Positions 1 through 64,000 of a DNA stretch of 64,000 bases are shown one piece after another. Position numbers and translations under genes: made by a program. The notes beneath the pieces are model-generated. The model saw only the letters and a list, made by a program, of their open reading frames with translations, had not been told where the DNA came from and searched no databases. Origin of the DNA: an uncultured Gammaproteobacteria bacterium. GTDB taxonomy: Bacteria > Pseudomonadota > Gammaproteobacteria > Pseudomonadales > JAHEGP01. Within the stretch, counting starts at the first letter, position 1, and every line of letters starts with the position of its first letter. Location of the stretch: NCBI GenBank assembly GCA_963722805.1, contig CAVROQ010000033.1, positions 198,619-262,618 of the forward strand, in the 5' to 3' direction.

Positions 1-2205
1 CTCTTGTACCAGGCCGCTGTCGATCGCTGCCTGGCTGGTGGCAAAGCTGGCGCCGCCGGTAGTGCTCATATGGGCTTTACTGCTGGCGCCATCGTGGCAA
101 CTGCTGCACGCGGCGGCGATCGGTGTTACCACGGTATCGTCGCGTGGATCACTGAGGTCGGCGCCGGTATCCACCGTGGTGCCGAGCACAGAATCCGCCA
201 GCGGCAGCTGGAAGCCCTGCTCATTATGGCAGGCCAGGCAATTGCCCAGTTGTCCGGGGTAGTGCACTTCCTCTTCGTTGTAGACATAGGTGGTGAAGCC
301 ACTAAAGCCGACAATTTGCAGCGCCTGATCACGCATTGAAGCGGCATGAATACCGTGCACCATGGTCTTGAAATCGAGTGACTCCTCGTCCTTGCCATCG
401 GTCGGTGGCTGCGCGGCAACAGCGCGGACTTCACCATCGGTGTTGCGCGGGTTGTGACAACTGACACAACTGTCGATATTGTCGTTGCGATTGTTACCGT
501 GCAACACCAGGGTCTGGTGGCAGTGCAGGCAGTTATCAAGGATCACCGACTGGCGGCGGGGCACCGCCTGGCCGTCTACCTCGTCAATACTGTAGAAACC
601 GACGCTGTTGGTGAGCGGTATTTGCTGGAGCTCGCCGCTACCGTCAAGGTCGGCGGCGGGGTGGCCTTCAATCACCGCGACGCCCGAGCCGGTGGCCGGG
701 ATATTGGGTGCCAGGCTGCCGTCGGGAATAGCGGTTGACGAGGTCACCCGGTAGCTGCCGTCGCCATTGGCAACGGCGTTGGCGAGTGCGTCAATACTCA
801 CAGTACTGGCGTCTTCCTCGCCGTTGCCACTGTTGGTGTAATCGCTGGTCGACCAGCCGAGGGTGACCGCCAGCCGACTGGCACCATCATCCTGGGTCCA
901 TGGGCTGTCATTAAAAATATCGTAATCAGTGTCGTCTACGGGATTGAATACCCTGAAGCTGACCACCGGAAATTCTCCGGCTGCGGTATTCTCGATTGAC
1001 AATACCTCGGCGCCGAATTGTGCCCGGGCCTGGTCCACGGCAAGCGCATGGCTGGAAGCGATGGTGTCAGCGACGCCGCCGATGCCGTGGCAACTCATAC
1101 AATTCGAATCGTCACTCTGGCCGCCATAGTGCTGGTTGAAGTCGAGGTCGTCGTGGCAGCTGCCGCAGGCCGCGCGGCCGGCATGCTGGCTCCAGTTGTC
1201 GCCCTGGCTGGTGAGTTGAAGCGTGTCCTCGCCCGGGTCGGTACCGGTGCCGACGTGGCAATTGACACAGTTGCGAATATCCTGGGGATACTTGACCCCG
1301 GAGTAGTCGTGTTTGGTGTCGCTGAAGCCCCAGATGGCATATTCACCGCCGTCCTGTACGCTGGGCAATTGCGCGCCCATATGGATCTTGTGAATCATCA
1401 CCTTCATGTCGACGCTGTTGCCGCTATTGGCATCAGTGGAGCCGGGGTTGTGACAGGTCACGCAGTACTTGACCTCGGTGCGACCGCCGCCATGCAGTGC
1501 AAGTTGGTCGTGGCAGCGATTACAGTTGCTGGTGGCGGCGACATCGTAGTGAAAAATCGGGTCGGTTATGCCCGTTGCAGGTACCCAGTCATAGTAAGGA
1601 TTGGCGGGCTGCCGGGCATTGCTGAATTGCATCGCCACGCGATGACTGCGCTGGGGTTCATACGCCAAATTGAGCCCCTCAGTGTCGGCCTGGGCAGCAA
1701 TATCGGGAGCTACGACTTTGACGCTGGAAGCAAAGCGATAACGGTAGGTGCCATCGCCATTGTTGGTAAACTCCCCACGGCTGCCACTCTCAGTGGTAGC
1801 CTGCAGGGCGGCCTGGCTGCCGGGACCGACACCGGGTTGTTCGATCCGGTTGATATAGGATTGCCAATTGCCGGTCAGGTTACCGATGGGGCTGGATTCC
1901 AGCTTGCTGACAATCAGGCGAATATCGTTGGCTTGAAGATCGGTAATAGCGGTACTGTTTTGATCGGTCAGCTGGAACTCCACCACTGCCTGGCCATCAG
2001 CGGGAATCGTGGCGGCGGTGATAAACGGGAATATTTGCTCGGCATCGGCATAGGCTACGGCGGGCCGGGAGGGGTCGATGATCGCTCCACCCCCGCTCGG
2101 CGGTTGTGCGGGAGGTGGCGAGTCGTCGGAGCCGCCGCCACCGCCACAGCCCACCAGCAGGGCGATAGCGGCGCCAAAAAACAAAGAGTGCAGTCGCGCT
2201 TTCAT
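1..2205 (-). CDS. Outer-membrane decaheme c-type cytochrome lipoprotein, MtrC/OmcA family, second tandem paralog (3-prime end runs off the window)
   Basis: Absent from the ORF track because it has no in-window stop. Hand translation of the minus strand from ATG 2205 gives MKARLHSLFFGAAIALLVGC (lipobox). Nine CXXCH motifs follow (CNRCH, CVTCH, CVNCH, CGSCH, CMSCH, CLHCH, CVSCH, CLACH, CSSCH). The product is colinear with and clearly similar to the 2218..4638 product. GGAG lies upstream of the ATG. Confidence 0.8.
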   Translation of the reverse strand, partial: MKARLHSLFFGAAIALLVGCGGGGGSDDSPPPAQPPSGGGAIIDPSRPAVAYADAEQIFPFITAATIPADGQAVVEFQLTDQNSTAITDLQANDIRLIVSKLESSPIGNLTGNWQSYINRIEQPGVGPGSQAALQATTESGSRGEFTNNGDGTYRYRFASSVKVVAPDIAAQADTEGLNLAYEPQRSHRVAMQFSNARQPANPYYDWVPATGITDPIFHYDVAATSNCNRCHDQLALHGGGRTEVKYCVTCHNPGSTDANSGNSVDMKVMIHKIHMGAQLPSVQDGGEYAIWGFSDTKHDYSGVKYPQDIRNCVNCHVGTGTDPGEDTLQLTSQGDNWSQHAGRAACGSCHDDLDFNQHYGGQSDDSNCMSCHGIGGVADTIASSHALAVDQARAQFGAEVLSIENTAAGEFPVVSFRVFNPVDDTDYDIFNDSPWTQDDGASRLAVTLGWSTSDYTNSGNGEEDASTVSIDALANAVANGDGSYRVTSSTAIPDGSLAPNIPATGSGVAVIEGHPAADLDGSGELQQIPLTNSVGFYSIDEVDGQAVPRRQSVILDNCLHCHQTLVLHGNNRNDNIDSCVSCHNPRNTDGEVRAVAAQPPTDGKDEESLDFKTMVHGIHAASMRDQALQIVGFSGFTTYVYNEEEVHYPGQLGNCLACHNEQGFQLPLADSVLGTTVDTGADLSDPRDDTVVTPIAAACSSCHDGASSKAHMSTTGGASFATSQAAIDSGLVQE

Positions 2206-2217
2206 GCCCTGGCTCCG

Positions 2218-4638
2218 TTAACGGTTGTGCACTGTTTCGACACTGGCGCTGGCACTGCCGCGGTGGCAGACATCGCAGGTCTCAATCGCCCCCGTCGCCG
2301 TGGCATAGGGCGCTGCAAATAAACCACCCTGGCTTTGCATATGTTGCTTGCTGGCAGCGCTGTCATGGCAACTGCTGCAAACCGCAGTGACAGGCGTCGT
2401 TAACAGATCATCCCCAGGGTCGATGATGTCGGTGCCGGTGCCAACACTGGTGGCCAGCACCTCCGGCTCCAGTGGTAGTTGATAGCCGCGGCTGCCGTGG
2501 CAGGTCTGGCAGTTACTGAGGCGGCCGGGGTACTGCACATGTTGCAGGTCGTAGACGTGGGTGCTGAAACCACCGAAGCCGACGATTTGCAGCGGTGCCT
2601 CGCGGAAGGCCGCGGCATGGATGCCGTGGATCATGGTTTTGAAGTCCAGCGATTCTTCGGCTTTGCCATCCGTGGGTGGCTGGCTGGCAACTTCTCGCAC
2701 GCTGCGGTCGGTATTGCGTGGGTTGTGGCAGGTCACGCAGCCCTCGAGCTTGTCGGTGCGGTTGCCGTCATGCAATGACAGGCTCTGGTGGCAATCGAGG
2801 CAGTTATCCAGCACTGCCGACTCGCGCCGGGGGACCGGTCTGGGGTCTGTGATACCGAAATACTCAACAACATTGGTAAGCGGTACCTGGCTCGGCTCGT
2901 CTGCTGTGTCGAGATTCACCACCGGATGGCCCTCGATAGTCACAGCTCCCGAGCCGCTGGCAGCTATATCAGGTGCCAGGCTGCCATCGGGAATCGCCAC
3001 CGGCGAAGTCACGCTAAAGCTGCCGTCGCCGTTGCTGCTAGCGCTGGCCAGGGCATTGATCGAGACTGAACTGGCGCCGCTACTGTCTTCGGGTTTACTC
3101 CCGGCGTTGCCGGTGTTGGTGTAGTCCGAGGTCGACCAGGCCACAGTGACGGCAAGCCGGCTGGCACCCCCGCTGGCACCCCCGCCCTGGGTCCACTCAG
3201 GGTCGCTGAGAATGTTGTAGCTACTGTTGTTATTGTTGGGGTTGACGATACTGAACCTCACCGCGGGGTTTTGTCCCGGCGCTGTGTTACTGATTTCGAG
3301 TATTCTTGCTTCAAAGTTGGTGCTGGCTTCGGCAACCAGATTGCGGTGCGCCTGCTGCGGCCCTTTTGCCCTGCCGCCTTCAATATGGCAATTCATGCAG
3401 GGCTGTTCACCCCCTCCGCCATGCCGCAGTTTGTCGTCGTGGCAGGACTCGCAGGCAACTCGCCCGCCATAGGTGACCCAGTTGTGGCCATCTGTTGTCA
3501 GCACCGCGGTGGGTGCCGGCAGGTCATTGATTTCGGCGTAATCGACGTCTTCTTGCCCGGCGTGGCAGCGGGCGCAGTTGTTAATGACCCCGGGGTAGAT
3601 AATATCCGAGTAGTCGTGCTCACTATTGCTAAATCCCCAGATTTTATAGGGCGTACCATCTTCCACGCTGGGCAGGCTTGCGCCGCGGTGAATGCGGTGC
3701 GCCATGATTTTGAAATCGACCGAGTTTTCGCTATTGGCGTCTGTGCTGTCGGGGTTGTGGCAGCTTACGCAGTAATCCATTTCGGTGCGGCCCCCGCCAT
3801 GCAGGGCCAGATTTTCGTGACAGGTATTGCAGGTCGCGGTGGCGACCACCTGGCGACCTGGATAATTCTGGTAGAAGCCCTGGTCCAGCGAGGTTGCGCG
3901 CTCGCCGATGGCGGAATTGACCAGGTCCTCGGGCACAAAATCAATGCAGGCGTTGTTGGTTCTAGCCTCAAGTGAAAACTGGAAGCAGATACGATGGGTC
4001 TCTCCCAGGGTCGACGGGTCGCCGGGATTGGTAACCATGGTATAGGACCAACTGCCATCCTGGTTCAGCACCAACTCGCCACCGCTTTCGGTGGTGGCGT
4101 AGTTGCGGGCGACTTTGCCGGTGGCCACCGGGTCCTGTACTTTACGTGCGGAGTCGGGGATCGCATCTGGATCGGTGGTGCTGGTAAAGCTGGTGCATTG
4201 GTTGGCGCTGGCGCTGACATCGGAGGCGCTTCTGCACACCGGGTCCTCACTGCGGTTGATCAGGGATTCCCAGTCGCTGGTGTCAAACTCGGTACCGTCG
4301 ACAAGTTTGACAAAACTGGCGCGCAACGCACTGTTGTCCAACCCGGTTACCCGTTGCAGCTTATTCGCCACCAGGGTGAAGCTGACGGTCGGCGGACTAT
4401 CGAAGCGGATAGCAACAATATTCGCCTGCACGGTATCACTACTGGTTAATTGTGCGGCATCGATGCTGTCTGAGGGTAGCACCGGCGGCGGTGGCGTTAC
4501 CGGTCCGTCGGGCGGTGTAGGTCCGGGTTCGACGCCGGGCGCGCGGTCGCCGCCGCCCCCGCCACCGCAAGCGAATAGGGCAAGGCTGATCAGGCAGCTT
4601 GCCAGTCCAGTCCGAATTGTGGTCGTCATGGTTGTCAC
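2218..4638 (-). CDS. mtrC: Outer-membrane decaheme c-type cytochrome lipoprotein, MtrC/OmcA family
   Basis: 806-aa ORF. Lipobox LALFAC is followed by a Gly/Pro-rich linker. Exactly 10 CXXCH motifs (CNTCH, CVSCH, CARCH, CESCH, CMNCH, CLDCH, CVTCH, CQTCH, CSSCH, CDVCH). Lies directly downstream of the mtrA/mtrB-like genes. Confidence 0.85.
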   Translation of the reverse strand: MTTMTTTIRTGLASCLISLALFACGGGGGGDRAPGVEPGPTPPDGPVTPPPPVLPSDSIDAAQLTSSDTVQANIVAIRFDSPPTVSFTLVANKLQRVTGLDNSALRASFVKLVDGTEFDTSDWESLINRSEDPVCRSASDVSASANQCTSFTSTTDPDAIPDSARKVQDPVATGKVARNYATTESGGELVLNQDGSWSYTMVTNPGDPSTLGETHRICFQFSLEARTNNACIDFVPEDLVNSAIGERATSLDQGFYQNYPGRQVVATATCNTCHENLALHGGGRTEMDYCVSCHNPDSTDANSENSVDFKIMAHRIHRGASLPSVEDGTPYKIWGFSNSEHDYSDIIYPGVINNCARCHAGQEDVDYAEINDLPAPTAVLTTDGHNWVTYGGRVACESCHDDKLRHGGGGEQPCMNCHIEGGRAKGPQQAHRNLVAEASTNFEARILEISNTAPGQNPAVRFSIVNPNNNNSSYNILSDPEWTQGGGASGGASRLAVTVAWSTSDYTNTGNAGSKPEDSSGASSVSINALASASSNGDGSFSVTSPVAIPDGSLAPDIAASGSGAVTIEGHPVVNLDTADEPSQVPLTNVVEYFGITDPRPVPRRESAVLDNCLDCHQSLSLHDGNRTDKLEGCVTCHNPRNTDRSVREVASQPPTDGKAEESLDFKTMIHGIHAAAFREAPLQIVGFGGFSTHVYDLQHVQYPGRLSNCQTCHGSRGYQLPLEPEVLATSVGTGTDIIDPGDDLLTTPVTAVCSSCHDSAASKQHMQSQGGLFAAPYATATGAIETCDVCHRGSASASVETVHNR

Positions 4639-4683
4639 CTGTCTAGTACTCCCACCGCTAGTGCGTGTAGTAGCGGCTGTATA

Positions 4684-6999
4684 TCAGGGAAGTCGATAAA
4701 TGACCGACAACCCCAGGTAGTTGGTGGCCTCATCGGGGCTTTGTTCACCAAAGCTCAGCACTTTGTTGATGGTGTCTGGCGCAACATCGTCGATCGCCCA
4801 GTTGTCGCTTTGATAATAGAAATACTGGTAGTCAAGGTTCAGTGTCAGCTTGTCGCGCAGGTGGTATTGACCGCCAAGGCGCAATTGATGCTGGCGGGTT
4901 TTCCGGTCGGGAGTGGCGGTGGCAACGATGTAGGCCGCGCCATAGCTCACGTAATCGTTGTCGCCGACGGTTTCGATAAAGCTGTAATCGATTTCCAGAT
5001 CCAAACGGGGCATGGCGCGCCACTGCATGGCTATGCCAAGCGCCTGGACGGTGTCGTCGCTGTTGACATCCCAATCGCGGCTGGGGTCGCTGGCCTGGGG
5101 CAGGGGTGGAGTGACCGCGAAGGGGTTTTTCTCGACGCCACCCCGAAAAGCACGGCCCGATTGGGAGGCCGAGTAGCGGTTGTAATTCAGGTAGGCACTG
5201 ACATTGAGATCTTCATGGGCCTGGTAATTGGCGCTGAAGACATAGCTCTGAATGCGCTCGTCGGTCAGCCCCAGGGTGCTCTTGTCAAAGTCATCCTCGC
5301 GCCATAGCAGGTTTAGCCCCAGGCTCCAGCGGCTGGAGAGCAGGTAATTGAGGTCGACCTTGGCGCGCAGGCGCTCACGATTGGACAGCTGGTATTGACT
5401 CAGCAGTGGATGGTTGGAAAAGCGCTGGTTGTCGGGGGTTTCATTGATCAACTCGGTGTCGTAACGCGAATAGTAGGATTGTGACCATTGGTAGGTGTCG
5501 GCCGCGAGGTCGGCGTAGAGTAAATCGAGCCTCGCGCTTAGCGGCTGCCAGGTATTAATGGTCAGTTGCCCGCCAAGGCTGCTTTCATCGGTGTGCTCCA
5601 CTGCGGCATTACTGCGCTCAACCCGGTCGTAGGTATACTCAAGCAGAAGCTTGGTACGCTTGGGCAGGCGATAGCCGGCCTCAAAGGCGATGGTCTGCTT
5701 GCGGGTGTCGTGGGGCGCATTGTAGGCAGTATATTTTTCTGCGGGTTGGTCAGCACCGTCACCCCGCACATAAAGGTAGCCGTCCCGGGGGCTGTCGTTA
5801 GCGCGATCGGCGTAGCGATAGCGAGCCTCCAGCGTGAGGTTACGGGTGGCACGGGCATGTGCGCTGAGCATCAGGGTGGTGGTGGCGAGCTCGGCATCGA
5901 GGTCGCTGCGTGGCAGCCCCTGGGTGACAAATAATGCCGGGTTTATGGTGTAGTCGGGAAAGTCATCGTGTTGTTCAGTGATAGCGTAACTGCCGTCGAG
6001 CATCACCCTCAGGGTGGGTGACACGATCCAGTTTCCGGTCAGCCGCAGTCGTTGGTAGCGATTGTCCGGGGCGAGGGCAAGGGCGCCGATGCCGTTGGGA
6101 TAATCCACTGCCTGGCCGTAGCCGGCGATGTAGGGATTCTGCCAGCTGAGAAGATCTTCGTTGTTGGTAAAGTCGCTGAAGTGGTAACTGGCTGCCAAAT
6201 TCAGCGAGCGCCCTGTGTAATTAAAAGCGAGGTCAAAATCGGTTGTGCGCTGGTCCACCGGTTGTGGCAGTAGTGCAGCCAGTGGGCCGGCAGCATCATT
6301 GTAAATCGCGCCGCCAAGGTCGGTGGTGCCATTTTTCTGCTCGCTGCTGAATGTGGTTTGCAGGGCCCAGCCAGCCCCCAGAACGGTGTCAAATTGGAGG
6401 CCATATTCTTTGCGCTCCAACTTGCGTTCGAAGTTGTCCAGCGCAGGGTACAAAAGGCCCCAGTCGGAGGTGTTGGGGCCACCCTGCCAGCCCGGCGGTA
6501 GCACCAGAGTGGAATTCCCGGCACCGATAAAAGGTGTCTGGGCGGTGTTGTTTTTTACCTGTACCTGGTCGTTAAAAAACAATGCCAGGCGGCGCTCACC
6601 GGCCATACCCCATTCGAGCTTGCCCCTGCGGGTTTCAAGGCCGAGGTCACGGCCGTCAATCTGCCAATACTGGTTACTGCTGTCGCGCCATTTAAGCCAA
6701 TTGATATTGCCAATAAATACGGCACCGCGTTCATACAGGCCGTTGTACTGGCCGAACATAAAGTTGTCATCGCTAACATAACCGACGCCAGCCTCTACCT
6801 GGCCGCTGTAGTCAATTTCCCAGCGGCTGGCCAATGGCCTGGTTTCGGCTGCCAGGGCACTGTAGGGGTCGGACTGGGGAGGTGGATCAGAGCTTGCGTC
6901 GTCGGCGACGGCGCCCCCGGCCATAGCAGTTGCCAGCAGTGTCGGCAGCAGTTGCAAGCCGAGTAGGTAAAGCGCGCCGGAATGCTGTGTCTGTGCCAT
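4684..6999 (-). CDS. mtrB: MtrB/PioB-type outer membrane beta-barrel porin of a porin-cytochrome complex
   Basis: ORF 4684..7071 trimmed to ATG 6999, which has GGGAGGA upstream; the longer start overlaps the mtrA-like gene. Signal peptide ends ...LLATAMAGGAVA. About 770 aa, rich in Y/G/D/N with alternating strand-like pattern. Sits 14 bp after the periplasmic decaheme gene. Confidence 0.8.
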   Translation of the reverse strand: MAQTQHSGALYLLGLQLLPTLLATAMAGGAVADDASSDPPPQSDPYSALAAETRPLASRWEIDYSGQVEAGVGYVSDDNFMFGQYNGLYERGAVFIGNINWLKWRDSSNQYWQIDGRDLGLETRRGKLEWGMAGERRLALFFNDQVQVKNNTAQTPFIGAGNSTLVLPPGWQGGPNTSDWGLLYPALDNFERKLERKEYGLQFDTVLGAGWALQTTFSSEQKNGTTDLGGAIYNDAAGPLAALLPQPVDQRTTDFDLAFNYTGRSLNLAASYHFSDFTNNEDLLSWQNPYIAGYGQAVDYPNGIGALALAPDNRYQRLRLTGNWIVSPTLRVMLDGSYAITEQHDDFPDYTINPALFVTQGLPRSDLDAELATTTLMLSAHARATRNLTLEARYRYADRANDSPRDGYLYVRGDGADQPAEKYTAYNAPHDTRKQTIAFEAGYRLPKRTKLLLEYTYDRVERSNAAVEHTDESSLGGQLTINTWQPLSARLDLLYADLAADTYQWSQSYYSRYDTELINETPDNQRFSNHPLLSQYQLSNRERLRAKVDLNYLLSSRWSLGLNLLWREDDFDKSTLGLTDERIQSYVFSANYQAHEDLNVSAYLNYNRYSASQSGRAFRGGVEKNPFAVTPPLPQASDPSRDWDVNSDDTVQALGIAMQWRAMPRLDLEIDYSFIETVGDNDYVSYGAAYIVATATPDRKTRQHQLRLGGQYHLRDKLTLNLDYQYFYYQSDNWAIDDVAPDTINKVLSFGEQSPDEATNYLGLSVIYRLP

Positions 7000-7013
7000 T
7001 GCGCGTCCTCCCG

Positions 7014-7973
7014 CTACCTGGCCAGCACCGCCCCGGAGGGGTGGTTGGAACCATGGACCTGGCTGTGACAATTCAGGCAGTTCTTGCCCAGCATGTTCTG
7101 GTTGGCGTCACCGTTAGGCAGGCCACTGCCGCTATACAGGGTGCTGGGATGAAAAGCCGCCGAATGACACTGCTGGCAGAGGAACGGTCCCCGTGAGGTG
7201 AGTAGGTTATCGTTGACCGAGCCGTGGGGCTGGTGGCACAGGCTGCAGTCCTCGGCCGCCGGTGCATGTTCGAACAGGTAGGGTCCGCGCAGTTCGGCGT
7301 GGCAGCTGTAACAGTTGTCATTCAATGTAGGCTGGAGCAGGGCAAAGGGAGTTGCTGAGCCATGGCTGTTATGGCAATCGCTGCATACGGTGCGACCTTC
7401 CTTTATCGGGTGACGCGATGGCAGGTTGGCCTCGGTGCGTTGGCGCGGATGGCATTGGTAGCAAACGCCGGCCTGGGTCATATCATCCAGCAGCGGGTCC
7501 TGTTGTAAGTGCACCTGGTGACACTGGCTGCAACTGATGTCTTCGTCGTGGTGCACGCTGCCGGCCCAGAGCATTTGCTTACCACCCTGGTGGCATGCAA
7601 GGCAGGTGTTATCGCGCTGCCGCGCAGAGGAAGTCCAGCGTGGTCCAAAGCTTATCTGGGGTGCTTGCACCACGGGTGAGCGGCTGTGAGCAACACTGTT
7701 ACCGTGGCAACTGACACAGTTGCTATTGCCGCCCGTGTCCATCCTGCCGTGGACAGTATGTAAAATGGATTGCACCGGCACATCGGCGCTGGGCGCGTGG
7801 CAGCCCATGCAATCGGCAGCCTCTTCTGTCGCGGCAGTCTCGGTCGCAGCCAATGCCCCCGGTAGCACCAGCCAGGCGAACAAGCATACCAGCGTCAGGC
7901 GGCCAAGGCAGCGGCGGATGCCGGGCGGGCTGGCGCTGCGTGTTGCAATTGCTGCTGTCATTGCTACCTTCAT
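7014..7973 (-). CDS. mtrA: Periplasmic decaheme c-type cytochrome, MtrA/DmsE/PioA family
   Basis: 319 aa with an N-terminal signal peptide and 10 CXXCH motifs (CMGCH, CVSCH, CLACH, CSQCH, CYQCH, CSDCH, CYSCH, CSLCH, CQQCH, CLNCH). Size and heme density are typical of MtrA. Immediately precedes the porin gene. Confidence 0.9.
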   Translation of the reverse strand: MKVAMTAAIATRSASPPGIRRCLGRLTLVCLFAWLVLPGALAATETAATEEAADCMGCHAPSADVPVQSILHTVHGRMDTGGNSNCVSCHGNSVAHSRSPVVQAPQISFGPRWTSSARQRDNTCLACHQGGKQMLWAGSVHHDEDISCSQCHQVHLQQDPLLDDMTQAGVCYQCHPRQRTEANLPSRHPIKEGRTVCSDCHNSHGSATPFALLQPTLNDNCYSCHAELRGPYLFEHAPAAEDCSLCHQPHGSVNDNLLTSRGPFLCQQCHSAAFHPSTLYSGSGLPNGDANQNMLGKNCLNCHSQVHGSNHPSGAVLAR

Positions 7974-8021
7974 TACGGCTTTCGTTGCGCTTTGCGGCGG
8001 CTATTGGCGCGACAAGTGGAT

Positions 8022-9581
8022 TCAGGGTGCACTAAGGAAATCACTATCTTTGCTGGTAAGGCTGAACGTCATTGGCAGTGATACCCAGTGAGCGCCAGCA
8101 GCCTGGCCGGCCCCCTGCAGGGCGACACCAAAGGAATACTGTCCCTTGCGGGTGAAGCTCTTCTGGTTCGCTGTGCCCTGCAATGGCCGACTGAAATTCA
8201 CCGTCCAGCGACCGTCCTTGAAGTTGGCATTAGCGCTCAAGTTACTGTTTGCGACCCAGTCGATTCCTGCCAGAATGCTGGCGCTGCGGGCACTGGCGCC
8301 TTTGCTGAGGCCGAGCTTCCAGAGCTCAACATAGTTGCCCTCGGCCATCAGTTGGTCGAGCTCAGCAGGCGCGAGGGTTTGCACCGGCCTGCCAATTTGA
8401 TACGCCTGGTTACGAGATACCGCGAGGTATTTGTCGAGACCCTGGCCGCGGTCGCGCTTCATCCCGGGCATATCGCTATGGCAGGCAGCCCAACAGGCCC
8501 CGCGGCCAAATTCCTGGTTGCCGCCATCGCCCCACATAATGGCAATTTGTTGATCATCCGCCCCACCAAGCCAGCTGAGGCTGACCAGTAGTGCATCCTT
8601 TTGGCGCTTGAAGGCAATGCTGATATCACGCGCTGCTGTGGCGCCAGGCGCAGCCAGTTTCGCTCCCATGGTTTTCTCGTCACCCTGGTGGCAGGTTTCG
8701 CAGTCGAGACCCTGGCGCAGCGGCTGTGAACCGGGGTGCTCGCTTGTCAGCCATTCCCGATCTATTTGCCCCGGGCTAAAAAGGGTAATGGTTTTTCTGC
8801 TAACGGCAGTGGCTGGCAGCACTGGGGCCACGCTGTTGGCTGGGGCGTGAGCAATGCCGCTGTGGCAGTCGATGCAGGTTCGACCCGGCTGGGTCATAGT
8901 CTTGTGATAACTGGTAGCCTTGGCGCTAACCCTGGGGTCCTTTGCCATCGCGACCAAATTGTGACAGGAGTTACAGCCGGCGGAGCGATTGTTTCGCATC
9001 TGGCGCTCGGCGTCCGGATTGCCGTGGGGGTTGTGACAGCTGCTACAGGGAGGATTGTCGGCGATTTTTTCCGGCAGCGAGTGAATGCCGCTTTTCTGGG
9101 TTTTGTGGCACAGCAGGCAGATTTGGGCCTGGGTGTTGTTTTGCAGGGCTTTGTCGGCCTCGGCGTGGGCATCGTGACAGGTAGCGCAGCCTATGTTTTG
9201 TGTGGCGTGGACAGAGTCGTGCCATGCTTTGCCGACGTTAGCACTGTGGCATTCCAGGCACTGGGTATTCTGCTGTTCAATACCGCTGTTCCAGCGCGGT
9301 CCAAAACTTACCCCGGGGGAATTGATGGTAGGTGCGTTGGCATGGGCGGCGCTGGGGCCATGGCAGGACTCGCAGCCGCGTTCGGCCATCGGGCTACCCT
9401 GCTGCTGGGGGTCGCCGTGGGGTGTCGCCAGCAGCGGGTGTACCGGTGACTGGTCGCTATAGTCATGACAACCCAGGCATTGTTTTGCGCCATCAGTGGA
9501 GTAAGCATCGTTTGCGGCAGCGAGATAACCTGCGCCAAGACAGCAAACTATAAATGCAAGGTAGCGGAGTAGTTTTGCCAT
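8022..9581 (-). CDS. Secreted 9-heme c-type cytochrome with a C-terminal EB_dh/DOMON-like domain
   Basis: ORF 8022..9776 trimmed to ATG 9581 (MAKLLRYLAFIVCCLGAGYLAAA signal peptide); the longer form overlaps the cymA-like gene. Nine CXXCH motifs plus one CWAACH (CX3CH). The N-terminal half aligns by eye with the MtrA-like protein (SFGPRW block). The C-terminal ~200 aa (WGDGG...ACWAACH...LWKLG...DGRWTVNFSRPL...YSFGVAL) resembles the ethylbenzene-dehydrogenase-type heme domain. Confidence 0.75.
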   Translation of the reverse strand: MAKLLRYLAFIVCCLGAGYLAAANDAYSTDGAKQCLGCHDYSDQSPVHPLLATPHGDPQQQGSPMAERGCESCHGPSAAHANAPTINSPGVSFGPRWNSGIEQQNTQCLECHSANVGKAWHDSVHATQNIGCATCHDAHAEADKALQNNTQAQICLLCHKTQKSGIHSLPEKIADNPPCSSCHNPHGNPDAERQMRNNRSAGCNSCHNLVAMAKDPRVSAKATSYHKTMTQPGRTCIDCHSGIAHAPANSVAPVLPATAVSRKTITLFSPGQIDREWLTSEHPGSQPLRQGLDCETCHQGDEKTMGAKLAAPGATAARDISIAFKRQKDALLVSLSWLGGADDQQIAIMWGDGGNQEFGRGACWAACHSDMPGMKRDRGQGLDKYLAVSRNQAYQIGRPVQTLAPAELDQLMAEGNYVELWKLGLSKGASARSASILAGIDWVANSNLSANANFKDGRWTVNFSRPLQGTANQKSFTRKGQYSFGVALQGAGQAAGAHWVSLPMTFSLTSKDSDFLSAP

Positions 9582-9615
9582 GATAGCGATTCCTTTTATC
9601 CCCTGGTCTGCGCGT

Positions 9616-10221
9616 CTAGCCTTCCAGTGGAGGGTAAGCCGCAGCCGTTTGGCCTTCCGGGGTATGGGCAATGCCCCGGTGGCAGTCGATACAGGTTTTA
9701 TTCTTGTGTTCCACTGCCTGGTGATATTTTTGAGCTTTTTCTGTCTGCAACTCGAGAATAGTCTGCGACACCTCATGGCAATTGCGACACTCTGCCGAGT
9801 CGTTCGCCTTTAGCCGTGCAATCTCCCGTGCCTTCATTACCGGCGCGTGGGCGGCGTACTTTTCCGGGGTGTCGATTATGCCGGTAAAGTGACCCCACAC
9901 CTCGCGTGCGGCCTCAACCTTACGAATCATCTTGGGTATAAACGGTTGCGGAACATGGCAGTCAGAGCAGGTTGGTCGCACGCCGGTCTTATTATGAAAA
10001 TGGCTGGTACTTTCCAGCATTGCGTAGGAGTTATCGTACATTTCATGGCAGCTGGTGCAGAATGCCTCGGTGCTGGTTGCCTTCAGGCTCACTTCAAAAC
10101 CGACCGCCGACACAATGCCGATAATGATGCCCGTGCCCAGCAGGGCGGCCACTGACCAGCGCGCCGAGGGACTCATCAGTCGGCTCAAGAAGCCCTTTTT
10201 TTGATCCCCGGGATTAGTCAT
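9616..10221 (-). CDS. cymA: Membrane-anchored tetraheme quinol dehydrogenase, NapC/NirT/CymA family
   Basis: 201 aa. One N-terminal TM helix (WSVAALLGTGIIIGIVSAVGF). Four CXXCH motifs (CTSCH, CSDCH, CRNCH, CIDCH). First gene of the cytochrome operon. Confidence 0.8.
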   Translation of the reverse strand: MTNPGDQKKGFLSRLMSPSARWSVAALLGTGIIIGIVSAVGFEVSLKATSTEAFCTSCHEMYDNSYAMLESTSHFHNKTGVRPTCSDCHVPQPFIPKMIRKVEAAREVWGHFTGIIDTPEKYAAHAPVMKAREIARLKANDSAECRNCHEVSQTILELQTEKAQKYHQAVEHKNKTCIDCHRGIAHTPEGQTAAAYPPLEG

Positions 10222-10382
10222 TGTCTACCCTATGGATTAGCTTTTTTACTTGCCGCGGGCTTGCCGTGTGGGCAGTCACTTTTTGGCGCCATACGACAGT
10301 CCCGCGAACGAGGTCGCAGGGCAATGTTTCACTACCGAGCTTTTTTACAATACTGAGCCTTCACCAGCGCCTATCCGACTTA

Positions 10383-10399
10383 TGATAGTTTTACTATCA
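10383..10399. promoter_or_regulatory. Perfect 7-3-7 palindrome TGATAGT-TTT-ACTATCA upstream of the cytochrome operon (candidate operator)
   Basis: Read directly from the sequence. Lies 162-178 bp upstream of the cymA-like start codon in the 300-bp intergenic region. The arms match the Fur half-site TGATAAT at 6 of 7 positions, but the spacer is 3 nt rather than 1. Confidence 0.35.
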
Positions 10400-10522
10400 A
10401 GATGCGGTTCGCCGTCATCAATCTCTGGCCAACACTATGACACGGCTTTGGCGTCGGTAACATACCCTCCGGCTAGTTTATTTGATTTACAACAGCTTAT
10501 GGTGAGCTTAAGTCAAATTGAT

Positions 10523-11554
10523 TCAGGGCTTCGCATCTTCAGCGAGGGCATCTTCGGCAACTGGGCCGGAGCCAATCGTTGCCGGGCGCGCCGGGATAGA
10601 GCGCAGGCCACTGCCAAATACCTGCAGCAATCCCTTGGTTGCTGCGCCAATGCGGCGGTATCGCAAACCAAGCGCATAGGCATGAAAGGCATCGCCAAGA
10701 AGTTGGCGTTGCAGATAGTAGCTGCCGGCCGCGATGCATTGCCTGCCTATTCTCAGGCGCAATGCCCGCAGTTCTCGAGGTGTCAGCTGTTCGTCGTCAA
10801 AGGTTCGCAGGGTATCCAGTTTGACCACAGCGAGGCGCTGGTAATCGTATGTCAGGTTATGGTGATGCCGCCTGACTTCGGTTAGGGGGTCGTTGATAAA
10901 TGCTACCGGGGCGCGTCGGAATGCTCGCAAACAGAAATCCATATCCTCAATGAATTGACACTCGTTGCTAACCGCCACTGGATATCTGAAGCGCAGATCG
11001 GCAATAGCGCTGTGCCTGAAGAGCATGGTTTGGGTGTGGCCCGGAATCTCGGCGCACCGCAACAGCGCAGGAAATGCTTCTTCGTTGATGCGGTAGCCGC
11101 CACCGCCCAGGGTTGACCTGAGTCGCAGGAACTCAAGCTCTGGCAAGAAATAAAATTGATCCGGATAATAACTTTGGGCGGCATCAAAGCGGTCGAAATT
11201 GCTGAACACGGTGCCAATGTCCGGCTCAGAATCCAACACCGCCAGTTGCCGCCGCAGCTTCTCTGGATGCCAGCGGTCGTCGGCGTCAAGGAAAGCGATG
11301 TACTCGCCCCGGGCCCGCTCCAATCCCTCGTTGCGTGCCGCAGCAACGCCCTGATTGCGGGTGGTGATGACTTCAATGCCCCTGCCTGCGGGTCCTGCTA
11401 ATACCTCATCAGTGCCATCGCTTGATCCATCATCCACCACAATAAATTGTATATTGGGCACGTCCTGCTGCCATACACTATGGATCGCCTCTTCAATGTA
11501 TGCCACGGCGTTGTAAGCCGGAATAATGACGGTAACGCGAGGGAAAGTTGTCAT
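10523..11554 (-). CDS. Family 2 glycosyltransferase
   Basis: 343 aa. N-terminal VTVIIPAYNAVAYIEEAIHSVWQQ...FIVVDDGSSDGT and a later LDADD motif are typical of GT2. Confidence 0.8.
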   Translation of the reverse strand: MTTFPRVTVIIPAYNAVAYIEEAIHSVWQQDVPNIQFIVVDDGSSDGTDEVLAGPAGRGIEVITTRNQGVAAARNEGLERARGEYIAFLDADDRWHPEKLRRQLAVLDSEPDIGTVFSNFDRFDAAQSYYPDQFYFLPELEFLRLRSTLGGGGYRINEEAFPALLRCAEIPGHTQTMLFRHSAIADLRFRYPVAVSNECQFIEDMDFCLRAFRRAPVAFINDPLTEVRRHHHNLTYDYQRLAVVKLDTLRTFDDEQLTPRELRALRLRIGRQCIAAGSYYLQRQLLGDAFHAYALGLRYRRIGAATKGLLQVFGSGLRSIPARPATIGSGPVAEDALAEDAKP

Positions 11555-11652
11555 TTCCAGGTTGCTTTGCTGTTAGTTTTAGTCACAGCTTCCAGAGTAA
11601 AGGACTAAGGCCCAATGGCCAAGCTTTTGAAAGACTAAATTGTTGACATAGG

Positions 11653-13644
11653 TCATTCGATAACGCGTATTTTCTCGGCAACCAATTCGGCTACATCGTA
11701 GACTTTTCGCGACTCACTGTGCCTGCTCGCGCTGGACGTTAACATCAGGTTGCAGAAAGAACATGAGGTGGCAATTTTGTCGGCTCCGGTGTCAAACGCT
11801 TCCTGTACCCTAACGTCGCTGATATGAGCGGTACCACCCTGGCCCCCCCAGTAGTTGCCGCCGCCGGCGCCGCAACAAAAGCTGTTTTCTTTGTTGCGTG
11901 GCATTTCTATCAGCTTGCCGACTGCGGCTACCAGCTTGCGCGGCGCATCCACAATGCCATTGTGCCGCGCCAGGTAGCAGGGGTCGTGAAAGGTAATCTT
12001 GTCGCCCTCATCAAAGGCTATGCTGAGGGCGCCCTCCTCTATCAGCTGATCGATAAATACCGAATGGGGAATGGTCTGCCAATCGGCGCCAAGCTCCGGG
12101 TAATAGCGATCAAAACTGTTGTAGCAATGGGCGCATACGGTCAACACTTTTTGTATCTGCTGCTCGCGAAACTGCTCGATGTTGGCTTCGGCAGTTTCGA
12201 CGAACTGCATTTCGTTGCCCATCATCTTGGCCGGGTCGCCGGTGCAGCGGGCCTCCTCCAGAATGCCATAGGAAACCCCTGCTGCATTGAGTATTTTGAC
12301 CATGGCGCGGGCAATTTCCTGGGTTCGCTCTTCGTAGATTACCGAGCAGCCAATCCACAGCAGGTACTCAGTATTGCCGGCTTGAAAAAACGGTACATCA
12401 AGGCCCTTGCGCCAGTCATCGGGATTGGCGCTGGTACCCACAAAGGGGTGGCCGCGGTTTTCCAGGTTGCGGTTGGCGGCCGCCATGGTGTCTGGCATTT
12501 GCGCCAGGTCCATCACATAGTGGCGACGAAACTCAACAATAATCTCGGCCGGATTGTTGCTTACCGGGCAGGCCTCGACACAGGCGGCGCAGGTGGTGCA
12601 GTTGAACATGGCCTCCATGCCAAGTACCTGTAGCAGCGAGTCGTCGTCAAACCTTTCCTGCTCCAGGTATTCGGCGCAGTTTGCCATGACTGTTTTGGGC
12701 GAGAGGTCCTTCCCGGTCTGCGCTGCCGGGCACACCTCGTAGCAGCGACCACACCATAGGCAGGCCGACGCATCCAGCAGGTTTTTCTGGGTCAGCTCGG
12801 CGAGCTTGCTGGCGCCAAACACGGGTTCTTGGTCCGACTCATCATCGTCGTCAAACTCGAAGCTTATCGGAGGCAGGTTGATGCCGTCGCGACGATGGGC
12901 AAAGGCTGCGTTGGCTGGCCCCAACAGCATGTGGGAAAAAGCGCTGTGGGCAATCAGGGCAATAAATCCGCAACCCATCAGGCCGTGTATCCACCACATA
13001 ATCTGGAAGCCGAGAATCGAGCCTTGCTCAGTGAAGGCCCCCTGCAGGCCGGCAGCTAGGGTATTGCCAATAAACTCGGCATTGTCGCCCGAGGGTTCAA
13101 ATGCCAGCCGGAAGCCCTCGGTGATATAGCCGGCAATGACAATGAGTAGCAGCGCGATCTCGCCATGTTCAAAGCCATGCCGGGTTTTACCACCGGCGGT
13201 GAGCCGCTCTGGTGGTGACAGGCGACGCAACAGAAAGAACGCGACCCCGGTAAACAGCATAATGCCGCCCAGCTCGCGGCCGAGCTTGACAAACAGGTAA
13301 GCAAACCAGCCTTCGTAAACGTCAATGCCGACAAAGCTGAAAGCGAATACCGCGTGACCAAATATCAGTAGCAAAGCACCAATAAACATAATGCCGTGGA
13401 AGCTGCCTGCAACCGGCCGCTGCAACAGCCGCTCGGTCATCAGTCCGCGCAGGACAAAAGTTTTCAGGTTGAAGTGCCTGGCCAGGGAAGCTCTGGTGAC
13501 GCTGCCGTCCGGGTTAAACCAGGGTTTGCCACGGGAAATTCGTTGCCAGTAACGTTGCAGTCCCAGCCAGAGGCTGGCAAACGCGCCGACCAGCAGCAGG
13601 CCAAGCAACACGTAGCTCAGCGTTGATATGCTATCCATGGACAA
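11653..13644 (-). CDS. Membrane-bound FeS oxidoreductase (NarI-like TM domain + 2x[4Fe-4S] + CCG domains), candidate ETF:quinone oxidoreductase
   Basis: 663 aa. About 5-6 N-terminal TM helices. Ferredoxin motifs CLWCGRCYEVCP and CTTCAACVEACP. HdrD/GlpC-type cysteine-rich motifs (HDPCYL..., FCCGAGGG). Downstream of etfA in the same orientation. Confidence 0.75.
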   Translation of the reverse strand: MSMDSISTLSYVLLGLLLVGAFASLWLGLQRYWQRISRGKPWFNPDGSVTRASLARHFNLKTFVLRGLMTERLLQRPVAGSFHGIMFIGALLLIFGHAVFAFSFVGIDVYEGWFAYLFVKLGRELGGIMLFTGVAFFLLRRLSPPERLTAGGKTRHGFEHGEIALLLIVIAGYITEGFRLAFEPSGDNAEFIGNTLAAGLQGAFTEQGSILGFQIMWWIHGLMGCGFIALIAHSAFSHMLLGPANAAFAHRRDGINLPPISFEFDDDDESDQEPVFGASKLAELTQKNLLDASACLWCGRCYEVCPAAQTGKDLSPKTVMANCAEYLEQERFDDDSLLQVLGMEAMFNCTTCAACVEACPVSNNPAEIIVEFRRHYVMDLAQMPDTMAAANRNLENRGHPFVGTSANPDDWRKGLDVPFFQAGNTEYLLWIGCSVIYEERTQEIARAMVKILNAAGVSYGILEEARCTGDPAKMMGNEMQFVETAEANIEQFREQQIQKVLTVCAHCYNSFDRYYPELGADWQTIPHSVFIDQLIEEGALSIAFDEGDKITFHDPCYLARHNGIVDAPRKLVAAVGKLIEMPRNKENSFCCGAGGGNYWGGQGGTAHISDVRVQEAFDTGADKIATSCSFCNLMLTSSASRHSESRKVYDVAELVAEKIRVIE

Positions 13645-13740
13645 CCCCGATCTGTGGCCGATAGTCGACCATTGTTACTGGTCTCGCTGCTGGTGTGCAC
13701 CGGCTTCTGACGTCGCTCATCGATGGCGACGGCAGAGCCT

Positions 13741-14934
13741 TTACCGCTTCAATATGGCAGCAGTCGCGTTGCCACCCAGCCCGAGGGTCTGGGCCAATCC
13801 TACCCTGGCGTTGGGTACCTGGCGTCCGCCTGCCTCGCCGCGTAATTGCCAGGTAAGTTCGGCAATCTGGAAGACACCCATGGCGGTGGTGGCTTCGCCG
13901 AAGGAAACGAACCCGCCGGATGGATTGATGGGCATGCGGCCAGTGGGTGCGGTTGCGCCAGACTCCAGCAATGATTCCGACTCTCCGGCACTGCACAGGC
14001 CCCATTCTTCGGGAAATGCCAGCTCGTAGTAACAGGTGTTGTCCTGGAGCTCGGTCAGGCTGATGTCCCCCGGCCCTATGCCAGCCTGCTCAAATGCTCG
14101 GGTAACGGCGAGTTGGGCTTCGGTGTGCAGGTTGGGGCATTGGGTGATCGGGTCGGCGAGGCTGCGCGGCAGCATATCGTCAAAGGTCATGGTGGCGACA
14201 GTGCTGCTTGCCACGGTAATCGGCTTGCCGGTGAACTGGCGCGCTTTTTCCTTTGAGCATACTACCGCCGCAGCTGCACCGTTAGAAACCGGGCATATCT
14301 GGAACAAGCGCAGGGGGTTGCTGACATAGGGTGACTGCATTACCTGCTCGAGGGATATTTCCTTTTGAAAACGAGCGTAGGGATTGTGGACCGAATTTTT
14401 GCGTGCTTTTACTGCTACCTGGGAAAATTGCTCTTCCGTAGTGCCGTGCTCGTACATGCGTCGACGGGCCAGGGTTGACCAGAACGAAGGACCCGGCATG
14501 CCGACACAGCGCTGTCGCAAAAACTCTGGATCGGTGGTTTCTTCAAGGCCTGAAGTCTGGATCATACCTTTGGGCATGACCTCTCCACCAACCACCAACA
14601 CCATATCGTAAACGCCGCCGGCGACCAGAGCATAGCCAATATTGAAGGCATTGCCACCGGCGGCGCAGCCGGCTGAGAGGTTGTACACCGGAATGCCGGT
14701 GGAGCCCATGTCTTCGACCACATCATTGCCATTGAGACCCCAGCCCTTGCCGCCGGAAAATCGTGAGCTGGCCGCAGAAACAGCCTGGATATGCTTCCAG
14801 CTGACGCCGGCATCTGCGAGGGCGGCGTCTACCGCGTGGCGACACAGGGCCTTGACAGACTTGTGGCCAACGATATTGTCGCCGGTCTTGCCAAAGCGGT
14901 GCATGCCCACGCCCAATACCGCAACTTCACGCAT
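13741..14934 (-). CDS. Thiolase-like protein, SCP-x/nonspecific lipid-transfer type
   Basis: 397 aa. N-terminal REVAVLGVGMHRFGK and C-terminal GGNATAAILKR are typical of DUF35-associated thiolases. Starts 4 bp after the DUF35 gene. Confidence 0.8.
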   Translation of the reverse strand: MREVAVLGVGMHRFGKTGDNIVGHKSVKALCRHAVDAALADAGVSWKHIQAVSAASSRFSGGKGWGLNGNDVVEDMGSTGIPVYNLSAGCAAGGNAFNIGYALVAGGVYDMVLVVGGEVMPKGMIQTSGLEETTDPEFLRQRCVGMPGPSFWSTLARRRMYEHGTTEEQFSQVAVKARKNSVHNPYARFQKEISLEQVMQSPYVSNPLRLFQICPVSNGAAAAVVCSKEKARQFTGKPITVASSTVATMTFDDMLPRSLADPITQCPNLHTEAQLAVTRAFEQAGIGPGDISLTELQDNTCYYELAFPEEWGLCSAGESESLLESGATAPTGRMPINPSGGFVSFGEATTAMGVFQIAELTWQLRGEAGGRQVPNARVGLAQTLGLGGNATAAILKR

Positions 14935-14937
14935 CCG

Positions 14938-15381
14938 TTAGCTCCCGTCGCTTGCCATTTGTTTAAACTTCCAGGTGGTGAACGCACTGTCACCCTCGTG
15001 ATACAGGGTGTCGATAAGCAGTTCTACCGTGGCGCCCACGCTTACGCAGTCGGGTTTGTCGACCATCTGCCCGATCAGCCGCAGGCCGCATTCGAGGTCA
15101 ACGACGCCCATTGCATAAGGCGTAAAAGGCTCATCGTACTTGTGTGGAGGTGGAGGCGGAAAGTCGGCTACCGCATAGCTCCAGAGCACGCCACGACCGC
15201 CAAAATCGCAGTCTTGCATATTCGGTTTGACGCAGTCCGGGTTATGACAGAAATCAGCGCGCGGAAAATAGGGCGTGTTGCAACCGGCGCACCTGGAACC
15301 ATGCAGCCTGGCGCCGTCGCTCTCTGAAAACAGCCCGTCGATGCAGGGTTGGCGCCCCTGTGGTGCAGTGGATTCCGACAT
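14938..15381 (-). CDS. DUF35 OB-fold/zinc-ribbon protein (BbsA/ChsH2-C-like thiolase partner)
   Basis: 147 aa. Zn-ribbon CAGCNTPYFPRADFCHNPDC followed by an OB-fold-like segment. Paired with the thiolase gene. Confidence 0.75.
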   Translation of the reverse strand: MSESTAPQGRQPCIDGLFSESDGARLHGSRCAGCNTPYFPRADFCHNPDCVKPNMQDCDFGGRGVLWSYAVADFPPPPPHKYDEPFTPYAMGVVDLECGLRLIGQMVDKPDCVSVGATVELLIDTLYHEGDSAFTTWKFKQMASDGS

Positions 15382-15395
15382 GAAAATGGCTCCTT

Positions 15396-16370
15396 TTACG
15401 CTGTCGCTTGTTTCACCAACTCGGGCAATATTTCGACGCAGTCACCGACAATCCCATAGCGGGCATAGCGATAGATGGCGGCGTCGGGATCCTTGTTGAT
15501 GGCAACGATAGTTTCGGCGGCGGAACACCCTGCCATGTGCTGGCTGGCACCAGAAATACCTGCGGCAATGTAGAGGCCGGGGCGGGTAATTTTGCCGGTC
15601 AGGCCTACCTGGCGTGACGAATCGATCCAGCCGTCGTCGACAATTGCTCTGGATGCGCCGTGCATGCCACCCAGGGCCATCGCCAGTTGCTCTACCAGCC
15701 GGTAATTCTCCGCCGCGCCAAGGCCGCGCCCGCCAGCGACAATAATGTCGGCGTCTTCCAGTCTTGGGCCATCGGCGCTGGCCGCAGAAGTCACCGTGAA
15801 ACGTTCTTCGGTCTGCTCCAGATCTACCACGACCGAACGCGCCTGCGGCGCAGGAGTTGCGGCAGCCATCGCTGCGCCAGCCATCGCTGCGCCAGCCGGC
15901 GCTGCGGAGACCAGCGAAATAACATTGACCGCTGCGCCGAGGCGGTAAACAGCGTGAGTGTCGCCACCGTATGCGCTGGCGGTAACCAGGAGGGCGTCGC
16001 CATCGCGCTTCAGGTCAAACACATTCATGCTAACGGGTATGTTAAGCCGTCCTGCCAGTCGCGGTGCGATCAGTCGGGTGCTTGGGCTCTGGTTGAACAG
16101 CACCGTGGCCGGCGAATACTGCTGGCAGTATTGTGCCAGTGCTGCCACCATTTTGTCGGAGCCAAAGTCGACAAGGTCCGGGTGTTCGATGGTGTCGAGG
16201 TTCGCAACGCCGCAGCGTGCCGCCATTTCCTGTGCTGCCGCGGACAAGGCACCAATCACCAACCAGCTCAGTTCGGCGCCGATCGACTGACTGTAAGCCA
16301 GTGCCAGGCTGAGTGACTCTTCGGTTCCGGCCTCGATAGTGTCACCCCAGGAGCAGAGTACAACGGTCAT
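15396..16370 (-). CDS. etfA: Electron transfer flavoprotein alpha subunit
   Basis: 324 aa. C-terminal FAD-binding signature VGLTGKITRPGLYIAAGISGASQHMAGC. No etfB gene is adjacent. Confidence 0.85.
   Translation of the reverse strand: MTVVLCSWGDTIEAGTEESLSLALAYSQSIGAELSWLVIGALSAAAQEMAARCGVANLDTIEHPDLVDFGSDKMVAALAQYCQQYSPATVLFNQSPSTRLIAPRLAGRLNIPVSMNVFDLKRDGDALLVTASAYGGDTHAVYRLGAAVNVISLVSAAPAGAAMAGAAMAAATPAPQARSVVVDLEQTEERFTVTSAASADGPRLEDADIIVAGGRGLGAAENYRLVEQLAMALGGMHGASRAIVDDGWIDSSRQVGLTGKITRPGLYIAAGISGASQHMAGCSAAETIVAINKDPDAAIYRYARYGIVGDCVEILPELVKQATA
15865..15906. repeat. In-frame 15-bp tandem duplication (about 2.8 copies) in the EtfA inter-domain linker
   Basis: GCCATCGCTGCGCCA repeated at 15865 and 15880, with a degenerate third copy. 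Encodes AGAAMAGAAMAAA. Confidence 0.7.
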
Positions 16371-16457
16371 AGTGTGACTTCCTTCAATCTGTTGCAGGCG
16401 GTAGAACTGCAGAGAAGTTCAACAACCTGTCAGGGTGCGTACCTGTGTTTTCAAAAG

Positions 16458-16529
16458 AGTCTACTGGCAATGGCTGGACGCCTCCATCCGTGCTGGCATC
16501 AAATGCGGCCTTTGCCATCTCAAATTTGG
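16458..16529 (-). promoter_or_regulatory. Conserved promoter module, copy C: 33-bp motif, 33-bp spacer, TAGACT. Drives the etfA operon
   Basis: Minus strand reads CCAAATTTGAGATGGCAAAGGCCGCATTTGATG-N33-TAGACT. TAGACT lies 93 nt upstream of the etfA ATG. Spacing is identical to the copies at 17797 and 48297. Confidence 0.65.
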
Positions 16530-16709
16530 ACAGTAATATACCCGGCCATTGCTCCATGGGGCGGCTCGTTGGATGATGGGGGCAGTGTTCAATTTGCCCC
16601 TGTTCGGGAGGCTACCCGGGTGGCGTTTGCAGCGTGTTTACAGCTGGCGTTACTATACGGCTGCTCACTTTTGATCACCCACAAAACCCTATATAAAGAG
16701 GCGTGAAAG

Positions 16710-17678
16710 ATGGCGGACCAGGATTATTTCGTGGCACTTACCGAGTGTCATTTTATGAACCCCCAGACGATGTCGGAGATTGACTATTATCCCAATGTGC
16801 AGCGTTGGTGGGGCAGTGTAGATGGTGTGATGCGAGCGTGGTCCGGGCGTGATTTGCAGGGCGAGTGGCCGCATCCCATTGCTTCCGAATTAATCAAATA
16901 TATGGACATTGCCGGGGTCGATGTCACGTTTTGCCTGCGTGAGTCGATGCTGGATGTCACTGGTGGTGTCGTATCCTTGTCTACTAACGGATTCATGATG
17001 CAGCAAATCGAGCCCTATCCTGGTCGCATGTATCTCGAGGCCAATTGCGGCCCGGTTATCAAACGCGGTATCGAAGAGGCCAATTGGGAGCTTGAATACC
17101 TGGTCAAGGAGCGTGGTGCCAAGCTCTGCAAAGTCTACGCCCCGGAAGATGACGGCCCGCTCAACGATCGGCGGATGTGGCCATTTTATGAAAAGGCCTG
17201 CGAGTTGGGTGTACCGCTTACTGTTCATACCGGCCACAGCTATGTGGTGCCGCAGCCGGGCTCGTACTGTGATGTGCGGCAATTGGATGACATTTTGCTG
17301 GATTTTCCGGAGCTGCAGATTATTGCCTACCATGCGGGATGGCCGGATACCGAGCATTTGATTGGCCTGTGCGGCAAACATCGCAATTTGTATATGAGTT
17401 TGTCGGGTGTCATTGGTTGGTACGAGCGGGCTCCGTACCGGGGGTATCACGCGATAGGAACGGCGTTGCAGTGGATGCCTTCAGAGAAGATAGTGTTGGG
17501 CCTGGACTTGCCTTTCGATGATACCAAGCGGGTGGTGGACTATATTCGCAACCTGGACATGCCGGAGGAGCTTCAGGAAAAGTGGGGTTACCAGCAGCTG
17601 AGCAATAGTGACAAGGCCAATATCCTGGGCTTGAATCTGGCGCGGCTTACCGGCATTGAGCCCACCAAACGGGTATAG
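16710..17678 (+). CDS. Amidohydrolase-2 family metal-dependent hydrolase/decarboxylase (TIM barrel)
   Basis: 322 aa. LTVHTGH and IIAYHAGWP metal-ligand-like blocks. C-terminal NILGLNLARL is typical of PF04909-type proteins. Confidence 0.7.
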   Translation: MADQDYFVALTECHFMNPQTMSEIDYYPNVQRWWGSVDGVMRAWSGRDLQGEWPHPIASELIKYMDIAGVDVTFCLRESMLDVTGGVVSLSTNGFMMQQIEPYPGRMYLEANCGPVIKRGIEEANWELEYLVKERGAKLCKVYAPEDDGPLNDRRMWPFYEKACELGVPLTVHTGHSYVVPQPGSYCDVRQLDDILLDFPELQIIAYHAGWPDTEHLIGLCGKHRNLYMSLSGVIGWYERAPYRGYHAIGTALQWMPSEKIVLGLDLPFDDTKRVVDYIRNLDMPEELQEKWGYQQLSNSDKANILGLNLARLTGIEPTKRV

Positions 17679-17796
17679 CAAAGCTGCAGTTGAGCGGGCA
17701 ATCCGGCAGGGTTTTGGCAATCGTCTTGCCGGCCGCTGACATAAAGCGCTACAGCGGCAACGCCAGCATGAGTGCGTCAGCTAAAAGCGGTGGCGG

Positions 17797-17868
17797 CCAA
17801 ATTTGAGACGCTATAGGCCGCATTTGATGTTTGTCGTGCTAGAGGCACAAAAAATTTGTCTTTAGACT
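17797..17868 (+). promoter_or_regulatory. Conserved promoter module, copy A: 33-bp motif, 33-bp spacer, TAGACT. Drives the small-ORF/acyl-CoA ligase operon
   Basis: CCAAATTTGAGACGCTATAGGCCGCATTTGATG-N33-TAGACT. TAGACT lies 114 nt upstream of ATG 17977. Confidence 0.65.
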
Positions 17869-17976
17869 GCGTTGTAAGCAGGGCATGGGGTGCGAACGGA
17901 ACTGACAGTTCCTGTCCGACGACAATAGTGATCAGGTCCCGTTACAGACGAGCGGGCAGGCATAAGGTGAAAGCGT

Positions 17977-18285
17977 ATGACACAGTTAAAGGCAGGCAGC
18001 CGTATGCGCAGCTCGGTTTGCGCGACCGAGGTGATGGTGATTGCCGCTCCCGCTGCTGACACAGAAGTGAGTTGTGGTGGCGCGGTGATGATTGCCATGA
18101 CGGAGCAGCCCGCCGGTGGTGAAGTTGACGCCGAGCATGCCGGCGGGACCTTGCTGGGCAAGCGCTATGTTAACGAGGCCGGCGACCTGGAGTTACTCTG
18201 TACCAAGCCCGGGGACGGTTCTTTGTCGGCTAACGGTGTGACTTTGTTGCACAAAGAAGCCAAGCCCCTGCCGTCGTCGGATTAG
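17977..18285 (+). CDS. Small hypothetical protein (102 aa) with an internal two-fold repeat
   Basis: First ORF after promoter copy A. Two related segments (VCATEVMVIAAPAADTEVSCGGAVM and GDLELLCTKPGDGSLSANGVTLL). No recognisable family. Confidence 0.4.
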   Translation: MTQLKAGSRMRSSVCATEVMVIAAPAADTEVSCGGAVMIAMTEQPAGGEVDAEHAGGTLLGKRYVNEAGDLELLCTKPGDGSLSANGVTLLHKEAKPLPSSD

Positions 18286-18356
18286 TCCGGATACTGCAGG
18301 CGGTTACGCGTTTGCTGGTGCAGTATTGGGGCTGTGCGGTCCACGGGGACTTGAGC

Positions 18357-19856
18357 ATGAATATAATGATGTTGCTGGAGATGGCGTCCCAGGGTTTTGG
18401 CGAGCGTATTGCTTTTACCCACGGTGACGATTCACTCACATACAAGGAGTTGTATCACGCAGCCGGTGCTGCCGCTGCCTATATTCGTGAGTCGGGCTGT
18501 AGTTATGTGGCGATGCTGGATGTCAGCAGTCTGGCGGCGCCGGTGGCTTTGTTTGGCAGCGCCTGGGCGGGGGTCGCCTATGTGCCGATCAACTATCGCC
18601 TCGCCGGGCATGAAATCAAGGCTTTGTTGGAGCGGGTGGAACCGGCGCTATTGATTACCGGGGCCGATCAACAGCATGAATTCAGTGGTCACGCCAACAT
18701 CCATCCATTGCAGCGCGATAAGTTTCTCGCTCTGGCTCGCAACGGTAATCCGCCCGGGCCGGACTGGTCAATGGACGCTGAGGATACCGGGGTGTTGCTA
18801 TTCACCAGTGGCACTACCGGTGCCCCCAAGGCTGCGCTGCTGCGCCAGAAGCATCTGGTATCTTATATTCTTGGCTCCGTAGAATTCATGTCGGCGGCAG
18901 AAGACGATGCGGCGTTAGTGTGTGTGCCGCCCTATCATGTGGCGGGCATTTCTGCGATGTCGAGTTCTGTATATTCCGGGCGAAGGGTCGTACAGCTGTC
19001 CGATTTTGAGCCCCGCGCCTGGCTCGACCTGGTGCGGCAAGAACGCATCAGCAATGCTTTTGTGGTGCCGACTATGTTGGCGCACATTATCGAAACGGTT
19101 GAGCGCGACGGCGATACGGCGCTACCCAGCCTGCGTTCGCTGGCTTACGGTGGCGGCAAGATGCCGCTATCGGTTATTGAGCATGCGATGCGCCTGTTCC
19201 CCAATGCTGAATTCACTAACGCTTATGGTTTAACCGAAACCAGCTCTACGGTTGCGGTGCTGTGCCCGCAGGATCATCGCCTTGCCGCAGCCAGTGATAA
19301 CCCCGCCATCAGGCGACGTTTGGTGTCGGTGGGCCAGGCCTTACCGGGGGTTGAGGTGCAAATCCGGGATGATGACGGCACACCCCTGGGAGCGGGCCAG
19401 CGCGGCGAAATCTTTGTGCGTGGTGAGCAGGTTTCGGGTGAATATGTGGGGACTGGCAGTCTGCTCGATGCCGCAGGCTGGTTTCCTACCCGGGATGCGG
19501 GTTCGATGGACGCAGACGGTTACTTGTTTCTGGAGGGCCGGGCTGACGATGTCATTGTTCGCGGCGGTGAGAATATGTCGCCGGGTGAAATCGAGGATGT
19601 TTTGCTGGAACATCCGGGGGTTGCCGATGTGGCTATCGTCGGGATTCCGGACGAGCAGTGGGGTGAGGCGGTGGCAGCCGCGGTGGTGCTCAAACCCGGG
19701 CAGTGCGCCGATGCTGCTGCTTTGCAGCAATGGATTAAAGATCGTATGCGCAGCTCCCGGGTACCGAATGTGTTGATGTTCTGGCCGGAGCTTCCCTATA
19801 ACGAAACGGGTAAGTTGTTGCGACGGGTGGTGAAGGCTGAGTTGGCGAAAGCCTGA
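18357..19856 (+). CDS. AMP-dependent acyl-CoA synthetase/ligase
   Basis: ORF 18312..19856 trimmed to ATG 18357. AMP-binding motif LLFTSGTTGAPKAALL. Later YGLTETS, GWFPTRD and GKLLRR motifs of adenylate-forming enzymes. Confidence 0.85.
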   Translation: MNIMMLLEMASQGFGERIAFTHGDDSLTYKELYHAAGAAAAYIRESGCSYVAMLDVSSLAAPVALFGSAWAGVAYVPINYRLAGHEIKALLERVEPALLITGADQQHEFSGHANIHPLQRDKFLALARNGNPPGPDWSMDAEDTGVLLFTSGTTGAPKAALLRQKHLVSYILGSVEFMSAAEDDAALVCVPPYHVAGISAMSSSVYSGRRVVQLSDFEPRAWLDLVRQERISNAFVVPTMLAHIIETVERDGDTALPSLRSLAYGGGKMPLSVIEHAMRLFPNAEFTNAYGLTETSSTVAVLCPQDHRLAAASDNPAIRRRLVSVGQALPGVEVQIRDDDGTPLGAGQRGEIFVRGEQVSGEYVGTGSLLDAAGWFPTRDAGSMDADGYLFLEGRADDVIVRGGENMSPGEIEDVLLEHPGVADVAIVGIPDEQWGEAVAAAVVLKPGQCADAAALQQWIKDRMRSSRVPNVLMFWPELPYNETGKLLRRVVKAELAKA

Positions 19857-19910
19857 ATCTTGCAACCGGCAGAGTATTCCTTCATCTGTTCGATATTGAT
19901 TGTGGCGATT

Positions 19911-20738
19911 GGCCACTCCAAACCGTGACTCGCCGTGAACCCATCCATGGGGGCTCGGGCGCCGGGTCCTACCGGCGCACGGTCCCGGTCCGGAGCGGCC
20001 AATCGCTGGCGTGTATTTGAGTGTATTCCGGTATTTCATGCGGTTTGTTGTCGGACACTATGGGATTTGCGTAGTGCTGAATTGGCGCTGGGCCTCTCCA
20101 AACCGGGACTCGCCGTGAACCCATCCCTGGGGGCTCGGGCGCCGGGTCCCACCGGCGCACGGTCCCGGTCCGGAGCGGCCAATCGCTGGCGTGTATTTGA
20201 GTGTATTCCGGTATTTCATGCGGTTTGTTGTCGGACACTATGGGATTTGCGTAGTGCTGAATTGGCGCTGGGCCACTCCAAACCGTGACTCGCCGTGAAC
20301 CCATCCCTGGGGGCTCGGGCGCCGGGTCCCACCGGCGCACGGTCCCGGTCCGGAGCGGCCAATCGCTGGCGTGTATTTGAGTGTATTCCGGTATTTCATG
20401 CGGTTTGTTGTCGGACACTATGGGATTTGCGTAGTGCTGAATTGGCGCTGGGCCACTCCAAACCGTGACTCGCCGTGAACCCATCCCTGGGGGCTCGGGC
20501 GCCGGGTCCCACCGGCGCACGGTCCCGGTCCGGAGCGGCCAGTCGCTGGCGTGTATTTGAGTGTATTCCGGTATTTCATGCGGTTTGTTGTCGGACACTA
20601 TGGGATTTGCGTAGTGCTGAATTGGCGCTGGGCCACTCCAAACCGTGACTCGCCGTGAACCCATCCCTGGGGGCTCGGGCGCCGGGTCCCACCGGCGCAC
20701 GGTCCCGGTCCGGAGTGGCCAAGCGCTGCATGTATTTG
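19911..20738. repeat. Tandem array of a 180-bp unit, 4.6 copies, over 98 percent identical
   Basis: Units start at 19911, 20091, 20271, 20451 and 20631; the last is partial and decays after about 20738. Only about 5 substitutions across the full copies. Sits between two convergent genes. Confidence 0.95.
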
Positions 20739-20780
20739 TGCTTTCTGGCGCCTAGTTGCGGATGATCACCGCGGTGGAGG

Positions 20781-21548
20781 TTATTTTGGCTTGAGGTTGA
20801 TAAGACCTTTGATCAGGTCCTTGGCGGCTTCAGCAGGCGCGCCTTCCAGGTGTTTGTCAATAAATGCGTCTGCGCCTTGTTGCGAGGCGACTTTGGATAC
20901 CGCGTGGCTTAGTGCTGTAGTCACTTCTTTGCCGATTTCAGCTGGCGTCCCCCCTGATACACCGCCGAGGTCCGTCAGTTGCAATGCCGGCAGTTTTGCC
21001 TCATAGCGCTCTGCACCCAGGGCGGTCAGGTCGGCGGCAACGATCCCCTCTTGAAAGGTAAACTGGTCGATACGCAGGCGCTTGGCAGGAGTGCTGTTGG
21101 CAGGGGTGTCATCGGTGGGTTCAGTCCGGCCGCCCTTGGCTGAGCTTTTTGCATGTTTGCCAATAACGTCCATATTGGTTTTACCCTCGGTATTGGCCTC
21201 AAGGTTTACTTTAGGTCCAGTTACCAGCACTTGCCTGATAATAATCGGTTCGCCCGAGATTGAAGCCAATTCGATGGCCACCGTAAACTGCTCCAGCTCA
21301 AATGCCGTGCCGTCAGAGAACCCTGGAGGATTGGCGACCTTCAAGCCGCGGATGGTGCCTTCGCCGCTACGTGGTGAAATGCTGACGCTGGCTACCTCGA
21401 CCCGGGTGCCGGTGATCGCCGAGCCGTAGCTTTCAATGGCCTTTTTTACCAGCGGGTCGAGGTTGGATGAGAGGTAGTAGGCAGCTGCAACGACCAGGAG
21501 TATAACCAGGGCAATCGAGCCCAACACAATATTGCGAGTCTTCATCAA
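20781..21548 (-). CDS. Hypothetical membrane-anchored protein
   Basis: 255 aa. A single N-terminal TM helix (IVLGSIALVILLVVAAAYYL) followed by a soluble domain. No motif I can name. Confidence 0.5.
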   Translation of the reverse strand: MMKTRNIVLGSIALVILLVVAAAYYLSSNLDPLVKKAIESYGSAITGTRVEVASVSISPRSGEGTIRGLKVANPPGFSDGTAFELEQFTVAIELASISGEPIIIRQVLVTGPKVNLEANTEGKTNMDVIGKHAKSSAKGGRTEPTDDTPANSTPAKRLRIDQFTFQEGIVAADLTALGAERYEAKLPALQLTDLGGVSGGTPAEIGKEVTTALSHAVSKVASQQGADAFIDKHLEGAPAEAAKDLIKGLINLKPK

Positions 21549-21576
21549 AATTCCTTTAAAGGTTTGTATTCAGGCC

Positions 21577-22758
21577 TTAGTCGGTGTTGACGATGTTATC
21601 GATAAGCCCCCAATCGAGGGCGGTCCTGGCGTCTATCGCCTGCCCTGAAAGCGCCAGCCAGGCACAACGGTGTCTGCCGATACGTCGCAGGACGCTCACC
21701 GTACCTCCAGCGCCGGGTATCAGGCCGAAGGACACTTCAGGCAGTTTAAAAAAGCTGTCCGCCTGGGCTTGTATATGGTGACAGAAAGCCGGAAGTTCAA
21801 TGCCGGCGCCGATACAGGCGCCATGTACATGGCATTCGATGCGCTCGGCATTATCGTTTATCAGACGCCCGGCACTGCGCATCGAACGCACTGCATGGGC
21901 GCTGGCGGCGTCGGGCAGGGTGCCGAATTCGTCGAGGTCGCCACCGGCAGAAAAGTGTTTGCCATTGCCGCAGATAGTGGCAATGGTGATGCTGGTATCG
22001 GTTGCCAGCAGGTGCAGGGCCTCAACCAGGCCGTCGCGCATGGCAACGGAAAAGGCGTTGGCGCGGTCGGGCCGATTCAGCTCTATTGTCAGCCGCTTGT
22101 CCACGCGATGGTAGATTACTGCCGGCTGTGTTTGGTGTTCAGTGCCCGGCGGTTTTTTTTGTTTGATAAAGCGTCGGAACTCAGCCCCTCCTTGCAGTGT
22201 TGAATAGGCCAGCGATTCCGCCAGCAAGCCATCGCTGATAGATGCACGCTCATTGTGACGTAAGAGCTGCACCAGGGTCATGGCGGCGATGGGATTATTG
22301 CGAATGTTGCTACAAAGTGCCTCGGCATCCTCTGTGGTATTTACCGTGGTGTCGCACAGTGGCCCGGCGGTGTCTGGTATGGACCCCACGGCTATAACAG
22401 GACAACACAGCTGCGGCAGATATGCCTGTAACTGCCGCGCCTGGGATACAGTCACCGCCTGCAAATCCAGTAGCAGGAATGGCTGCTCCCCGAAGGGTGA
22501 AAAGTTCTCGCTGGCCGCTGGACTTGCCAGCTGTAACAAAATTTCGGCGGCGCTGTGTAAGTGATTGGGCATGGTCGGTGCGGATCTGTCCCGGGGGCTT
22601 TGTTTTGGATTCAGGTTGACGGTAACACAAAAGTGGGCATGCTCTAAGGCGCCTCGGGTGATTTTGCTATCACCTATCGGGTCGCTCGCTGAAGCTGCGG
22701 GGGCCAGAGCAGAGTAGGCTCTCACTGCCAGCTCTGCTGATGGGACACTAGCAGCCAT
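21577..22758 (-). CDS. Enoyl-CoA hydratase/isomerase family protein with a ~190-aa N-terminal extension (start uncertain)
   Basis: The C-terminal ~200 aa is crotonase-like (LTIELNRPDRANAF...GNGKHFSAGGDLDEFG...HGACIGAGIELPAFC). An alternative start at ATG 22572 is possible. Confidence 0.65.
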   Translation of the reverse strand: MAASVPSAELAVRAYSALAPAASASDPIGDSKITRGALEHAHFCVTVNLNPKQSPRDRSAPTMPNHLHSAAEILLQLASPAASENFSPFGEQPFLLLDLQAVTVSQARQLQAYLPQLCCPVIAVGSIPDTAGPLCDTTVNTTEDAEALCSNIRNNPIAAMTLVQLLRHNERASISDGLLAESLAYSTLQGGAEFRRFIKQKKPPGTEHQTQPAVIYHRVDKRLTIELNRPDRANAFSVAMRDGLVEALHLLATDTSITIATICGNGKHFSAGGDLDEFGTLPDAASAHAVRSMRSAGRLINDNAERIECHVHGACIGAGIELPAFCHHIQAQADSFFKLPEVSFGLIPGAGGTVSVLRRIGRHRCAWLALSGQAIDARTALDWGLIDNIVNTD

Positions 22759-22818
22759 CTTGGCGTGAAAATCGGATATTATTCAAACTCCTATTCACCT
22801 AACCAACCCTGACTTTCT

Positions 22819-23772
22819 ATGGATACTATCGATCAGCAAGTTCTTAGGCAGTTGCAGCATTGGCTGCAAGCGGGGCAGGCCTGCTGGCTGTGCACCATCG
22901 TTGGCACCTTGGGGTCGTCGCCGCGTCCGGTGGGCTCACTACTTGCCTGTAACGATGCCGGCCAATGGGTTGGATCCCTCTCGGGTGGTTGTGTTGAGGA
23001 TGATTTACTGGAGCGCCTCGCCCGCGGTGAGCTGGCCCGGGCTAAACCGGAGTTGGTCGAGTACGGTGTGACCGCCGAGGAGAACGAGCGCCTGGGCTTG
23101 CCCTGTGGCGGGCGGCTCGAGGTGCTGGTGGAAAGCATAGAGGCAGGACAGTTGCCGGCTTTTGACAGCATCATTGCATGTCTCGATCAACGGGTTTGCT
23201 GCCTGCGTGAGCTCGACCTGCAAAGTGGAGAAATACGGGTAAGCCCGACGGATACCTTCCAGCCCCTCGAATACGATTCAGAGTTTTTGCGCCAGGGTTT
23301 TGGCCCGCGCTTTCTGTTATTGCTGGTTGGTGCCGGCCAGTTGGCTCGCAGTTTGGCGCAGATGGCGATGATGCTCGATTATCGGGTGGTGGTTTGCGAT
23401 CCCCGACCCGCCATGATTGCCGATTGGAGCCTGCCCGGGGTGGAGTTGATCCAGGGGATGCCCGACGACGTGGTACGTGAGCGGGTGTTGGACAAGTTTT
23501 CGATAGTGATTACCCTGACCCACGATCCACGCATCGATGACATGGCCTTGATGGAAGCCCTCACTTCACCCGCCTGTTATATTGGCGCCCTGGGGTCGGT
23601 GCGCACCAGCGCCAAGCGACGCGAGCGCCTGCCGCAGTTGGGCTTGAGCCAGCAGCAGATTGATCGGCTGCATGCACCGGTAGGATTGAGTATCGGTAGC
23701 AAGACACCACCTGAAATTGCCATCGCTATTCTTGCAGAGTTGACCCGCATGCGGCGCCAGGGATTGGCGTGA
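22819..23772 (+). CDS. xdhC: XdhC/CoxI-family molybdoenzyme maturation factor
   Basis: 317 aa. N-terminal XdhC_CoxI-like block (TIVGTLGSSPRPVGSLL) and a Rossmann-like LLLVGAGQLARSLAQMA...VVVCDPRP. Confidence 0.8.
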   Translation: MDTIDQQVLRQLQHWLQAGQACWLCTIVGTLGSSPRPVGSLLACNDAGQWVGSLSGGCVEDDLLERLARGELARAKPELVEYGVTAEENERLGLPCGGRLEVLVESIEAGQLPAFDSIIACLDQRVCCLRELDLQSGEIRVSPTDTFQPLEYDSEFLRQGFGPRFLLLLVGAGQLARSLAQMAMMLDYRVVVCDPRPAMIADWSLPGVELIQGMPDDVVRERVLDKFSIVITLTHDPRIDDMALMEALTSPACYIGALGSVRTSAKRRERLPQLGLSQQQIDRLHAPVGLSIGSKTPPEIAIAILAELTRMRRQGLA

Positions 23773-24350
23773 AAGTTGGCGCATTATTGCTGGCAGCGGG
23801 CGCCTCGCGGCGCTTTGGCGCCGACAAGCGCTGTGTGCAGCTGAACTCTGGTGACACGCTGTTGGCGACCAGCTTGCAGCTCTACCTGGATGCTGTCGGC
23901 AGTTGCGTCGTGGTGATCGACCAAAGTGATGAGGCCTTGAAACCCGATTTAATAGCGCGGGGTGCGACCCTGGTCGAGGTGCCGGGTCGTAAACGCGGCT
24001 TGGGGATGGGTGATAGCCTGGCCTCTGGCATGGGCTATATTGCCGCTCAGGAGTACGATGCCTGCCTGGTTGCGCTAGCCGATATGCCCTGGGTCGCGCC
24101 GGCTACGCTGCTGGCGCTGGTCACTGCCCTTGCTGACGCGCCATTGGTGGTGCCGGTGTGGCAGGGTCGCCGGGGTCATCCGGTAGGTTTTCGAGCGTGT
24201 TATTTTCCTGAGTTGTGTCAACTCAGTGGCGATAGTGGGGCTCGCGCGGTGCTCCAACGCCATCGTTCATCGTTGTTGCAGCTGCCGGTAGACGACCCGG
24301 CAGTGCTGCGTGACGTGGATACCGTCGTCGACCTGCTGCGCCAGCCATAA
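23769..24350 (+). CDS. MobA-like NTP transferase, probable molybdenum cofactor cytidylyl/guanylyltransferase (MocA/MobA type)
   Basis: 193 aa. GTG start overlaps the xdhC stop by 4 nt. N-terminal GALLLAAGASRRFGADKR nucleotide-binding signature. Confidence 0.7.
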   Translation: MKVGALLLAAGASRRFGADKRCVQLNSGDTLLATSLQLYLDAVGSCVVVIDQSDEALKPDLIARGATLVEVPGRKRGLGMGDSLASGMGYIAAQEYDACLVALADMPWVAPATLLALVTALADAPLVVPVWQGRRGHPVGFRACYFPELCQLSGDSGARAVLQRHRSSLLQLPVDDPAVLRDVDTVVDLLRQP

Positions 24351-24395
24351 CGCCATCGTGTCCGGTCTCGACGCCGCGTCGCTCAGCGTCATACA

Positions 24396-24410
24396 ATAGT
24401 CGACTATAAT
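24396..24410 (+). promoter_or_regulatory. 12-bp perfect palindrome ATAGTCGACTAT overlapping a consensus TATAAT, upstream of the AraC-family gene
   Basis: Read directly. Palindrome at 24396-24407 and TATAAT at 24405-24410, 43 nt upstream of ATG 24453. Confidence 0.35.
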
Positions 24411-24452
24411 TGTCGGAAAACAACGTGTCGGAAAATATGAACCCGCCCACTG

Positions 24453-25454
24453 ATGTCTAGCCCAACCCAATCCACCAATAAAATCACTTTCTATATTGCC
24501 CGTATGGCACAGCGGGGTTTTAGCAGTGAGCAAGTGCTGGAGGGTTCGGGGCTGGCGCTGGATGAGGTGCAGGGGGAGCAATACCGCCCCTCGCCAGATC
24601 AATACCGGGTCATTATTGGCAATATGTTGCGCCTCTCTGGCGACCGCTTTCTGGGTATCGGCATCGGTTCAGAATTTAAAATCAGCGAGCTGGGTGTGCT
24701 GGGCTATGCGGCGCTGAGCAGCGCCAATCTCGCTCAGTCGCGTGAGCTGTTTATTAAGTACGACGCGCTGGTTGAGCACATACTGACCCCGAATACTGAG
24801 GTCGGCAACGGCAAATGGGTGACCGAATTGGTGGAGACCTTCCCGCTGGGGGAGATCCTGCCATTTGCAGTGGAGGAGTTTGTCAGTCGCACCGTGGGCC
24901 TGGCGTCGAGCCTGACCAATCGCCCTTTTCCGGTGCTGGAGTTGCGCCTTAGCTATCCGCCACCCCCGGAGCTGGACGCCTATCGCCGTGCATTTGACTG
25001 CCCCATGCTGTTTAACCAGCCGCGCAACCTGGTGTACTGGGACATCAACTGTCTTGCGGACCCGATAAGCCTCGCCAACCAAGATGTGTTCAAGCTGTGT
25101 GAACAGCAGTGCCAGATGTTGGTGAATAAGCTGGCCGACGGCAGCTTGCTGTCGAGCAATATTCGGGACGCGCTGGTGAAAACACCTGGCGAATTTCCTT
25201 CACTGGAGGCCATGGCGCGGCGGCTGAAAATGGGCTCTCGCACACTGCGTCGCAGACTGGTGAAAGAAAACCTGACCTATCAGCAGATTCTTGACGACAC
25301 CCGCAAAGACCTTGCCATCCAGTATCTGGAGTATACCTCGCTGACACCCAAGGAGATCGGCTACCTGCTGGGCTATAACAGCGTCAGCAATTTTCGCCGT
25401 GCGTTCAAGGGCTGGACCGGTAAGAAACTGACCGACTATCGCCAGAATGGCTAG
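24453..25454 (+). CDS. AraC-family transcriptional regulator
   Basis: 333 aa. C-terminal double-HTH region (SLEAMARRLKMGSRTLRRRL...YLLGYNSVSNFRRAFKGWTG). N-terminal ligand/dimerisation domain. The only regulator gene in the window. Confidence 0.85.
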   Translation: MSSPTQSTNKITFYIARMAQRGFSSEQVLEGSGLALDEVQGEQYRPSPDQYRVIIGNMLRLSGDRFLGIGIGSEFKISELGVLGYAALSSANLAQSRELFIKYDALVEHILTPNTEVGNGKWVTELVETFPLGEILPFAVEEFVSRTVGLASSLTNRPFPVLELRLSYPPPPELDAYRRAFDCPMLFNQPRNLVYWDINCLADPISLANQDVFKLCEQQCQMLVNKLADGSLLSSNIRDALVKTPGEFPSLEAMARRLKMGSRTLRRRLVKENLTYQQILDDTRKDLAIQYLEYTSLTPKEIGYLLGYNSVSNFRRAFKGWTGKKLTDYRQNG

Positions 25455-25645
25455 CTGAATTATTCTGCAACACATACGGTTGGCCTGAGAGAGCCAGCGG
25501 TGCAGCGGCCCGCGCTACACCTGATGCACGATGCGGGAGGCACGCGGCGCGGCGTCCTCGTATTACCAGCGCCCCCTGATACACCCCCGCATCGCTCAGG
25601 TCTTTTATTCCCACGCTTGAAGTGCCGCTAGCACCACTGCTGAAA

Positions 25646-27040
25646 TCAGTGATGGAAGCCGCCACCCTCCTGATCTGTAAGCGGCGTCTCGGCAGGATGT
25701 TTTTCCAAATGCTCCATCGCCGCTTTTATGTCGCTCACCAGTAGCGAAACCAGATCACGGCTCACGCCGTGCCGGGCGAGAATGCGCTGGATGGATAGAT
25801 CCTGTCGGTTAGCCGGCAGGGCATAGGCCGGCACCTGCCAGCCGCGGGTCCGCAGGCGGTCCGCCAGGTCGTAGAGGGTGAAACCGGGGTCGGTACCTTC
25901 CTTGATCTTCCAGCACAGCGCTGGAATACCGCGATCCATCTCGCCGCTGTAGATCATTTCGAAGGGGCCCAGTTTTTCGATTTCTTTGGCAACGTACTGT
26001 GCGGCTTGATAGCAGGCGGTGTGGATTTTGCGGTAGCCCTCGAACCCCAGTCGCAGGAAGTTGTAGTACTGGCATACAATCTGCCCACCCGGACGGGAAA
26101 AATTCAGCGCAATGTCGCGCATGTTGCCACCCAGATAGTTGACCCAGAATACCAGCTGTTCGGGCAGATCCTGCTCTTCGCGCCAAATGACCCAGCCCAC
26201 CCCGAGTGGTGCAAGGCCGAATTTGTGTCCCGAAGAGTTGATCGATTTAACCCGTGGCAGGCGGAAGTCCCACACCAGATCGGGCGCGCAGAACGGAGCC
26301 AGGAAGCCGCCGCTAGCGCCGTCGACATGGATCGGTATATCAATACCCGTTTCCTTCTGGAGTTGATCCAGCGCATCCGATACTGCCTGCACCGGTTCAT
26401 ATTCGCCGGTAAAGGTTACGCCCAGCGTGGGCACCACTCCGATTGTGTTTTGGTCGCAGCGTTTGAGCACTTCTTCCGGCGTCATCAGCAGTCTGCCGTT
26501 TTCCATCGGGATCTCGCGATGCTCAATATCCCAATAGCGGGTAAACTTATGCCAGCAGATCTGTACCGGGCCAGTGATCAGGTTCGGCTTGTCTGTCGGG
26601 AGTCCTGCGGCCTTCTGGCGAGCTTCCCAGCGCCGTTTCATCGCCATCCCTCCGAGCATCGCGGCTTCGCTTGACCCGGTAGTCGAGGTGCCGACAGCGT
26701 GTTTGGCCGGCGAGTGCCAGAGGTCCGCCAGCATGTTGACACAGCGCGCTTCGATCTCGGCGGTCTGCGGATACTCATCCTTGTCGACCATATTCTTGTC
26801 GATGCATTCGTCCATCAGCTTGTGCACTTCTGGCTCGGTCCAGGTTTGGCAGAAAGTTGCCAGATTCTGGCGCGAGTTGCCGTCCAGCATGAGCTCATCA
26901 TGGACGCAGGCATAGGCATGCCTGGGATCCTGTTCGTGGGAAGGGAAATGCTTCTTTGGCACGCTCGTTGAGAGATCGCCGGAGGCATAGAGCTCCTCAT
27001 CTGGGCCGCCGTTAAGTGAGCTTTTATCACGTTTGGTCAT
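25646..27040 (-). CDS. gad: Glutamate decarboxylase (PLP-dependent, GadA/GadB type)
   Basis: ORF trimmed to ATG 27040 (AAGGAG 7 nt upstream). PLP-lysine block [22 protein letters not shown] matches the GAD signature. About 464 aa. Confidence 0.9.
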
Positions 27041-27196
27041 TATGCTGCTCCTTATTAAGTCCAATGTTTGGCAAATCGTGGTTGGAGCAGGTTTATGATC
27101 TGCTCCGCTATAATGGCTGTCGGGCTTTCACCTGGCTTTTGCGACGGCCGCTGCCGTATTACGTGAGTCCGTGGCATTGGCCGTGGTGATTTATAT

Positions 27197-27416
27197 TCAC
27201 TCTCCTGAAAACTCCAAGGATTGTTCGATATCCCAGCCGACGCCCGGCGCCTTGTAAGGGGCAATGAGATCGACCAGAGTTTGCGCCTGTGTGAGAATCA
27301 GCTGTTCCTGCCGGGAAGTCAGGTTTCTCTGTTCCGCTATCTTTTCCGGATAGATATGTCTCTTGATGATTCCAAGGATGTTCGTGATGACAGAGCGCAG
27401 CAATCTCGATTTTCAT
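27197..27416 (-). CDS. Small hypothetical protein (~73 aa) with an apparent frameshift near codons 5-8
   Basis: ATG 27416 has a good SD (AAGGA, 9-nt spacer), but its frame reads like junk. The protein-like frame (LRSVITNILGIIKRHIYPEKIAEQRNLTSRQEQLILTQAQTLVDLIAPYKAPGVGWDIEQSLEFSGE) starts only at TTG 27403, in another frame. Confidence 0.3.
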
Positions 27417-27457
27417 AATGTAGTGTCCTTCGACAGCACTGCTGAGTGCCGCTTTGT

Positions 27458-28180
27458 CTATTCGTTGGGTTGGTTTTGTAGACGGGTCGCAATTTCGAGT
27501 CCGACCAGTCGGGCGATAATGATGGCTAGATAAAGTTGTGAAACCATAGCTTCAAAAGTGGCGAGAGCACGGGCGGCTGGCGCTACAGGAAGAATGTCGC
27601 CATAACCCAGGGTGGTCATGGTGACCAGGCTGAAGTAGACCAAATCGAACTCTAATGATTGCTGCCCCAAATTGCTGTGGGCAGTTTTTGCCAGGTCCGG
27701 GATATAAAAAGCTCCGGGGACGAACCATTCCAGCAAGATGAATGTTGATCCGAACGCCAGGCCAAGCATAACAAAAATGCAGCTTGCTCCCAATACCGTA
27801 TCTTTCGAAACATGTTTGCTTTGCATGATACTGACGAAGATCATGACGATCATTTGACTGAAAAACAGAACCCGCAGTGCTGCGGCATAGGGGTAGGCTG
27901 CTGCTACCGCAAACGACCGACTGAGCAGCTCTGCCAGGATAAAAGCAAAGCCCAGCAGTAGGGTTAAGAAGTAAGCAGTCCCCCGCCCGTGTGAAGCACG
28001 CAGTGCAGATGCAACCACGCCCATTGAGGTCAGGGTGAAAAGCCAGCTTAGATATTTGTGGTAGCCCAGGAAGGGGTAGATCAACAGTAGCGCGAACAGA
28101 ACGATCAGCAGTAGACCGTAGCGACTTTCCCCGGTCTTGATGGCTGATTCCAAGGCTCCTCGCCGCTTCATGGGGTTCAT
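27458..28180 (-). CDS. Potassium channel family protein (pore-loop TTLGYGD)
   Basis: 240 aa, multiple TM helices. The canonical K+ selectivity filter LVTMTTLGYGDILP sits between the last two helices. Confidence 0.7.
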   Translation of the reverse strand: MNPMKRRGALESAIKTGESRYGLLLIVLFALLLIYPFLGYHKYLSWLFTLTSMGVVASALRASHGRGTAYFLTLLLGFAFILAELLSRSFAVAAAYPYAAALRVLFFSQMIVMIFVSIMQSKHVSKDTVLGASCIFVMLGLAFGSTFILLEWFVPGAFYIPDLAKTAHSNLGQQSLEFDLVYFSLVTMTTLGYGDILPVAPAARALATFEAMVSQLYLAIIIARLVGLEIATRLQNQPNE

Positions 28181-28620
28181 CCTCTGCCGGGTGTCAGCTC
28201 AATAGGTCGAGTGCAAAGGTAGTCGTTTTGTCCATATGATTTCATTACTGGCCAGCTGCGCATGTAGGCCTGGCATTGCGTGAATATCCAGTGAAAAAAT
28301 AGCACCTCGTTGCCACGCGCCTCGGCGACAGCCAGCTGATGTTATCTGCCACTGGGTATTAAATGTTATTAACCAGAGGTGCCGTAAATCAAAATATCGT
28401 ATTTCATAGCGTTGACGATACCCAGCATAAAGCGCACTAACGCAGAAGTCGACATCTATCAGGTTTACCTTGAGCGAGAACTTGCGGTTGGCCCATACGG
28501 AAAGTCTCTGGAGTTGTCGGGCCGGCTGCGATTAAAGGTATACTGGAGTGCGTAAAAAGACTGCCAGCGAAATACAAACTATCTGCAGACCACAAAAAAA
28601 CAAGGTATAACGGACAATAT

Positions 28621-31059
28621 ATGGTGCTGAGTAAGGGCGCGCTTGCCGGCATCAGGGTGCTGGAGGTCGTCGATGAAACTGCGTCCTGGTGTGGCAAGTT
28701 ATTTGCTGACATGGGTGCTGAGGTCATCCGGATCGAGCCGCCCGGCGGTGTCGCCGAGCGCAAGCGTGCGCCTTTCCTCGAAGGCATTGAGGGCGCTGAT
28801 CGCAGTCTGGCGTTTCTCAATAACAATACCAATAAGAAAAGCCTGAGCCTTGAGCTGGCGTCCGCCGCTGGAGCACAAACCTTTCGCCAGCTCGCCCGTA
28901 CTAGCGAGCTGGTGATCGAGAGTCTGCCTGTGGGTCAGCTCGCTGCGTGGCAGCTGGATTACCATCGTCTGAGAATCGACAACCCGGCGCTGGTCATGAC
29001 CTCAATCACCGGCTTTGGCCAAACCGGGCCCCACTGCCACTTTCGCAGTGCCGATATCGTGGCGGCGGCCATGGGTGGGGCCATGGCAGTTACCGGCGCG
29101 GCGCAAGATCCTCCGGTAGTGCTGGCCGGCTCCCAGTCGTATATCGCCAGCTCGACCCTGGCCGCGGTGAGCAGCATGATCGCCTTGCACCACAGTGCCG
29201 TCAGCGGCTGTGGCCAGCATGTGGATATCTCGATGCAAGAGGCCATGCTGATGGTAGGCAGCATCTGCGGGGTGGGCAAATGGCTGGAGGACGGGATGGT
29301 CCCGGCACGGTTTGGCACTGGCTTGTTTGCCTCGGTGCCCTCCGGCGCCTATGCCTGCAGTGATGGCAGCATTTACCTGATGATCAATCGACCGCGGCAC
29401 TGGCAGGCGCTGGCGCGTTGGGTAAACGAGATGACCGGCAACCGCGAAATTCTCGATCCGATGTTCGAAGGTCCATCTTCAAAGCGCCAGCCCTACCGGG
29501 AAATGCTCGACCTGTTTATCGGCGAGTTGAGCGCTGCTTATACGGTGGCTGACTTTTATCGTGAGGGTCAGCGCCGCCACCTTGCCGTTGCCCCGGTCAA
29601 TACCGGGCACAGTATTGTTGGCGATGGACACTTGCAACAACGCCAGTTCTTTGTCGAGCTGCAACATGGTGGGCATAGCCTGCGCTATCCCGGGCCGCCT
29701 TATCGCATGTCGGCGAGCCCCTGGCGCATCGCCGCTGGTGCACCGACTATCGACGAGCACAAGCCCGCCCTGGAGCAGTTGTTGCAGCGCGTGCGTGTGC
29801 CCCGCAGCAAAGCTTCGCAAGGGCGGCGACCAGCGCCGCGGGAGCGGGCTCTTGCCGGGCTGCGGGTGGTGGAGTTTACGACCGGTATGGCGGGGCCCTG
29901 GATTGGCCGGATTATGGCTTGCTGTGGCGCCGAGGTGATTAAGGTTGAGTCCCGCGACTACCCGGATGTTACCCGCCTCTATGTGCCGCCTCGCAACCCG
30001 GAACTGGGGGTGCAGTCGCAGTTGTCGCCGTGGCTGACCGACTGGAATGCCGGCAAGCGATTCGTAGGTTTGGATTTGAACCAGCCCGCAGGGCTTGAAC
30101 TGGCAAAGCAGTTGGTCGCCGCCAGCGATGTGGTGATCGACAACAATGCCAATGGCGTGCTGGACAAACTCGGACTGGGATTTGCCGAGCTACAACGCGA
30201 AAACCCCGCCCTTATCCTGCTCAGTAGTACTGGCTATGGCAGGCACGGTCCAGACTCCAATTATATCTCCTGGGGGCCGAATATTGAGGCCTTGTCGGGG
30301 CTCTCGCATTGGTCTGGCTTTGACCATCGACACTGCACCATGACCCAGTTTGCCTATCCCGACCCACTCAGCGCGCTGTATGGATTATTCGCGATCCTGT
30401 GCGCACTGCAACAGCGGAATCAAACCGGGTCTGGCCAGTGCATTGAGCTGTCGCAGCTCGAGGTGATGCTGGCCAGCCTGGGAGAACCGCTGATGAACGT
30501 TATGGCGCATGGCCGCGAGCCTGAAAAGTTGGGCAATAGCTCACTAAATTATGCGCCCCACGGTTGCTATCCCTGCGCCGGTATTGACCGTTGGTGCGTG
30601 ATTGTTGCAGCAGACCAGCAGCAATGGCGCGCCGTGTGCGAGGTATTGCAGCGCAGCGAGTGGCTGACCGATAGCCGCTTTGTCGAGCTGGCCTCAAGGT
30701 TGCGCTATCGCGATACCCTGGACGAGCTCATCGCCAGTGCCACGCATAGCTGGTGCGACTACGATTTGATGCAGGCCTTGCAGCGGCGCGGGGTGGCAGC
30801 CGGCGTGGTCCAGAATGCGGCAGATCAATACCAGCGCGATCCCCAGCTGGCTGCGCGCCACTACTTCGAAACGCTTGCCCATGCGCGCAAAGGTGAGGTG
30901 GTGGCTCCGGGTATTGCCCTGGGTCTGACGGTCACTGAGGTAAAATCGGGAGAAGCCGGGCGGGGGCCCGGGGCCGACAACAAAGCGGTTTTTTGTGGGC
31001 TTCTAGGAATAAGTCCTGCGCGCTATCGGCAATTGCGGGCAGCCGGCGTTATCCACTAA
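28621..31059 (+). CDS. Fusion of two family III (CaiB/BaiF) CoA-transferase domains, DddD-like architecture
   Basis: 812 aa. Domain 1 starts LAGIRVLEVVDETASWCGKLFADMGAEVIRIEPPGG. Domain 2 starts LAGLRVVEFTTGMAGPWIGRIMACCGAEVIKVESRD. Each is a full-length CaiB-like unit. Confidence 0.85.
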   Translation: MVLSKGALAGIRVLEVVDETASWCGKLFADMGAEVIRIEPPGGVAERKRAPFLEGIEGADRSLAFLNNNTNKKSLSLELASAAGAQTFRQLARTSELVIESLPVGQLAAWQLDYHRLRIDNPALVMTSITGFGQTGPHCHFRSADIVAAAMGGAMAVTGAAQDPPVVLAGSQSYIASSTLAAVSSMIALHHSAVSGCGQHVDISMQEAMLMVGSICGVGKWLEDGMVPARFGTGLFASVPSGAYACSDGSIYLMINRPRHWQALARWVNEMTGNREILDPMFEGPSSKRQPYREMLDLFIGELSAAYTVADFYREGQRRHLAVAPVNTGHSIVGDGHLQQRQFFVELQHGGHSLRYPGPPYRMSASPWRIAAGAPTIDEHKPALEQLLQRVRVPRSKASQGRRPAPRERALAGLRVVEFTTGMAGPWIGRIMACCGAEVIKVESRDYPDVTRLYVPPRNPELGVQSQLSPWLTDWNAGKRFVGLDLNQPAGLELAKQLVAASDVVIDNNANGVLDKLGLGFAELQRENPALILLSSTGYGRHGPDSNYISWGPNIEALSGLSHWSGFDHRHCTMTQFAYPDPLSALYGLFAILCALQQRNQTGSGQCIELSQLEVMLASLGEPLMNVMAHGREPEKLGNSSLNYAPHGCYPCAGIDRWCVIVAADQQQWRAVCEVLQRSEWLTDSRFVELASRLRYRDTLDELIASATHSWCDYDLMQALQRRGVAAGVVQNAADQYQRDPQLAARHYFETLAHARKGEVVAPGIALGLTVTEVKSGEAGRGPGADNKAVFCGLLGISPARYRQLRAAGVIH

Positions 31060-31232
31060 GCGTTTTGGGGCTATGACCCGGGTTCCCACCTGTGCTGGCC
31101 GATGAAGCCTCTGCTGGCCCCAAATGATATCGCAACGGCCGCTACAGCATTTTGCCTATCCCGGCCAACATGCGGCTGATGGCTTATCGTGGCAGGCCAC
31201 CGTGTTATTCCGCTGAGTCGAGGAAGTGCTGC

Positions 31233-32471
31233 ATGACTGCAAATCGCCCACCGCTGGAAGGCCTTCGTATAATTGAAAGCTCGCTGCTGGGCGCGGCGGC
31301 GATTTCCACCACGTTTGCCGATCTCGGTGCCGAGGTGATCAAGGTGGAGTCACCGGCGGGTGATTATATTCGTGAAATGACCTGGCCGATCATCGAGGGC
31401 GTTTCGCTGATGCACTATCACCTGAATCGCGGCAAGAAGAGTATCACCCTCGATCTCAAAACCGCCAGGGGCGTTGAGATTTATCGCGAGTTGGCGAAAG
31501 ATGCAGACGTGGTGATCGAAACCATGCGCCCGGGAACGCTCGCTAAACTCGGGCTGGGTTTTGCCGACCTGAAAAAAATAAATCCCAAAATTGTGTTCTG
31601 TACGGTGTCGGGTTATGGCTCCAGCGGGCCCTACCAGGCGATGCCGTCCCACGGCATCGCCTACGATACCTGGTCGGGTGTGGTTACCCCGGCATACGAT
31701 GACGAAGGCTTTTGCTATATTCCCGAGCATGTGTCCATTGGTATCAACGCTGCGCCACTGGTGGGCGGCCTGGCCATTCTGGCCGGTGTGTTGCGAGCCC
31801 GGGAAACCGGCGAGGGCTGTGAAATGGAATTGGGCCAGAGCGATGCCGCGGCTTATTTCGACTGGTATCGCAGCGAAAGCCATATGGCTTATGCGCGACC
31901 CGAAAACGAAGTCACCGGCAACAAGGCCGATGGCTACAAACGGCGTCCAGTCGCCACTGCGGGCATGCGGCATGGTGTGCGCTACCAGCTGTATGAAGCC
32001 AGCGATGGTCATGTGCTGTTTATGGCGTCGGAGCAGGCCTTCTGGAAAAACTTCTGTGCCGGGGTCGAGCGCATGGATCTGTTCGACAAATGGCCTGGTT
32101 CAAAGTATGCCGACCATGCCCCGGGTAATCGGCAGCTGCAGGCCGAATTGCGGGCCATATTTAAAACCCGGACCTCGGCCGGCTGGATAGCATTCAGCAA
32201 CGAGTTCAATACCCCTATAGCGCCGGTCAACACGCCGGCCACCGTGGTCGATGACCCGCAGTTCAAAGCCCGTATCAAGGTATTGCCGCACCAGCGCCAC
32301 GGTGCGGATATGCTGGCATTTCCGGTGCACTTTATGGGTGAGGAATTGCCCGAGCCCGAGAGAGCGCCGACCGCCGGCGAGCATACCGAAGAAGTGCTGC
32401 GAAATGTACTGGGTTATGAAGCTACCACTATCAATAAGCTGCGAGAGGAGGGGGTTTTCGGCGCAGGCTAG
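31233..32471 (+). CDS. Family III CoA-transferase
   Basis: ORF trimmed to ATG 31233 (GAGGAAG upstream). LEGLRIIESSLLGAAAISTTFADLGAEVIKVESPAGD and a later TGEGCE block. Confidence 0.8.
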   Translation: MTANRPPLEGLRIIESSLLGAAAISTTFADLGAEVIKVESPAGDYIREMTWPIIEGVSLMHYHLNRGKKSITLDLKTARGVEIYRELAKDADVVIETMRPGTLAKLGLGFADLKKINPKIVFCTVSGYGSSGPYQAMPSHGIAYDTWSGVVTPAYDDEGFCYIPEHVSIGINAAPLVGGLAILAGVLRARETGEGCEMELGQSDAAAYFDWYRSESHMAYARPENEVTGNKADGYKRRPVATAGMRHGVRYQLYEASDGHVLFMASEQAFWKNFCAGVERMDLFDKWPGSKYADHAPGNRQLQAELRAIFKTRTSAGWIAFSNEFNTPIAPVNTPATVVDDPQFKARIKVLPHQRHGADMLAFPVHFMGEELPEPERAPTAGEHTEEVLRNVLGYEATTINKLREEGVFGAG

Positions 32472-32709
32472 GACACTGTCTGCAGCCATTTTCGTGCATC
32501 CATTTCTCGGCTTTCTTCCCCTTGTGGCCGCGTCAACCAGGGCCCACCCGACCCAAAGCTATTGGCTAAAAAGCTGTCCTCTTCTGATATTCTTTAGGCC
32601 GCTATCGCTGCGTCGCCTGGATCAAAATTTGTCGCTATCTCGCTAGAATCTCAGTCTCCCGGTGGTCTTAACGAGCTGTGGAAAGACCTGCAGTCGGAGG
32701 TGTCACGCC

Positions 32710-33891
32710 ATGAATTTTGAATTTGCCGAGAAGGAACGGGAATTTATCCGCGAAGTGGACGAGTTTCTGGAGCAGAATCGTCACATTGATGTGATGGATG
32801 TGACTCGAGAGAACATGGCGCAAGTGTGTGACACGCCCGAGCGCCGGGCGTTTATGAAAAAGCTGGCCGATCGTGGCTGGCTGGGTATTACCTGGCCCGC
32901 GGAGCACGGTGGTCAGGAAGGCGATGGCATCTACGAATACCTGCTCAATGAAAAGCTGTCCTCGGTGGGAGCGCCGGGTATCGGCAAAGGCGTAGGCATT
33001 GTCGGCAAAACCCTTATTCGGGTCGGATCTGAAAAGCTCAAAAAGGAATTTCTGCCAAAAATCATTAACGCGCAAGTCGAGTTCGCTGTCGGCTACTCCG
33101 AGCCGAGTGCCGGTTCCGACTCGGCAGCCATGCGACTCAAGGCCGAGCGCGTCGAGGGCGGTTGGGTACTTAACGGGCAAAAGATATTTACCACTTCGGC
33201 GCACTTTGCCGACTGGTACTGGGTGGGCGCGCGCACCGATCCCGAGGCACCCAAGCACCATGGCATCAGCTTGTTCCTGGTGCCCATGGATCACCCGGGC
33301 CTGACCATACACCCCATGCCCACCATGGGCGGTGAGCGCACTAACGGGGTATTTTTTGATGATGTGTTCGTACCTGAAGATTATCTCGTCGGTGAGCTCA
33401 ACAAGGGCTTTCAATACATTGCCGAGGCGCTGGATATTGAGCGCTTTACCATGTTTACCTTTGCGCCCATTCGAGGTCGGGTTGAGCTGCTGGCGGACTA
33501 TGTGAAAAACACGGTGCGCGATGGCGTGCCCCTGAAAGACGACCCGGTGATTCGCCAGCGAGTGGCACAGTTGGTTACCGAGTGCGAGGTTGCTCGCCTG
33601 CTCGGGGTTAAGTTTGTCGACGCTGCCATCAATAGCGATAAAACGCCTACGGCTGAGGCATCCTTCTACAAGTTGTTTGCTACCGAGCTGTCCTTGCGGG
33701 TTGCCAATGCGACGATGGATATTATTGGTCCGGGTGCCCAGCTGGCTCTGGGTACTGAGGGGGCGCCACTGAATGGTCGCGCCGAGAGTTGTTACACCTA
33801 TACCGTCATCGATACCATCGGTGGCGGTTCGTCCGAGGTTCAGCGCAATATTATCGCGCGGCGCCATCTCGGCTTACCGAAAAACTTCTGA
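32710..33891 (+). CDS. Acyl-CoA dehydrogenase
   Basis: ORF trimmed to ATG 32710. GYSEPSAGSDSAAMRLKAERVEGGWVLNGQKIFTTSA and C-terminal GGGSSEVQRNIIARRHLGLP are typical ACAD blocks. Confidence 0.85.
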   Translation: MNFEFAEKEREFIREVDEFLEQNRHIDVMDVTRENMAQVCDTPERRAFMKKLADRGWLGITWPAEHGGQEGDGIYEYLLNEKLSSVGAPGIGKGVGIVGKTLIRVGSEKLKKEFLPKIINAQVEFAVGYSEPSAGSDSAAMRLKAERVEGGWVLNGQKIFTTSAHFADWYWVGARTDPEAPKHHGISLFLVPMDHPGLTIHPMPTMGGERTNGVFFDDVFVPEDYLVGELNKGFQYIAEALDIERFTMFTFAPIRGRVELLADYVKNTVRDGVPLKDDPVIRQRVAQLVTECEVARLLGVKFVDAAINSDKTPTAEASFYKLFATELSLRVANATMDIIGPGAQLALGTEGAPLNGRAESCYTYTVIDTIGGGSSEVQRNIIARRHLGLPKNF

Positions 33892-33899
33892 TTGTCGCC

Positions 33900-35060
33900 A
33901 TGGACTTCCTTCAGGGTTTAACAGTGCTTGATCTGGCCAGCGTGGGCCCGGCGGCACGAGCCTCGAGGATTCTGGCCGACTACGGGATGGAGGTGATAAA
34001 GCTGGCGCCGGTGACGGCCCATGGCGCCAAGCAGATAGACCCGGTATTTCACGCCTATGGTGCCGGGCGCGGCATGCGCAGGATTCGTCTCGATCTTAAA
34101 TCGTCAGAGGGCATAGCGGCGCTGGCTAAACTGGTTGCCGGAGTCGATGTGGTGATAGAGAGTTTTCGACCCGGCGTGGCCGAGCGCCTCGGCATCGCTT
34201 ATCAAGACTTGAAGCCGCACAATCGCCAACTTGTTTATTGTTCGACCAGTGGCTATGGCCAACAAGGTCCTTATTCACAGTGGGCGGGACACGACATCAA
34301 CTACCTGGCAGCGACCGGTTTTCTCGACTGTAGCGGCCGCGATGGCGAGGGCGTACCCGCCATGCCGGGAGTCACGGTCGCCGACAGTGCGGGCGGCGGT
34401 ATGCATGCCGCCATGGCCATTATTGCGGCGCTGCTAAACCGCTGTCGGCACAACGAGGGCGCTTATCTCGATGTCGCCGCCACCGACGGCGTGCTCAGCA
34501 TGATGTCATTATACCTTGACCAATACACCGCCACCGGCTTCGAAACCCAGTCTGGCAATGCCCTGCTGACCGGCCAGTATGCCTGGTATGGCGTGTACCC
34601 GACCGCCGACGGTAAAGCCGTGTCAGTGGGAGCCATTGAGCCGCATTTCTTTCGCAGGCTGTGTCGTCTTTTGGATCTTGGCCAATTTAGCGACAGCCAA
34701 TATGACCACGCCCGACAAGCGGACATGAAGGCAGCGTTTACCCGGGTATTCCTGACTCGCAGTCGCGACCAGTGGACTGAACGCCTGGCAGCTGAAGATA
34801 CCTGTATGGCGCCGGTGCTGAGTATTGCTGAAGTCGCGGGTGATCCCCACTACCGTGCACGCTCCAGCTTTATGACCGCACATCACCCTGAGCATGGCGA
34901 GTTCGCGCAGCTTGCACCGGTGCTGGCAGGATGTAAGCGCCAGCAGCCAGTATTCGAAATGCCCGCCACGGCCGAGACCGATAGCGACGCGGTATTTATG
35001 GCTGCCGGATTCAGCGAAGCCGAAATAGAGCATTTACGCTTGGCCGGCGTACTGGAATAG
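33900..35060 (+). CDS. Family III CoA-transferase fold protein, alpha-methylacyl-CoA racemase-like
   Basis: ORF trimmed to ATG 33900. LTVLDLASVGPAARASRILADYGMEVIKL. The WAGHDINYLAATGFL block matches the GHDINYLA signature I associate with AMACR/Mcr. An Asp-containing VTVADSAGGG block follows. Confidence 0.7.
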   Translation: MDFLQGLTVLDLASVGPAARASRILADYGMEVIKLAPVTAHGAKQIDPVFHAYGAGRGMRRIRLDLKSSEGIAALAKLVAGVDVVIESFRPGVAERLGIAYQDLKPHNRQLVYCSTSGYGQQGPYSQWAGHDINYLAATGFLDCSGRDGEGVPAMPGVTVADSAGGGMHAAMAIIAALLNRCRHNEGAYLDVAATDGVLSMMSLYLDQYTATGFETQSGNALLTGQYAWYGVYPTADGKAVSVGAIEPHFFRRLCRLLDLGQFSDSQYDHARQADMKAAFTRVFLTRSRDQWTERLAAEDTCMAPVLSIAEVAGDPHYRARSSFMTAHHPEHGEFAQLAPVLAGCKRQQPVFEMPATAETDSDAVFMAAGFSEAEIEHLRLAGVLE

Positions 35061-35065
35061 TTTTT

Positions 35066-35602
35066 ATGGAGCAGCCGATGACAAACGATATTTTGGCTAT
35101 TCCCCCGGAGGTGGAGGCGCTGATCGGTGTGGTGCAATATCGTGAGCAAAGCACGTTTCCCATCGAGATGGCCTACGTCTATAACACCTGCGCTGCGGTG
35201 CAAAATGGCAATCCCTTGTTTTGGGACAGCACGGTAGCCGAGCAACTAACGGGAGGCCAGATCGCTCCGCCGACCATGATGTCAGTGTGGTTCAGGCCTC
35301 ACTATTGGGAGCCGGGTGCGGTGGGCGAGCAAAAGGCCCTGCAGGCGCACTTCGATTTAAAGGTCTTGCTGCAATTGCCCGAGGCGATCATATCTGGCAA
35401 CGAAATGGTTTTTGGTGAGCCGGTTCGACCGGGCGACATTTTGACTACCCAGCAAATCCTGCGCTCTATCAGTGAGGTGAAAACAACCCGGGTGGGACGG
35501 GGGCGTTTTTGGGTTATCGATGTTGAGTGTTACAACCAGGATGGCGGTTTTGTCGGTCGTGACATCTATTCATGCCTCGGTTACCGGAGGGAAGCCGCTT
35601 GA
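35066..35602 (+). CDS. Hotdog-fold protein, non-catalytic partner of a MaoC-type (R)-hydratase pair
   Basis: 178 aa. Adjacent to and overlapping the MaoC-like gene. The arrangement resembles heteromeric ChsH1/ChsH2-type hydratases. Confidence 0.55.
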   Translation: MEQPMTNDILAIPPEVEALIGVVQYREQSTFPIEMAYVYNTCAAVQNGNPLFWDSTVAEQLTGGQIAPPTMMSVWFRPHYWEPGAVGEQKALQAHFDLKVLLQLPEAIISGNEMVFGEPVRPGDILTTQQILRSISEVKTTRVGRGRFWVIDVECYNQDGGFVGRDIYSCLGYRREAA

Positions 35603-36087
35603 GCACTATAGCGCAGCCGACACTGACTGCCGAAACGGTCAGTGTCGGCCAGCAATTGCCACCCCTGGAGCACGATGTGACGGCGACCACGGTGGTGCTG
35701 GGTGCGCTCGCCAGTCGCGACTGGCGGCCGATGCATCACGACAAGGAATTTGCCATACAGCGAAACGGCGTTGCCGATATTTTCATCAACACCCCCAACA
35801 ATGCAGCATGGTTTGAACGTTATATTACCGACTGGACCGGACCGACGGGTCGGCTGGGAAGAATGAAGTTCAAGATGAGCTCGTCGGTGTTTCCCGGCGA
35901 TCGCATGCTGTTTGCCGGCACGGTCAAGAGCATCACCAGCGATGCCGGCGGATGCTGTTGGCTGGAACTGGATATTGCAGTCACCGTCGCCGGCGAAGTC
36001 TCCACCCGCTGTCTTGCCCGGGTAGCGATACCCGCGCATGCCGACGACAACCCCTGGCAGCGACGCGGAGAAAATTGGTTGCCTTAG
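35599..36087 (+). CDS. MaoC-like (R)-specific enoyl-CoA hydratase, hotdog fold
   Basis: ORF 35572..36087. The likely start is TTG 35599, overlapping the upstream TGA (TTGA). SRDWRPMHHDKEFA hydratase motif. Confidence 0.65.
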   Translation: MSTIAQPTLTAETVSVGQQLPPLEHDVTATTVVLGALASRDWRPMHHDKEFAIQRNGVADIFINTPNNAAWFERYITDWTGPTGRLGRMKFKMSSSVFPGDRMLFAGTVKSITSDAGGCCWLELDIAVTVAGEVSTRCLARVAIPAHADDNPWQRRGENWLP

Positions 36088-36187
36088 TTGACGCAGTGTA
36101 GTTGACGCAGTGTAACTGACGCAGTGTAACTGACGCAGTGTAACTGGCGCAGTGCAGCTGGCGCAGTGCAAACACGCAGTGCAAAGG
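36088..36187. repeat. 14-bp tandem repeat: 7 copies of the core CGCAGTG in an intra-operon gap
   Basis: TTGACGCAGTGTAG / TTGACGCAGTGTAAC / TGACGCAGTGTAAC x2 / TGGCGCAGTGCAGC / TGGCGCAGTGCAAACA / CGCAGTGCAAAGG. Cores at 36092, 36106, 36120, 36134, 36148, 36162 and 36175. Confidence 0.9.
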
Positions 36188-36215
36188 CGTGAAGCAAACA
36201 TATAGAGAGGCTGGC

Positions 36216-37382
36216 ATGGATCTACAGTTTACTGAAGAACAGAATATGCTGCGCGATATGGTCAGGAGCCTGTGTGAAAAATCCAGCAGTATCAGTGTTG
36301 TGCGCGAATTGGAAAACGACCCTGTAGGCGTGCCGGCCGAACTGTGGGGTCAGCTCGCCGATACCGGCATTCTGGGTATGCTGCTGCCGGAGGAATATGG
36401 CGGCCTGGGACTCACTATGGTCGATGCTGCGGTGGTCTACGAAGAGCTGGGTCGAGCACTCGCACCGGGACCGCAGTTTGTGAGTGCGGTCATGGTGCTG
36501 TTGGCGATTAAAGCCGCCGGCACCGCTGAGCAAAAGAGGACACATCTGCCCGCGCTTGGCAGGGGCGATCTTATTGCTACCCCGGCCTGGCTGGAGCCCG
36601 ACAATGGCTATGGCCCCGAAGGTGTGCAGCTGCGCGCCAGCGTTAATGCCGACGGCTATGTGCTGAGTGGCGTCAAACGCCATGTGTTTTATGCAGCTGC
36701 AGCACACAAGCTTTTAGTGCTGGTGCGTACCGGTGACGCCGTCGATGCCATCGACTTGTTACTGCTTGATACCGAGGCGTCGGGAGTAGAGCTGCAACAA
36801 CAGTTGTCGATGGCGTCAGATACCCAGTACCTGGTCACTTTCGACAACGTTCAGATACCCGCTGCCAATCGTATAGGCGCACCGCACAGTGGCTGGCACA
36901 CTTGGCACGCCTGCATGCTGGAGGGGATTATCCTGTTGGCGGCGGCGGCCGTTGGCGGCGCCGAGCGAGCCCTCGACATGACCGTCAAGTACTCCATGGA
37001 ACGCGAGCAGTTCGACAAGCCGATAGGCGCTTTTCAGTCGCTGGCCCACTATATGGCGGATGCGGCAACGGCCATCGCTGGTGCCAAAACCCTGGTACTG
37101 GAGGCGGCCTGGGTGCACGCCCAGGGTGGGTCGGTGGCGCGATTGGCGCCGATGGCAAAGCTGTTCGCCTGCGATACTTTTCGCAATACCACGGCGAAAT
37201 GCGAACAAATCCACGGTGGTTACGGTTTTTGCCTGGAGTACGATATCCAGCTGTTCTACCGTCGTGCCAAGCAACAGCAGCTGAACTGGTGGGATTCCCG
37301 CTATCTCGAACAACGGGTCGCGGCTGATGTCTTTGACGGCGCCGATACGCAGCGAACCGTGGCAGATCCGTTTACCGCTTGA
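36216..37382 (+). CDS. Acyl-CoA dehydrogenase
   Basis: ORF trimmed to ATG 36216. N-terminal FTEEQNMLRDMVRSLCEK and C-terminal QIHGGYGFCLEYDIQLFYRRAK are typical ACAD blocks. Confidence 0.85.
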   Translation: MDLQFTEEQNMLRDMVRSLCEKSSSISVVRELENDPVGVPAELWGQLADTGILGMLLPEEYGGLGLTMVDAAVVYEELGRALAPGPQFVSAVMVLLAIKAAGTAEQKRTHLPALGRGDLIATPAWLEPDNGYGPEGVQLRASVNADGYVLSGVKRHVFYAAAAHKLLVLVRTGDAVDAIDLLLLDTEASGVELQQQLSMASDTQYLVTFDNVQIPAANRIGAPHSGWHTWHACMLEGIILLAAAAVGGAERALDMTVKYSMEREQFDKPIGAFQSLAHYMADAATAIAGAKTLVLEAAWVHAQGGSVARLAPMAKLFACDTFRNTTAKCEQIHGGYGFCLEYDIQLFYRRAKQQQLNWWDSRYLEQRVAADVFDGADTQRTVADPFTA

Positions 37383-37480
37383 ATGGACGGTGATAGTGCC
37401 GCGCCTCAAGGGATGATATTAAGCGATGTCGATGCAGCATTGTCGGCACAATGATGCAAAGCCTTATGCAAGGAGATCCT

Positions 37481-38692
37481 ATGGCCAATGGTGCCCTGGC
37501 AGGAATCAAGGTGGTGGACTTTGGCCAGATGGTGTCGGCGCCCTATTGCGCCAAACTGTTCAGTGATTTTGGTGCCGATGTGATCAAGGTTGAAGCTCCG
37601 GGTGGTGATGCCGCCCGCCGGATGGGGCCGTTTCCCGGCGACATACCCGCAGCGGAAAAAAGTGGTCTCTTTTTCATCAACAATACCAACAAGCGCGGTA
37701 TTACCTGCGATGTTGCAACGGCTGCCGGGCGCGAGCTGTTCCTGCGCTTGCTGGAGTGGGCCGACGTACTGATTGAGAACAACTTGCCCCAGCAGATGCA
37801 AGCCTGGAAACTCGATTATCCAAGCCTGCAGCGCGTCAACCAGAGGCTGGTAGTTATCTCGATTACCCCGTTTGGCCAGACTGGCCCCTACAGTGGCTGG
37901 AACGCCTACGACCTCAATGCCTATCACCTTTCAGGTGCCAGTAACCGCTACTGTGGTCGTCCGGGAGAAATGCCGCTGGAGCACGGTACCTTCGCCGCCG
38001 ACTATTTCGGTGCCGTAACCGCGGCGAGCTGGGGCCTTGGCGCGTACTATGGCCGCGAAGCTGTGGGCAGCGGGCAGTGTGTAGATGTGTCCTGTGCAGA
38101 AGCTATCGCCGCTACCTTTGTTGGCGGCCAGACTATCGGTGGTTTTGCCCAGGACGGCGTTTTCGACAAGCGCACCGGGGTTGGGCTGCCCCAGGGCGCG
38201 CCCGCGACCATTGTGCCTTGTCGCGACGGTCATGTATGGATGCTGGCGTTGGAGCCGGGGCAGTGGAACGGTCTGCGGGAGGTCATGGGAAACCCTGAAT
38301 GGGCCGAGCTGGAATTGTTCCAGGATATGCGGGCGCGGGCCCAGAACGCGGATTTAATCTACCCGTTTATCGAAGAGTGGGCGCTGCAACACGACAAGAT
38401 GGAGATCATGGAAAAATGCCAGGCGGCCGGCTGCCCGATAACCGCGGTGTTTACCATTGCTGAAGCTGCCGAGCATCCCCATTTAGCCGCGCGGGATTAC
38501 TTTGTCGATATCGAGCATCCGCAACTCGGTCGGGTGAAGAATCTTGGTGTCCCGTTCAAACTGCCGGCATCGCCCGGTGGGCCGTGCCGACCGGCCCCAC
38601 TGCTGGGGCAGCACAATGTCGAGGTCTATGGTGCTATTCACGGTTTGTCTCCGGAGCAGCTGGACGAGTATCGGGCTCAAGGCGCGATCTAA
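37481..38692 (+). CDS. Family III CoA-transferase
   Basis: ORF trimmed to ATG 37481 (AAGGAG upstream). LAGIKVVDFGQMVSAPYCAKLFSDFGADVIKVEAPGGD. Conserved Asp block GTFAADYFG...VGSGQC. Confidence 0.8.
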   Translation: MANGALAGIKVVDFGQMVSAPYCAKLFSDFGADVIKVEAPGGDAARRMGPFPGDIPAAEKSGLFFINNTNKRGITCDVATAAGRELFLRLLEWADVLIENNLPQQMQAWKLDYPSLQRVNQRLVVISITPFGQTGPYSGWNAYDLNAYHLSGASNRYCGRPGEMPLEHGTFAADYFGAVTAASWGLGAYYGREAVGSGQCVDVSCAEAIAATFVGGQTIGGFAQDGVFDKRTGVGLPQGAPATIVPCRDGHVWMLALEPGQWNGLREVMGNPEWAELELFQDMRARAQNADLIYPFIEEWALQHDKMEIMEKCQAAGCPITAVFTIAEAAEHPHLAARDYFVDIEHPQLGRVKNLGVPFKLPASPGGPCRPAPLLGQHNVEVYGAIHGLSPEQLDEYRAQGAI

Positions 38693-38714
38693 AAAAATAT
38701 CGAATTCGAGGTCC

Positions 38715-39956
38715 ATGAGTCAGGAGAATCTGCCGATGCCACAGACATTGCCGCTACAGGGAATCCGGGTTGTCAATTTTGGCTGGGTCTGGGCGGGCCC
38801 GGTCACAGGGCAAACACTGGCCTTTATGGGAGCCGAGGTTTTCAAGGTTGAGTCCCATGCCCGGGTAGATATGACCCGCAACCTGCCGCCCTTTGCCGGC
38901 GGCGAGCACGGCCCCAATCGCAGTCTTTCCAACCATGCCTGCTGGGCGGGCAACGGCTCGGTCTCGCTCAACCTGAAGAAGCCCGAGGCGTTGGAGCTGG
39001 TACTGCAGCTCATCGCCCGGTCCGATGTGGTGATCGAGAATTTTGGGCCCGGGGTGATGGGAAAAATGGGTCTCGGCTACGAGGTGCTGCGCGGGGTAAA
39101 AGACGACATCATAATGTTCTCGATGCCAGCGACCGGTTTGTATGGGCCGCTGAAAGAAGTGCGTACCTACGGTTTAAGCCTCACCTCAATGACCGGTTTA
39201 GACAGCCTTGTGGGATATAAGAACGGTGGCCCGATCCCGGTTGAAAACGCCTTCTCAGACCCTTTTGCCGGAATTTTCGGCTCCTTTGCGATCATCGCTG
39301 CTCTCAATCATCGGCGTAATACCGGCGTGGGCCAGCACATCGATTTCTCCCAGCAGGAAGCGATTATGCAAATGGTCGGGCCCGCCTATATGGATTACGT
39401 TTTCAACCAGCGCTGCGGTGGTCCCAAGGGCAATGAGCATCCGCTGGCAATGGCGGCGCCCCACGGTGTGTTTCCCTGTGCCGGAGACGACCGCTGGATT
39501 AGTATTGCGGTACCCGACGAGGCGCAATGGCAGCAGTTAACGCAGGCGATGGGAGATCCACAGTGGGCTGGGGAAGAGGCGTTCGCCAGCCTTGCGCAGC
39601 GGCTGGAAAACATTGATCTACTGCACCGCCGGATTGCCGCCTGGACGGCCGGTTTTGACGATCGGGAACTGGCCGATCGACTGCAGGCCCATGGCGTGGC
39701 GGCCGCGCCGGTACTGGATGTCTCCGACCTGCTCAACGACCCCCACTATCGTGCAAGAGGCACCTTCATCGAGGTGCAGCACCCACTGGGTTTTGGCGAA
39801 ACGATTTACGGCGCCTATGTAAAAAACAGTGGCTACCAGCCAGCGGTTGCGCCCGGCCCCGTGATTGGTCAGGACAACGACTACGTATTCAAGAATCTGC
39901 TCGGGCTTTCCGCGGCGCGCTACCAGCAGTTACAAGACGAGCAGGTTATCTACTAG
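38715..39956 (+). CDS. Family III CoA-transferase
   Basis: ORF trimmed to ATG 38715, 22 bp after the previous CoA-transferase gene. LQGIRVVNFGWVWAGPVTGQTLAFMGAEVFKVESHAR. Asp block NAFSDPFAG...TGVGQH. Confidence 0.8.
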   Translation: MSQENLPMPQTLPLQGIRVVNFGWVWAGPVTGQTLAFMGAEVFKVESHARVDMTRNLPPFAGGEHGPNRSLSNHACWAGNGSVSLNLKKPEALELVLQLIARSDVVIENFGPGVMGKMGLGYEVLRGVKDDIIMFSMPATGLYGPLKEVRTYGLSLTSMTGLDSLVGYKNGGPIPVENAFSDPFAGIFGSFAIIAALNHRRNTGVGQHIDFSQQEAIMQMVGPAYMDYVFNQRCGGPKGNEHPLAMAAPHGVFPCAGDDRWISIAVPDEAQWQQLTQAMGDPQWAGEEAFASLAQRLENIDLLHRRIAAWTAGFDDRELADRLQAHGVAAAPVLDVSDLLNDPHYRARGTFIEVQHPLGFGETIYGAYVKNSGYQPAVAPGPVIGQDNDYVFKNLLGLSAARYQQLQDEQVIY

Positions 39957-40009
39957 CAGCTATATGCCAGCCATGGCGAAAGCGACCGTCAGCGCGCTAC
40001 ACTGGGCTA

Positions 40010-41068
40010 GTGGAATTCATTGGCAAGGCCTATTGCAGGATGCGGTACCTGAAATTAGCGAAGCGCAGACGTCGTCATCCCGCAGCGAGGGGTGCTGGAT
40101 GTTATGCACCGACAGCGGCAAGTGTCGTGTCGTTATTGCAGCTGCTACGACGGCTGATATTATCTTCGCTGGCCTTATCGGTGCTGTGCCATCCCATGGC
40201 CAGCCGGGCCACTGTGCCGGCTGCTGAAGCGGAAAAGCTGTCAGAGTTTCAGCAGTTGGCACTGAACCTGCGTCAGACTCCACGGGATATCAGGGCCGAC
40301 TTTGCCGCTGTGGCCATAGCCGAAACCGCGGCGATGTATCGCGTGGAGTATGCGCGGGCGCAAGCCTATACCGGTAGCAGCTCGAGCCTGGCCGCATGGG
40401 CAAGGGGGGTGGAAGACTATGCCGCTCGGCTGGCGGCTCTGGGCACCAGTATTACCCCGCATAGCTCGATTAGTATTCAGCGCGGTATGGACTCACACAT
40501 TCACCTGCAGGCACGGGGTGAAGTGGCTATACTCAGCGCGCCGCGGATGCACCAGCAGCGAATGCTGGAGGAGCGGATTACCCGACATTTTTGCAGCCAG
40601 TATCCCTGTGACAGTTTGATAGAGGGTTACTCTCCGGGCTCGGATCGAGGCATCGAAACCTTGCCCCATTGGACCTTCAGGCTCAGTCCGGTTCCCTCCT
40701 GCAATAGTGGTGATGGACTTGAGCTGATGTTCAGCAGTGATGCATCGCTGCTGAAAAAGCGCAGCCTATGCAAGCAATTGTTTAGCGAGTTCGCGAGGCT
40801 GGCAGCCGCCCTCGCAGAACAGTCAGGCAAGGGGGTAGAGCTTGACTGGCAGCGGCTGGCGGTGCGCCCGGGCACGGCAGGTGGCAAGGAACGTGTGCTT
40901 CTGAATGACCGCGATAGTCTCGAACTCTCGCTACCTGCCTGTGGCGCCAGCCCACAACTGCTGGCCCGGGTAATGCCCTGGTTGCGAACCAAAGCTGAAC
41001 GCCAGGGCAATCACGGGATCATGCTGGTGGTTACCAATACCGAGGGCCTGGTGGCCGCGCTGTTATAG
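40010..41068 (+). CDS. Hypothetical protein, probably secreted (start uncertain)
   Basis: 352-aa ORF. Signal-peptide-like LLRRLILSSLALSVLCHPMASRA about 40-65 aa in, so the true start may be an internal GTG/TTG near 40127. No recognisable domain. Confidence 0.4.
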   Translation: MEFIGKAYCRMRYLKLAKRRRRHPAARGAGCYAPTAASVVSLLQLLRRLILSSLALSVLCHPMASRATVPAAEAEKLSEFQQLALNLRQTPRDIRADFAAVAIAETAAMYRVEYARAQAYTGSSSSLAAWARGVEDYAARLAALGTSITPHSSISIQRGMDSHIHLQARGEVAILSAPRMHQQRMLEERITRHFCSQYPCDSLIEGYSPGSDRGIETLPHWTFRLSPVPSCNSGDGLELMFSSDASLLKKRSLCKQLFSEFARLAAALAEQSGKGVELDWQRLAVRPGTAGGKERVLLNDRDSLELSLPACGASPQLLARVMPWLRTKAERQGNHGIMLVVTNTEGLVAALL

Positions 41069-41368
41069 TGCATTAGCGGGATAGTTCGGCGGCGAGTCTG
41101 GAACAGATATATAGCACTGCAGACTACCGCTACAATCTCCATGGCTAACAGGGTTTCGCCAAAGGGTGGTGGCTCTGCGCGGATCTTGCCCCCTCCCTGT
41201 CGACTCCGGCCGGTTCCGCGCCCGGCCCGGAGGTGACACTTTGCAATCGAAACTCAAGCCGGCCAATGCCTGGGTGTTAGCACCACAAGGGCCCTGGTCG
41301 GTGTGCTGGTGCATTATTCGGGTTAAAATCCAGACCACTGCAAAACAGCCGCTAAAGGAAGCTCGGTC

Positions 41369-42199
41369 ATGGCTATTGAAGACAACGGGGTGTTGTTTCG
41401 CGTCGAGGACAATGTCGGCATCATTACTCTCAACCGTCCGGACAAACTGAATGCGGTGAGTTGGGAGTTGGCTGAAGAACTGGCTGCGCTGTTCTACTCA
41501 CTGAGGTTTAAAGATGAGGTGCGGGCCATTGTTCTCACCGGGGCAGGGCGCGCCTTCTGTGCCGGTGGCGATGTCGATTTTCTCACCGGCGACAGTGATC
41601 GGCCGATGCCGGGCACCTCCGATGCATCGCGGCCGATTCCGCGTTCGCAACGCAAAACCCCGGGCGGACCATTTGTCGATGTGGTGCGCCAGATTGTAGC
41701 GGTCGACAAGCCGGTGATCGCCGCAATCCATGGTCCCGCTGTAGGCGCTGGCCTGGGTTACTCGATAGCCTGCGACCGCCGCTTTGGCGATACCACAACC
41801 AAAATGTCAGCCATCTTTACCAATATCGGAGTATCACCCGACTGCGGTGTGTCGTGGTTTTTACCGCGACTGGTCGGTTTCTCCAACGCCCTGATGATGG
41901 TGGAAACAGGCCGCATTCTAAAGGCCGAAGAGTGCAAGTCGATAGGACTGCTGGATGAGTTGGTGCCCGAGGGCGAGGCATTCCAGGCGGCACTGGACTA
42001 CGCAAAAATGATCGCCCAGCGTGCCAGTGTAGCGGTGGATATGGCGCGCCGTTTGATTCATATGTCACAGGTTTGCACGCTGGAAGAAATTCTCGACTAC
42101 GAGGCGGTGGCCGGTACGATGGTGGCATCGGCCCGGGACGCGAAAGAAGGCACCCTGGCGTTTATGGAAAAGCGCAAACCGGTATTCAAGGGTTTCTAA
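41369..42199 (+). CDS. Enoyl-CoA hydratase/isomerase (crotonase)
   Basis: 276 aa. ITLNRPDKLNAV...LTGAGRAFCAGGDV...AAIHGPAVGAGLGYSIACD...FMEKRKPVFKG. Confidence 0.85.
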   Translation: MAIEDNGVLFRVEDNVGIITLNRPDKLNAVSWELAEELAALFYSLRFKDEVRAIVLTGAGRAFCAGGDVDFLTGDSDRPMPGTSDASRPIPRSQRKTPGGPFVDVVRQIVAVDKPVIAAIHGPAVGAGLGYSIACDRRFGDTTTKMSAIFTNIGVSPDCGVSWFLPRLVGFSNALMMVETGRILKAEECKSIGLLDELVPEGEAFQAALDYAKMIAQRASVAVDMARRLIHMSQVCTLEEILDYEAVAGTMVASARDAKEGTLAFMEKRKPVFKGF

Positions 42200-42256
42200 G
42201 CCGGATGTTGCATCATGCAGGCCAGGGGACGCCGCTGAGCGGACGGCAATAGCCGG

Positions 42257-43156
42257 CTAGGAAAACTTGCTGATGACGTCGTCGGCAAAGCGGCGTATAG
42301 CATCTTGCTTGATCGCAAGCGAGGGTTGTTGTTGCATGATCGCGCCGACGCCCATCTCGGCCAATATGCGCTCGCTCCAGGGTGTCACCTGAAGATCGGT
42401 CACTCCTGCATCTTCCAGCCACCGGATATCGTCTATGCTCTCGGCGTCGGGGCAATGCATCATCACATCGAAGGGCTCGTTTTCACGGCCGTACTCCCGC
42501 AGGTAGCCCTTAAGCTCGGCCATCAGAGTCTCCACCTCACTCATCGAATGGATGACGCTGACCCAGCCGTCACCATGACGTGCAGCGCGGCGCAGTGCTG
42601 GCCTGGTGGTGCCGCCGACATAAATGGGTATGCGCTTTTTCGGTACCGGCGCCATGATCAGCCTGTCGAAGTCGTAGTATTTGCCATGGAACTCAACCAT
42701 CCCGCCCTGCAGTAACAGGCGGATTATTTCAATGGCTTCGTCCTGCCGTGCGCCACGGGTCTTTTTGTCCTGGCCCAGCCACCTAAACTCTTCGGGCATC
42801 CACGCCAGACCTACACCCAGGGCAACCCGGTCGTTGGAGACCGCTGCAACCGAGCACAGACTCTTGGCTTCCAGTAGCGGCTGGCGCACCGCCAGTCGCA
42901 GCACCGAGGGTAAAAATCGAATGCGTGTGGTGACAGTGGCCATGGCAGTAATCGCCACCCAGGGGTCTAGCACCGGAAGGTCCAGGGGCCAGAAGCGTTT
43001 GCCGTCAGGAGTGTAGGGGTAGGGTACCGAAATCTGCTCCGGAAAAAACGGTGCATCGGCTACCTGGATACTATCCCAGCCGCAGTCATCTGCGGTCCGG
43101 GCAAGCGCCTGGTGCTCCGAGGGATCTACCATAAACAGGTGAAAGCCGAATCTCAT
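42257..43156 (-). CDS. Luciferase-like monooxygenase (LLM) class flavin/F420-dependent oxidoreductase
   Basis: 299 aa. RIRFLPSVLRLAVRQPLLEAK...ALGVGLAWMPEEF...IPIYVGGTTRPALRRAARHGDGW resembles the Rv2161c-type LLM subgroup (from memory). Confidence 0.7.
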   Translation of the reverse strand: MRFGFHLFMVDPSEHQALARTADDCGWDSIQVADAPFFPEQISVPYPYTPDGKRFWPLDLPVLDPWVAITAMATVTTRIRFLPSVLRLAVRQPLLEAKSLCSVAAVSNDRVALGVGLAWMPEEFRWLGQDKKTRGARQDEAIEIIRLLLQGGMVEFHGKYYDFDRLIMAPVPKKRIPIYVGGTTRPALRRAARHGDGWVSVIHSMSEVETLMAELKGYLREYGRENEPFDVMMHCPDAESIDDIRWLEDAGVTDLQVTPWSERILAEMGVGAIMQQQPSLAIKQDAIRRFADDVISKFS

Positions 43157-43198
43157 GGCGCCATGCTCCCAATCGTGTTCTCTATATCCTGGCCGGGT

Positions 43199-45196
43199 CT
43201 AAATCGCGAGGCCGACACTGGCGCCGTGCCGGGTAGCTTCGGCCATATGGCGTGGTATCCAGGCCGAGCCGGCGATATACAGTTGGGCTATGCTGGCCTC
43301 GGCCTTGAGTTGGTCATAGAGGCCGTTTTCCGGCACCGAGCCACAAACCAGCACCACGCTATCGAAACCTTGCTGGCGGTAGGTTCTGGTCCCGAATGCC
43401 GAGACCAAATCAAAACCATCAGCCTGCACCGCGCTTAGTAGCAGGTTGGGGTGAACCACCACATTGCACTGTTCCATCCGCGCAAGCAGCATGCCGATAG
43501 AGTAGCGGGGCACATCAGAACCGATGTGGGTAGATTTGTGGAATACCTCCACCTGCTTGCCTTGCTCGCTCAGGTACTCGGCGATGGTCGGTGTCTCGTA
43601 ATAGTCTTCCATCGAGATAATGGCAACGCGCTGGCCCACCGTGGCACGGCCGCGCATCAGGTCCCAGCCCTGCACCACATGAGGCAAGTCGATGCCGGGT
43701 ATATCGGCGGGGACGCGGGGTATCGACCCGGTGGCAATCACCACCGCATCAGGGGCGTGGGCTTTGATTGCCGCGATATCTGCGGCGCTGTTGAGGTGGA
43801 CATCGACCCCGAGGCGAACCATTTCGTTTTCTTCGAAGTAGATCTGGTCCTCGAAGTCGTCGCGCCCCGGGCACTTTGCGGCCAGTAGCAATTGGCCGCC
43901 CATGCGCGCGCCCTGCTCCAGCAGGATGACCTGGTGGCCGCGCATAGCGGCGACCCTTGCGGCTTCTGCACCGGCAAGGCCGCCGCCAACCACCACCACG
44001 CGCTTGCTGCGGGCGGCAGGCTTACATTCTTGCTGCCAGCGGAGTTCGTTGCCGATCACCGGATTGATCGAACAGGTGGGTGTATAGGGAAAGGTCTTCG
44101 GCTCCGAGGCTTCATCGATGCAGCGGGTGCAGCTGATGCAGCGGCGGATCTCGTTGAGGCGTCCCTCTTTGGCTTTGATCGCGAAGTTCTCATCGGCAAT
44201 GCCGGCGCGCACCATGCCCACCAGGTCGCAGTAGCCTTGTTTGAGAATCTCCTCCGCCAATACCGGGTCGTTGATGCGACCGGTAAACAGTACCGCGGGC
44301 TTTGGGCTCATCTCGGCCAGGTCGGCTTTTGCCGCTTTGCCAAATTCCTTGAACTGGGCGTGGCCATAGAAGGAATTGGGTACATAGGACGGAGCGCCCC
44401 AGCAGTGTCCGGCATCGATATCGACAAAATCCAGCAGCCCGGTTTCTGCGATAGCATACAGCATCTCCCGCATTTCCATATTGTCGAATCCGCCCTGGCG
44501 AAATTCCCGTCCACTGATGCGAATGCCCAGCGCCAGTGACTTGCCAACCCGGTCACGAATACGCTGCAGTGCTGCCACCACAAAACGCACTCTCTGCTGC
44601 GGCCCGCCGCCCCAGCGGTCGGTGCGCCTATTGGTGACCGGAGATAAAAAGCTGTGTCCGAGGGTTTCGTGGGCGCAGTGAATTTCCAGTCCGTCGGCGC
44701 CGGCATCTTTTGCCACCGCAGCGGCATCGGCATAGGTATTGATACAAAATTCGATGTCATCCTCGCCCAGCACATGGGGGGTATAATCTTGCGCCCCGAT
44801 CACCGGTACCGCTGAAGGCGACCAAACCGAACTGAGGTGAGTGAGCTGCACCACTGCCACCGAGCCGCTGGCGTGAACTTCGGCATAAAATTTCTTCAGA
44901 TCTTCGGCAAATGCGGGATCCTGGTAGGCAGCCTGGTGAGAGGCAAAGCCCACGGACAAACCAATCTCGTCCGGCGTTTCGGGCGGGAAGGGAAAATTCA
45001 ACAGCCAGGTTTCGCTACCAATCCAGCCGGTGCCGCCGCGGGCCTTGGCGCCGTGGTGAGCGATAAAATTGGCGTCGAGCCTGCCCGGCACCATCGATGA
45101 ATTAATGGTGTTGGTGGTTTCACAAATGCGGTTGGGTACTGTCATGGGCCCGACTTGCAGGGGCTCAAAAAGATGGTCGAAGTGGGCTTTAGTCAC
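43199..45196 (-). CDS. NADH:flavin oxidoreductase with FeS and FAD/NAD(P) domains (2,4-dienoyl-CoA reductase FadH / BaiCD / OYE-fusion family)
   Basis: 665 aa. N-terminal OYE-like TIM barrel, a CISCTRCIDE cluster motif, then VVVVGGGLAGAEAARVAAMRGHQVILLE dinucleotide fold. Confidence 0.85.
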   Translation of the reverse strand: MTKAHFDHLFEPLQVGPMTVPNRICETTNTINSSMVPGRLDANFIAHHGAKARGGTGWIGSETWLLNFPFPPETPDEIGLSVGFASHQAAYQDPAFAEDLKKFYAEVHASGSVAVVQLTHLSSVWSPSAVPVIGAQDYTPHVLGEDDIEFCINTYADAAAVAKDAGADGLEIHCAHETLGHSFLSPVTNRRTDRWGGGPQQRVRFVVAALQRIRDRVGKSLALGIRISGREFRQGGFDNMEMREMLYAIAETGLLDFVDIDAGHCWGAPSYVPNSFYGHAQFKEFGKAAKADLAEMSPKPAVLFTGRINDPVLAEEILKQGYCDLVGMVRAGIADENFAIKAKEGRLNEIRRCISCTRCIDEASEPKTFPYTPTCSINPVIGNELRWQQECKPAARSKRVVVVGGGLAGAEAARVAAMRGHQVILLEQGARMGGQLLLAAKCPGRDDFEDQIYFEENEMVRLGVDVHLNSAADIAAIKAHAPDAVVIATGSIPRVPADIPGIDLPHVVQGWDLMRGRATVGQRVAIISMEDYYETPTIAEYLSEQGKQVEVFHKSTHIGSDVPRYSIGMLLARMEQCNVVVHPNLLLSAVQADGFDLVSAFGTRTYRQQGFDSVVLVCGSVPENGLYDQLKAEASIAQLYIAGSAWIPRHMAEATRHGASVGLAI

Positions 45197-45377
45197 GTCA
45201 TTGTGCTCCTGTTATGTGCGGTCTTTTGTCTTCTCGGGAACCGGGCAAGCCGGGAACCAAAACAGTCATTGTTTCAAACAAGATTCTGAGCATTTGTTTA
45301 GCAAAACCTTGCCGCGCCGGCCGGGGGGATGCAAGGTTTACAATGCGGTGAAACTGCCCGGTATTGCCCCACAGTTT

Positions 45378-45897
45378 TCAGGCTGGCTTAGTCGGTGACA
45401 GAATAATCACTGCAAAAGGACGATCAGTCTGGTCCTGGAAATAGCCCCAGGGCGGAAACATGGCAACCAGCTTGGGCCACAAGTCTGCGCGCTCTTCAGC
45501 TGTTTGCGCTGCGAGCCCTTGCCTTTATTACCCGGCGGTCACATTGTACCTCGCAATCGGGATTGGCGTTGACATTCAGTACCCAGGCCGGATGCGAGTC
45601 GTAGCCGGCCAGGGACCCAACCACAATCATGTCCTCGCCGTGCTGCATAAATACCAATGGTGTGGTGCGCATTTCGCCGGATTTGCGTCCCCGGGCTTTC
45701 AGTAGCAGAGTGGGCAGTCCTGAGGGTGAGCCCTTGCCGGTAGACCAGCCATCGGGGTTGGCCAGATAGCGCTCAACGTCGGCATGGGCGTCGCCCTTGA
45801 TCCGTTCCAGCGACTCAGTCGCCTGCTGCATTGCCGCCCATTGCTCATCGTCCATGAAATCCGGCTTTTGCATTTTGTCGCGGTTAGTGTCGGCCAT
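45378..45897 (-). pseudogene. Deazaflavin-dependent nitroreductase (DDN/DUF385) family gene interrupted by a 1-nt frameshift
   Basis: ORF 45496..45897 ends ...VIKARARSANS*. The expected family C-terminus (AAQTAEERADLWPKLVAMFPPWGYFQDQTDRPFAVIILSPTKPA*) continues in the adjacent frame to the stop at 45378-45380. Core block GRKSGEMRTTPLVF...HPAWVLNVNANP. Confidence 0.55.
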
Positions 45898-45936
45898 AAT
45901 CGATCTCTCTTGTCATTGTTTTCCAGGCTTGCCTTA

Positions 45937-46734
45937 TTAAAGCGTGCGATCAGCCCGCAACCTGGCAAATAATTGCTTTGCGACTTCGGCAGGCGAGCCT
46001 TGCAGAAATTCACAGTTGCCCTGCAACTCGGGTACAAATTGTCTCACCAGTATCGCTTGCGGTTGCAGTTGCTCTGCGCCAAGGCCCAGCTCATCGGGAG
46101 AGATTATCGAGGGTTTCTTTTTTCGCGCTGCCATTTTCGCCTTGGCGCCAGGAAAGCGGGGTTCGCCGAGTTCATTGCTCACCGTGACAACCGCCGGCAA
46201 CAGGCCCTCTACAATCTCATCGCCTTCAGATGTGGCGCGGGTAACCCGCAACACATCGCCGTTCATCTCTACTGCACGGGCCAGGGAAACCACGGCAATG
46301 CCAAGCTTTTCTGCCAGCAGTGCCGGCACCACGCCCTGGTCGTCGTCTGAGGCCTGGCGGCCACACAGCACCAGGTCTGCACCACCGCTACTGTTGATGT
46401 AGGCGGCAAGCATAGTGGCGATAATCTGGCCATCGAGCTGGGTCGGGTCGGCTGTAATACCCACCAGTTCATCTGCTCCCAGGGCAGCGCAGTGCTTGAG
46501 CAGCGCTGCCGGGTCCTCGCCGATGGACACCGTGCTGATAGTGCATTCAATGCCGGCATCGCGAAGCCTGAGTGCTGCCTCCAGCGCCTGCTCGTCGTAG
46601 GCGTTAATAAGCCTTGGAATCGCCGCTACTTGCGGCGTTTTACCGTCGGCAGCCATGTGCAATTTACCCGCCAATACGTAGTTGTTGACTGCATCCGGGT
46701 CGAGCACTTCCTTGGCACAGATTACAATTCGCAT
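45937..46734 (-). CDS. etfB: Electron transfer flavoprotein beta subunit
   Basis: ORF trimmed to ATG 46734 (AGGAGA 8 nt upstream). MRIVICAKEVLDPD... and LVLCGRQASDDDQGVVPALLAEKLG signature. No etfA gene is adjacent. Confidence 0.85.
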   Translation of the reverse strand: MRIVICAKEVLDPDAVNNYVLAGKLHMAADGKTPQVAAIPRLINAYDEQALEAALRLRDAGIECTISTVSIGEDPAALLKHCAALGADELVGITADPTQLDGQIIATMLAAYINSSGGADLVLCGRQASDDDQGVVPALLAEKLGIAVVSLARAVEMNGDVLRVTRATSEGDEIVEGLLPAVVTVSNELGEPRFPGAKAKMAARKKKPSIISPDELGLGAEQLQPQAILVRQFVPELQGNCEFLQGSPAEVAKQLFARLRADRTL

Positions 46735-46796
46735 GGGGTGGCTCTCCTGCAACTGGTGATCCGGTTTGCGCTGTTCATCGCCGCAACCACAGGATG

Positions 46797-47084
46797 TTAT
46801 TTGTCATCGAAAAATTCCAGGCTGTTTTCGTCGCACCAAACGGCCTCATGGATAAACCCCTGGGGCTTAAGGGTGAGCTGGTTCATCAGGTACCAGCGCC
46901 AGGGATAGTCACCAAAATCCCGGTAGTCTCCGGTAAGCGTTCCGGCAAAATCCTGACGCCCTGCAAACTTGCTATTGGGCTGGCGCCCACCGCCGTCGCA
47001 CTCTGCCCGGCGTCCGCAATAGTCGGCATTGAAACCGCTTCTGTAAGGCAATTCTTGTGACTCCTGGCGGGTGCTGGGGGTCAT
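46797..47084 (-). CDS. Small hypothetical protein (95 aa)
   Basis: ATG 47084 is preceded by AGGAG (8-nt spacer), 12 nt after the NMO stop. Wedged between the NMO and etfB genes. No recognisable family. Confidence 0.45.
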   Translation of the reverse strand: MTPSTRQESQELPYRSGFNADYCGRRAECDGGGRQPNSKFAGRQDFAGTLTGDYRDFGDYPWRWYLMNQLTLKPQGFIHEAVWCDENSLEFFDDK

Positions 47085-47096
47085 GGCAGCCACTCC

Positions 47097-48203
47097 TTAT
47101 TCTGGTTCGTCATCGGCGAAACGGTCGAATACATCGAGAGCCTCCTCGACGAGGTCGGAGAGCACCTGGCGGGCGGGCTTCATCTCGGTAACATAGTGAA
47201 TGCCCTGGCCGGCGGCCTCGGTCATGAGATCCTTGCGCTGGTAATCGAGGGAGCCCTGGATATAGTCCGATGACAGCATCATCTGCAGCGGCGGTTTGAG
47301 GACGGGCGGCGCATCGGGTCGACTCCATTCGTCGTGCCAGGGGCTGCGGGTGGTGCGCATGGTATAGCCGGAGATACAGTCGGAGAAGACTGCATCTTCG
47401 GTCTCGGCCTCAATCAGTCGCTCCTTCAGAGCCTGCCCGAGGTCGGATTCCCGGGAGGTGAGCCACAGCGAGCCGGTCCAGACCCCGTCGGCGCCCAGCG
47501 CCAGCGCCGCAGCGAGGTGGCGGCCGGTGGTAATCCCGCCGGCAGCGATCACCGGTACACCGCTGCCGCGGGCGGCGTCTACCACCTGGGGCACAATAGA
47601 GAAGGTTCCGATGGTGCCGGTATGACCGGCCGCATCATAACCCTGGGCAATAATGACATCGGTGCCGGCGGCTATCTGGCGCTGTGCCTGGCGCGGTTTG
47701 CCGACCAGTCCCCACACCTGCATGCCCTGCTGGTGGGCGCGGTCGAGGATAAAGGCGGGGGAGCCGAGCCCGGATGCAAACACCGGCACCCGCTCATCAA
47801 ATACTACGTCGAGCTGGTTGAGGGCGCGTTTCTGGTCGAGGCCGCCCCAGGTATAGAGGTCGGGGGCCTGCTTGGGATCGGGCACCTGATACTTGTGCTT
47901 GATGGCGCGCTCAAACTCCCGCTGTTGTGGAGGAATCATGGCCATCAGTTCTTCCACGCTCTTGTCCTCGGGCACCGAGGCCGGCAGCACCAGGTCGATA
48001 CCGAAGGGCTTGCCGCCGACCCGCTCGCGGATCCATTGGATATCGGCGGCGATATGGTCGGGGGTGTGCATGGCCTCGCCGAGTACGGCAAAGCCGCCGG
48101 CGTTGATGACCGCGACGGCGACATCCTTGCAGTGGGTAAAGGCGACGATGGGATATTCGATGCCGAGCTTTTCACACAGCTGGGTATGCAATGGATCACT
48201 CAT
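47097..48203 (-). CDS. Nitronate monooxygenase / 2-nitropropane dioxygenase-like FMN enoyl reductase family
   Basis: 368 aa. TIM-barrel FMN blocks (IIAQGYDAAGHTG, VPVIAAGGITTGRHLAAALALGADGVWTGS). Confidence 0.8.
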   Translation of the reverse strand: MSDPLHTQLCEKLGIEYPIVAFTHCKDVAVAVINAGGFAVLGEAMHTPDHIAADIQWIRERVGGKPFGIDLVLPASVPEDKSVEELMAMIPPQQREFERAIKHKYQVPDPKQAPDLYTWGGLDQKRALNQLDVVFDERVPVFASGLGSPAFILDRAHQQGMQVWGLVGKPRQAQRQIAAGTDVIIAQGYDAAGHTGTIGTFSIVPQVVDAARGSGVPVIAAGGITTGRHLAAALALGADGVWTGSLWLTSRESDLGQALKERLIEAETEDAVFSDCISGYTMRTTRSPWHDEWSRPDAPPVLKPPLQMMLSSDYIQGSLDYQRKDLMTEAAGQGIHYVTEMKPARQVLSDLVEEALDVFDRFADDEPE

Positions 48204-48296
48204 GGTACTACTCTCGCAGGGATGCCCGGGAGCATCGAAATTTACCCGCTTGGCCTGACAAAATAAACGCCTCCGCGCGCCGCTGTCGCCAGATGT

Positions 48297-48368
48297 CCAA
48301 ATTTGAGATGCCGTAGGCCGTAATTGAGTCCTGCACCGGTAGGAAGCACCCCTGATAGTTATTAGACT
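48297..48368 (+). promoter_or_regulatory. Conserved promoter module, copy B: 33-bp motif, 33-bp spacer, TAGACT. Drives the nine-gene CoA-transferase operon
   Basis: CCAAATTTGAGATGCCGTAGGCCGTAATTGAGT-N33-TAGACT. TAGACT lies 117 nt upstream of ATG 48480. Confidence 0.65.
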
Positions 48369-48479
48369 GAGGCGTCGCTGAGTAGTTAATTTCCCTCGGG
48401 CAGGGTGCTGTCCGGGGGATAAAAGCAGGCTCCGCTAGCTGCGCTGCTCTTCACGATTGATTGGCCGAAGGACCGTAGC

Positions 48480-49670
48480 ATGGGCACAGTGCTCGATGAT
48501 GTTGTCGTACTGGATTTGACGAACAGTTTCTCTGCCGCGCTGACTGCCGCATTCCTGGCAGATTTTGGCGCCCAGGTGATCCGCCTCGATCGCATACCCC
48601 AGGCGCCGCGGCCGGCCGGGGACACTGGCTGGAATTGCCAGGCAGACCTGATTCACCGCAACAAACAAAGTCTGGCACTGGATATCAGCGCTGCGCAGGG
48701 CCGCAAGCTATTGCTTGAAACCGCATTGCGGGCCGATGTCTTGCTGACCGATTGGTCGCTGCAGGAATTACAGTCACTGGGGCTGGATTATCCCAGCCTG
48801 GAGGGCCCGCGTCCCGATCTGGTCTATGCGCGGGTTTCCGGATTTGGTCCGCAGGGGCCAGACAGTGAGCTGCCCCTGATCGATGAATTAGCGGCCGCGC
48901 GCACCGGCATGATGCCGATTCTGCCCCAGCCCGGTGAACCGCCGGTGTATACCGGGGCTGGTGCCATGCATGCCACGGTGTTACTGGGCTTTGGGGTTGT
49001 CACCGCGCTGCTGTATCGCCAGCTCAGCGGTGAGGGGCAGTGTGTGGATACCTCCCTGTTTGCGGCGAATATGTACGGCGCCAGCCTGGATTTACAGGCC
49101 TTTCTTGCTATCGGCCATGGCGATCGCCTGCTCAACCCGATTTCACGGCTGGATGTATCCAACCCCATGTCTGGCGCGCTTTACCACAGCGCTGATGGGC
49201 GCTGGGTAACCCTCACGATGCCGGATACCGATCGTTGGTGGCCCGACCTCGCCGAGGCGCTGGGGCTTGCGGTTGACGATGAGCGCTTCAATTCCCACGA
49301 CAAACGCTGTGAGCACAATCGAGTCGCCCTGATTAATACCCTGGAGGAGGGGTTTGCCAAACAGCCCGCCAGTCACTGGCGCAAGCTATTCCAGCACAAG
49401 CAGATGTCGGCGGATGTGATCGAGCAGTTTGACTATCCTGCCAATGATCCCCAGGTGCGGGACAATCGCTATATCGTCGAACTCGATCATCCCAGCTTTG
49501 GAAAAATCGACAGCCTCGGTTTTCCACTTTATATGAGCGAAACACCGGCCCGGCTTGAAAGCCTGGCGCCCTGCGTTGGCCAGCACAGCCAGAAGGTGTT
49601 GCAGGAACTTCTGGGTTATTCGCTGGACCAGATACACCAATTTAAAAGTAGCGGCGTAGTCGCGTTATAA
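48480..49670 (+). CDS. Family III CoA-transferase paralog lacking the conserved catalytic Asp
   Basis: 396 aa. VVVLDLTNSFSAALTAAFLADFGAQVIRLD. The segment aligned to the Asp block reads YTGAGAMHATVLLGFGVV...SGEGQC, with Ala at the Asp position. Confidence 0.8.
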   Translation: MGTVLDDVVVLDLTNSFSAALTAAFLADFGAQVIRLDRIPQAPRPAGDTGWNCQADLIHRNKQSLALDISAAQGRKLLLETALRADVLLTDWSLQELQSLGLDYPSLEGPRPDLVYARVSGFGPQGPDSELPLIDELAAARTGMMPILPQPGEPPVYTGAGAMHATVLLGFGVVTALLYRQLSGEGQCVDTSLFAANMYGASLDLQAFLAIGHGDRLLNPISRLDVSNPMSGALYHSADGRWVTLTMPDTDRWWPDLAEALGLAVDDERFNSHDKRCEHNRVALINTLEEGFAKQPASHWRKLFQHKQMSADVIEQFDYPANDPQVRDNRYIVELDHPSFGKIDSLGFPLYMSETPARLESLAPCVGQHSQKVLQELLGYSLDQIHQFKSSGVVAL

Positions 49671-49685
49671 CCCAGGAGAGGTGCG

Positions 49686-50897
49686 GTGACTAAAAAAGCT
49701 CTGGAAGGGGTCAGGGTGCTGGATCTTACGGTTTGGTTTCAGGGGCCGGTAGCGGCGCAATACCTGGCGGACTTTGGCGCAGACGTGATCAAGGTTGAGC
49801 GGCCCAAGGGTGGTGACCAGGCCCGCGGCGTTCGCAGTATCAAGGCACTGGAAATTGGTGATTGGAATCAGTACTTTCTGGTGATCAACCGCAACAAAAA
49901 GAGCATTGCGATCGATCTCAAAAAGCCTGAAGGCCAGCAAATCATGTATCGGCTGGTGGAAAAATCGGATGTGTTCCTGTCGAACCTGGCGCCGGAAATG
50001 CTCGTGGCCTGGGGCTTGTCCTACGACAAGCTGAAGGAGGTAAATCCCGGGATTATATACGCCACCAATACCGGCTACGGCCGCTTTGGCGGTGTATCCA
50101 AGCCGTCATTCGACATGACCGTGCAGGCGCTAACCGGCATTATGGCGCGGCTCGGCGAGCCGGGGCAGCCGCCTATCTATCTCGGTATGGGTTCAGGGGA
50201 TGCCTTTGGCGGCATACTGGCGGCTTTCGGTATTTTGCTGGCCTTGTATAAGCGCAATCGCAGCGGCGAGGGCCAGTGCCTGGACGCTTCGCTGTACGGC
50301 GCCCAGCTCTATCTTGCGGCACCCATGTTGCAGTCCTTTCTGGCGGGTAATAAAGGCGCTGCCCTGCAGCAGTCGCGCAGGGACGTTGCCAACCCCTTGT
50401 GGAATCTCTATCCCGCTGCTGACAAGTGGGTTTATATCTGCGAGCCCAACCAGGACCAGCGATTTGAGGCGCTGTGCACAGCGCTGGATGCCCCGGGACT
50501 TGCCAGCGACCGGAATTTTGACAGCAGTGAGAAACGGGCCGTTAACAATCGCGCTCTAATCGCAGTTTTAGATGAGCTAACAAGAAAACAAAGTTGCGAA
50601 GAGCTAATGTCGGCGCTGACGTCGCAGGAGCTTGTTGCCCAACCGATAAATAACCTGGCGGATGTTATTGCCGACGAGCAGGCCTGGCAGAACAACTATT
50701 TTATGAAGGCCTATTGCGAAGAGGTTAAACGCGAAGTTGATGTACGCGGCCTGCCTGTGACCCTGTCAAAAACACCCGGTCAAATTAATACCCTGGGGCC
50801 GCAATTGGGCCAGGATACTGAAATACTGATGATGGAATTATTGCAATACGAGTGGGAAGAAATCGAAGCCTTGAAAGCGGTGGGCGCAATTCCCTGA
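49686..50897 (+). CDS. Family III CoA-transferase
   Basis: 403 aa, GTG start with AGGAGAG upstream. LEGVRVLDLTVWFQGPVAAQYLADFGADVIKVERPKGGD. Asp block GMGSGDAFGG...SGEGQC. Confidence 0.85.
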   Translation: MTKKALEGVRVLDLTVWFQGPVAAQYLADFGADVIKVERPKGGDQARGVRSIKALEIGDWNQYFLVINRNKKSIAIDLKKPEGQQIMYRLVEKSDVFLSNLAPEMLVAWGLSYDKLKEVNPGIIYATNTGYGRFGGVSKPSFDMTVQALTGIMARLGEPGQPPIYLGMGSGDAFGGILAAFGILLALYKRNRSGEGQCLDASLYGAQLYLAAPMLQSFLAGNKGAALQQSRRDVANPLWNLYPAADKWVYICEPNQDQRFEALCTALDAPGLASDRNFDSSEKRAVNNRALIAVLDELTRKQSCEELMSALTSQELVAQPINNLADVIADEQAWQNNYFMKAYCEEVKREVDVRGLPVTLSKTPGQINTLGPQLGQDTEILMMELLQYEWEEIEALKAVGAIP

Positions 50898-50918
50898 TGG
50901 CAGAGGAATGAGAATAAT

Positions 50919-51809
50919 ATGAGTTGGAGTGATTGGAATGAGGTGGTCGGAGACGGCCTCGATAATTTCAAGGAGATTCAATACCAAAAGAAAAGCCATC
51001 TGCAGCTGGGCGGCGCAATAGCGCGGATCTCCTTGAATAAGCCTGAAAAGATGAACACCCTGACCCTGGCAACCGTGGACGAGATGTTTCGTGCTTTTTA
51101 CGATGCCAATCACGATCCGCTGATCGGGGTGATTGTTATTGCAGCCAAGGGCAAGCACTTCGGTGCCGGTGGCGATGTCGATTGGGAGCGCTGGGGTTTG
51201 CGCGAAGCATTTTACAATCGCTATCCGCACAATCGGCTGATGCGTATGTCGCGCAAGCCTGTCATTGCCCAGGTGCAGGGCTATTGTATTGCCGGTCATA
51301 ATCATATGGCCTATTGCTGCGATTTTACGATTGCCGCCGACAATGCGATTTTTGGCCAGGCCGGCCCGCGAGTGTCATCGCCGGCAGACGGGTTTTTTGT
51401 GCCCTACCTGACCAAAGTGGTGGGGGCGAAAAAGGCCCGGGAATTATGGATGCTCTGTCGCAAGTACCAGGCAGATGAAGCACTCGCCATGGGGCTGGTC
51501 AATACCGTGGTGCCGCTGTCCCAGCTGGAGGCAGAAGTTGACCAGTGGTGTGAGGAAATGCTGTCCCTCAGCCCGGGTTGCCTTGAGGTACTCAAGGCCG
51601 CTTTTGACCAGGAGATGGATGGCTATAAGGAGTCCTGTGTGACCTCGGCGGCAATGTATCCCGACTGGTTCGATATGCCCGAGGGTAAGGAAGGTGGCGC
51701 GGCTTTTGTTGCCAAGCGCAGGCCCGAGTTTTGGGATATCCGCCAGCGCGAGTCCCAGATGAGGCAGCAGTTGCTGGACGAATACGATGTGCTGCATGGT
51801 GGGGAATAG
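50919..51809 (+). CDS. MenB/BadI-subfamily crotonase (1,4-dihydroxy-2-naphthoyl-CoA synthase-like)
   Basis: 296 aa. DFTIAADNAIFGQAGPRVSSPADG and KKARELWMLCRKYQADEALAMGLVNTVVPL closely track the MenB signature blocks as I recall them. Confidence 0.75.
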   Translation: MSWSDWNEVVGDGLDNFKEIQYQKKSHLQLGGAIARISLNKPEKMNTLTLATVDEMFRAFYDANHDPLIGVIVIAAKGKHFGAGGDVDWERWGLREAFYNRYPHNRLMRMSRKPVIAQVQGYCIAGHNHMAYCCDFTIAADNAIFGQAGPRVSSPADGFFVPYLTKVVGAKKARELWMLCRKYQADEALAMGLVNTVVPLSQLEAEVDQWCEEMLSLSPGCLEVLKAAFDQEMDGYKESCVTSAAMYPDWFDMPEGKEGGAAFVAKRRPEFWDIRQRESQMRQQLLDEYDVLHGGE

Positions 51810-51853
51810 CTGTTGGCTGCAATGCCCTAATTTGTTCTCACCCGGGGGTTTCA

Positions 51854-53017
51854 GTGTTTAAAGACAAGGCGTGTATTGTGGGCATTGGCGAGACAGCCTA
51901 CTGTCGCAAACCCGGCTCGGGAATGTCTGAGGAGGCTTTGCAGTTACGCGCCTCGGTGGCGGCCTTGATTGACGCCGGTCTTACCGGGCAGCAAATTGAC
52001 GGCATATTGGCGTTTCCCAATGTGGGCAAATCCGAGGCATTCGCCGCTAGCCTGGGTTGTGACAATTTGCGCTTCGCCGCCACTATCCACATGGGCGGCG
52101 CTGCACCGCTGGCCTCGCTGCGGATGGCGGCCATCGCTGTGGCTTCAGGCGCTGCCAACTATGTGTTGATTCCCGGGGGTTGGAATGGCTATTCGGGTGC
52201 CCGGGTGCGGCAGACAGTGTCTAACGATAAAAACTCGATTCCGGGAGGCGCCATTGCCTGGGATTACTATATGCCGCAGGGCCTGACTGCACCGCCCCAG
52301 TGGTATGCGCTGATGGCCCGGCGCCATATGCACGATTTCGGGACTAGCCACGAGCAGTTAGGCGCGGTTGCGGTGGCGATGCGCAAACATGCCCAGCTCA
52401 ACCCCGCTGCCTTAATGTACGGCAAGCCCCTGGATATCGAACAGTACCTCGCCTCCCCGATGCTGGCCGACCCCTATCGTATTAATGACTGCTGTCTGGA
52501 AACCGATGGCGCTGCCGCATTTATTGTGACCACAGTAGAGCGGGCCAATGATCTTGGCCGGCAGCCAATCTATATTATGGGCGCCGCCGCGGGACAGCCC
52601 TACCCGGCAGACGATTTTACCAACCGTCGAGATTTTCACCGCAACGGTTTGTCGATTGCCGCCCCCGAAGCATTTGCAATGGCCGGTATCAAACCGGGCG
52701 ATGTCGATTTTGCCCAGATCTATGACTGCTTTACCTTTGAGGTGATCCAGCAACTCGAGGAAGCGGGTTTCTGTGAGCGCGGTGACGGTGGCGCTTTTGT
52801 CGAGAATGGCGGGATTGAACTCAAGGGCCAGCTACCGGTGAATACCCACGGAGGACTGCTTTCTGAAGCCCACTCCCTCGGCATAGGTCATGTGGTCGAG
52901 GCCGTAAAACAGCTGCGCGGAGATTGCGGCCAACGCCAGGTGTTAAATGCCGAGATCGGCGTTGTCACCGGCTGGGGCGATTTTGGCGACGGCAGTATTG
53001 CTATTTTAAGGCGTTGA
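51854..53017 (+). CDS. Thiolase-like protein (SCP-x type), second copy
   Basis: ORF trimmed to GTG 51854. ACIVGIGETAYCRKPG...NTHGGLLSEAHSLGIGHVVEAV. Followed by a DUF35 gene. Confidence 0.8.
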   Translation: MFKDKACIVGIGETAYCRKPGSGMSEEALQLRASVAALIDAGLTGQQIDGILAFPNVGKSEAFAASLGCDNLRFAATIHMGGAAPLASLRMAAIAVASGAANYVLIPGGWNGYSGARVRQTVSNDKNSIPGGAIAWDYYMPQGLTAPPQWYALMARRHMHDFGTSHEQLGAVAVAMRKHAQLNPAALMYGKPLDIEQYLASPMLADPYRINDCCLETDGAAAFIVTTVERANDLGRQPIYIMGAAAGQPYPADDFTNRRDFHRNGLSIAAPEAFAMAGIKPGDVDFAQIYDCFTFEVIQQLEEAGFCERGDGGAFVENGGIELKGQLPVNTHGGLLSEAHSLGIGHVVEAVKQLRGDCGQRQVLNAEIGVVTGWGDFGDGSIAILRR

Positions 53018-53031
53018 AAAAGGTGGGCAAA

Positions 53032-53445
53032 ATGGACCGGGAATATGACAAGCCACTACCGGGGCTCGACGGTTTAAACGGGCAGTTTTATGCCTTTTGC
53101 AAACAGCAGGATCTGCATTTCCAGCGCTGCAGCAACTGTCAACACTTTCGCCACGTTCCGCGGGAAGTCTGCGCGGTATGCAACTCCTTCGAGTGGGATT
53201 GGGTGCGCGCCAGTGGCAGAGGCAAGGTATACAGCTGGACCGTTATCGAGCGAGCGTTGCACCCGGCGTTTGTTGCTGACACGCCGCTGGCGCCGGTGAT
53301 CGTTGAAATGGAAGAGGGTGTGCGCTTGCTGGCAAATATGCTCGATTGCCCGCCGGCTGAACTCGCTATCGATATGCCGGTGACCATTGCCTACGAGGCG
53401 GTCACTGAAGACCTGACGCTGCCGCGCTTCCGGCGCATTGAGTAA
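53032..53445 (+). CDS. DUF35 OB-fold/zinc-ribbon protein, second copy
   Basis: ORF trimmed to ATG 53032. Zn-ribbon CSNCQHFRHVPREVCAVCNS followed by an OB-fold segment. Confidence 0.75.
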   Translation: MDREYDKPLPGLDGLNGQFYAFCKQQDLHFQRCSNCQHFRHVPREVCAVCNSFEWDWVRASGRGKVYSWTVIERALHPAFVADTPLAPVIVEMEEGVRLLANMLDCPPAELAIDMPVTIAYEAVTEDLTLPRFRRIE

Positions 53446-53462
53446 ATGGACGGAGCATTGCT

Positions 53463-54242
53463 ATGGATTTGAAACTGCCAGAAACTTTTAGTTACGAGAA
53501 GCGCGGGCATATCGCCATTATGACGATCAATCGTCCCCAGGCGATGAATGCCTTCACCGCTGAAATGCTGGCGGCCATGGATGCCTGCTTTGAAGATTTC
53601 CAGCACGATGATGAACTGTGGGTAGCGATACTGACCGCCACTGGCGATAAATCGTTTTGTTCCGGCATGGACCTGGGGGAGGCTATTCCGCTGCTCAATG
53701 CCGGCGATGAAATGGGCTATGAGGATCATACCAAGCGCCCGTTTTCTGATGTATTCAAGCCCATCATTGCCGCCGTAAACGGTTTTTGCATCGCCGGCGG
53801 TATGGAGTTTATGCAGGGAACTGACATTCGTATTGCCGTCGAACACGCCACTTTCGGGCTCGGCGAAGTGCGCTTCGGATTGATTCCCACCGGCGGTACC
53901 CACGTACGGCTGCCACGCCAAATACCCTGGGCGGTGGCCATGGAATTGCTGTTGACCGGCGAGAATATATCAGCCCAGCGCGCATATGATATTGGCTTGA
54001 TCAACAAGATTGTGGCAGCGGAAGAGCTGCTGGAGGAGGCGCTGAAGTTGGCCGAAAAAATCTGCCGCAATAGCCCGCTGGCAGTGCGCACCGCCAAGGA
54101 AATAGCCGTGCGCCAGGCCAATCTTGAACCCGGTTTCGTGTTGGAAAAAGCCATTGGCGCAAGGGTATTCGGTTCCTATGACGCCCAGGAAGGACCCAAA
54201 GCATTTATGGAAAAGCGCAAACCTGAATTCAAGGGCCGCTAG
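53463..54242 (+). CDS. Enoyl-CoA hydratase/isomerase (crotonase)
   Basis: 259 aa. IAIMTINRPQAMNAF...TATGDKSFCSGMDL...AAVNGFCIAGGMEF...FMEKRKPEFKG. Confidence 0.85.
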   Translation: MDLKLPETFSYEKRGHIAIMTINRPQAMNAFTAEMLAAMDACFEDFQHDDELWVAILTATGDKSFCSGMDLGEAIPLLNAGDEMGYEDHTKRPFSDVFKPIIAAVNGFCIAGGMEFMQGTDIRIAVEHATFGLGEVRFGLIPTGGTHVRLPRQIPWAVAMELLLTGENISAQRAYDIGLINKIVAAEELLEEALKLAEKICRNSPLAVRTAKEIAVRQANLEPGFVLEKAIGARVFGSYDAQEGPKAFMEKRKPEFKGR

Positions 54243-54282
54243 CGCCGCCAATGCTTACCATTGATATAGGGCGTAGGGCACT

Positions 54283-55545
54283 ATGACTGAAACGACTGCA
54301 AGCGGGCCATTGGCCGGGCTGCGAGTGCTGGACCTGTCAACCATGCTGGCTGGACCGTATGGCGCAACCTTGCTGGGAGACCTTGGCGCCGATGTGATTC
54401 GCATCGAATCGCACTACGGCGATGAGAGTCGTCATCTGGGGCCCAGGCGTGGCACTGAGCGGGGCCCTTATTTGAGCCTCAATCGCAGCAAGCGCGCCAT
54501 GGTGCTTGACCTGCAGCAGCCGGGCGGACGGGAAGCCTTCGCCAGGATTGCGAAAACCGCCGACGTGCTGATTACCAATATCCGTGAGCCGGCGCTGAGC
54601 AAGCTGGGTTTGGATTACGAAAAAGTACTGGCCATAAAGCCCGATATCATCTGGATCAGGGTCACTGCATTCGGACCCGATGGTCCCTATGCCGGTCGGC
54701 CGGGGATCGACTTTCTTGCCCAGGGCTATACCGGCGTGCTGGCATTAAACGGCGAGCCGGATGGGGAGCCTGTGCGCACCGGTTTTCCCGCGGTGGATGT
54801 AATGACCTCATTGTTGGTGAGCAACGGAGCGTTGGCGGCATTGCGGGAGCGCGACGCCAGCGGCAAAGGGCAGCGTATTGAAATTTCCCTGCTTGATGCC
54901 CTGATGCACGCCCAGGCCAGTTCGATCGGTACTTACCTTGCGACCGGAGAGGCGCCGGCTAGAACCGGCAATCGCAGTTTGTATTTTGCACCCTCGGGAG
55001 TCTACCCAACCCGCGATAACCAGTACGTGGTGATTACCACGCCCGCGGAAAAATTTTTCGTTAAGCTGTGCCAGGCACTGGAAACCGATTGGTATCAGGA
55101 TACTCGCTTCCATTCCATTACCGCCCGGCTGGACAACCAGGATGAGCTCGACAGACTGTTGGGCGCGCGCACTGCCCACTTTAGCCGGGTGGAGCTGGTG
55201 GATCGCTTGATCGCGGCGGATGTGCTGACGGCGCCCATTAATAAGGTCGAAGACGTGGTGCGGGACCCGCAGATTCTGCACAACCGGATGATTACCCAGG
55301 TACAGCATCCCACCCTGGGTGAAGTCGGGGTTACCGGGGTGCCCATCCGGTTTTATGGTACTCCCTGTGAAGTGCGAAAACATCCGCCGTTGCTGGGTGA
55401 GCACACCCGGGAATTACTGCTTGAAGCCGGCTACACCGAAGCGGAGATCACTGAACTGATAGCATCGGGCCTGGCTGCCGATCATGCCGAGATCGAGCGT
55501 CAGCGCGCCGCACGCCGGGCGCGTAAAGCGCCCCGGAGCCCTTAA
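54283..55545 (+). CDS. Family III CoA-transferase
   Basis: 420 aa. LAGLRVLDLSTMLAGPYGATLLGDLGADVIRIESHYGDE. Asp block GFPAVDVMTS...SGKGQR. Confidence 0.85.
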   Translation: MTETTASGPLAGLRVLDLSTMLAGPYGATLLGDLGADVIRIESHYGDESRHLGPRRGTERGPYLSLNRSKRAMVLDLQQPGGREAFARIAKTADVLITNIREPALSKLGLDYEKVLAIKPDIIWIRVTAFGPDGPYAGRPGIDFLAQGYTGVLALNGEPDGEPVRTGFPAVDVMTSLLVSNGALAALRERDASGKGQRIEISLLDALMHAQASSIGTYLATGEAPARTGNRSLYFAPSGVYPTRDNQYVVITTPAEKFFVKLCQALETDWYQDTRFHSITARLDNQDELDRLLGARTAHFSRVELVDRLIAADVLTAPINKVEDVVRDPQILHNRMITQVQHPTLGEVGVTGVPIRFYGTPCEVRKHPPLLGEHTRELLLEAGYTEAEITELIASGLAADHAEIERQRAARRARKAPRSP

Positions 55546-55550
55546 GTCGG

Positions 55551-57068
55551 ATGGGTGCAGCAAATGTCTTTCGTCCCCTCGCGGGCTGGCAGTTATCAAT
55601 GCCGGCCCCGGAGTCGGTTGCCGATGCATATGCAAACCAATTATTGCGTGACCTGGGTGCCGGACTACCCGATCCCGTCATTGGCAATACCGTTGACGCG
55701 GCATTGGCCTGGGCCGACTCGGGCTTAATGTTCCTCTGTGGTGAGCTGAACCAGCCCCCACGACAGGGGCCCGGTGCGATTCCCTCCTGTGCCCGCGGGG
55801 TGATCAGTGCCATTCGAATGTTGGCGCCGCAAACCTTGTCCTCGGATATCGATGGTGCACTTTTACTGAGCGAACGAGCGGCCATGCTGGGCTTGCATGC
55901 CAGGGGCTCGATGTCGCCGAATCAAAGCTGCCGCGTGTTGCCCAGCCTGGATGGCTGGCTGGCGCTGAACCTGGCGCGTCGAGAAGATTGGCTCTCGTTG
56001 GCGGCATGGTTACAAGCTGATAAGCCGATAGATAATTGGGATAGCGTCCGCCAGGCCGTGGCGCAGCGATACACCAATGAACTGGTCGAGCGTGGCCGAT
56101 TATTGGGTTTGCCCCTCGCGGCGGCCAAGGTCACCACCAAAACTGCAAAGCCCTGGTTCAGGCTGCAGCAGCGCGGATGGCAGCGACCGCCACCTGCCGC
56201 AACAACCGGGCCGCTGGTAATCGATTTGTCATCACTGTGGGCTGGCCCACTGTGCAGCCACTTACTGCAGCAGGCAGGTGCGCGGGTGATCAAGGTTGAG
56301 AGTTTGCAACGACCCGACGGGGCCCGGCCCAGCGGGGTGCCGCCCGACGGGGCCCGGCCCGGCGGGGCCCGGCCCGGCGGGGTGCCGCCCAGCGGGGTGC
56401 CGCCCAGCAGGATGCACCCCGACGAGTCGCAAGCAGATCTTACCGGTTATAGCGATTTCTATCATTTGCTCAATGCCGGAAAATCCTCTGTGGCCCTGGA
56501 TTTCTCCCGTCCCGAGGGAGTGCGTCAATTGCAGGCGCTGCTGCGCCATGCAGATATCGTTATCGAGGGGTCGCGCCCGCGGGCGCTGCAGCAACTGGGT
56601 ATCGACGCCGGGGCCATCGTGCAGTCGAAACCCGGCCTGGTCTGGCTGGGAATCAGTGGCTACGGGCGCAGCCAGCCTGAAGCCAATTGGGTGGCCTTTG
56701 GTGACGATGCGGCGATGGCGGCGGGTGTCGCCAATACCGGGGCCAGCTCGCCGCTGTTTGTGGGTGATGCCCTGGCTGACCCGCTCTGTGGTGTGCATGC
56801 TGCGCTACTGGCGTTGGCCTGTTGGCGCGCGGGTGAAGGCGCTCTGCTGGACATATCACTGCACGACGTGGCGGCACATTGCCTGGCCTATGCCCCGAGC
56901 ATTGTGCAAGGAGATGTTGTTGCCGGCCCTGGACAGCAATGGCAGTTTGCCATTGCCGGACACAGCACCCAAATAAGAAAACCACAGGCGCGCCGCCCCT
57001 TGCAACTGGCTGCCAGGCTGGGCGCAGATACTCGCACTGTGCTGCGGGAGTTTGCGATTCCATGTTAA
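55551..57068 (+). CDS. Atypical family III CoA-transferase-like protein with rearranged domain order and a pentapeptide-repeat insertion
   Basis: 505 aa. The N-terminal ~200 aa align by eye to the distal large-domain plus small-domain part of a CaiB unit (SGLMFLCGELNQPP..., LPSLDGWLALNLARREDWLSLAAWL). The C-terminal ~280 aa start with the normal head (LVIDLSSLWAGPLCSHLLQQAGARVIKVES) and keep the Asp block (FVGDALADP...AGEG), but lack a small domain. Confidence 0.65.
   Translation: MGAANVFRPLAGWQLSMPAPESVADAYANQLLRDLGAGLPDPVIGNTVDAALAWADSGLMFLCGELNQPPRQGPGAIPSCARGVISAIRMLAPQTLSSDIDGALLLSERAAMLGLHARGSMSPNQSCRVLPSLDGWLALNLARREDWLSLAAWLQADKPIDNWDSVRQAVAQRYTNELVERGRLLGLPLAAAKVTTKTAKPWFRLQQRGWQRPPPAATTGPLVIDLSSLWAGPLCSHLLQQAGARVIKVESLQRPDGARPSGVPPDGARPGGARPGGVPPSGVPPSRMHPDESQADLTGYSDFYHLLNAGKSSVALDFSRPEGVRQLQALLRHADIVIEGSRPRALQQLGIDAGAIVQSKPGLVWLGISGYGRSQPEANWVAFGDDAAMAAGVANTGASSPLFVGDALADPLCGVHAALLALACWRAGEGALLDISLHDVAAHCLAYAPSIVQGDVVAGPGQQWQFAIAGHSTQIRKPQARRPLQLAARLGADTRTVLREFAIPC
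56316..56420. repeat. In-frame 15-bp tandem repeat, 7 units, inside the CoA-transferase-like gene
   Basis: GACGGGGCCCGGCCC / AGCGGGGTGCCGCCC / GACGGGGCCCGGCCC / GGCGGGGCCCGGCCC / GGCGGGGTGCCGCCC / AGCGGGGTGCCGCCC / AGCAGGATGCACCCC. Encodes DGARP-SGVPP-DGARP-GGARP-GGVPP-SGVPP-SRMHP. Confidence 0.9.
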
Positions 57069-58501
57069 TAAAGTCAGCGGAGTTGGCAGGGGAGCTGGTC
57101 GATCTGCGAGTCGCGCAAGGTCTGATTGCCGAGCTGGGAAAAAACCTGGTACCACGGCCGCAGGAGCGGATCATCGATGCCGCTGGCGGCGCAGTTTTAC
57201 CGGGCCTGCACGATCACCATATACATTTGTTTGCACTTGCTGCCGCCCGTAGCTCAGTGATGTGCGGTCCACCTGAAATAAATAACCGGGCGGAGTTGGC
57301 TGAGGCTTTGCTAAAGCAGCCGGGTAGCGGTTGGCTGCGGGGTGTGGGCTACCACGACTCGGTGGCCGGCTCGCTTGATCGCTGGCAGCTGGATAAATTG
57401 TTGCCGAACCGGCCGTTACGTATTCAGCATCGCAGCGGCAAGATGTGGATTTTGAACAGCCTGGCAATGGCGCATTTGGGGTTAGATATCGAGAGCGAGC
57501 TTCCTGGTATTGAACGCGACGCCGCAGGTCGGGCGAGCGGTCGCTTGTTTCGTATGGATGACTGGCTTGCTTCGAAGCTGGTGCGCCAGCCGCCACCCGG
57601 GCTTGGTGTGCTGTCCCGTGAGCTGGCGAGCTACGGCTTGACCGGCCTTACCGACACCAGCGCAAGTAATTCAAGCGCTGCGATGGCAGCGCTACAGCAG
57701 GCCCTGGAGCGGGGAGAGTTGCTGCAGCGTTTGCTGGTAATGGGTACCCTCGAACTACCCGCAGGTTCACACCCCTTGCTGCAGCGCGGTGCAGTAAAAA
57801 TCTTACTGGATGATCATCACCTGCCCGACTACGACCAACTGCTTGCGACCGTGTCACAGGCGCATCGCCAGCAGCGCGCAGTCGCCATCCATTGCATCAC
57901 CCCCACTGAGCTGGTGTTCGCTGCCACTGCCCTGCTGGAAGCGGGAGCGGTTGCTGGTGATCGGATTGAGCACGCCTCGATAGCCCCGGATGAGACACTG
58001 CCATTGCTGTATAGGGCCGGCGCAACCGTGGTGACCCAGCCGGGATTCCTGTGGCAGCGTGGTGAGCAGTACCTGCGCGATGTCGCTGTTGCTGAACAGC
58101 CCTTGTTGTACCGCGGCCAGGCATTTCTCAATGCGGGTATTCCGCTGGCGGGTAGCAGCGATGCGCCCTATGGTGATGCCGACCCATGGCTTGCCATCAG
58201 GGCGGCGGTGCAGCGGCAGACTGCTGGCGGTGTTGAAATTGGCGCGGCGGAAAAACTGTCGCCGGAGCGGGCCCTGGCATTGTTTACCACCCCGGCCACT
58301 GCGCCCGGAAGTACCCCCCGGGCGATTGAGGTGGGAGCCATTGCCGACCTCTGTCTACTGGATCGTCCCTGGCAAAAAGCCAGGCAACGTCTTTGTAGTG
58401 CCGACGTATTTGCCACAGTGCGCAGCGGTGAGTTGATATACCAGCGTGAGCCCTCATGCCGCGGATGCAATATCCTGGCTAGCAAAGGGCAGATAGTCTG
58501 A
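57062..58501 (+). CDS. Amidohydrolase-3 family metal-dependent hydrolase
   Basis: ORF trimmed to ATG 57062, overlapping the upstream stop by 7 nt. VLPGLHDHHIHLF metal-binding HxH motif. About 479 aa. Confidence 0.7.
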   Translation: MLIKSAELAGELVDLRVAQGLIAELGKNLVPRPQERIIDAAGGAVLPGLHDHHIHLFALAAARSSVMCGPPEINNRAELAEALLKQPGSGWLRGVGYHDSVAGSLDRWQLDKLLPNRPLRIQHRSGKMWILNSLAMAHLGLDIESELPGIERDAAGRASGRLFRMDDWLASKLVRQPPPGLGVLSRELASYGLTGLTDTSASNSSAAMAALQQALERGELLQRLLVMGTLELPAGSHPLLQRGAVKILLDDHHLPDYDQLLATVSQAHRQQRAVAIHCITPTELVFAATALLEAGAVAGDRIEHASIAPDETLPLLYRAGATVVTQPGFLWQRGEQYLRDVAVAEQPLLYRGQAFLNAGIPLAGSSDAPYGDADPWLAIRAAVQRQTAGGVEIGAAEKLSPERALALFTTPATAPGSTPRAIEVGAIADLCLLDRPWQKARQRLCSADVFATVRSGELIYQREPSCRGCNILASKGQIV

Positions 58502-58543
58502 ATTTATTGTGGCTACACTTTGGCAGGCGCATAGCCTTCAGGA

Positions 58544-60250
58544 TCAGGCCTGGTCCTGGTAATCGTTGATATGCTTGGCAGCCTGGTAGGCAAAGGTCAT
58601 CGCCGGGCCGAGGGTGGCGCCTGGACCGGGGTAGCTGGGCAGTACCGGTGCACTGCAATTCCCAGTGGCGTAAAGACCCTCTATGGCGCTGCCGTCCTGC
58701 CGTAACACCTGGGCATTGGGGTTGGTGCGCAAGCCGCCACTGGTGCCGAAATCGCCAAGGTACAGGCGAATCGCGTAATAGGGCGCACGCTCCAGCGGTG
58801 CCAGGCAATTGTTGGGGCTTACCGTAGGGTCGCCATAGTATCGGTCGTAGGCAAAGCTGCCACGCTTGAATTCCAGGTCGTCACCGCTGCGGGCGTAGTC
58901 ATTCATATTGGCGATGCTGGAAGCCAGTCCCTGCGGGTCGATTCCCACTTTGGCCGCCAGCTCCTCAACGCTATTGGCGATGGTCAGAAAACTGGCGTCA
59001 AAAAAGTGTTTGGGGAGTCGTTTATCCGGCAGCATCTTGCTGGTCATCAGTGGTCCCACCAGATATTTGGCGCGGAAGCGGCCGTCGAAGACATGCCATA
59101 GCTCGTCCACCGGAATCCCACGCTGCTGCGCTTTGAAGCACTCCTGCACATATTTCTGGTAGTTCATCGACTCGTTGGCAACCCGCTTGCCCTGGCGATT
59201 AACCACCATACTGCCGGGGTAGGACTTTTCCATGATTGAAAGCCGTGGCAGGTCTTCGCCGGGCACCTTGATCATGGTGCACCACCAGGCTCCATCCATA
59301 CCACTGACCGCGGCGCCGCAAGCGATGGCTTTTTCTATTGGCAGCCCGGTGTTGCCGGCGTTGCCCGAACTCCAGGCCGCATTGGTCGGTTTGGGCAGGT
59401 ATTGCTCACGCATTTCCTGGTTGTGCTCAAAGCCACCGGAGGCCAGTACCACGGCCTTGCGGCCGCGAATAAACAACTCCCGACCTTCTTTCCTGGCCCG
59501 AATGCCAACAACCCGGTCGCCTTCCGTTATCAGTTCGGTCATTTCGGTGTTGAGCCAGATCGGGATGTTGCGCTCCTCTACCGACAGCGCCAGTCGCGCT
59601 ACCCCGGCCTGGCCGCAGGTAGAACGGCGCGAGCGCTGGCGCCGCAGTCGGCGTGGCAGGTCGAGCAGGTGGCCAAATATCAGTTTTGCGGCGATGCCCA
59701 TCCAGCCCTTGAGTTGGGCGACAAAGATATGGGCTTCCTGCTGGGTGATCGGCACCATATTGAGCATCAACATCATCTGGTGGCCACTGCGCAGTAAATC
59801 ACCACCCTGGCTGAGGCGAGTAATGTCCATGGGCTCGGGCTCTACCGAGCGATGTCCCAGTCGTGCGCCGGGTTCGTCTGAGTAATAATCGGGATATTCG
59901 CCCAGGGAGATATAGCTTGCGTGGGTGCGATCAGCCAGAAAGCGCAGCATTCTCGGGCCATTTTCCAGCAGGGTGCGATGCATCTCCTGCGGCACCGCGC
60001 CCTCCGGCACGGTATTCTGTAAGTAAGTCATCGCATCTTCGATGTTATCTTCGGCGCCTACCGCCATGGCGTAATGATTGCAAGGTATCCACACGCCACC
60101 GCCACCAATGGCGCTGGTGCCGCCATACTGGGCAGTTTTTTCAATCACCAGTAGATCCTTGCTGCCCATTTCGTAATTGCACAGCGCATTGCTTAAAGCG
60201 CCGTTGCCCGAACCGACAATAACGACATCGACCGTTTTATCCCACTTCAT
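58544..60250 (-). CDS. FAD-dependent oxidoreductase of the 3-ketosteroid-delta1-dehydrogenase / fumarate-reductase flavoprotein family
   Basis: 568 aa. VDVVIVGSGNGALSNA...VIEKTAQYGGTSAIGGGGVWIP N-terminal FAD fold. C-terminal GLYATGNCSA block. Confidence 0.8.
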   Translation of the reverse strand: MKWDKTVDVVIVGSGNGALSNALCNYEMGSKDLLVIEKTAQYGGTSAIGGGGVWIPCNHYAMAVGAEDNIEDAMTYLQNTVPEGAVPQEMHRTLLENGPRMLRFLADRTHASYISLGEYPDYYSDEPGARLGHRSVEPEPMDITRLSQGGDLLRSGHQMMLMLNMVPITQQEAHIFVAQLKGWMGIAAKLIFGHLLDLPRRLRRQRSRRSTCGQAGVARLALSVEERNIPIWLNTEMTELITEGDRVVGIRARKEGRELFIRGRKAVVLASGGFEHNQEMREQYLPKPTNAAWSSGNAGNTGLPIEKAIACGAAVSGMDGAWWCTMIKVPGEDLPRLSIMEKSYPGSMVVNRQGKRVANESMNYQKYVQECFKAQQRGIPVDELWHVFDGRFRAKYLVGPLMTSKMLPDKRLPKHFFDASFLTIANSVEELAAKVGIDPQGLASSIANMNDYARSGDDLEFKRGSFAYDRYYGDPTVSPNNCLAPLERAPYYAIRLYLGDFGTSGGLRTNPNAQVLRQDGSAIEGLYATGNCSAPVLPSYPGPGATLGPAMTFAYQAAKHINDYQDQA

Positions 60251-60522
60251 GCTTGCCAGTTGAACCCCGTTGTATGCTGTGCTGCAGGCCTGAATACTGG
60301 CCCAGGTGTGGCGGTCGGGTCAATCACCTGACGACTTTGTAATGCTGTGCGACGAGTTACCGAGCAGGCGCGGACATTAGCGCTGATAGCAGGAGGAAGA
60401 TCTATCCCCGCTATTGTCGAGGCTGAAAGCTTTATTGCCTTCGCAGCATAACGGGCTGAGCCCCTGGAGTAAGGGATGGGGCGCTTACAAACCTATTGAG
60501 TGGGAGAGCACTGCTGGCGAGG

Positions 60523-60551
60523 CCACGCAGGGAAAATCACCCCCTGCGTGG
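60523..60551 (-). terminator. 10-bp perfect stem-loop just downstream of the rhodanese gene (possible terminator; no U-tract)
   Basis: CCACGCAGGG-AAAATCACC-CCCTGCGTGG read directly. Lies 22 nt after the rhodanese stop on the minus strand. Confidence 0.35.
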
Positions 60552-60572
60552 TGCACTGTACCCAGTCACGAT

Positions 60573-60923
60573 CTAACTGTTTTGGGCTTTGCTTATGGCC
60601 TCCAATGGGCAGGAGATCACGCTGACCCGGGTGTAGCCGATGCGCTGCAATTGCTCCGCCGCCAAGATGGCGCGGGCGCTGGTGGCGCAATGGATAAAAA
60701 CCGGCGTGTCGGCATCGGAGCAGTGCTCCGTTATTTTCATTTCGAGTACACCACGGGGAATGTTAACCGAACCGGGAATGGCGTGCTCTGCCACCTCGCC
60801 CGGTTCTCGCACATCAATAAACCAACTGGGTTGGTCGCGACCCTCCGTATACGCGGTAATGGCATCAATGCGGCGTACATTCTGTGAAGCCTGTTGAATA
60901 AGCTCGGGTAGACTCAATAACAT
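60573..60923 (-). CDS. Rhodanese-domain sulfurtransferase
   Basis: 116 aa. Active-site loop HCATSAR (CX4R). Confidence 0.75.
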   Translation of the reverse strand: MLLSLPELIQQASQNVRRIDAITAYTEGRDQPSWFIDVREPGEVAEHAIPGSVNIPRGVLEMKITEHCSDADTPVFIHCATSARAILAAEQLQRIGYTRVSVISCPLEAISKAQNS

Positions 60924-60971
60924 ATTTACCCTCCTTTAGGCGGCGATTACGGTAAAAACGGCCCGTCGATT

Positions 60972-61166
60972 CTAGACTTTGTCGGGCAGGCCGGCTTTAC
61001 GCAATATTGTCATCATCGGACACCACTTGGTGAAAGATGATTGCAGTAGGTTCAGCCCGATGAACCCGGTGAACCAAAGCCAGTTGATATTGACGTATAC
61101 AGCCAGTGCAATCGATATCAAAATCATGATGCCGGCGATCAGGCGAAGTGCTTCGTTTACTGTCAT
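60972..61166 (-). CDS. DUF2892 (YgaP C-terminal-like) small membrane protein
   Basis: 64 aa, two TM segments, LLQSSFTKWCPMMTIL motif. Adjacent to the rhodanese gene, together resembling a split YgaP. Confidence 0.65.
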   Translation of the reverse strand: MTVNEALRLIAGIMILISIALAVYVNINWLWFTGFIGLNLLQSSFTKWCPMMTILRKAGLPDKV

Positions 61167-61552
61167 GTTGAAAACCTCTGGTAATGGTGAGGATAGACAC
61201 TATATTAGAATATCATTATATATAGTTGCAGGGCAACTGTCACAGCACCTTATGCCACCACAGGCAAAGACTAGCAGGTGGCAGCAGGACTTGTGGCACA
61301 CTGGAACCGGTTCACAAAATCGAGTAAGTACAATTGCTGGTATTTGTTCAGGCTGTAGATTTAAACCAAACAAAATCAGTGCCTTACAGGCGTGAAGCAG
61401 CGCAATAGCAACCCCCGGCGAGGGCGTCGAGGCGCTGGAGGTCCCGTTGCCAGCTGTGTTGGTGGTTGTATTCACGTTATAATTTGTAATCCGATGAGTA
61501 GTCGGCGCTGGTATATTCGCCCTACGCACAGACAATTAGTCCGAGATTATGC

Positions 61553-62964
61553 ATGCTTAAAGTTCGCTGGCCGGGTTTCCCCGGCGCGTCGTCACCGGCG
61601 CTTGTTCTCAAAGGCCTCTTCCTGACATCTATTCTCACTCTTGCTGCTTGCGGCGGGGGAGGCGGTGGATCGGATGACACGGGCGTCGTGGAGCCGACGC
61701 AACCGCCCGTCGTACCGCCCGCAGTGCCCGTGGAGCCGACGCAACCGCCCGTCTTGCCGCCCGTAGTGCCCCCCGAGCCCGATCCGGTGTTTGAAGTGGG
61801 CGATCCGCTGATTTCCCCTGCCCCCTCGGGGCTGGATTTCTACCAGCCGCCGTCACCATTACCCGGGCGCAACGGCGATGTGATCTGGGCAAAACAGCTT
61901 GCATCGGTGGCGAATGGCCGAATCTGGCAGGTGCTGTATCGTTCCCAATCGACTAACGGTGAACCCATAGCCGTCTCCGGTTGGCTCGGCGTGCCCGACA
62001 GTCCGCAGCCGTCAGGTGGTTTCCCGATGGTGGCTTTTGGTCACGGCACTACCGGGCTGGGTGATCAATGTGCACCTACCAGGCGCTCCAACCCTACAGA
62101 AACCATTGCCTTGCTAGGGGATTTTCTGGCGCGCGGGTATGCGGTGGCGGCGACCGATTACCAAGGGCTCGGCACGCCTGGCCTGCACCAATACCTGGTG
62201 GGTCCGAGCCAGTCTTATAGCCTGCTGGATTCTGCCCGCGCTGCCCAGCGCTTTGCTGGCGCAGGGAACCAGCTGATTCTGTTTGGTCACTCACAGGGTG
62301 GCCATGCCGTCATCCTGGCTAGCGAAACGGCGCCGAGCTATGCCCCAGAGTTGAACGTGGTGGGAACCATTGGCTCCGGTTCCGGTGTCATCGACGATTC
62401 CGGGGATATATTGTCGGCCCTGAAGCAATCATATTATAAAGGCTATGTGGTGATGACTGCCTGGGCCCAACGCGCGGCATACGGTGGCGAAGCCCATTAC
62501 CCGGCGACGGCGCTGCACCACTGTCACTATGGTTAACCGAATATGGTATTCAATGATCGGAGGAAAATAATTTGATATGCAATGTGTGGGTGAGATCATT
62601 GATGACTACAGCAGTGTCGACGGTAGACTTGCTGTTTGTTCCGGGCGCGCCTCTGCCCAAGACCGGGATTGACGTTGACTACGCCGATTCCATTCCTGGG
62701 CTCAAGTCTGGGGCTTCGCCGCTGTTGATGATTCACGGTCGCCGGGATGACCAGATACCGCCAGCCGGGGTAATTCTCTGGGTTGAACAGACCTGTGACA
62801 ACCCCGACGTGGAGATGGCGATCCAGCTGGAATGGTTTGATACCGGTCACCGGGTGCCCTATGAGGATCCCGAGGGTGCAGCCGATGTGATATTCCCCTG
62901 GATCGATGCCCGCTTTGCAGGAAGTCCGGCACCCTCCAGTTGTGGCAATGTGCCGCGGCCTTGA
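61553..62964 (+). pseudogene. Secreted alpha/beta-hydrolase (lipase-like) lipoprotein gene disrupted by several frame breaks
   Basis: ORF 61553..62536 carries the lipobox LTLAAC, a Pro-rich linker and the nucleophile elbow GHSQGG. ORF 62572..62964 carries the acid/His part (IHGRRDDQIP...FDTGHRVP). All three frames have stops between 62534 and 62572. Protein-like sequence switches frame again near 62615. Confidence 0.5.
61688..61771. repeat. In-frame 42-bp tandem duplication in the lipase linker
   Basis: GTGGAGCCGACGCAACCGCCCGTC(G/T)T(A/G)CCGCCCG(C/T)AGTGCCC x2. Encodes VEPTQPPVVPPAVP / VEPTQPPVLPPVVP. Confidence 0.85.
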
Positions 62965-63067
62965 GCGCCGGGCCTGTTACCGTCGCCATTGAAAATGCCG
63001 GAGAGGCTTGAGCCGCGCGATAAAATCGGTAACATGCGCAGTCAAAGCCCCCAGGTGAAATTCTCTC

Positions 63068-63781
63068 GTGGTTGCGAAGTTTTTCTATTGTGCGCTGTTC
63101 AACCGGTTTACCCCGTGGCCGGGTGCGTGCGTTGGTATGCTGCTGGTGCTGTGCATAAGCGCCTGCACGGCCAGCAATGTGGCTGTGGAGGAACGCAGTA
63201 AAACCGCATATCGTCCTGACTCCCAGGACGGCAATGTATACCTGGTAAAACGCGGTGATACCTTGTCGAGCGTTGCCCGGCGCTTTGATGTCAGCGTCGG
63301 CGCGCTGCAGTCCGTCAATCGCTTATCCCAGCCCGACCAGCTCGACGTCGGCGATCGCTTGGCGCTACCTCCGGGTGCTCGCCTGACGCCGCCCGGGGCA
63401 CACTCCTTGATATGGCCGCTGACGGGTTTTACTCTCACCTCTGCTTTTGGCAGTAGAAACGGCAGGCATAAAGGTGTTGATTTATATGCTGTAAAAGGCA
63501 CGCCAATAAGAGCGGTAGCCGATGGTGTGGTGCATTTTTCTGGGCGCCAAAGCGGCTATGGCCGGGTGGTCATCGTGCAGCATGCCAATAACGTTAGAAC
63601 CCTGTACGCTCATAATCATAGAAACAAGGTCAAAGCAGGCCAGCGCGTGGTGCGCGGGCAGACAATCGCCACTGTCGGCAAGTCGGGCAACGCCTCTGGC
63701 TATCACCTGCATTTTGAATATATCCGCGCCGGTCGCCCGCTTGACCCTCAGTTATATCTACCCCGCGTCGCCATGCGCTAG
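63068..63781 (+). CDS. LysM-domain M23 metallopeptidase lipoprotein (NlpD-like)
   Basis: 237 aa. Lipobox LCISAC. LysM block YLVKRGDTLSSVARRFDVSVGALQSVNRL. M23 blocks HKGVDLYAVKGTPIRAVADG and GYHLHFEY. Confidence 0.85.
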   Translation: MVAKFFYCALFNRFTPWPGACVGMLLVLCISACTASNVAVEERSKTAYRPDSQDGNVYLVKRGDTLSSVARRFDVSVGALQSVNRLSQPDQLDVGDRLALPPGARLTPPGAHSLIWPLTGFTLTSAFGSRNGRHKGVDLYAVKGTPIRAVADGVVHFSGRQSGYGRVVIVQHANNVRTLYAHNHRNKVKAGQRVVRGQTIATVGKSGNASGYHLHFEYIRAGRPLDPQLYLPRVAMR

Positions 63782-63833
63782 CCAGAATGTTGCATTATCC
63801 GGGCCCGCTGGCCAGGCCTGAAGCTGGCGGGGC

Positions 63834-64000
63834 TTAGAACGGATGGCCGACCATAACCCAGGCGTTAGTGCCCTCGTCGGAATGGGCCATGTCAAAGCGC
63901 ACGACTACACCTGCGGTTAAGGCTCGCAGTGAAAAGCCAATGTCTGATTTCCAGTCTTTGAGCAAGTCGCCGGAAGTGTAAGAGGGGCCGACACGGCCAC
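63834..64000 (-). CDS. C-terminal fragment of an outer membrane beta-barrel protein (possibly Omp85/surface-antigen family)
   Basis: Hand translation of the minus strand ends ...VVRFDMAHSDEGTNAWVMVGHPF* with a terminal aromatic residue. The gene continues beyond the window. Confidence 0.3.
   Translation of the reverse strand, partial: GRVGPSYTSGDLLKDWKSDIGFSLRALTAGVVVRFDMAHSDEGTNAWVMVGHPF

Follow-up and report, generated by a model that had tools for sequence, protein, structure and literature searches.

How a bacterium might carry electrons from its quinone pool to the cell surface using the products of a single gene cluster is the question raised by six neighboring genes at one end of the window, the 64,000-nucleotide stretch of DNA from an uncultured gammaproteobacterium that was analyzed here. 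The six genes occupy positions 1-10221, all on the minus strand and all read in one direction, in the order cymA-X-mtrA-mtrB-mtrC-mtrC2. Together with the non-coding stretch in front of them, they comprise the following features:

10222..10522, no strand assigned: non-coding stretch of 301 bp upstream of cymA, likely the promoter region, delimited from the sequence and its alignment with locus L001
9616..10221, minus strand: cymA-like gene for an inner-membrane tetrahaem cytochrome of the NapC/NirT family, 201 aa, 4 CXXCH
8022..9581, minus strand: X, the "mtrA-DOMON" of Baker et al. (2022), a periplasmic cytochrome, 519 aa, 9 CXXCH plus CWAACH
7014..7973, minus strand: mtrA, a periplasmic/porin-inserted decahaem cytochrome, 319 aa, signal peptide, 10 CXXCH
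4684..6999, minus strand: mtrB, the predicted outer-membrane 26-strand beta-barrel sheath, 771 aa, signal peptide
2218..4638, minus strand: mtrC, a surface lipoprotein decahaem cytochrome, 806 aa, lipobox LFAC, 10 CXXCH
1..2205, minus strand: mtrC2, a surface lipoprotein decahaem cytochrome of the Group 6/Halieaceae type, 735 aa in the window, lipobox LVGC, 9 CXXCH

The start of X was placed at MAKLL, since the mechanical list of open reading frames extends X to position 9776, overlapping cymA, and that of mtrB was placed at MAQTQ. Intergenic gaps measure 34, 48, 14, 45, and 12 bp from cymA to mtrC2, in agreement with the 12-48 bp spacing described in an earlier, sequence-only reading of this DNA, and the CXXCH counts of 4, 9 (plus CWAACH), 10, 10, and 9 in the window likewise reproduce the 4, 9(+1), 10, 10, and at least 9 haems given there. 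The six genes encode 42 CXXCH motifs compared with none in the other 36 open reading frames of the window (13,720 aa), and thus the clustering of haem motifs is not a matter of chance. Export signals, the absence of which the same reading had named as evidence against a conduit, are present throughout, as each cytochrome carries an N-terminal anchor, a signal peptide, or a lipobox. Scans of positions 1-11700 returned 6 matches to a promoter consensus (shuffle expectation, 4.4) and 12 to a terminator consensus (expectation, 10.4). As both are at chance level, it is from spacing and synteny only that we infer a single, co-transcribed operon. Scans of the whole window for tRNA genes and Rfam families gave no match, and hence no clue to an integration site or a riboswitch. 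The proposal of a complete conduit encoded as one operon was accordingly borne out for the six linked genes and their families, while the terms "complete conduit" and "operon" are used here in a conditional sense.

The outer-membrane portion of the cluster is readily assigned. MtrA, the hydrophobic N-terminus of which closes in ALA-A, scores 262 bits against the MtrA/DmsE family model TIGR03508 (cut-off 192.2) and matches chain A of the Shewanella complex (6r2q_A) over residues 51-319 with an E-value of 1.3e-75, confirming the MtrA-like decahaem recognized previously. The mtrB gene, which begins 14 bp beyond the end of mtrA, encodes a protein that contains no cysteine, covers positions 1-635 of the 635 in PF11854 (413.3 bits), exceeds the TIGR03509 cut-off (385.2 against 240.05), and matches 6r2q_B with an E-value of 3.4e-37, in keeping with the MtrB-like porin of about 770 aa that had been anticipated. 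Whether this protein is a beta-barrel had been posed as a check, and an AlphaFold2 model built on an alignment of database homologues (pLDDT 84, pTM 0.79) has 26 long strands and superposes on 6r2q_B (Foldseek E 4.3e-46, TM 0.93, rmsd 2.8 A, 22% identity over the structural alignment). The crystallized MtrB is also a 26-strand barrel (PMC7198977).

Two surface decahaem lipoproteins complete this module, also as predicted, with scores of 412.6 (MtrC) and 476 (MtrC2) bits against the OmcA/MtrC model TIGR03507 (cut-off 209.3). MtrC contains PF22113 twice, matches MtrF (3pmq, E 4.8e-28) as well as OmcA and MtrC, and is 46% identical to MtrC2. MtrC2 additionally carries the OmcA-like_N domain (PF22112), which MtrC lacks. 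The mtrC2 gene had been described as running off the window, and the window edge indeed removes 22 residues, leaving 735 of 757 aa and 9 of 10 CXXCH. The complete 757-aa protein is encoded on a 99.6%-identical contig (L026), where CTLCH, the tenth motif, begins two residues beyond the edge. In a neighbor-joining tree MtrC2 groups with the MtrC proteins of Halioglobus, Kineobactrum, Pseudohalioglobus, and Mangrovimicrobium, with which it has the OmcA-like_N domain in common. The mtrC gene is thus the extra copy, situated between mtrB and the Group 6-type mtrC. In the tree, which was midpoint-rooted with no outgroup, it forms a clade of its own with L001 and metagenomic relatives, separate from the Ketobacter and Colwelliaceae copies to which it is 37-39% identical. 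Those copies were assumed to correspond to the "non-Halieaceae type I" of Baker et al., and on this footing the extra mtrC may lie outside the published type I clade, which would go beyond that description.

On the inner-membrane side, the product of the first gene has an N-terminal membrane anchor at about residues 22-42 (hydrophobic stretch ALLGTGIIIGIVSAV), covers the full NapC/NirT profile PF03264 (207.8 bits), and matches NrfH (2j7a, E 8.5e-7). These features, with its four CXXCH and single N-terminal helix, uphold the earlier identification of a NapC/CymA-type tetrahaem. Since it scores 226.1 bits against TIGR02161, below the cut-off of 310.6 and thus outside the curated NapC/NirT subfamily, the name CymA as applied here denotes a role and not demonstrated orthology. 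Among 24 related loci, 17 have a homologue of this gene beside X or mtrA.

Of 24 related genomes or loci, about 15 have the order cymA-X-mtrA-mtrB-mtrC, almost all of them Halieaceae, and homologues of MtrB, X, and MtrC2 are overwhelmingly from this family. MtrB is 43-51% identical to Halieaceae MtrB proteins, and its closest relative is that of L001 (78%). A cluster of the same parts, namely mtrA, mtrB, an mtrC with the OmcA-like N-terminal domain, a nonahaem mtrA-DOMON, and an in-cluster CymA homologue, was described as "Group 6" MtrCAB from Halieaceae and three non-Halieaceae Gammaproteobacteria (Baker, Conley, Gralnick, and Girguis, 2022, mBio 13:e02904-21; PMC8805035). The non-Halieaceae members have two mtrC genes, with the second between mtrB and the Group 6 mtrC, as in the window. 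Most Halieaceae members have hemH immediately downstream (PMC8805035), whereas here this position is taken by genes for YaeQ, DUF5669, and an MFS protein, as seen in L026. Judged by its sequence, the locus belongs to the Group 6 (Halieaceae-type) MtrCAB clusters, encodes inner-membrane and periplasmic partners alongside, and is a new example of a known system. The contrast with Shewanella drawn in the sequence-only reading, of a linked cymA and a different gene order, is correct as an observation but not as a discovery. Linkage of cymA was considered as a novelty and rejected, given that Group 6 was published in 2022 and that members of almost every MtrCAB group except that of Shewanella have an in-cluster CymA homologue (PMC8805035). 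Literature searches found Group 6 clusters only as an in silico description, with no functional work.

Comparison with better-known systems indicates which parts are conserved and which are particular to this cluster. The MtrCAB-OmcA system of Shewanella (6R2Q; Edwards et al., 2020, PMC7198977) builds its outer-membrane module from the same three components, with matching chains, a 26-strand MtrB barrel, and two surface decahaems (MtrC plus OmcA). Its gene order, however, is omcA-mtrC-mtrA-mtrB with cymA unlinked, its MtrB is distant in sequence from the cysteine-free protein described here, and its periplasmic carrier is FccA or CctA where this cluster has X. The Group 2 clusters of Vibrio and Aeromonas (mtrCAB-pdsA-cymA) likewise encode a quinol dehydrogenase and a periplasmic carrier alongside the module, making the pathway portable (PMC8805035), but their carrier is the dihaem PdsA, in contrast to the 519-aa X with its MtrA-like part and fused DOMON/EB_dh domain.

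In X, a signal peptide is followed by an N-terminal haem chain that resembles MtrA and bears the nine CXXCH, and then by a C-terminal EB_dh/DOMON beta-sandwich. The protein matches 6r2q_A (E 2.5e-29), scores 120 bits against TIGR03508, under the cut-off, and 42.8 bits against the EB_dh profile PF09459 (cut-off 33.3). Foldseek searches with an AlphaFold2 model (pLDDT 74) gave EbdC (2ivf_C, 5.7e-9) and MtrA (6r2q_A, 1.6e-6) as best matches and also found 7b04_C and 4qi3_A. The C-terminal 200 residues thus have the beta-sandwich of EbdC (2IVF chain C), NxrC, and the cytochrome domain of cellobiose dehydrogenase. EbdC holds haem b non-covalently through a methionine and a lysine. In X the residue aligned to Met108 of EbdC is instead a leucine, so that the position of the EbdC-type methionine ligand is not matched, and an insertion of about 40 residues just before it holds an invariant C-x3-CH-x5-M. 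All 120 homologues have the C-x3-CH, 118 of them with a methionine at +6, and an invariant His498-Trp499 lies near the position of the EbdC lysine. Because the C-x3-CH is invariant, X is probably a decahaem cytochrome with its tenth haem at this motif in the EB_dh/DOMON domain. The fuller proposal, that this haem is covalently attached within the sandwich, its sixth ligand being Met374 or His498, and that X and CymA constitute a dedicated, mobile inner-membrane-to-porin module, is put forward tentatively and is rated somewhat short of even. Elsewhere, to our knowledge, the DOMON/EB_dh fold binds haem b non-covalently. The X-type mtrA-DOMON is called a nonahaem by Baker et al. (PMC8805035), and the C-x3-CH may therefore extend that description.

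A position for X between CymA and MtrA is suggested by the relatives. In L027 cymA and X have moved downstream of the mtrC genes, with hemH after the cluster, and the two are still adjacent, while L028 has a related cluster with no X and a 22-haem, 634-aa MtrA in its stead; both arrangements argue for X as a periplasmic bridge. X is not indispensable, since it is absent from some Halieaceae clusters (L015, L019, L020, and L024). The locus would very probably be a Group 6 porin-cytochrome conduit with the path CymA-like protein to X to MtrA/MtrB to MtrC/MtrC2, in which outward flow is favored. The anchored tetrahaem would exchange electrons with the quinone pool, and soluble X would ferry them over the periplasm via its nine c-haems plus the probable covalent tenth. 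Decahaem MtrA, inside the 26-strand MtrB barrel, would then take them through the outer membrane, and MtrC and MtrC2 would hand them to, or receive them from, insoluble or extracellular substrates.

The genes and sequences around the cluster bear on its possible function. The 301-bp stretch lies downstream of a family-2 glycosyltransferase gene on the same strand, the only neighbor in common with any related locus, and then only with L001. Among Halieaceae relatives, at least 9 of 14 have an FNR/ANR-like box 73-85 bp upstream of cymA. At this conserved position neither the window nor L001, its closest relative, has such a box. The only FNR-like match, one of 8/10 at -274 common to the window and L001, is not claimed (P ~0.12 by shuffling). 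Directly upstream of the cluster are a gene for EtfA and one for a 663-aa membrane Fe-S/CCG oxidoreductase, and beyond these numerous genes for acyl-CoA dehydrogenases, thiolases, and CoA-transferases. Both the presence of MtrC-type surface decahaems and the FNR/ANR-like box of the relatives favor outward flow, and the cluster is accordingly taken, with modest confidence, to serve respiration at low oxygen with Fe(III)/Mn(IV) or other acceptors outside the cell. Mtr conduits can run both ways, and Baker et al. explicitly infer no direction (PMC8805035).

The conduit might instead run inward and deliver electrons from Fe(II), reduced minerals, or cathodes into the quinone pool or further, to oxygen or nitrate, in the manner suggested for Sideroxydans MtoAB/CymA and Rhodopseudomonas PioAB. 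Shewanella MtrB has an N-terminal CXXC that MtoB and PioB are not known to share, and in this respect the MtrB of the window would side with the latter. The relatives are mostly Halieaceae, one of them (L009) from a metagenome-assembled genome labelled "Biocath_Gamma_022", and laboratory work has driven Mtr in the reverse direction, which is unreadable from sequence alone (PMC8805035). The characterized oxidizing systems Mto and Pio, however, are without MtrC-type surface decahaems, of which there are two here, no mtoD-like or cyc2-like gene is found in the cluster, and the low-oxygen induction that the box in many relatives would fit is more typical of a pathway to alternative acceptors. Inward flow is consequently possible but distinctly the less probable direction. 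Less probable again, and on the whole unlikely, is a general extracellular or periplasmic redox outlet in place of mineral respiration, disposing of electrons onto soluble oxidants (iodate, flavins, humics, or peroxide) or relieving an excess from CoA-ester catabolism at low oxygen. The upstream EtfA, Fe-S/CCG oxidoreductase, and CoA-ester genes would load the quinone pool, and MtrCAB of Shewanella has been linked to the chemistry of H2O2 and iodate (PMC9732548). These catabolic neighbors are nonetheless not conserved beside the clusters of Halieaceae, and the sequence indicates no particular soluble substrate.

It has also to be asked whether the cluster is functional at all, as mtr clusters are frequently transferred horizontally (PMC8805035) and a decaying remnant or an assembly artefact might present in this way. 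L026, a second assembly of the same population, differs from the window by 21 indels, with X truncated to 448 aa and mtrA uncalled. In the window, however, none of the six reading frames is disrupted, and no haem motif or export signal has been lost. The alignment of X with relatives of 519 aa covers 100% of its length, an identical MtrA occurs in an independent Logan assembly, and the GC content of the cluster is uniform with its flanks. Because the versions in the window match full-length homologues, the indels, confined to L026, look like assembly errors, and a pseudogene or artefact was rejected as highly improbable. An intact Group 6 conduit, with electrons more probably leaving the cell than entering it, is the reading that we retain.

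The locus is one more intact, self-contained Mtr pathway, which would link the quinone pool with the cell surface. It comes from an uncultured gammaproteobacterium, and its relatives abound in coastal waters and sediments. Only the probable haem-c DOMON domain of X has the potential for new cytochrome biochemistry. If the proposal for X is true, this protein would be a long periplasmic wire replacing the small, diffusing FccA and CctA of Shewanella, and some relatives would reach the same end by extending MtrA to 22 haems. The cluster offers a handle on how the periplasm may be crossed without the Shewanella carriers and, as several cultured Halieaceae (Haliea sp. E1-2-M8, Seongchinamella, and Pseudohalioglobus sediminis among them) carry the same cluster, on mineral respiration as opposed to electron uptake in largely aerobic heterotrophs.

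Six genes, all on the minus strand, take up the opening 10.2 kb of the window, and the best-supported reading of them is a complete conduit from the quinone pool to the cell surface:

9616-10221, minus: cymA-like NapC/NirT tetrahaem cytochrome, 201 aa, four CXXCH, hydrophobic N-terminal anchor
8022-9581, minus: periplasmic cytochrome X, 519 aa, nine CXXCH plus CWAACH, start MAKLL
7014-7973, minus: mtrA, 319 aa, ten CXXCH, signal peptide
4684-6999, minus: mtrB, 771 aa, no CXXCH, start MAQTQ
2218-4638, minus: mtrC (the extra copy), 806 aa, ten CXXCH, lipobox LFAC
1-2205, minus: mtrC2, 735 aa in the window, nine CXXCH, lipobox LVGC, cut off by the window edge

X is taken from its MAKLL start; the mechanical ORF list runs on to 9776, overlapping cymA. 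Gaps between the genes, in order from the cymA-like gene through mtrC2, are 34, 48, 14, 45, and 12 bp, and these coordinates agree with the six tightly spaced, co-directional genes of the sequence-only reading. The six genes contain 42 CXXCH motifs; the window's remaining 36 ORFs (13,720 aa), which served as a control, have none. Cluster and flanks have a uniform GC content. Another assembly from this population, L026 (ENA ERZ25039603 contig_25927, 666 kb), is 99.6% identical over window positions 1-19586 and extends beyond the edge. There mtrC2 reaches a full length of 757 aa, with its tenth motif, CTLCH, starting two residues past the window edge. This continuation, together with the ORF reading, bears out the haem counts first proposed and the last gene said to be hidden at the edge. 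L026 differs from the window over 1-19586 by 52 mismatches and 21 indels, and its gene calls shorten X to 448 aa, leave mtrA uncalled, and cut EtfA to 144 aa. The indels look like long-read assembly frameshifts, with the window as the cleaner version.

Family assignments were made against curated models and solved structures. MtrB matches PF11854 over its full length (413 bits, curated cut-off 23) and TIGR03509 (385 bits, cut-off 240), MtrA matches TIGR03508 (262 bits, cut-off 192), and the two surface cytochromes match TIGR03507 (cut-off 209) with 413 bits for mtrC and 476 for mtrC2. The tetrahaem protein scores 208 bits against PF03264 (NapC/NirT; cut-off 24.1) but falls below the cut-off of the NapC/NirT subfamily model TIGR02161 (226 against 310.6 bits), so the name CymA denotes a role given by context, with no orthology shown. 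Among solved structures, MtrB matches 6r2q_B over nearly its full length (E 3e-37), MtrA matches 6r2q_A (E 1e-75), mtrC matches MtrF, OmcA, and MtrC, and the tetrahaem protein matches NrfH. MtrB (4684-6999) contains no cysteine; Shewanella MtrB carries an N-terminal CXXC that is functionally required. An AlphaFold model based on 45 MtrB homologues (pLDDT 84, pTM 0.79) has 26 long strands and superimposes on crystal MtrB with a TM-score of 0.93 and an rmsd of 2.8 Å, its strand count agreeing with the 26-strand barrel of the crystal structure (Edwards et al., 2020; PMC7198977). The 771-aa protein matches the MtrB models and has a predicted beta-barrel fold, as had been proposed, and the export signals and haem motifs on which the conduit proposal also depended are present. 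The proposed function as an Mtr conduit is supported at the level of sequence.

Cytochrome X corresponds to the mtrA-DOMON protein of Baker et al. (2022). Its N-terminal ~210 residues align to MtrA haems 1-7 (6r2q_A, E 2.5e-29), and its C-terminus scores above the Pfam EB_dh cut-off. The top structural match of its AlphaFold model (pLDDT 74) is the ethylbenzene dehydrogenase gamma subunit (EbdC; 2ivf_C, E 5.7e-9), followed by MtrA, NxrC, and the cytochrome domain of cellobiose dehydrogenase. Residues C363, A365, C367, H368, and M374 are invariant among 40 aligned homologues; a C-x3-CH motif lies in the EB_dh/DOMON domain of all 120 retrieved homologues, with a methionine six residues past the histidine in 118. 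When the two are aligned by profile, X has a leucine at the position of the EbdC ligand Met108; an insertion of ~40 residues just before it carries the C-x3-CH, and an invariant His498-Trp499 lies close to the position of the EbdC lysine ligand. The loop itself (residues 359-401) is modeled with low confidence (pLDDT below 50). From this conservation we infer that the canonical DOMON haem site of X would hold a tenth, covalently bound haem; because of this additional site the term nonahaem probably undercounts.

A scan for MtrB, with one genome per species, returned 24 loci, nearly all from Halieaceae (Haliea, Halioglobus, Seongchinamella, Pseudohalioglobus, and Mangrovimicrobium) with a few unclassified gammaproteobacterial MAGs. 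By tblastn with the window proteins, about 15 of the 24 have the order cymA-X-mtrA-mtrB-mtrC2, four are missing X, and, apart from the window itself, L001 alone has the extra mtrC. L001 is a MAG listed as uncultured Gammaproteobacteria, and its proteins share 76-86% identity with their window counterparts. Haliea sp. E1-2-M8, Seongchinamella sediminis, S. unica, and Pseudohalioglobus sediminis are cultured carriers of the syntenic cluster. Metagenomic contigs with close homologues of the extra mtrC (L027, L028, and L029) contain these parts in other arrangements. The order in L027:6812-22070 is mtrA-mtrB-mtrC-mtrC2-mtrC2'-ubiA-cymA-X-hemH, with three MtrC paralogues and with cymA-X moved downstream as a unit beside the UbiA prenyltransferase and ferrochelatase genes. 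L028 and L029 have the order mtrA-mtrB-mtrC-mtrC2-cymA, lack X, and encode an MtrA of 634 aa with 22 CXXCH, comprising two extra six-haem repeats before the decahaem core (L028:5843-7747; ENA ERZ21270861 contig_10720). This elongated MtrA may be an alternative means of spanning the periplasm. A role for X as the periplasmic link is supported by the paired movement of cymA and X and by the elongated MtrA where X is absent.

The cluster is of a kind already described in silico. [quoted passage not shown] The linkage of cymA and the order of the genes, singled out in the sequence-only reading, are therefore already in print. In the literature searched, no experiments on Group 6 or mtrA-DOMON turned up. 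In contrast to the Group 6 description, hemH is not downstream of the window cluster. Identity of the extra mtrC to the neighboring mtrC2 is 46%, falling to 37-39% against the Ketobacter and Colwelliaceae copies that lack an OmcA-like N domain. A midpoint-rooted neighbor-joining tree with no outgroup puts this gene in a separate clade, together with L001 and several sequences from metagenomes. Additions to the published description are modest: X probably has a tenth haem in its DOMON domain, and the extra mtrC may represent a distinct lineage.

In the proposed conduit, electrons would be exchanged between the quinone pool and the CymA-like tetrahaem protein, pass to X, continue to MtrA inside MtrB, and reach MtrC and MtrC2. 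The direction of flow is not readable from sequence (Baker et al., 2022; PMC8805035). Inward flow, with oxidation of Fe(II) or a cathode, is a serious rival, and the MAG behind one relative (L009) is labeled as a biocathode isolate. A lean toward outward flow follows from the two MtrC-type surface cytochromes, which characterized oxidizing systems lack, and from an FNR/ANR-type palindrome (TTGATC-N4-nnCAA) located 73-85 bp upstream of cymA in at least 9 of the 14 relatives from Halieaceae. Across the loci with the palindrome (L002, L003, L004, L006, L009, L012, L018, L021, and L022; weaker in L005, L019, and L020), the distance to cymA ranges over 73-127 bp. Scored against TTGAT-N4-ATCAA, 8-10 of 10 positions match, and a 9/10 match would arise by chance in 150 bp of shuffled sequence with a probability of at most 0.01 per locus. 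The box suggests low-oxygen induction of the Halieaceae clusters; it is absent at the conserved position upstream of cymA in the window and L001, so the argument holds for the family and not for this locus.

A family-2 glycosyltransferase gene (10523-11554, minus) precedes cymA by 301 bp in the same orientation; L001 alone shares this placement (69% identity), and the Halieaceae loci do not. Farther away, 18312-60250 is unusually rich in CoA-ester catabolic genes. Eight family-III CoA-transferases were counted (28621, 31152, 33789, 38544, 48480, 49686, and 54283, the 812-aa protein at 28621 having two domains), along with acyl-CoA dehydrogenases, thiolase-like genes, an enoyl-CoA hydratase, amidohydrolases, a luciferase-like monooxygenase, an OYE-type flavoreductase (43199-45196), and a KstD/fumarate-reductase-like flavoprotein (58544-60250). 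The region resembles islands for degrading steroids, bile acids, or alkyl side chains. Immediately upstream of the Mtr genes, 11653-16370 (minus) encodes a membrane protein of 663 aa that has 4Fe-4S and two CCG domains, a thiolase and DUF35/ChsH2-OB pair, and an EtfA-like protein, a set through which acyl-CoA oxidation could supply electrons to the quinone pool tapped by CymA.

Follow-up and report, generated by a model that had tools for sequence, protein, structure and literature searches.

A direct-repeat promoter module shared by putative anaerobic steroid-degradation operons, and an AraC-family protein as its candidate regulator

Three operons in a 64,000-nucleotide window (the whole stretch of DNA analysed, from an uncultured gammaproteobacterium) are preceded by a common module of 72 bp, in which two 12 bp direct repeats, two helical turns apart, are followed at a fixed distance by the hexamer TAGACT. 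The part that holds the repeats, here called the box, is found with the same spacing ahead of orthologous operons in relatives with 57-90% protein identity, and it co-occurs with a gene for a regulator of the AraC/XylS family. On balance, we consider it probable that this conserved 72 bp unit works as a promoter module of the sigma70 type and depends on an activator; it would serve a 2,3-seco steroid regulon and be read by a dimer of the AraC protein encoded in the cluster. The shared motif noticed in the initial annotation is confirmed as real and is larger than first noted; the interpretation given to it there is, as a whole, partly supported.

The two 33-mers quoted in the initial annotation were found on opposite strands (16529->16497, minus; 17797-17829, plus), as was TAGACT exactly 33 nt after each of them. 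The distances given from TAGACT to the start codons, 93 nt for etfA and 114 nt for the small ORF, are correct when counted from the T of TAGACT. A third copy, to which that annotation alluded, lies at 48297-48329 on the plus strand, and the distance of 33 nt holds in all three full copies of the window (Table 1). The module had been ascribed to two operons; both possess it, and the number rises to three, plus a degenerate candidate in the gap ahead of an acyl-CoA dehydrogenase gene (probable ATG 32711). This candidate is weak and seen in the window alone: its PWM score is 16.3, against a null maximum of 13.1 over 0.9 M positions. The PWM comprises 36 columns, and its null was drawn from the loci of 63 chance matches, selected for GGCCG-N3-TTGA, which slightly inflates it for a single-unit model. 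Dinucleotide-preserving shuffles of the window gave no match to the degenerate 33-mer, and the three copies observed compare with none expected by chance. Isolated single units were absent from intergenic DNA at the other promoters of the window.

Table 1. Box copies, promoter elements and genes in the window (-> marks minus-strand elements read 5' to 3')
Feature	Coordinates	Strand	Description
Box copy 1	16497..16532	-	TGT + CCAAATTTGAGATGGCAAAGGCCGCATTTGATG; heads toward etfA; PWM score 51.8
Copy 1 units	U1 16531->16520; U2 16510->16499	-	U1 GTCCAAATTTGA; U2 GGCCGCATTTGA
Copy 1 weak -35-position hexamer	16486->16481	-	TGGAGG; 17 nt upstream of TAGACT
Copy 1 TAGACT, putative -10	16463->16458	-	Promoter of the etfA-DUF35-thiolase-Fer4/CCG operon
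Box copy 2	17794..17829	+	cGG + CCAAATTTGAGACGCTATAGGCCGCATTTGATG; PWM score 44.3
Copy 2 units	U1 17795-17806; U2 17816-17827	+	
Copy 2 weak -35-position hexamer	17840-17845	+	TAGAGG; 17 nt upstream of TAGACT
Copy 2 TAGACT, putative -10	17863-17868	+	Small-ORF/CoA-ligase promoter; ATG at 17977
Box copy 3	48294..48329	+	TGT + CCAAATTTGAGATGCCGTAGGCCGTAATTGAGT; PWM score 49.8; upstream of CoA-transferase operon
Copy 3 units	U1 48295-48306; U2 48316-48327	+	
Copy 3 weak -35-position hexamer	48340-48345	+	TAGGAA
Copy 3 TAGACT, putative -10	48363-48368	+	CoA-transferase operon promoter; 117 nt to ATG 48480
Degenerate candidate copy 4	32575..32649	+	TGTCCTCTTCTGATATTCTTTAGGCCGCTATCGCTG at 32578-32610, 33 nt, TAGAAT 32644-32649
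Operon A	11653..16370	-	Pfam, NCBIfam
Operon A: ETF-alpha-like (etfA)	15396-16370	-	
Operon A: DUF35/ChsH2-OB	14938-15381	-	
Operon A: thiolase-like protein	13741-14934	-	Lipid-transfer/aldolase-type
Operon A: Fer4 + CCG	11653-13644	-	Iron-sulfur oxidoreductase
Operon B	17977..19856	+	Pfam; orthologues in relatives
Operon B: conserved 102-aa ORF	17977-18285	+	Without family
Operon B: acyl-CoA ligase	18312-19856	+	AMP-forming
Operon C	48480..58501	+	Pfam
Amidohydrolase-2 family gene	16710..17678	+	Probable SRAH orthologue; between copies 1 and 2; PF04909
Sigma70-like promoter of SRAH gene	16627-16632; 16651-16656		TTGCAG, 18 nt, TACTAT; promoter alignment
AraC/XylS-family regulator	24453..25454	+	Candidate box binder; PF12625 N-terminal + two-HTH C-terminal domain

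The repeats had been described as copies of ATTTGA. Their offset of 21 bp stands, and the unit proved to be 12 nt long, with the consensus GnCCnnAWWTGA and an end that varies among relatives (AAATGA, AATTGA or ATATGA). Self-similarity peaks for a direct repeat at this offset (16.0; next best 12.2; best inverted repeat about 9.9 after halving), and a third unit at +42 is absent. Within a unit, the centres of the GnCC and WTGA sub-motifs are separated by about 8-9 bp. The 14 sites align without gaps, and 13 of them carry TAGACT unchanged; a diverged site of the Thauera type has the form GGCCGTTTTTGA-N9-GGCCGCATTTGA. Like a sigma70 -10 element, TAGACT shows a T-A-x-x-x-T skeleton. If it is taken as the -10, with the start site assumed, the -35 position would start at -35 and the second unit would already end near -48, with no abutting or overlap; the stretch between them holds only a semi-conserved C.ATGC (-45..-40), and further semi-conserved positions are found at -21..-16 and -35..-33. 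The purine-rich hexamer reported upstream of TAGACT does sit at that position, and its conserved part in relatives reduces to T-G-G or T-R-G, T-G-G being present in 10 of the 14 aligned sites. The hexamers of the three full window copies were all rejected by a generic sigma70 scan.

Several other elements were considered. A palindrome or dyad comes down to a mere 4 bp symmetry, CAAA...TTTG, and relatives do not share an internal CAAATTTG palindrome, having CAAAAATG in its place. TTGATG inside the box lacks a -10 at the correct distance for a -35 element. Inspection by eye revealed no FNR- or IHF-like site.

Comparison with relatives strongly bears out a functional architecture common to these promoters: the box and the fixed distance of 33 nt are kept at orthologous promoters of diverged gamma- and betaproteobacteria, and the spacer and flanks are randomised. 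The mean pairwise identity among 14 non-redundant sites is 0.76 in the box, 0.98 in the hexamer, 0.43 in the spacer and 0.27, the random level, in both flanks; across seven orthologous etfA promoters the hexamer identity is 1.00. At locus L073, whose AraC protein is 75% identical, the etfA and ligase promoters have unrelated spacers but the same box, with TAGACT at +33. Copy 2 seems to have arisen by insertion, in the lineage of the window and L073 only. TAGACT is also kept at the CoA-transferase promoters of L077 and L090, which are orthologous to that of operon C. The conservation of the box extends from marine gammaproteobacteria as far as Denitratisoma: box-only PWM scores are 43.4 in Pseudohalioglobus lutimaris and 31.8 in Denitratisoma oestradiolicum, a betaproteobacterium, against the same null maximum, and both sites have TAGACT at +33. 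The Denitratisoma box lies in the divergent region between the AraC and etf genes. The strain contigs L064-L072 are near-identical and the same across the boxes, hence uninformative, and L074 contributes no promoter sequence, as the locus stops short of the promoters.

A scan of metagenomes with only the box, which serves as an independent check, recovered 24 matches. Exactly 33 nt downstream, 10 of them have TAGACT and 2 have TAGAGT; the chance of TAGACT at a set distance is about 1 in 4096 per match. The strong sites are all intergenic, and each faces a catabolic operon, the target being etfA in 7 taxa, the ligase in 2, the CoA-transferase in 3-4, an AtcC-like FAD subunit at L086 and hydantoinase-like genes at L085. 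AtcABC-type molybdoenzyme genes are likewise preceded by the box in relatives.

The gene content of the window points to the anaerobic 2,3-seco androgen pathway, with a putative SRAH orthologue, a CoA ligase, ETF, an aldolase-like thiolase/DUF35 pair and CoA-transferases. The enzymology of anaerobic steroid-hormone degradation is recent, and its ring-A hydrolase (SRAH) was identified in 2025 (PMC11780191); the same work lists SRAH homologues for P. lutimaris and S. sediminis. The Amidohydrolase-2 gene of the window is a probable SRAH orthologue: its product is 81% identical to an amidohydrolase of Sterolibacterium sp., with 70-80% identity across beta/gamma/delta, and the gene order around SRAH in P. 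lutimaris (L098) is the same as in the window. This gene appears not to be driven by the box and to have a canonical promoter of its own. Operon C encodes two family-III CoA-transferases, an enoyl-CoA hydratase, a thiolase-like protein with DUF35, a hydratase, two further CoA-transferases and an Amidohydro_3 protein. AtcABC (1-testosterone dehydrogenase/hydratase, a Mo enzyme of the xanthine dehydrogenase type) was not found within the 64 kb window, where only maturation genes, XdhC and MobA/MocA-like, occur; among the related loci, L085, L099 and L105 carry three-subunit Mo-enzyme operons.

As the initial annotation had it, the AraC-family gene is the sole recognisable regulator gene in the window (Pfam; ORFs of at least 150 aa; four ORFs without a Pfam hit). 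Its product combines an N-terminal PF12625 Arabinose_bd domain (residues 22-204, E = 1.5e-33) with a C-terminal domain of two HTH motifs (PF12833 HTH_18, E = 3.1e-15; PF00165, E = 5.1e-06), and residues 251-331 align to the DNA-binding domain of GadX (3mkl). The best NCBIfam matches, GliR (132 bits), QhpR (124) and CypR (110), score far under the respective equivalog cut-offs of 570, 250 and 500, which places the regulator outside these groups. The tie between box and regulator that had been proposed is strengthened by their co-occurrence. All seven clusters with an AraC orthologue inside (the window, L073, L088, L089, L098, L099 and L102) have the box, and none of five control loci does, in a small sample of 12 loci that are not phylogenetically independent and were inspected over +/-10 kb each. 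Two of the controls carry AraC homologues of 58-59% identity in unrelated contexts, and three are SRAH/Mo-enzyme loci with no AraC nearby. The recognition helices, RTLRRRLV and VSNFRRAF, are identical also in homologues from box-less contexts; as they are invariant everywhere, they give no specificity signal. The 102-aa ORF of operon B was considered as a rival regulator and has neither an HTH nor a family.

We propose that the two repeats, U1 (GTCCAAAWWTGA, about -80..-69) and U2 (GGCCGGAWTTGA, about -59..-48), with the start site assumed about 7 nt after TAGACT, are read by one monomer each of a dimer, for which the AraC/XylS-family protein is the most likely candidate. Past the repeats would come TGGnnn, which makes a poor -35, and then TTAGACT, which is invariant and resembles a -10. 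The regulator would sense an androgen or a ring-A-cleaved intermediate and recruit sigma70 RNA polymerase to promoters too weak alone, leading to co-induction of the ETF/aldolase, CoA-ligase and CoA-transferase/beta-oxidation operons, and in relatives also of AtcABC-type molybdoenzyme and hydantoinase-like genes. The need for an activator is suggested by a -35 so weak that the generic sigma70 scan does not accept it, next to the canonical promoter of the neighbouring SRAH gene. That the PF12625-type protein directly senses an androgen or 2,3-seco intermediate and switches on the whole regulon, including the AtcABC-type molybdoenzyme, is an idea we put forward tentatively. Pathway genes of Thauera GDN1, including atcABC, are inducible by testosterone, with the regulator left unnamed there (PMC9980454).

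The AraC/XylS geometry invoked in the initial annotation fits in part. The weak -35 and the two-turn offset of the direct repeats agree with it and are supported by the comparative data. The position of the proximal repeat, whose end would lie some 12 bp upstream of the -35 on the assumption that TAGACT is the -10, does not agree, and the close sub-motifs within a unit may not. The measured offset equals the 21 bp repeat periodicity of XylS. The Pm promoter of the TOL plasmid, like the module, is an activator-dependent catabolic promoter with two homologous direct repeats, proximal and distal. XylS, which senses a pathway substrate, places one monomer on each repeat (TGCA-N6-GGNTA) by means of two recognition helices (PMC5481539). 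The sequences are unrelated, however, and the proximal XylS site overlaps the -35/RNA polymerase site, whereas that of the box stays clear of it under the same assumption. Box A and box B of XylS are about one turn apart, more than the GnCC and WTGA sub-motifs, and the N-terminal domain of the window regulator is not of the XylS type. At I1-I2 of araBAD in E. coli, direct half-sites two helical turns apart are occupied by an AraC dimer upon induction, again with a weak -35. There, in contrast to the box, I2 overlaps the -35. AraC also carries an arabinose-binding domain of the cupin type and has a distant site for looping, O2; for the box, no evidence of looping was found. Sites of MarA, SoxS and Rob (class I), also of the AraC family, are centred at about -50 to -70, clear of the -35. 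They are single asymmetric 20 bp sites bound by monomers, whereas the box has two phased units and its candidate binder a large N-terminal domain. CypR, QhpR and GliR are PF12625-type AraC activators of hydrophobic-substrate catabolism and differ from the window regulator in substrate class; no operator arrangement similar to the box was retrieved for them. A functional analogue is APR1 of Acinetobacter venetianus, a sensor of a long-chain alkane that activates almA and, when ligand is absent, represses its own expression (PMC11784139).

These departures from classical AraC/XylS sites (the 12 bp gap to the -35 and the short spacing inside a unit) would suit a regulator encoded elsewhere that reads a genuine module, with the cluster AraC controlling something else. 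The inspected range of each locus leaves room for such an unlinked gene, the recognition-helix comparison is non-discriminating, and four ORFs of the window belong to no assigned family. We nevertheless regard this as unlikely: the only recognisable regulator accompanies the box in every one of the seven clusters, across two proteobacterial classes, and in Denitratisoma borders the divergent region that contains it, and direct repeats offset by 21 bp are typical of AraC/XylS dimers, not of the palindrome-binding TetR, IclR, GntR or LysR proteins.

Binding of the AraC dimer next to a sigma70 promoter, the reading we prefer, also has to be weighed against a core (TGG ... WTWGYY ... TTAGACT) recognised by an alternative sigma factor, or against TAGACT as a second protein-binding element, with the box being accessory. 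The -10-like skeleton and the 17 nt spacing to T-G-G fit sigma70, the window contains no sigma or anti-sigma gene (Pfam), no GG-N10-GC (sigma54) arrangement was seen by eye around its copies, and the core presumably bears no resemblance to the ECF consensus. Such a reading is improbable to us, even with the fixity of the hexamer in 13 of 14 sites, the additional semi-conserved positions and the ordinary hexamers (TTGCCG/TATATT) of the adjacent SRAH promoter on its side.

We think it very unlikely that the regulator, acting from the box as an upstream operator, is mainly a repressor that works by, for example, looping or occlusion. The site is located entirely upstream of the core promoter (-81..-46), no conserved second operator covers the -10 or start site, and the poor -35 at every copy argues for activation being needed. 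In favour of repression, AraC-family proteins can repress without ligand, as APR1 does with its own gene when substrate is absent (PMC11784139), and the Denitratisoma box has the regulator gene on one side and the etf operon on the other. A repeat with no regulatory role, be it a dispersed or mobile element or the product of a recent duplication, or else an element transcribed into RNA, as the three near-identical copies in a single window and the apparent insertion of copy 2 might suggest, is highly improbable and, as regards the repeat, contradicted by the comparative data, since the copies are intergenic, always oriented toward a gene, flanked by sequence at random identity and conserved at orthologous positions across classes with randomised spacers, and since the metagenome-wide scan met the box in this gene context only, and not regardless of context as a generic repeat would be. 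Rfam gave no hits in the window, and the folds differ between copies, none being stable (z = -0.8, -1.5 and +0.1).

Steroid catabolic regulons are known to be controlled by KstR/KstR2, by other TetR-type repressors and by the LuxR-type TeiR of Comamonas testosteroni (reviewed in PMC7264893), and these resemble the present system in placing a shared operator before several steroid operons. They belong to the aerobic 9,10-seco route and are mostly TetR repressors on palindromes overlapping promoters, whereas the box system is anaerobic, with an AraC-family candidate and a direct repeat upstream of the core promoter. [quoted passage not shown] The AraC-type activator of the cluster would be the first regulator proposed for oxygen-free steroid breakdown, with the box most likely as its docking site. 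If the protein is indeed a direct sensor that switches on the regulon through the box, anaerobic steroid catabolism would gain its first defined transcriptional regulator and operator, shared by beta- and gammaproteobacteria. The mechanism itself would be of an ordinary kind in bacterial catabolic control. A cis-element with a linked candidate regulator makes induction testable in the culturable D. oestradiolicum, P. lutimaris and Thauera/Aromatoleum, and could supply parts for an androgen-responsive biosensor. As a sequence signature, the box may also help to recognise ring-A and ring-B genes of the pathway that are still unknown; those flagged so far are the 102-aa ORF, the hydantoinase-like genes and the ETF/Fe-S module.

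The invariance of TAGACT across five operon types exceeds what sigma70 recognition obviously requires. If the tentative proposal of a direct steroid sensor is true, this strictness would further mean that the hexamer is read by more than sigma70.

Two 33-mers on opposite strands of the window, which the initial annotation had described as a promoter architecture shared by two operons, were found at exactly the coordinates it assigned to them. In each case a 33-nt spacer separates the 33-mer from a downstream TAGACT, and a hexamer of the form T-R-G-R-R-R lies 17 nt ahead of the latter. We confirmed and extended this observation: a third copy has the same layout, and a degenerate candidate retains the skeleton TGTCC...TGA.AT...TAGGCCG. 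It scores 16.3 with a position weight matrix derived from 12 sites that leaves out the +33 hexamer; in 0.9 million null positions the highest score was 13.1. No further strong copies were detected in the 64 kb by weight matrix, the degenerate box had 0 matches in shuffled versions of the window, and a single-unit model found no isolated units in its other intergenic regions.

Features of the window; +33 is the distance in nt from the end of the box to the hexamer
Feature	Position	Strand	Remarks
Box copy 1	16529->16497	minus	TAGACT at +33
Box copy 2	17797-17829	plus	TAGACT at +33
Box copy 3	48297-48329	plus	TAGGAA 48340-48345, TAGACT 48363-48368
Degenerate box candidate	32575-32649	plus	box at 32578, TAGAAT at +33, before acyl-CoA dehydrogenase gene
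Promoter of SRAH (steroid ring-A hydrolase)	16627-16656	plus	TTGCAG, 18 nt, TACTAT
Sigma70-like match	16512-16539	plus	TTGCCA, 16 nt, TAATAT
SRAH gene	16710-17678		amidohydrolase-2, probable SRAH orthologue
Gap between SRAH and small ORF	17679-17976		
102-aa ORF	17977-18285	plus	
ETF-alpha-like gene	15396-16370	minus	
ETF-beta-like gene	45937-46752	minus	
AraC-family gene	24453-25454	plus	
Family-III CoA-transferase genes	28621-57068		at least eleven
Electron-transfer module	2218-10221	minus	

Copy 1 precedes an operon encoding ETF-alpha-like, DUF35/ChsH2-OB and thiolase-like (lipid-transfer/aldolase-type) proteins and one Fer4 + CCG iron-sulfur protein; copy 2 a conserved 102-aa ORF followed by an AMP-forming CoA ligase; and copy 3 an operon with family-III CoA-transferases, hydratases, a thiolase-like protein with DUF35, and an amidohydrolase. 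The SRAH gene, located between copies 1 and 2, encodes a protein 81% identical to one of Sterolibacterium. Elsewhere the window carries many CoA-transferases and acyl-CoA dehydrogenases, a BaiCD/OYE-type flavoenzyme, a KstD-like dehydrogenase, XdhC, a MobA/MocA-like gene and one AraC-family regulator. Among named organisms, this regulator is closest to proteins of Pseudohalioglobus lutimaris (64% identity) and Seongchinamella sediminis (70%), both listed as putative gammaproteobacterial degraders (PMC11780191). The gene content, the SRAH similarity and these relatives therefore identify the window as an anaerobic steroid ring-degradation cluster of an uncultured Halieaceae relative. The density of family-III CoA-transferase genes in the 64 kb, which include an 812-aa double-domain form, is unusual and agrees with proposals of CoA-ester shuttling during ring degradation. 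No ETF-beta gene adjoins the ETF-alpha-like gene; the sole ETF-beta-like gene of the window lies 30 kb off, beside an NMO-family gene divergent from copy 3. The 102-aa ORF, the first gene of a predicted box-driven operon in the window, encodes an acidic protein that matches no Pfam family and lacks relatives in the PDB; the ORF is invariably found ahead of the CoA ligase and is 59-70% identical in five relatives (L073, L079, L080, L088, L089).

The box has the consensus tGTCCAAAwwTGArAT-N5-tAGGCCGgAwTTGAyg. The most pronounced symmetry within it is the unit GnCCnnAWWTGA directly repeated at an offset of 21 (score 16.0); the top inverted arrangement reaches about 9.9 after removal of double counting. 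Assuming a start 7 nt after TAGACT, the two units occupy -80 to -69 (U1) and -59 to -48 (U2), with TGG at -35 to -33 and TTAGACT at -13 to -7. Two semi-conserved elements, C.ATGC just after the box (-45 to -40) and WTWGYY 2 nt upstream of TTAGACT (-21 to -16), are not explained by the two-repeat model. A generic sigma70 scan rejected the -35 of the box promoters, and neither an Rfam family nor a shared or stable RNA fold was found for the module. We predict that it is an AraC/XylS-style activator-dependent promoter.

Strain-level contigs are identical to the window across the boxes and uninformative. In L073, a locus with the gene order of the window and an AraC protein 75% identical, the box is present at both orthologous promoters with TAGACT exactly at +33, and neither 33-nt spacer is related to its counterpart in the window. 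A metagenome scan for the box alone (CCAAAWWTGARA-N6-AGGCC-NN-AWWTG, verified beforehand on five known copies) returned 24 matches, 10 with TAGACT and 2 with TAGAGT exactly at +33; a given hexamer would fall there by chance in roughly 1 of 4096 matches. BLASTP against the window proteins places these sites before orthologues of etfA in L080, L088 and L089, of the ligase operon in L079 and L087, and of the CoA-transferase operon in L077 and L090. Another precedes the FAD subunit gene of a xanthine-dehydrogenase-type molybdoenzyme (L086), and a full box with TAGAGT precedes split hydantoinase/oxoprolinase-like genes (L085, 4172-4243, minus strand). In L078 (1656-1685, minus strand) the box and the upstream NMO gene are as in L077, and the downstream sequence is unrelated and has no TAGACT, either because the CoA-transferase operon was naturally rearranged or deleted or because the assembly is chimeric.

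The matrix also recovered sites upstream of etfA in P. lutimaris (43.4) and between the etf operon and the AraC orthologue in Denitratisoma oestradiolicum (31.8), a betaproteobacterial anaerobic steroid degrader, both with TAGACT at +33. A Thauera-type locus has a diverged copy (GGCCGTTTTTGA-N9-GGCCGCATTTGA) before the CoA-transferase operon, with TAGACT at +34. Weaker box-like sites, with a good U1 and a poor U2, precede three-subunit Mo-enzyme operons in L085 (10712, minus strand) and Denitratisoma (L099, 15203, minus strand), the latter with TAGACT at +45, not +33.

Over 14 non-redundant sites, pairwise identity averages 0.76 for the box, 0.98 for the hexamer, 0.43 for the spacer between them and 0.27 on either flank, the classical footprint of a cis-regulatory module. 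Conservation of box and hexamer between diverged spacers and flanks excludes a recent repeat or mobile element. TAGACT is invariant at its six positions over five operon kinds and two proteobacterial classes, which is not obviously explained by sigma70 recognition alone.

In P. lutimaris and two metagenomic relatives (L098, L088, L089), SRAH, the small ORF, the ligase, AraC and the 812-aa CoA-transferase are encoded one after another, and the junction of SRAH with the small ORF carries no box. In the window and L073 this junction is a 200-300-nt gap with an additional box-promoter, and the ligase is separated from AraC by other genes, including XdhC and MobA. The difference suggests that the promoter module was duplicated or inserted in the window/L073 lineage.

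The SRAH gene has a more canonical sigma70-like promoter, conserved in relatives (TTGCCG-N16-TATATT) at a variable spacing to the box. Expression of this first hydrolytic enzyme therefore appears, from promoter sequence, not to depend on the box regulon. A second sigma70-like match pointing to SRAH overlaps box copy 1 on the opposite strand and is not kept in relatives.

The AraC-family protein combines a PF12625 N-terminal domain with a two-HTH C-terminal domain. Its nearest named groups are GliR, QhpR and CypR, each far under its cut-off, and its nearest structures 5CHH and VirS. All seven loci whose catabolic cluster includes an AraC orthologue have the box. No box was found next to homologues of 58-59% identity in unrelated contexts (L100, L101) or in three SRAH/Mo-enzyme loci without AraC nearby (L103-L105). 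At I1-I2, AraC itself occupies direct repeats 21 bp apart, one monomer per repeat, a periodicity that the XylS repeats share. XylS likewise engages two direct repeats at Pm with one monomer each (PMC5481539). Recognition helices do not vary among the eight proteins compared, box-less contexts included, which would fit a conserved specificity but does not discriminate box from box-less loci. Co-occurrence and repeat geometry, set against these non-discriminating helices, therefore make the cluster protein a candidate that rather probably binds the box. Of the initial reading, the architecture of direct repeats offset by 21 with a fixed +33 proved right, and control by an AraC-family regulator is plausible. 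The promoters differ from the classical AraC/XylS picture in that the proximal unit, on the assumed start, stops short of -35, closer to class-I placement, and that no more than 8-9 bp separate the two sub-motifs of each unit.

The literature searched has no paper connecting AraC with Denitratisoma, Sterolibacterium, Steroidobacter or atcA. Neither the SRAH paper (PMC11780191) nor the Denitratisoma genome preprint nor the Thauera GDN1 paper (PMC9980454) mentions a regulator or promoter of the pathway; the last of them reports induction of atcABC by testosterone. For the 2,3-seco pathway the main review (PMC7264893) gives no regulator; those in its list, TeiR, TetR-type and KstR, belong to the aerobic pathway. 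The box and the AraC-family protein would be the first candidate operator and regulator for anaerobic steroid degradation.

A porin-cytochrome extracellular electron-transfer module directly adjoins the steroid cluster, an adjacency that invites the question of a coupling between steroid oxidation and metal or electrode respiration. It encodes an MtrC/MtrF-like multihaem protein, an MtrB/PioB porin, an MtrA-like protein, a 584-aa multihaem protein with an EB_dh domain and a NapC/NirT (CymA-like) protein, and is likewise adjacent in the strain contigs L064 and L065.

Follow-up and report, generated by a model that had tools for sequence, protein, structure and literature searches.

Tandem hairpin elements between convergent genes of a gammaproteobacterium: a probable diverged TwoAYGGAY variant and possible CsrA/RsmA sponge

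What is a 180-bp sequence that is repeated almost unchanged between two convergent genes, and does it act as DNA or as RNA? The repeat lies in a 64,000-nucleotide stretch of DNA (the window) from a gammaproteobacterium near Halieaceae / Spongiibacteraceae. A first-pass annotation of the sequence had proposed a giant REP/BIME-like element, a tandem structured ncRNA array or a young minisatellite. Tandem Repeats Finder placed the array at 19903-20738, with 4.7 copies, 97% matches and no indels, and returned the same period of 180 bp that had been reported before. The position between convergent genes was also confirmed. An AMP-binding gene on the plus strand has its stop codon at 19856, 52 nt from the array, and a DUF748 gene on the minus strand ends at 20781, with the array directly downstream of it on the same strand. 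The locus is composed of the following features, the covariance model R1 being described below.

18366..19856, plus strand: AMP-binding (acyl-CoA synthetase-like) gene, assigned by Pfam; 496 aa as called on contig L001
19903..20738, minus strand: whole tandem array of five hairpin elements and four identical linkers, period 180 bp; defined by Tandem Repeats Finder, the sequence and R1 hits on the minus strand only
20363..20448, minus strand: linker, AT-richer, 86 bp; also at 20003-20088, 20183-20268 and 20543-20628
20723..20780, minus strand: diverged linker-like tail from hairpin copy 1 to the DUF748 stop codon, delimited by eye
20781..21545, minus strand: DUF748/AsmA-like gene, 254 aa, assigned by Pfam; the exact protein is present on other contigs

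The units starting at 19911, 20091, 20271 and 20451 carry exactly five substitutions relative to their consensus, in line with the earlier estimate of about five, and the final partial copy diverges over its last ~20 nt. Each unit combines a hairpin half of 75% GC with a linker of 48% GC (58% for the window), which matches the GC-rich and AT-richer halves described previously; neither half occurs elsewhere in the 64 kb. The array was rightly distinguished from a CRISPR, as the four linkers are identical, the repeat is ~95 nt long and there are no unique spacers. The linkers contain no promoter or GacA-box match and no convincing conserved structure was seen in them; likewise, no promoter-like site was found at 19500-21200 and no GacA-box match near the array. 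A tRNA/tmRNA scan found nothing. The minus-strand excess of GGA triplets, given as about seven per unit, is real, but the count is six, with three on the plus strand; over the whole array there are 29 on the minus strand versus 14 on the plus strand. A 53-codon ORF is indeed present in each unit, but its coding capacity is doubtful because its ATG is a CTG in a sister lineage. By eye, the tail at 20723..20780 resembles the tail of a single-copy relative, L011.

Other features of the window were recorded along the way. At 36089-36184, a 14-bp unit, (T)GRCGCAGTGYAAC, is repeated in tandem about seven times; the repeat lies in the short interval that separates two genes of the same orientation, one for a MaoC-like dehydratase and one for an acyl-CoA dehydrogenase. 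The core of this repeat, GCAGTGC, resembles a TGCAGTGCC motif that adjoins some hairpin elements at other loci and is not enriched overall. GC-rich tandem repeats at 56313-56408 (15/30 bp) and 61687-61771 (21/42 bp) lie inside a CoA-transferase-like and a lipase-like ORF, respectively, and probably encode low-complexity repeats. A weak ZMP/ZTP riboswitch-like match at 21719-21775, inside an enoyl-CoA hydratase gene (18.8 bits for a cut-off of 39; E=4.9), is most likely due to chance. The gene cluster at 2218-9776 resembles MtrC/OmcA, MtrB/PioB and DmsE (decaheme cytochromes and an outer-membrane porin), which suggests extracellular electron transfer, and the host also possesses numerous CoA-transferase and steroid-type catabolic genes.

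A single hairpin copy (85% identity over 108 nt) is present in the relative L011, in the same intergenic region but in the opposite orientation; the DUF748 protein of L011 shares 80% identity with that of the window. We searched metagenome contigs with a 28-nt pattern common to the window and L011 and obtained matches in at least 120 of them, with marine, freshwater and sediment samples among the sources. In the listed instances a conserved core is bordered by long arms that are complementary to each other but differ in sequence between copies. Seventy-three elements were aligned by MAFFT without reference to structure, and RNAalifold was then applied. The consensus fold comprises 37 pairs in three helices, P1, P3 and P2, and compensatory changes are found in 28 of them. 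Covariation in homologs, one of the checks proposed with the first-pass annotation, is thus present. In this alignment 95.9% of the paired cells are complementary, against 64.5% in shuffles and 27-45% in slid-partner controls; the pairing test was also run on a larger model-fitted set. As a counterpoint to the RNA interpretation, arm-to-arm gene conversion is another process that could generate compensatory changes in a long palindrome of DNA.

The P1 stem, 20-40 bp long, varies in sequence while its pairing is kept. The P2 core appears invariant partly because the search pattern required this region; in copies found only by the covariance model, P2 covaries as well (CCC/GGG, CAC/GUG, GUA/UAU) and its loop is kept. 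Throughout, GGA is retained while the P2 and P3 stems covary. Among 119 nonredundant listed elements, 80 have two matches to CANGGAYG and 31 have one, where 0.02 would be expected by chance; the median spacing between the two loops is 23 nt.

The covariance model R1, built from the 73-element alignment, yielded 132 hits in 100 loci. Over the 64 kb of the window it gave exactly five hits, all on the minus strand, with scores of 80-91 bits and each aligned end to end. The copies are numbered in minus-strand order.

19909..20002, minus strand: hairpin copy 5, R1 90.8 bits, E=1e-18; P2 loop CAUGGAUG
20089..20182, minus strand: hairpin copy 4, R1 86.4 bits; the variant GTCCC/GAGAGG closes one P1 mismatch
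20269..20362, minus strand: hairpin copy 3, R1 84.8 bits; identical to the array consensus
20449..20542, minus strand: hairpin copy 2, R1 79.9 bits
20629..20722, minus strand: hairpin copy 1, R1 87.3 bits; starts 58 nt past the DUF748 stop codon
20302..20309, minus strand: P2 loop CAGGGAUG, an exact match to CANGGAYG; recurs at 19942, 20122, 20482 and 20662
20326..20331, minus strand: P3 loop UGGGAC (UAGGAC in copy 5), from folds and the R1 alignment; recurs every 180 bp

In this architecture two short hairpins, P3 and P2, emerge from a three-way junction that is closed by P1, the long outer stem. Two of the pairings noted in the first-pass annotation have their place in it. The GCGCCGG-GTCCCA-CCGGCGC hairpin is real and corresponds to the P3 helix, which covaries across relatives, and the outer pairing of GGCCACTCC with GGAGCGGCC forms the base of P1. 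The pairing of ACCGTG with CACGGT is not in a supported register; the supported pairs, written on the plus strand, join ACGG with the second CCGT (in GCCGTGAA) and CCGTGAC with GTCCCGG. CANGGAYG is matched five times on the minus strand of the array and never on the plus strand. The P2 loop contains AUGGAU in one copy and AGGGAU in four, and the P3 loops keep GGA but match neither CANGGAYG nor AYGGAY.

Searching the window against Rfam, a check suggested earlier for the unit, returned nothing relevant, and a connection to a known family emerged only from scanning the relatives. The copy on plasmid pHP-187 of Marinobacter adhaerens HP15, at 91264-91360, matches TwoAYGGAY (RF01731) with 43.6 bits, just above the cut-off of 43, with the same architecture and on the same strand, and scores 66 bits with R1. 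A chain of homology is thereby established, in which R1 joins the window copies at 80-91 bits to this Rfam-positive copy. RF01731 itself gave no hit in the window at the gathering threshold, and none at E<=10 on either 3 kb or 151 nt; besides, only chance hits to miRNA-like hairpins were obtained there. The same was true of the GC-rich branch of the family: 20 loci holding ~31 R1 hits yielded no RF01731 hit at gathering threshold, and a canonical GC-rich element yielded none at E<=10. Several elements have weak, sub-threshold matches to Rfam Ysr224 on the opposite strand.

The TwoAYGGAY motif is described as having two terminal AYGGAY loops and a P1 that is often very large (Weinberg et al. 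2010, Genome Biol 11:R31, in the excerpt covering this motif). The elements share with it an adjacent pair of hairpins with A-N-GGA-Y loops, an often very long P1 and Gammaproteobacteria as hosts, and the orientation of RF01731 corresponds to the GGA-sense strand here. They differ in that the P3 loop of the window reads UGGGAC rather than AYGGAY, and tandem arrays, inverted type-A/type-B pairs and strand evidence from G.U pairs do not figure in the same excerpt. Judged by these sequence and model comparisons, the window repeat is a diverged, tandemly amplified variant of TwoAYGGAY and not a new class.

The distribution of G.U pairs bears on the strand that folds. In the outer stems of 94 nonredundant elements, 130 mismatches are G.U on the GGA strand, against 30 on the opposite one; when every pair of the alignment is counted, the numbers become 211 and 9. 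Two G.U pairs of the core are invariant on the GGA-sense strand, and the bias is present in every gene context, whatever the orientation of the neighboring genes. This asymmetry marks the minus strand of the window as the folding strand.

The history of the array could be traced in other assemblies. Among ENA contigs, L001 contains 3.7 copies, L137 3.7 and L138 4.7. Looking up the exact DUF748 protein retrieved the locus from other samples, including six short-read contigs that break inside the repeat. L137 and L138 represent a sister lineage, with a DUF748 protein in the same 90%-identity cluster and a KstD protein 95% identical. Their array has the same site, strand, period and register as that of the window. 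By eye, the sister unit is ~90% identical to the window unit in the hairpin and ~72% in the linker, and units within each array are 97-98% identical. Both lineages vary in copy number, with four or five hairpins. A diverged unit with unchanged site and register implies that the array predates the split of the lineages and has been homogenized. The element is absent from this locus in the more distant relatives L010 and L139.

These observations contradict the interpretation of the array as a young neutral minisatellite, an assembly artifact or the source of one 53-residue peptide per unit, which we regard as extremely improbable. The near identity of the units and the ORF in each of them are what speak for it. 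However, the array is found in four long contigs of different samples, in addition to the ends of short-read contigs, and is therefore no artifact; in the sister lineage the register is unchanged, the unit has diverged and the start codon of the ORF is lost; and the hairpin belongs to a family of more than 120 members.

Elements of this family are found in intergenic regions of all types, as solitary copies, inverted pairs or tandem arrays. Approximately 26 loci have a second, inverted copy 50-300 nt away, usually with a variant core. A stop codon lies within 150 nt of 46 of the 59 evaluable elements, and convergent gene pairs are over-represented around solitary copies (14 of 37). With respect to the upstream gene, six solitary elements are GGA-sense only and 11 are on the other strand only. 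This absence of preferential co-orientation makes a simple 3′ UTR model unfit for the family. Copy numbers are low, with one element in the 187-kb plasmid pHP-187 and one locus in the 64-kb window, and contigs often end at elements. When a contig has several copies, their stems are unrelated and the apex alone is conserved.

The identified hosts are mostly Gammaproteobacteria. In addition to the window bacterium and Marinobacter, the host of pHP-187, they include a Luteimonas-like member of the Xanthomonadaceae (L112); two copies are on Alphaproteobacteria plasmids, the pDCA-type plasmids of Ancylobacter / Xanthobacter. All-against-all clustering of ORFs at ~120 listed loci revealed no recurrent protein family near the elements, only orthologous housekeeping neighbors. 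Local GC skew gave no replication-strand bias, although the counts (12 vs 7) are uninformative. The flanks of the family showed no promoter, GacA box or terminator, and the upstream side lacked any -10-like or AT-rich signal. Downstream U-tracts are rare, with 10 cases among 92 elements for one strand and 2 among 95 for the other. The notion of independent sRNA genes was rejected because there is neither an upstream promoter-like signal nor a downstream U-tract. A sigma-54 reading of an upstream TGGCAC(TGCA) motif was also dismissed, as the spacing is unfit and the motif is found at only ~10-20% of the listed loci.

Searches of plasmids and phages with the whole array, of viral contigs with the core pattern and of E. 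coli genomes returned no match, and a literature search by sequence strings nothing relevant. A 22-mer had two matches only in the genome collection, in Camelimonas and Streptomyces, both attributed to chance.

Several loci have features of their own. On plasmid pDCA of Ancylobacter novellus (L136, 1070-2549), as in Xanthobacter flavus, an inverted TwoAYGGAY-like pair flanks an ISAs1-family transposase gene that is adjacent to a haloalkane dehalogenase gene. At L026 (3772-4823), a tandem array with a period of 466 bp has elements of alternating orientation (+,-,+,-,+) and is the closest analogue of BIME-2 that we found. At L033 (~3000-3200), L037 (~1100-1350), L103 and L122, the elements lie inside a second, larger inverted repeat carrying AAGTAAGTGCCATTC, which we take to recall the ERIC2 primer sequence AAGTAAGTGACTGGGG. 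Simple repeats, namely a (GCAAGA)n microsatellite, TTTGGC runs and a ~70-bp tandem repeat, are found in the spacers or flanks of element pairs at L085 (6063-6370), L092 (~14200-14380 and downstream) and L095 (2652-2861).

Of the three initial readings, the tandem structured ncRNA array is the best supported, as the covarying, TwoAYGGAY-related family folds on the GGA strand, which is the minus strand here. The giant REP/BIME-like element holds as a description of organization, since the elements are solitary, in inverted pairs or in tandem and alternating intergenic arrays, but not as a matter of membership, since the copies of one genome have no stems in common. In its general form, this explanation posits a selfish or architectural DNA repeat of the REP/BIME or REPIN type that folds as single-stranded DNA, is spread or maintained by a trans-acting enzyme and has no function as RNA, the array being a BIME-like cluster. 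It accounts well for dispersal in all types of intergenic region, often just past stop codons as for the REPs of Enterobacteria and Pseudomonas, for the inverted pairs and the alternating array of L026, and for a variable copy number, four to five in the window array. The opposite orientation of the L011 element at the same site, the contig ends and the transposase between the two pDCA copies also fit, and folded DNA also tolerates G.T. Against it, the elements are three to four times longer than REPs, and the conservation of the apex together with unrelated stems within a contig is the reverse of what characterizes REPs and MITEs. REPs are species-specific, whereas the core of the elements is conserved across orders. 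The low copy number, the lack of replication-strand bias and the lack of a recurrent transposase or other protein family at the ~120 listed loci, where no RAYT gene was found either, do not favor it, and a conserved end motif was not apparent in the element listings. We consider such a DNA repeat unlikely. Integron attC sites are another DNA element with a conserved structure, variable stem sequence, a single folding strand and the possibility of arrays. In this case, however, the listed stem bases showed none of the R''/R' core sites (RYYYAAC / GTTRRRY), no integrase is near the array, whose neighbors are metabolic genes, and the "cassettes" would be the identical 86-bp linkers.

The proximity to stop codons and the enrichment of solitary copies between convergent genes would also be expected of a bidirectional transcription barrier or 3′-end stabilizer, whose hairpins stop RNA polymerase or exonucleases and whose conserved loops have either another ligand or no role of their own. 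Downstream of each window hairpin, as read on the plus strand, come GCCAATCGCTGGC and a stretch rich in T, and two such sites were flagged as terminator-like. The rarity of U-tracts in the family argues against this role; it does not need an invariant three-way junction or GGA loops, and the G.U asymmetry is independent of the orientation of the upstream gene. We hold it to be quite unlikely. The same low degree of belief applies to a structured RNA that would bind a dimeric partner other than CsrA, or whose loops would pair with UCC in the loops of copies that face the other way. Two identical loops are a feature of sites for dimeric proteins, any transcript that reads through an inverted pair carries a GGA-loop hairpin as well as a UCC-loop one, and the junction sequence is conserved beyond the needs of CsrA. 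The remark linking identical loops to dimers was made for wcaG, a neighboring motif in the same supplement, in the excerpt of Weinberg et al. (2010). Kissing between CAUG loops was rejected because the N position varies. Placement of RF01731 by Rfam in the Csr/Rsm clan, CL00106, together with RsmW, favors the Csr/Rsm system over such partners. The loop consensus CANGGAYG is furthermore the published consensus of CsrA/RsmA.

We thus return to the structured RNA of the TwoAYGGAY class. Both hairpin loops, with their GGA, resemble CsrA/RsmA binding sites, which suggests that the array may be an amplified protein sponge. Sequestration of CsrA by TwoAYGGAY has been proposed from motif matches (Gardner and Eldai 2015). 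The complete model, in which each 180-bp unit would hold one TwoAYGGAY-class RNA element of ~95-105 nt, read on the minus strand, and the transcribed array may act as an amplified CsrA/RsmA sponge, is put forward tentatively, with a likelihood somewhat short of one half for all its parts taken together; we infer its transcription, CsrA binding and RNase III processing steps. The five copies would be transcribed by read-through or would form the 3′ end of an extended DUF748 transcript; there is no terminator in the 58 nt between the DUF748 stop codon and the first hairpin. Each element would be a two-site docking platform for one CsrA/RsmA dimer, with loop GGAs ~23 nt apart, and the array a dosage-amplified decoy or a recruitment platform whose copy number may shift between four and five by unequal crossing-over. 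A CsrA dimer spans two sites that are separated by 10-60 nt, and the consensus obtained by SELEX for proteins of the CsrA/RsmA family, which are usual in Gammaproteobacteria, is a hairpin loop with CANGGAYG. More speculatively, the long, near-perfect P1 duplex may let RNase III excise each element from any host transcript, as a duplex of 20-40 bp is the kind of substrate that this enzyme cuts. Such excision would explain how the elements could work without promoters and terminators of their own.

The comparison with known sponges (CsrB, CsrC, RsmX/Y/Z/W, Aln1a-c) gives a mixed picture. GGA in hairpin loops and the Rfam clan are shared, and tandem sponge genes are known, namely Aln1a-c in Alteromonas and the duplication of rsmX. 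In contrast, the array has no match to the covariance models of these RNAs. The elements are scattered over many intergenic regions, in both orientations, and have no GacA/UvrY-type box, promoter or U-tract terminator of their own, which also counts against the sponge model. Known sponges have no long closing stem and many more GGA sites per molecule, whereas an element offers two sites and a long duplex. Other points against the model are the orientation of the solitary elements, the UGGGAC sequence of P3 in the window, which leaves CANGGAYG to P2 only, and the two copies on plasmids of Alphaproteobacteria, a class with many members without CsrA.

TwoAYGGAY has been an orphan motif since 2010, and the sequestration of CsrA is so far a proposal only. 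What our analysis adds is a large GC-rich environmental branch missed by the Rfam model (none of ~31 elements in 20 loci), evidence from G.U asymmetry, independent of annotation, on the strand that folds, and the higher-order organization of elements in inverted pairs, alternating clusters and a direct array. An improved covariance model could re-annotate many genomes. An array kept and homogenized across lineages at four to five copies is the pattern expected if the dosage of a protein-binding RNA is under selection, and ten loop GGAs within 836 nt downstream of one gene make the CsrA hypothesis directly testable. In a broader and doubtful extension, TwoAYGGAY-type elements would be widespread, genome-dispersed CsrA/RsmA decoys that RNase III excises by way of P1. 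They might then be the missing antagonists in environmental Gammaproteobacteria where no CsrB/RsmZ-type RNA is recognizable, such as the Halieaceae relatives and Xanthomonadaceae like the host of L112, with tandem arrays setting the dosage by their copy number.

Follow-up and report, generated by a model that had tools for sequence, protein, structure and literature searches.

Family III CoA-transferases of the homodimeric kind (Frc, YfdW, CaiB, SUGCT, and 4ed9) consist of two identical subunits with two active sites, and share a fold, an Asp-dependent mechanism, an (S/T)GxGQ sequence block, and an interlocked dimer. Benzylsuccinate CoA-transferase BbsEF (9fn0/9fol) pairs two different family III units, one with a Tyr in place of the nucleophile, its partner with the Asp that forms the CoA adduct; entry 9fol is titled "D178-CoA adduct," and we found Asp178 in the chain-B sequence. 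DddD, a DMSP CoA-transferase/lyase that releases dimethyl sulfide, carries two tandem CaiB units on one chain, and only its C-terminal Asp is needed. The sequence pattern agrees: Asp602 of the C-terminal half was invariant in 120 proteins of the DddD family, and the equivalent N-terminal stretch had no Asp, which fits the C-terminal catalysis mentioned in a preliminary description of the locus studied here. Fused two-unit proteins are on record under generic annotations only ("CoA transferase," "CaiB/BaiF family"), for example in Pseudohalioglobus lutimaris, Seongchinamella sediminis, Variovorax sp. SRS16, and Bosea sp. A literature search on fused or heteromeric family III enzymes yielded nothing useful.

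Here we describe one more fused member, encoded in a 64,000-nt stretch of DNA (the window) from an uncultured gammaproteobacterium (Table 1). We consider it likely that the gene is a fusion of two different heteromeric family III subunits of the BbsE/BbsF type, not a DddD, and that it encodes a single-active-site pseudo-heterodimer acting on a carboxylic acid. Pfam family CoA_transf_3 (PF02515) matched the protein twice (E = 7e-169; profile score 562 bits over two stretches, against a gathering cut-off of 23.3), in line with the two complete CaiB-like units in tandem described earlier; the units share 27% identity. A frameshift or assembly artefact joining two genes was rejected because hundreds of independently assembled homologs show the same continuous ORF. 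The fused protein reached no NCBIfam equivalog cut-off; its best score was 374 bits where 750 were required. Around the gene, neither a promoter and terminator scan nor Rfam gave anything informative.

Table 1. Features of the fused gene and its neighborhood (positions in the window)
Feature	Position	Strand	Remarks
Fe-S/CCG oxidoreductase	11653–13644	−	Part of a module (11653–16370) conserved beside the fused gene in relatives
SCP-x/BbsB-like thiolase	13741–14934	−	Same conserved module
Zn-ribbon/OB-fold-like ORF	14938–15381	−	OB-fold assigned from synteny and CxxC motif only
ETF alpha	15396–16370	−	Same conserved module
Amidohydrolase_2	16710–17678	+	In conserved neighborhood
AMP-binding acyl-CoA synthetase	18312–19856	+	In conserved neighborhood
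AraC-family regulator	24453–25454	+	In relatives, immediately precedes the fused ortholog (upstream side)
Fused family III CoA-transferase gene	28621–31059	+	812 aa, ATG start
Unit 1, residues 1–385	28621–29775	+	A-type, BbsEF chain-A-like, without catalytic Asp; best PDB match 9fn0_A (E = 5e-47); in A-type clade
Tyr174 codon	29140–29142	+	Unit 1, catalytic-Asp position; opposite Tyr171 of chain A (9fn0) in the alignment; motif AGSQSYIASS
Linker, residues 386–408	29776–29844	+	Unconserved (mean entropy 3.28); low model confidence (pLDDT 63–68)
Unit 2, residues 409–812	29845–31056	+	B-type, BbsEF chain-B-like, predicted catalytic half; best PDB match 9fn0_B (E = 1e-54)
Asp581 codon	30361–30363	+	Unit 2, predicted nucleophile; opposite the adduct-forming Asp178 of BbsEF chain B in the alignment; motif FAYPDPLSA
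Single-unit CaiB paralog	31152–32471	+	Without catalytic Asp
Acyl-CoA dehydrogenase, PimC-like	32662–33891	+	Below curated cut-off
Single-unit CaiB paralog	33789–35060	+	With Asp
Two small MaoC/hot-dog hydratase-like ORFs	35066–36087 (35066–35602, 35572–36087)	+	Pair also in L006
Acyl-CoA dehydrogenase, PimD/AcrC/IpdE2-like	36189–37382	+	Below curated cut-offs
Split CaiB pair	37451–39956 (A-type 37451–38692, B-type 38544–39956)	+	Unfused counterpart of the fused gene; Asp in both

Alignment to solved family III enzymes placed their catalytic Asp (4ed9 "vafaDif," 10uh "vamtDiv") at Tyr174 of the first half and Asp581 of the second, as the preliminary description had it. The residue lies on the helix before the (S/T)GxGQ block, where the Asp is present in unit 2 and absent in unit 1, and both positions are 21 residues ahead of that block, the spacing originally noted. 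The sole Asp close to Tyr174 is Asp163, which sits in a "DPPV" motif and matches a noncatalytic position of standard enzymes. The idea that the paralogs in the window all keep the Asp was correct only in part: it is kept by the paralog at 33789–35060, for example, but that at 31152–32471 has none, and that at 48480–49670 has His instead.

Asp581 was conserved in all 120 close homologs examined, and position 174 varied among them (Tyr in 31, His in 31, Phe in 16, Asp in 10 or ∼8%, and Asn in eight). A wider set of diverse fused proteins gave a similar picture, with a second-half Asp in 141 out of 146 and Tyr, Ser, Glu, His, Gln, Phe, and other residues at the first-half position; proteins with Asp in both halves were a minority. 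Split gene pairs from Variovorax and Paraburkholderia have an A subunit without the Asp followed by a B subunit with it, in the same order as the two units of the fused gene. Across these comparisons, one Asp per pair is the general rule in the lineage, spanning BbsEF, split pairs, ∼140 diverse fused representatives, and DddD. A lone Asp does not mark a protein as DddD; heteromeric and fused family III enzymes have it generally.

The best PDB matches of the two halves were the two chains of BbsEF, each half with its own counterpart: unit 1 scored 166 bits to chain A versus 92 to chain B, and unit 2 scored 189 bits to chain B versus 88 to chain A (31%–33% identity to the BbsEF chains). A neighbor-joining (NJ) tree of domains joined first halves, chain A, and split-A subunits in one group and second halves, chain B, and split-B subunits in another, with moderate bootstrap values (43 and 63 of 100, respectively). 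We found more than 1400 close homologs, and the best 150 matches alone fell into ∼140 distinct 50%-identity clusters. The fused proteins named above are colinear with ours, 30%–66% identical to it, and have the same Asp pattern, and the Halieaceae homologs lie in the same operon as here. A notable difference from BbsEF is that the units are joined here by a linker of ∼23 residues.

These matches also bear on whether the protein might be a family III racemase or an intramolecular CoA mutase (AMACR- or Mct-like) working on an acyl-CoA of the pathway, and not an intermolecular transferase. Family III does include racemases and the intramolecular Mct, which appeared among our weaker matches, and with so many CaiB paralogs in the operon, not all need be transferases. 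However, the racemases and Mct matched at E = 1e-11 to 1e-16, far below BbsEF, SUGCT, and Frc; those among the PDB matches are single-sequence entries, whereas heteromers of the A/B type have so far been tied to intermolecular transfer, as in BbsEF. We therefore regard a racemase or mutase as improbable.

The preliminary description had called the protein DddD-like and named membership of the DddD clade as a test. The two do share a length class (∼810–840 aa), two tandem CaiB units per chain, and an Asp in the C-terminal unit only, and a marine gammaproteobacterium is the probable source, since the closest named homologs are from Halieaceae. On the other hand, identity to five DddD proteins (from Endozoicomonas acroporae, Pseudovibrio, Halomonas, Marinomonas, and Amphritea) was only 24%–25% (96–119 bits), with alignments mainly over the N-terminal ∼200 residues of either half and the small domains unaligned, whereas members of the DddD clade are 74%–98% identical to each other across several orders. 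Both halves were closer to BbsEF subunits, split pairs, many other fused proteins, and ordinary single-unit CaiB than to either DddD half, and the DddD halves fell outside the A-type and B-type groups that hold our halves in the NJ tree. By both identity and tree, the protein lies outside the DddD clade, which makes the label misleading.

Genomic context points the same way. The description had remarked on the absence of the usual ddd neighbors, and inspection of the neighborhood confirmed it: a BCCT transporter (dddT), Fe-alcohol dehydrogenase (dddB), aldehyde dehydrogenase (dddC), and LysR regulator (dddR) were found neither beside the gene nor in the window or syntenic loci, whereas the Amphritea DddD gene is followed by an Fe-alcohol dehydrogenase gene. 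A tblastn search against plasmids, in which DddD was sought by context, returned split pairs and other fused proteins and no ddd cluster. A DddD-type or divergent DMSP CoA-transferase/lyase releasing dimethyl sulfide is accordingly rejected as an identity for this protein, and we consider it extremely improbable.

An AlphaFold2 model of the fused protein was of high confidence (pLDDT 93.6, pTM 0.95). We predict that the two halves interlock within the chain, in the manner of the subunits of the homodimeric enzymes; here, two diverged halves with one nucleophile take the place of two identical subunits. The top Foldseek matches of the model were again BbsEF (9fol/9fn0), with TM scores of 0.96 to chain B/D and 0.86 to chain A/C. 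Each half superposes on a whole BbsEF chain (TM 0.86–0.96), and unit 2 fits 9fol_D with a TM of 0.96 and an rmsd of 1.7 Å. In sequence as in fold, each half finds its best match in BbsEF, in the gene order of the split pairs.

The most conserved parts of the protein were the small domain of unit 1 (entropy 1.00) and the large domain of unit 2 (1.02); the small domain of unit 2 was among the least conserved folded parts (1.57). Over their full lengths the units hardly differ (1.28 vs. 1.24), and the large domain of unit 1 retains well-conserved CoA-binding motifs. Could both halves be catalytic, with unit 1 using another nucleophile (Asp163 or a Glu) or acting as a second, different transferase in a bifunctional enzyme? 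The equal conservation of the units, the Rossmann/CoA-binding motifs retained in unit 1, an Asp163 kept in 116 of 120 homologs, and the minority of fused proteins with Asp in both halves are all compatible with this. Position 174, however, is among the most variable (Y/H/F/D/N/L) in an otherwise conserved helix and so is not expected to be catalytic. Standard enzymes, whose nucleophile is the canonical Asp, carry the Asp163 motif as well, and in BbsEF it is chain A that has the Tyr, with the deposited adduct on Asp178 of chain B. We thus give a bifunctional enzyme little credence. Given the well-conserved CoA-binding motifs of unit 1, however, ligand binding may persist in its Asp-less, "dead" pocket.

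The fused gene lies in a cluster whose synteny extends to Pseudohalioglobus lutimaris and other gammaproteobacterial genomes; a Myxococcota homolog has a different neighborhood. As in the BbsEF system, the surroundings include acyl-CoA dehydrogenases and hydratases, a thiolase accompanied by a Zn-ribbon/OB partner, and ETF together with an oxidoreductase. The bbs operon draws on the same enzyme types, and ETF and an ETF:quinone oxidoreductase are among them (PMC10818641); in its predicted gene content the conserved cluster resembles that operon. The thiolase scored 174 bits to BbsB against a cut-off of 750, none of ten other proteins scanned (nine from the operon plus the thiolase) received an NCBIfam equivalog name, and neither a glycyl-radical enzyme (bss) nor a BbsG, BbsH, or BbsCD equivalog was seen among the window ORFs scanned. 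Benzylsuccinate itself is an unlikely substrate, given the 31%–33% identity to the BbsEF chains and the lack of bss genes in the window. The host is probably an aerobic marine gammaproteobacterium.

We propose the following mechanism for the BbsEF-like fusion. The two halves would fold onto each other as an interlocked pseudo-dimer, in which unit 2 would provide the Rossmann-type large domain and the nucleophile, Asp581. This residue would take the acyl group from a donor CoA thioester, probably succinyl-CoA, and an aspartyl-CoA thioester would form on it, from which CoA would pass to the incoming acid. Unit 1, with Tyr174 in place of a nucleophile, nonetheless remains under strong selection, and the most likely role of its small domain is to close off and shape the one active pocket, that of unit 2; we infer that this composite site is the only one at work, and the symmetry-related pocket (large domain of unit 1, small domain of unit 2) would be catalytically inactive. 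The probable substrate is a free carboxylic acid, likely a dicarboxylic one; once activated, it would be degraded by the neighboring dehydrogenases, hydratases, and thiolase, with electrons passing to ETF and the Fe-S/CCG oxidoreductase, a layout that would parallel the bbs pathway for benzylsuccinate. By analogy, the protein would be an ordinary acid-degradation enzyme, because its nearest relatives are benzylsuccinate CoA-transferase subunits and not DddD.

A more far-reaching scenario, which we think unlikely, is that aerobic marine Halieaceae and their relatives use aryl- or alkyl-substituted succinates, or comparably bulky dicarboxylates, by means of the fused transferase and its conserved bbs-like cluster, the acids being released, for example, by anaerobic hydrocarbon degraders, with the Asp-less pocket of unit 1 kept as a regulatory or substrate-holding ligand site. 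More generally, our result guards against over-calling the potential to produce dimethyl sulfide. Tandem CaiB proteins are common, and neither this architecture nor a lone Asp is therefore a basis for annotating DddD. Since loss of one of the two nucleophiles is general among fused and heteromeric family III enzymes, the large fused family is a convenient place to study, within a single chain, the pseudo-subunits of the family III fold.

The gene at 28621–31059 (+ strand) begins with ATG and encodes an 812-aa protein with two matches to Pfam CoA_transf_3 (562 bits in total), whose two halves (residues 1–385 and 409–812) are ∼27% identical to each other. In an alignment to solved enzymes, the nucleophilic Asp of 4ed9 ("vafaDif") and 10uh ("vamtDiv") corresponds to Tyr174 in half 1 and to Asp581 in half 2, each exactly 21 positions ahead of the (S/T)GxGQ block. 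The anatomy given in the preliminary description, tandem CaiB units with the Asp in the second only and with this spacing, is correct. Asp581 is conserved in all 120 close homologs, and position 174 is among the most variable of an otherwise conserved helix (Tyr in 31, His in 31, Phe in 16, Asp in 10, Asn in eight, and Leu in four). The accompanying statement that other paralogs in the window keep the Asp does not hold, as the product of the next CaiB gene lacks it and that of 48480–49670 has His. An NCBIfam scan of the fused protein returned sub-threshold matches only, to single-unit family III transferases and for each half separately.

The protein had also been called DddD-like, after the DMSP CoA-transferase/lyase that releases DMS. 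A published qPCR primer for E. acroporae dddD (PMC7174347) offered a route to an authentic reference, and running it against the genome collection returned two loci: E. acroporae dddD, incomplete in the stored stretch, and an Amphritea MAG locus with a complete tandem CaiB gene (837 aa) followed by an Fe-alcohol dehydrogenase gene. Used as a database query, the Amphritea protein recovered a very tight family whose members are all 74%–98% identical to it, among them E. acroporae (76%), Marinomonas sp. MED121, Halomonas, and Pseudovibrio, the last bearing the NCBI name "dimethylsulfoniopropionate cleavage enzyme DddD." The fused protein is 24%–25% identical to DddD proteins (96–119 bits), in alignments mostly confined to the N-terminal ∼200 residues of each half, and neither the window nor the syntenic loci in relatives have ddd-type neighbors; their absence from the window had already been remarked on. 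We therefore place it outside the DddD clade and reject its identity as DddD; the DddD framing is not supported. As to DddD itself, mutational work by Alcolombri et al. in 2014 reportedly found only the C-terminal domain to be catalytic. This statement, also made in the preliminary description, fits the sequences: Asp602 is present in every one of 120 DddD-family proteins, and the N-terminal stretch matching its region, PSFSPLPLGSSYATTLAA, has no Asp.

By both sequence and fold, the nearest relative is BbsEF, the benzylsuccinate CoA-transferase. PDB sequence matches paired half 1 with 9fn0_A (E = 5e-47) and half 2 with 9fn0_B (E = 1e-54). An AlphaFold2 model with 113 homologs as input was very confident (pLDDT 93.6, pTM 0.95), also in how the two halves are placed relative to each other, and low confidence was confined to the linker (residues ∼386–408). 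Foldseek against the PDB ranked BbsEF first, with target-normalized TM scores of 0.96 to chains B/D (rmsd 1.7 Å) and 0.86 to chains A/C. Tyr174 aligns with Tyr171 of chain A, and Asp581 aligns with Asp178 of chain B (numbered from the reconstructed chain-B sequence); entry 9fol is titled "D178-CoA adduct." BbsEF therefore already has the pattern of the fused protein, with Tyr in one unit and Asp in the other. We conclude that the protein is a fused BbsE/BbsF-type heteromeric family III CoA-transferase; equating chain A with BbsE and chain B with BbsF is an assumption from chain lengths and from gene order in split pairs (adjacent, unfused A-type and B-type genes).

Split pairs in Variovorax sp. 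SRS16 (overlapping genes) and Paraburkholderia caribensis are adjacent genes laid out like the fused halves: The first genes lack the Asp (Phe and Thr, respectively), and the second genes keep it. We searched exhaustively for relatives of the fused protein among 1.84 billion cluster representatives; the best 150 included ∼140 distinct 50%-identity clusters of colinear two-unit proteins of ∼800 aa, 30%–55% identical to the query. Of 146 aligned fused proteins (142 cluster representatives and four references), 141 have the Asp in the second half, and the first-half position holds Tyr (48), Ser (17), Glu (13), Asp (11), His (eight), Gln (eight), Phe (seven), or other residues. The exceptions to the second-half Asp include a few proteins with the halves in reversed order. 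The Asp-bearing half comes first in representatives P0159, P0233, P0277, and P0283, and both halves carry an Asp in P0160, P0167, P0204, P0212, P0214, P0224, P0270, and P0278.

A neighbor-joining tree of separated halves placed all first halves with chain A and split-A subunits, and all second halves with chain B and split-B subunits, at a moderate bootstrap (43 and 63 of 100) for a crude distance method. Sub-groupings were congruent between the two groups, and pairwise scores were consistent with the tree. The DddD halves fell outside both groups on long branches. An old A/B pair has thus undergone repeated fusion and fission, the fused gene being one of these fusions. A single catalytic Asp is the norm in the BbsE/BbsF-type lineage and has no special link to DddD. 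On the Variovorax sp. SRS16 plasmid, a fused CoA-transferase gene (4611–7154 of locus L003; 847 aa) lies two genes upstream of a split A/B pair in the same operon, with an enoyl-CoA hydratase gene between, so fused and split forms coexist there too; this operon also has genes for a thiolase, a Zn-ribbon OB-fold protein, and MaoC.

Coordinates of features in the window
Feature	Position	Strand	Remark
MtrC/MtrF-like multihaem protein	2218–4638	-	MtrCAB-like module
MtrB/PioB porin	4684–7071	-	MtrCAB-like module
MtrA-like multihaem cytochrome	7014–7973	-	MtrCAB-like module
Further multihaem protein with EB_dh domain	8022–9776	-	MtrCAB-like module
Tyr174 codon	29140–29142	+	Unit 1, position of catalytic Asp
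Asp581 codon	30361–30363	+	Unit 2, aligned with nucleophilic Asp
CaiB without Asp	31152–32471		Directly after fused gene in run
Acyl-CoA dehydrogenase, PimC-like	32662		
CaiB with Asp	33789–35060		
Two MaoC/hot-dog ORFs	35066–36087		
Dehydrogenase, PimD/AcrC-like	36189		
Split A-type/B-type CaiB pair	37451–38692 and 38544–39956		Same operon as fused gene
352-aa ORF	40010–41068		Within operon
Enoyl-CoA hydratase	41369		

The fused gene is the first of a run of CoA-ester enzyme genes, and downstream from the tabulated hydratase come two further CaiB pairs along with hydratases and a thiolase. Both genes of the tabulated split pair have the Asp; its A-type gene thus differs from BbsEF chain A, which lacks it. 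The Asp-less CaiB gene lies near the Asp-bearing one, as does 48480–49670 (His) near the Asp-bearing 49686–50897; these are probably further pairs of pseudo-subunit and catalytic subunit. The 505-aa product of 55551–57068 has an N-terminal extension of ∼220 residues and a partial CoA_transf_3 match (profile positions 4–206). Pfam and NCBIfam scans gave no match for the 352-aa ORF; a DUF2889 protein occupies a comparable place in the Pseudohalioglobus lutimaris cluster. Upstream of the fused gene are genes for an Fe-S/CCG oxidoreductase, an SCP-x/BbsB-like thiolase, a Zn-ribbon ORF, and ETF alpha, as well as amidohydrolase_2, an acyl-CoA synthetase, and an AraC regulator. Elsewhere in the window, an MtrCAB-like porin–cytochrome module (2218–9776, - strand) suggests extracellular electron transfer by a bacterium that probably belongs to the Halieaceae.

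P. lutimaris shares the gene order, with Fe-S/CCG, thiolase, OB-fold, and ETF in one arm and amidohydrolase_2, AMP-binding, AraC, fused transferase, CaiB, ACAD, CaiB, MaoC pair, ACAD, CaiB, and CaiB in a divergent arm. Two other gammaproteobacterial assemblies have this order in part; the neighborhood of a Myxococcota homolog is different. Relative to P. lutimaris, the window has an insertion at 19969–23772, between acyl-CoA synthetase and AraC (ORF 19969–20700 with a sub-threshold rhaM match, a DUF748/AsmA-like protein, an ECH-domain protein, and XdhC). A second insertion, at 25646–28180, separates AraC from the fused gene; it carries genes for a PLP-dependent decarboxylase and an ion-channel protein on the opposite strand. 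The cluster parallels the enzyme set of the bbs operon, namely CoA-transferase, dehydrogenase, hydratase, thiolase with Zn-finger subunit, ETF, and ETF:quinone oxidoreductase (PMC10818641). No glycyl-radical enzyme was found among the window ORFs scanned, and none of the scanned proteins (the fused protein, nine further operon proteins, and the thiolase) reached an NCBIfam equivalog cut-off. Our best guess, held with low confidence, is a substituted dicarboxylic or alicyclic acid as substrate, receiving CoA from succinyl-CoA.

Conservation within the family suggests how the enzyme may work. Mean column entropy is lowest in the unit 1 small domain (1.00) and the unit 2 large domain (1.02), and among folded parts it is highest in the unit 2 small domain (1.57) and the unit 1 C-terminal part (1.71); the linker is unconserved (3.28). 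Because the first two parts are the most conserved, we infer a single composite active site, in which the unit 1 small domain would close over Asp581 and the large, CoA-binding domain of unit 2; the symmetry-related pocket would lack a nucleophile. Averaged over whole units, conservation is alike (1.28 for unit 1 vs. 1.24 for unit 2). In unit 1, the large domain keeps its CoA-binding motifs, so the Asp-less pocket may still bind ligand. Frc chemistry proceeds through acyl-aspartyl anhydride and aspartyl-CoA thioester intermediates; by analogy with Frc and the BbsEF adduct, the fused protein would form the same intermediates.

As a BbsE/BbsF-type fusion, the protein is of an already known kind and of modest note in itself. 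With >1400 close homologs, its family is large, generically annotated, and uncharacterized, and the lesson for annotation is that tandem CaiB proteins should not be taken for DMS producers.
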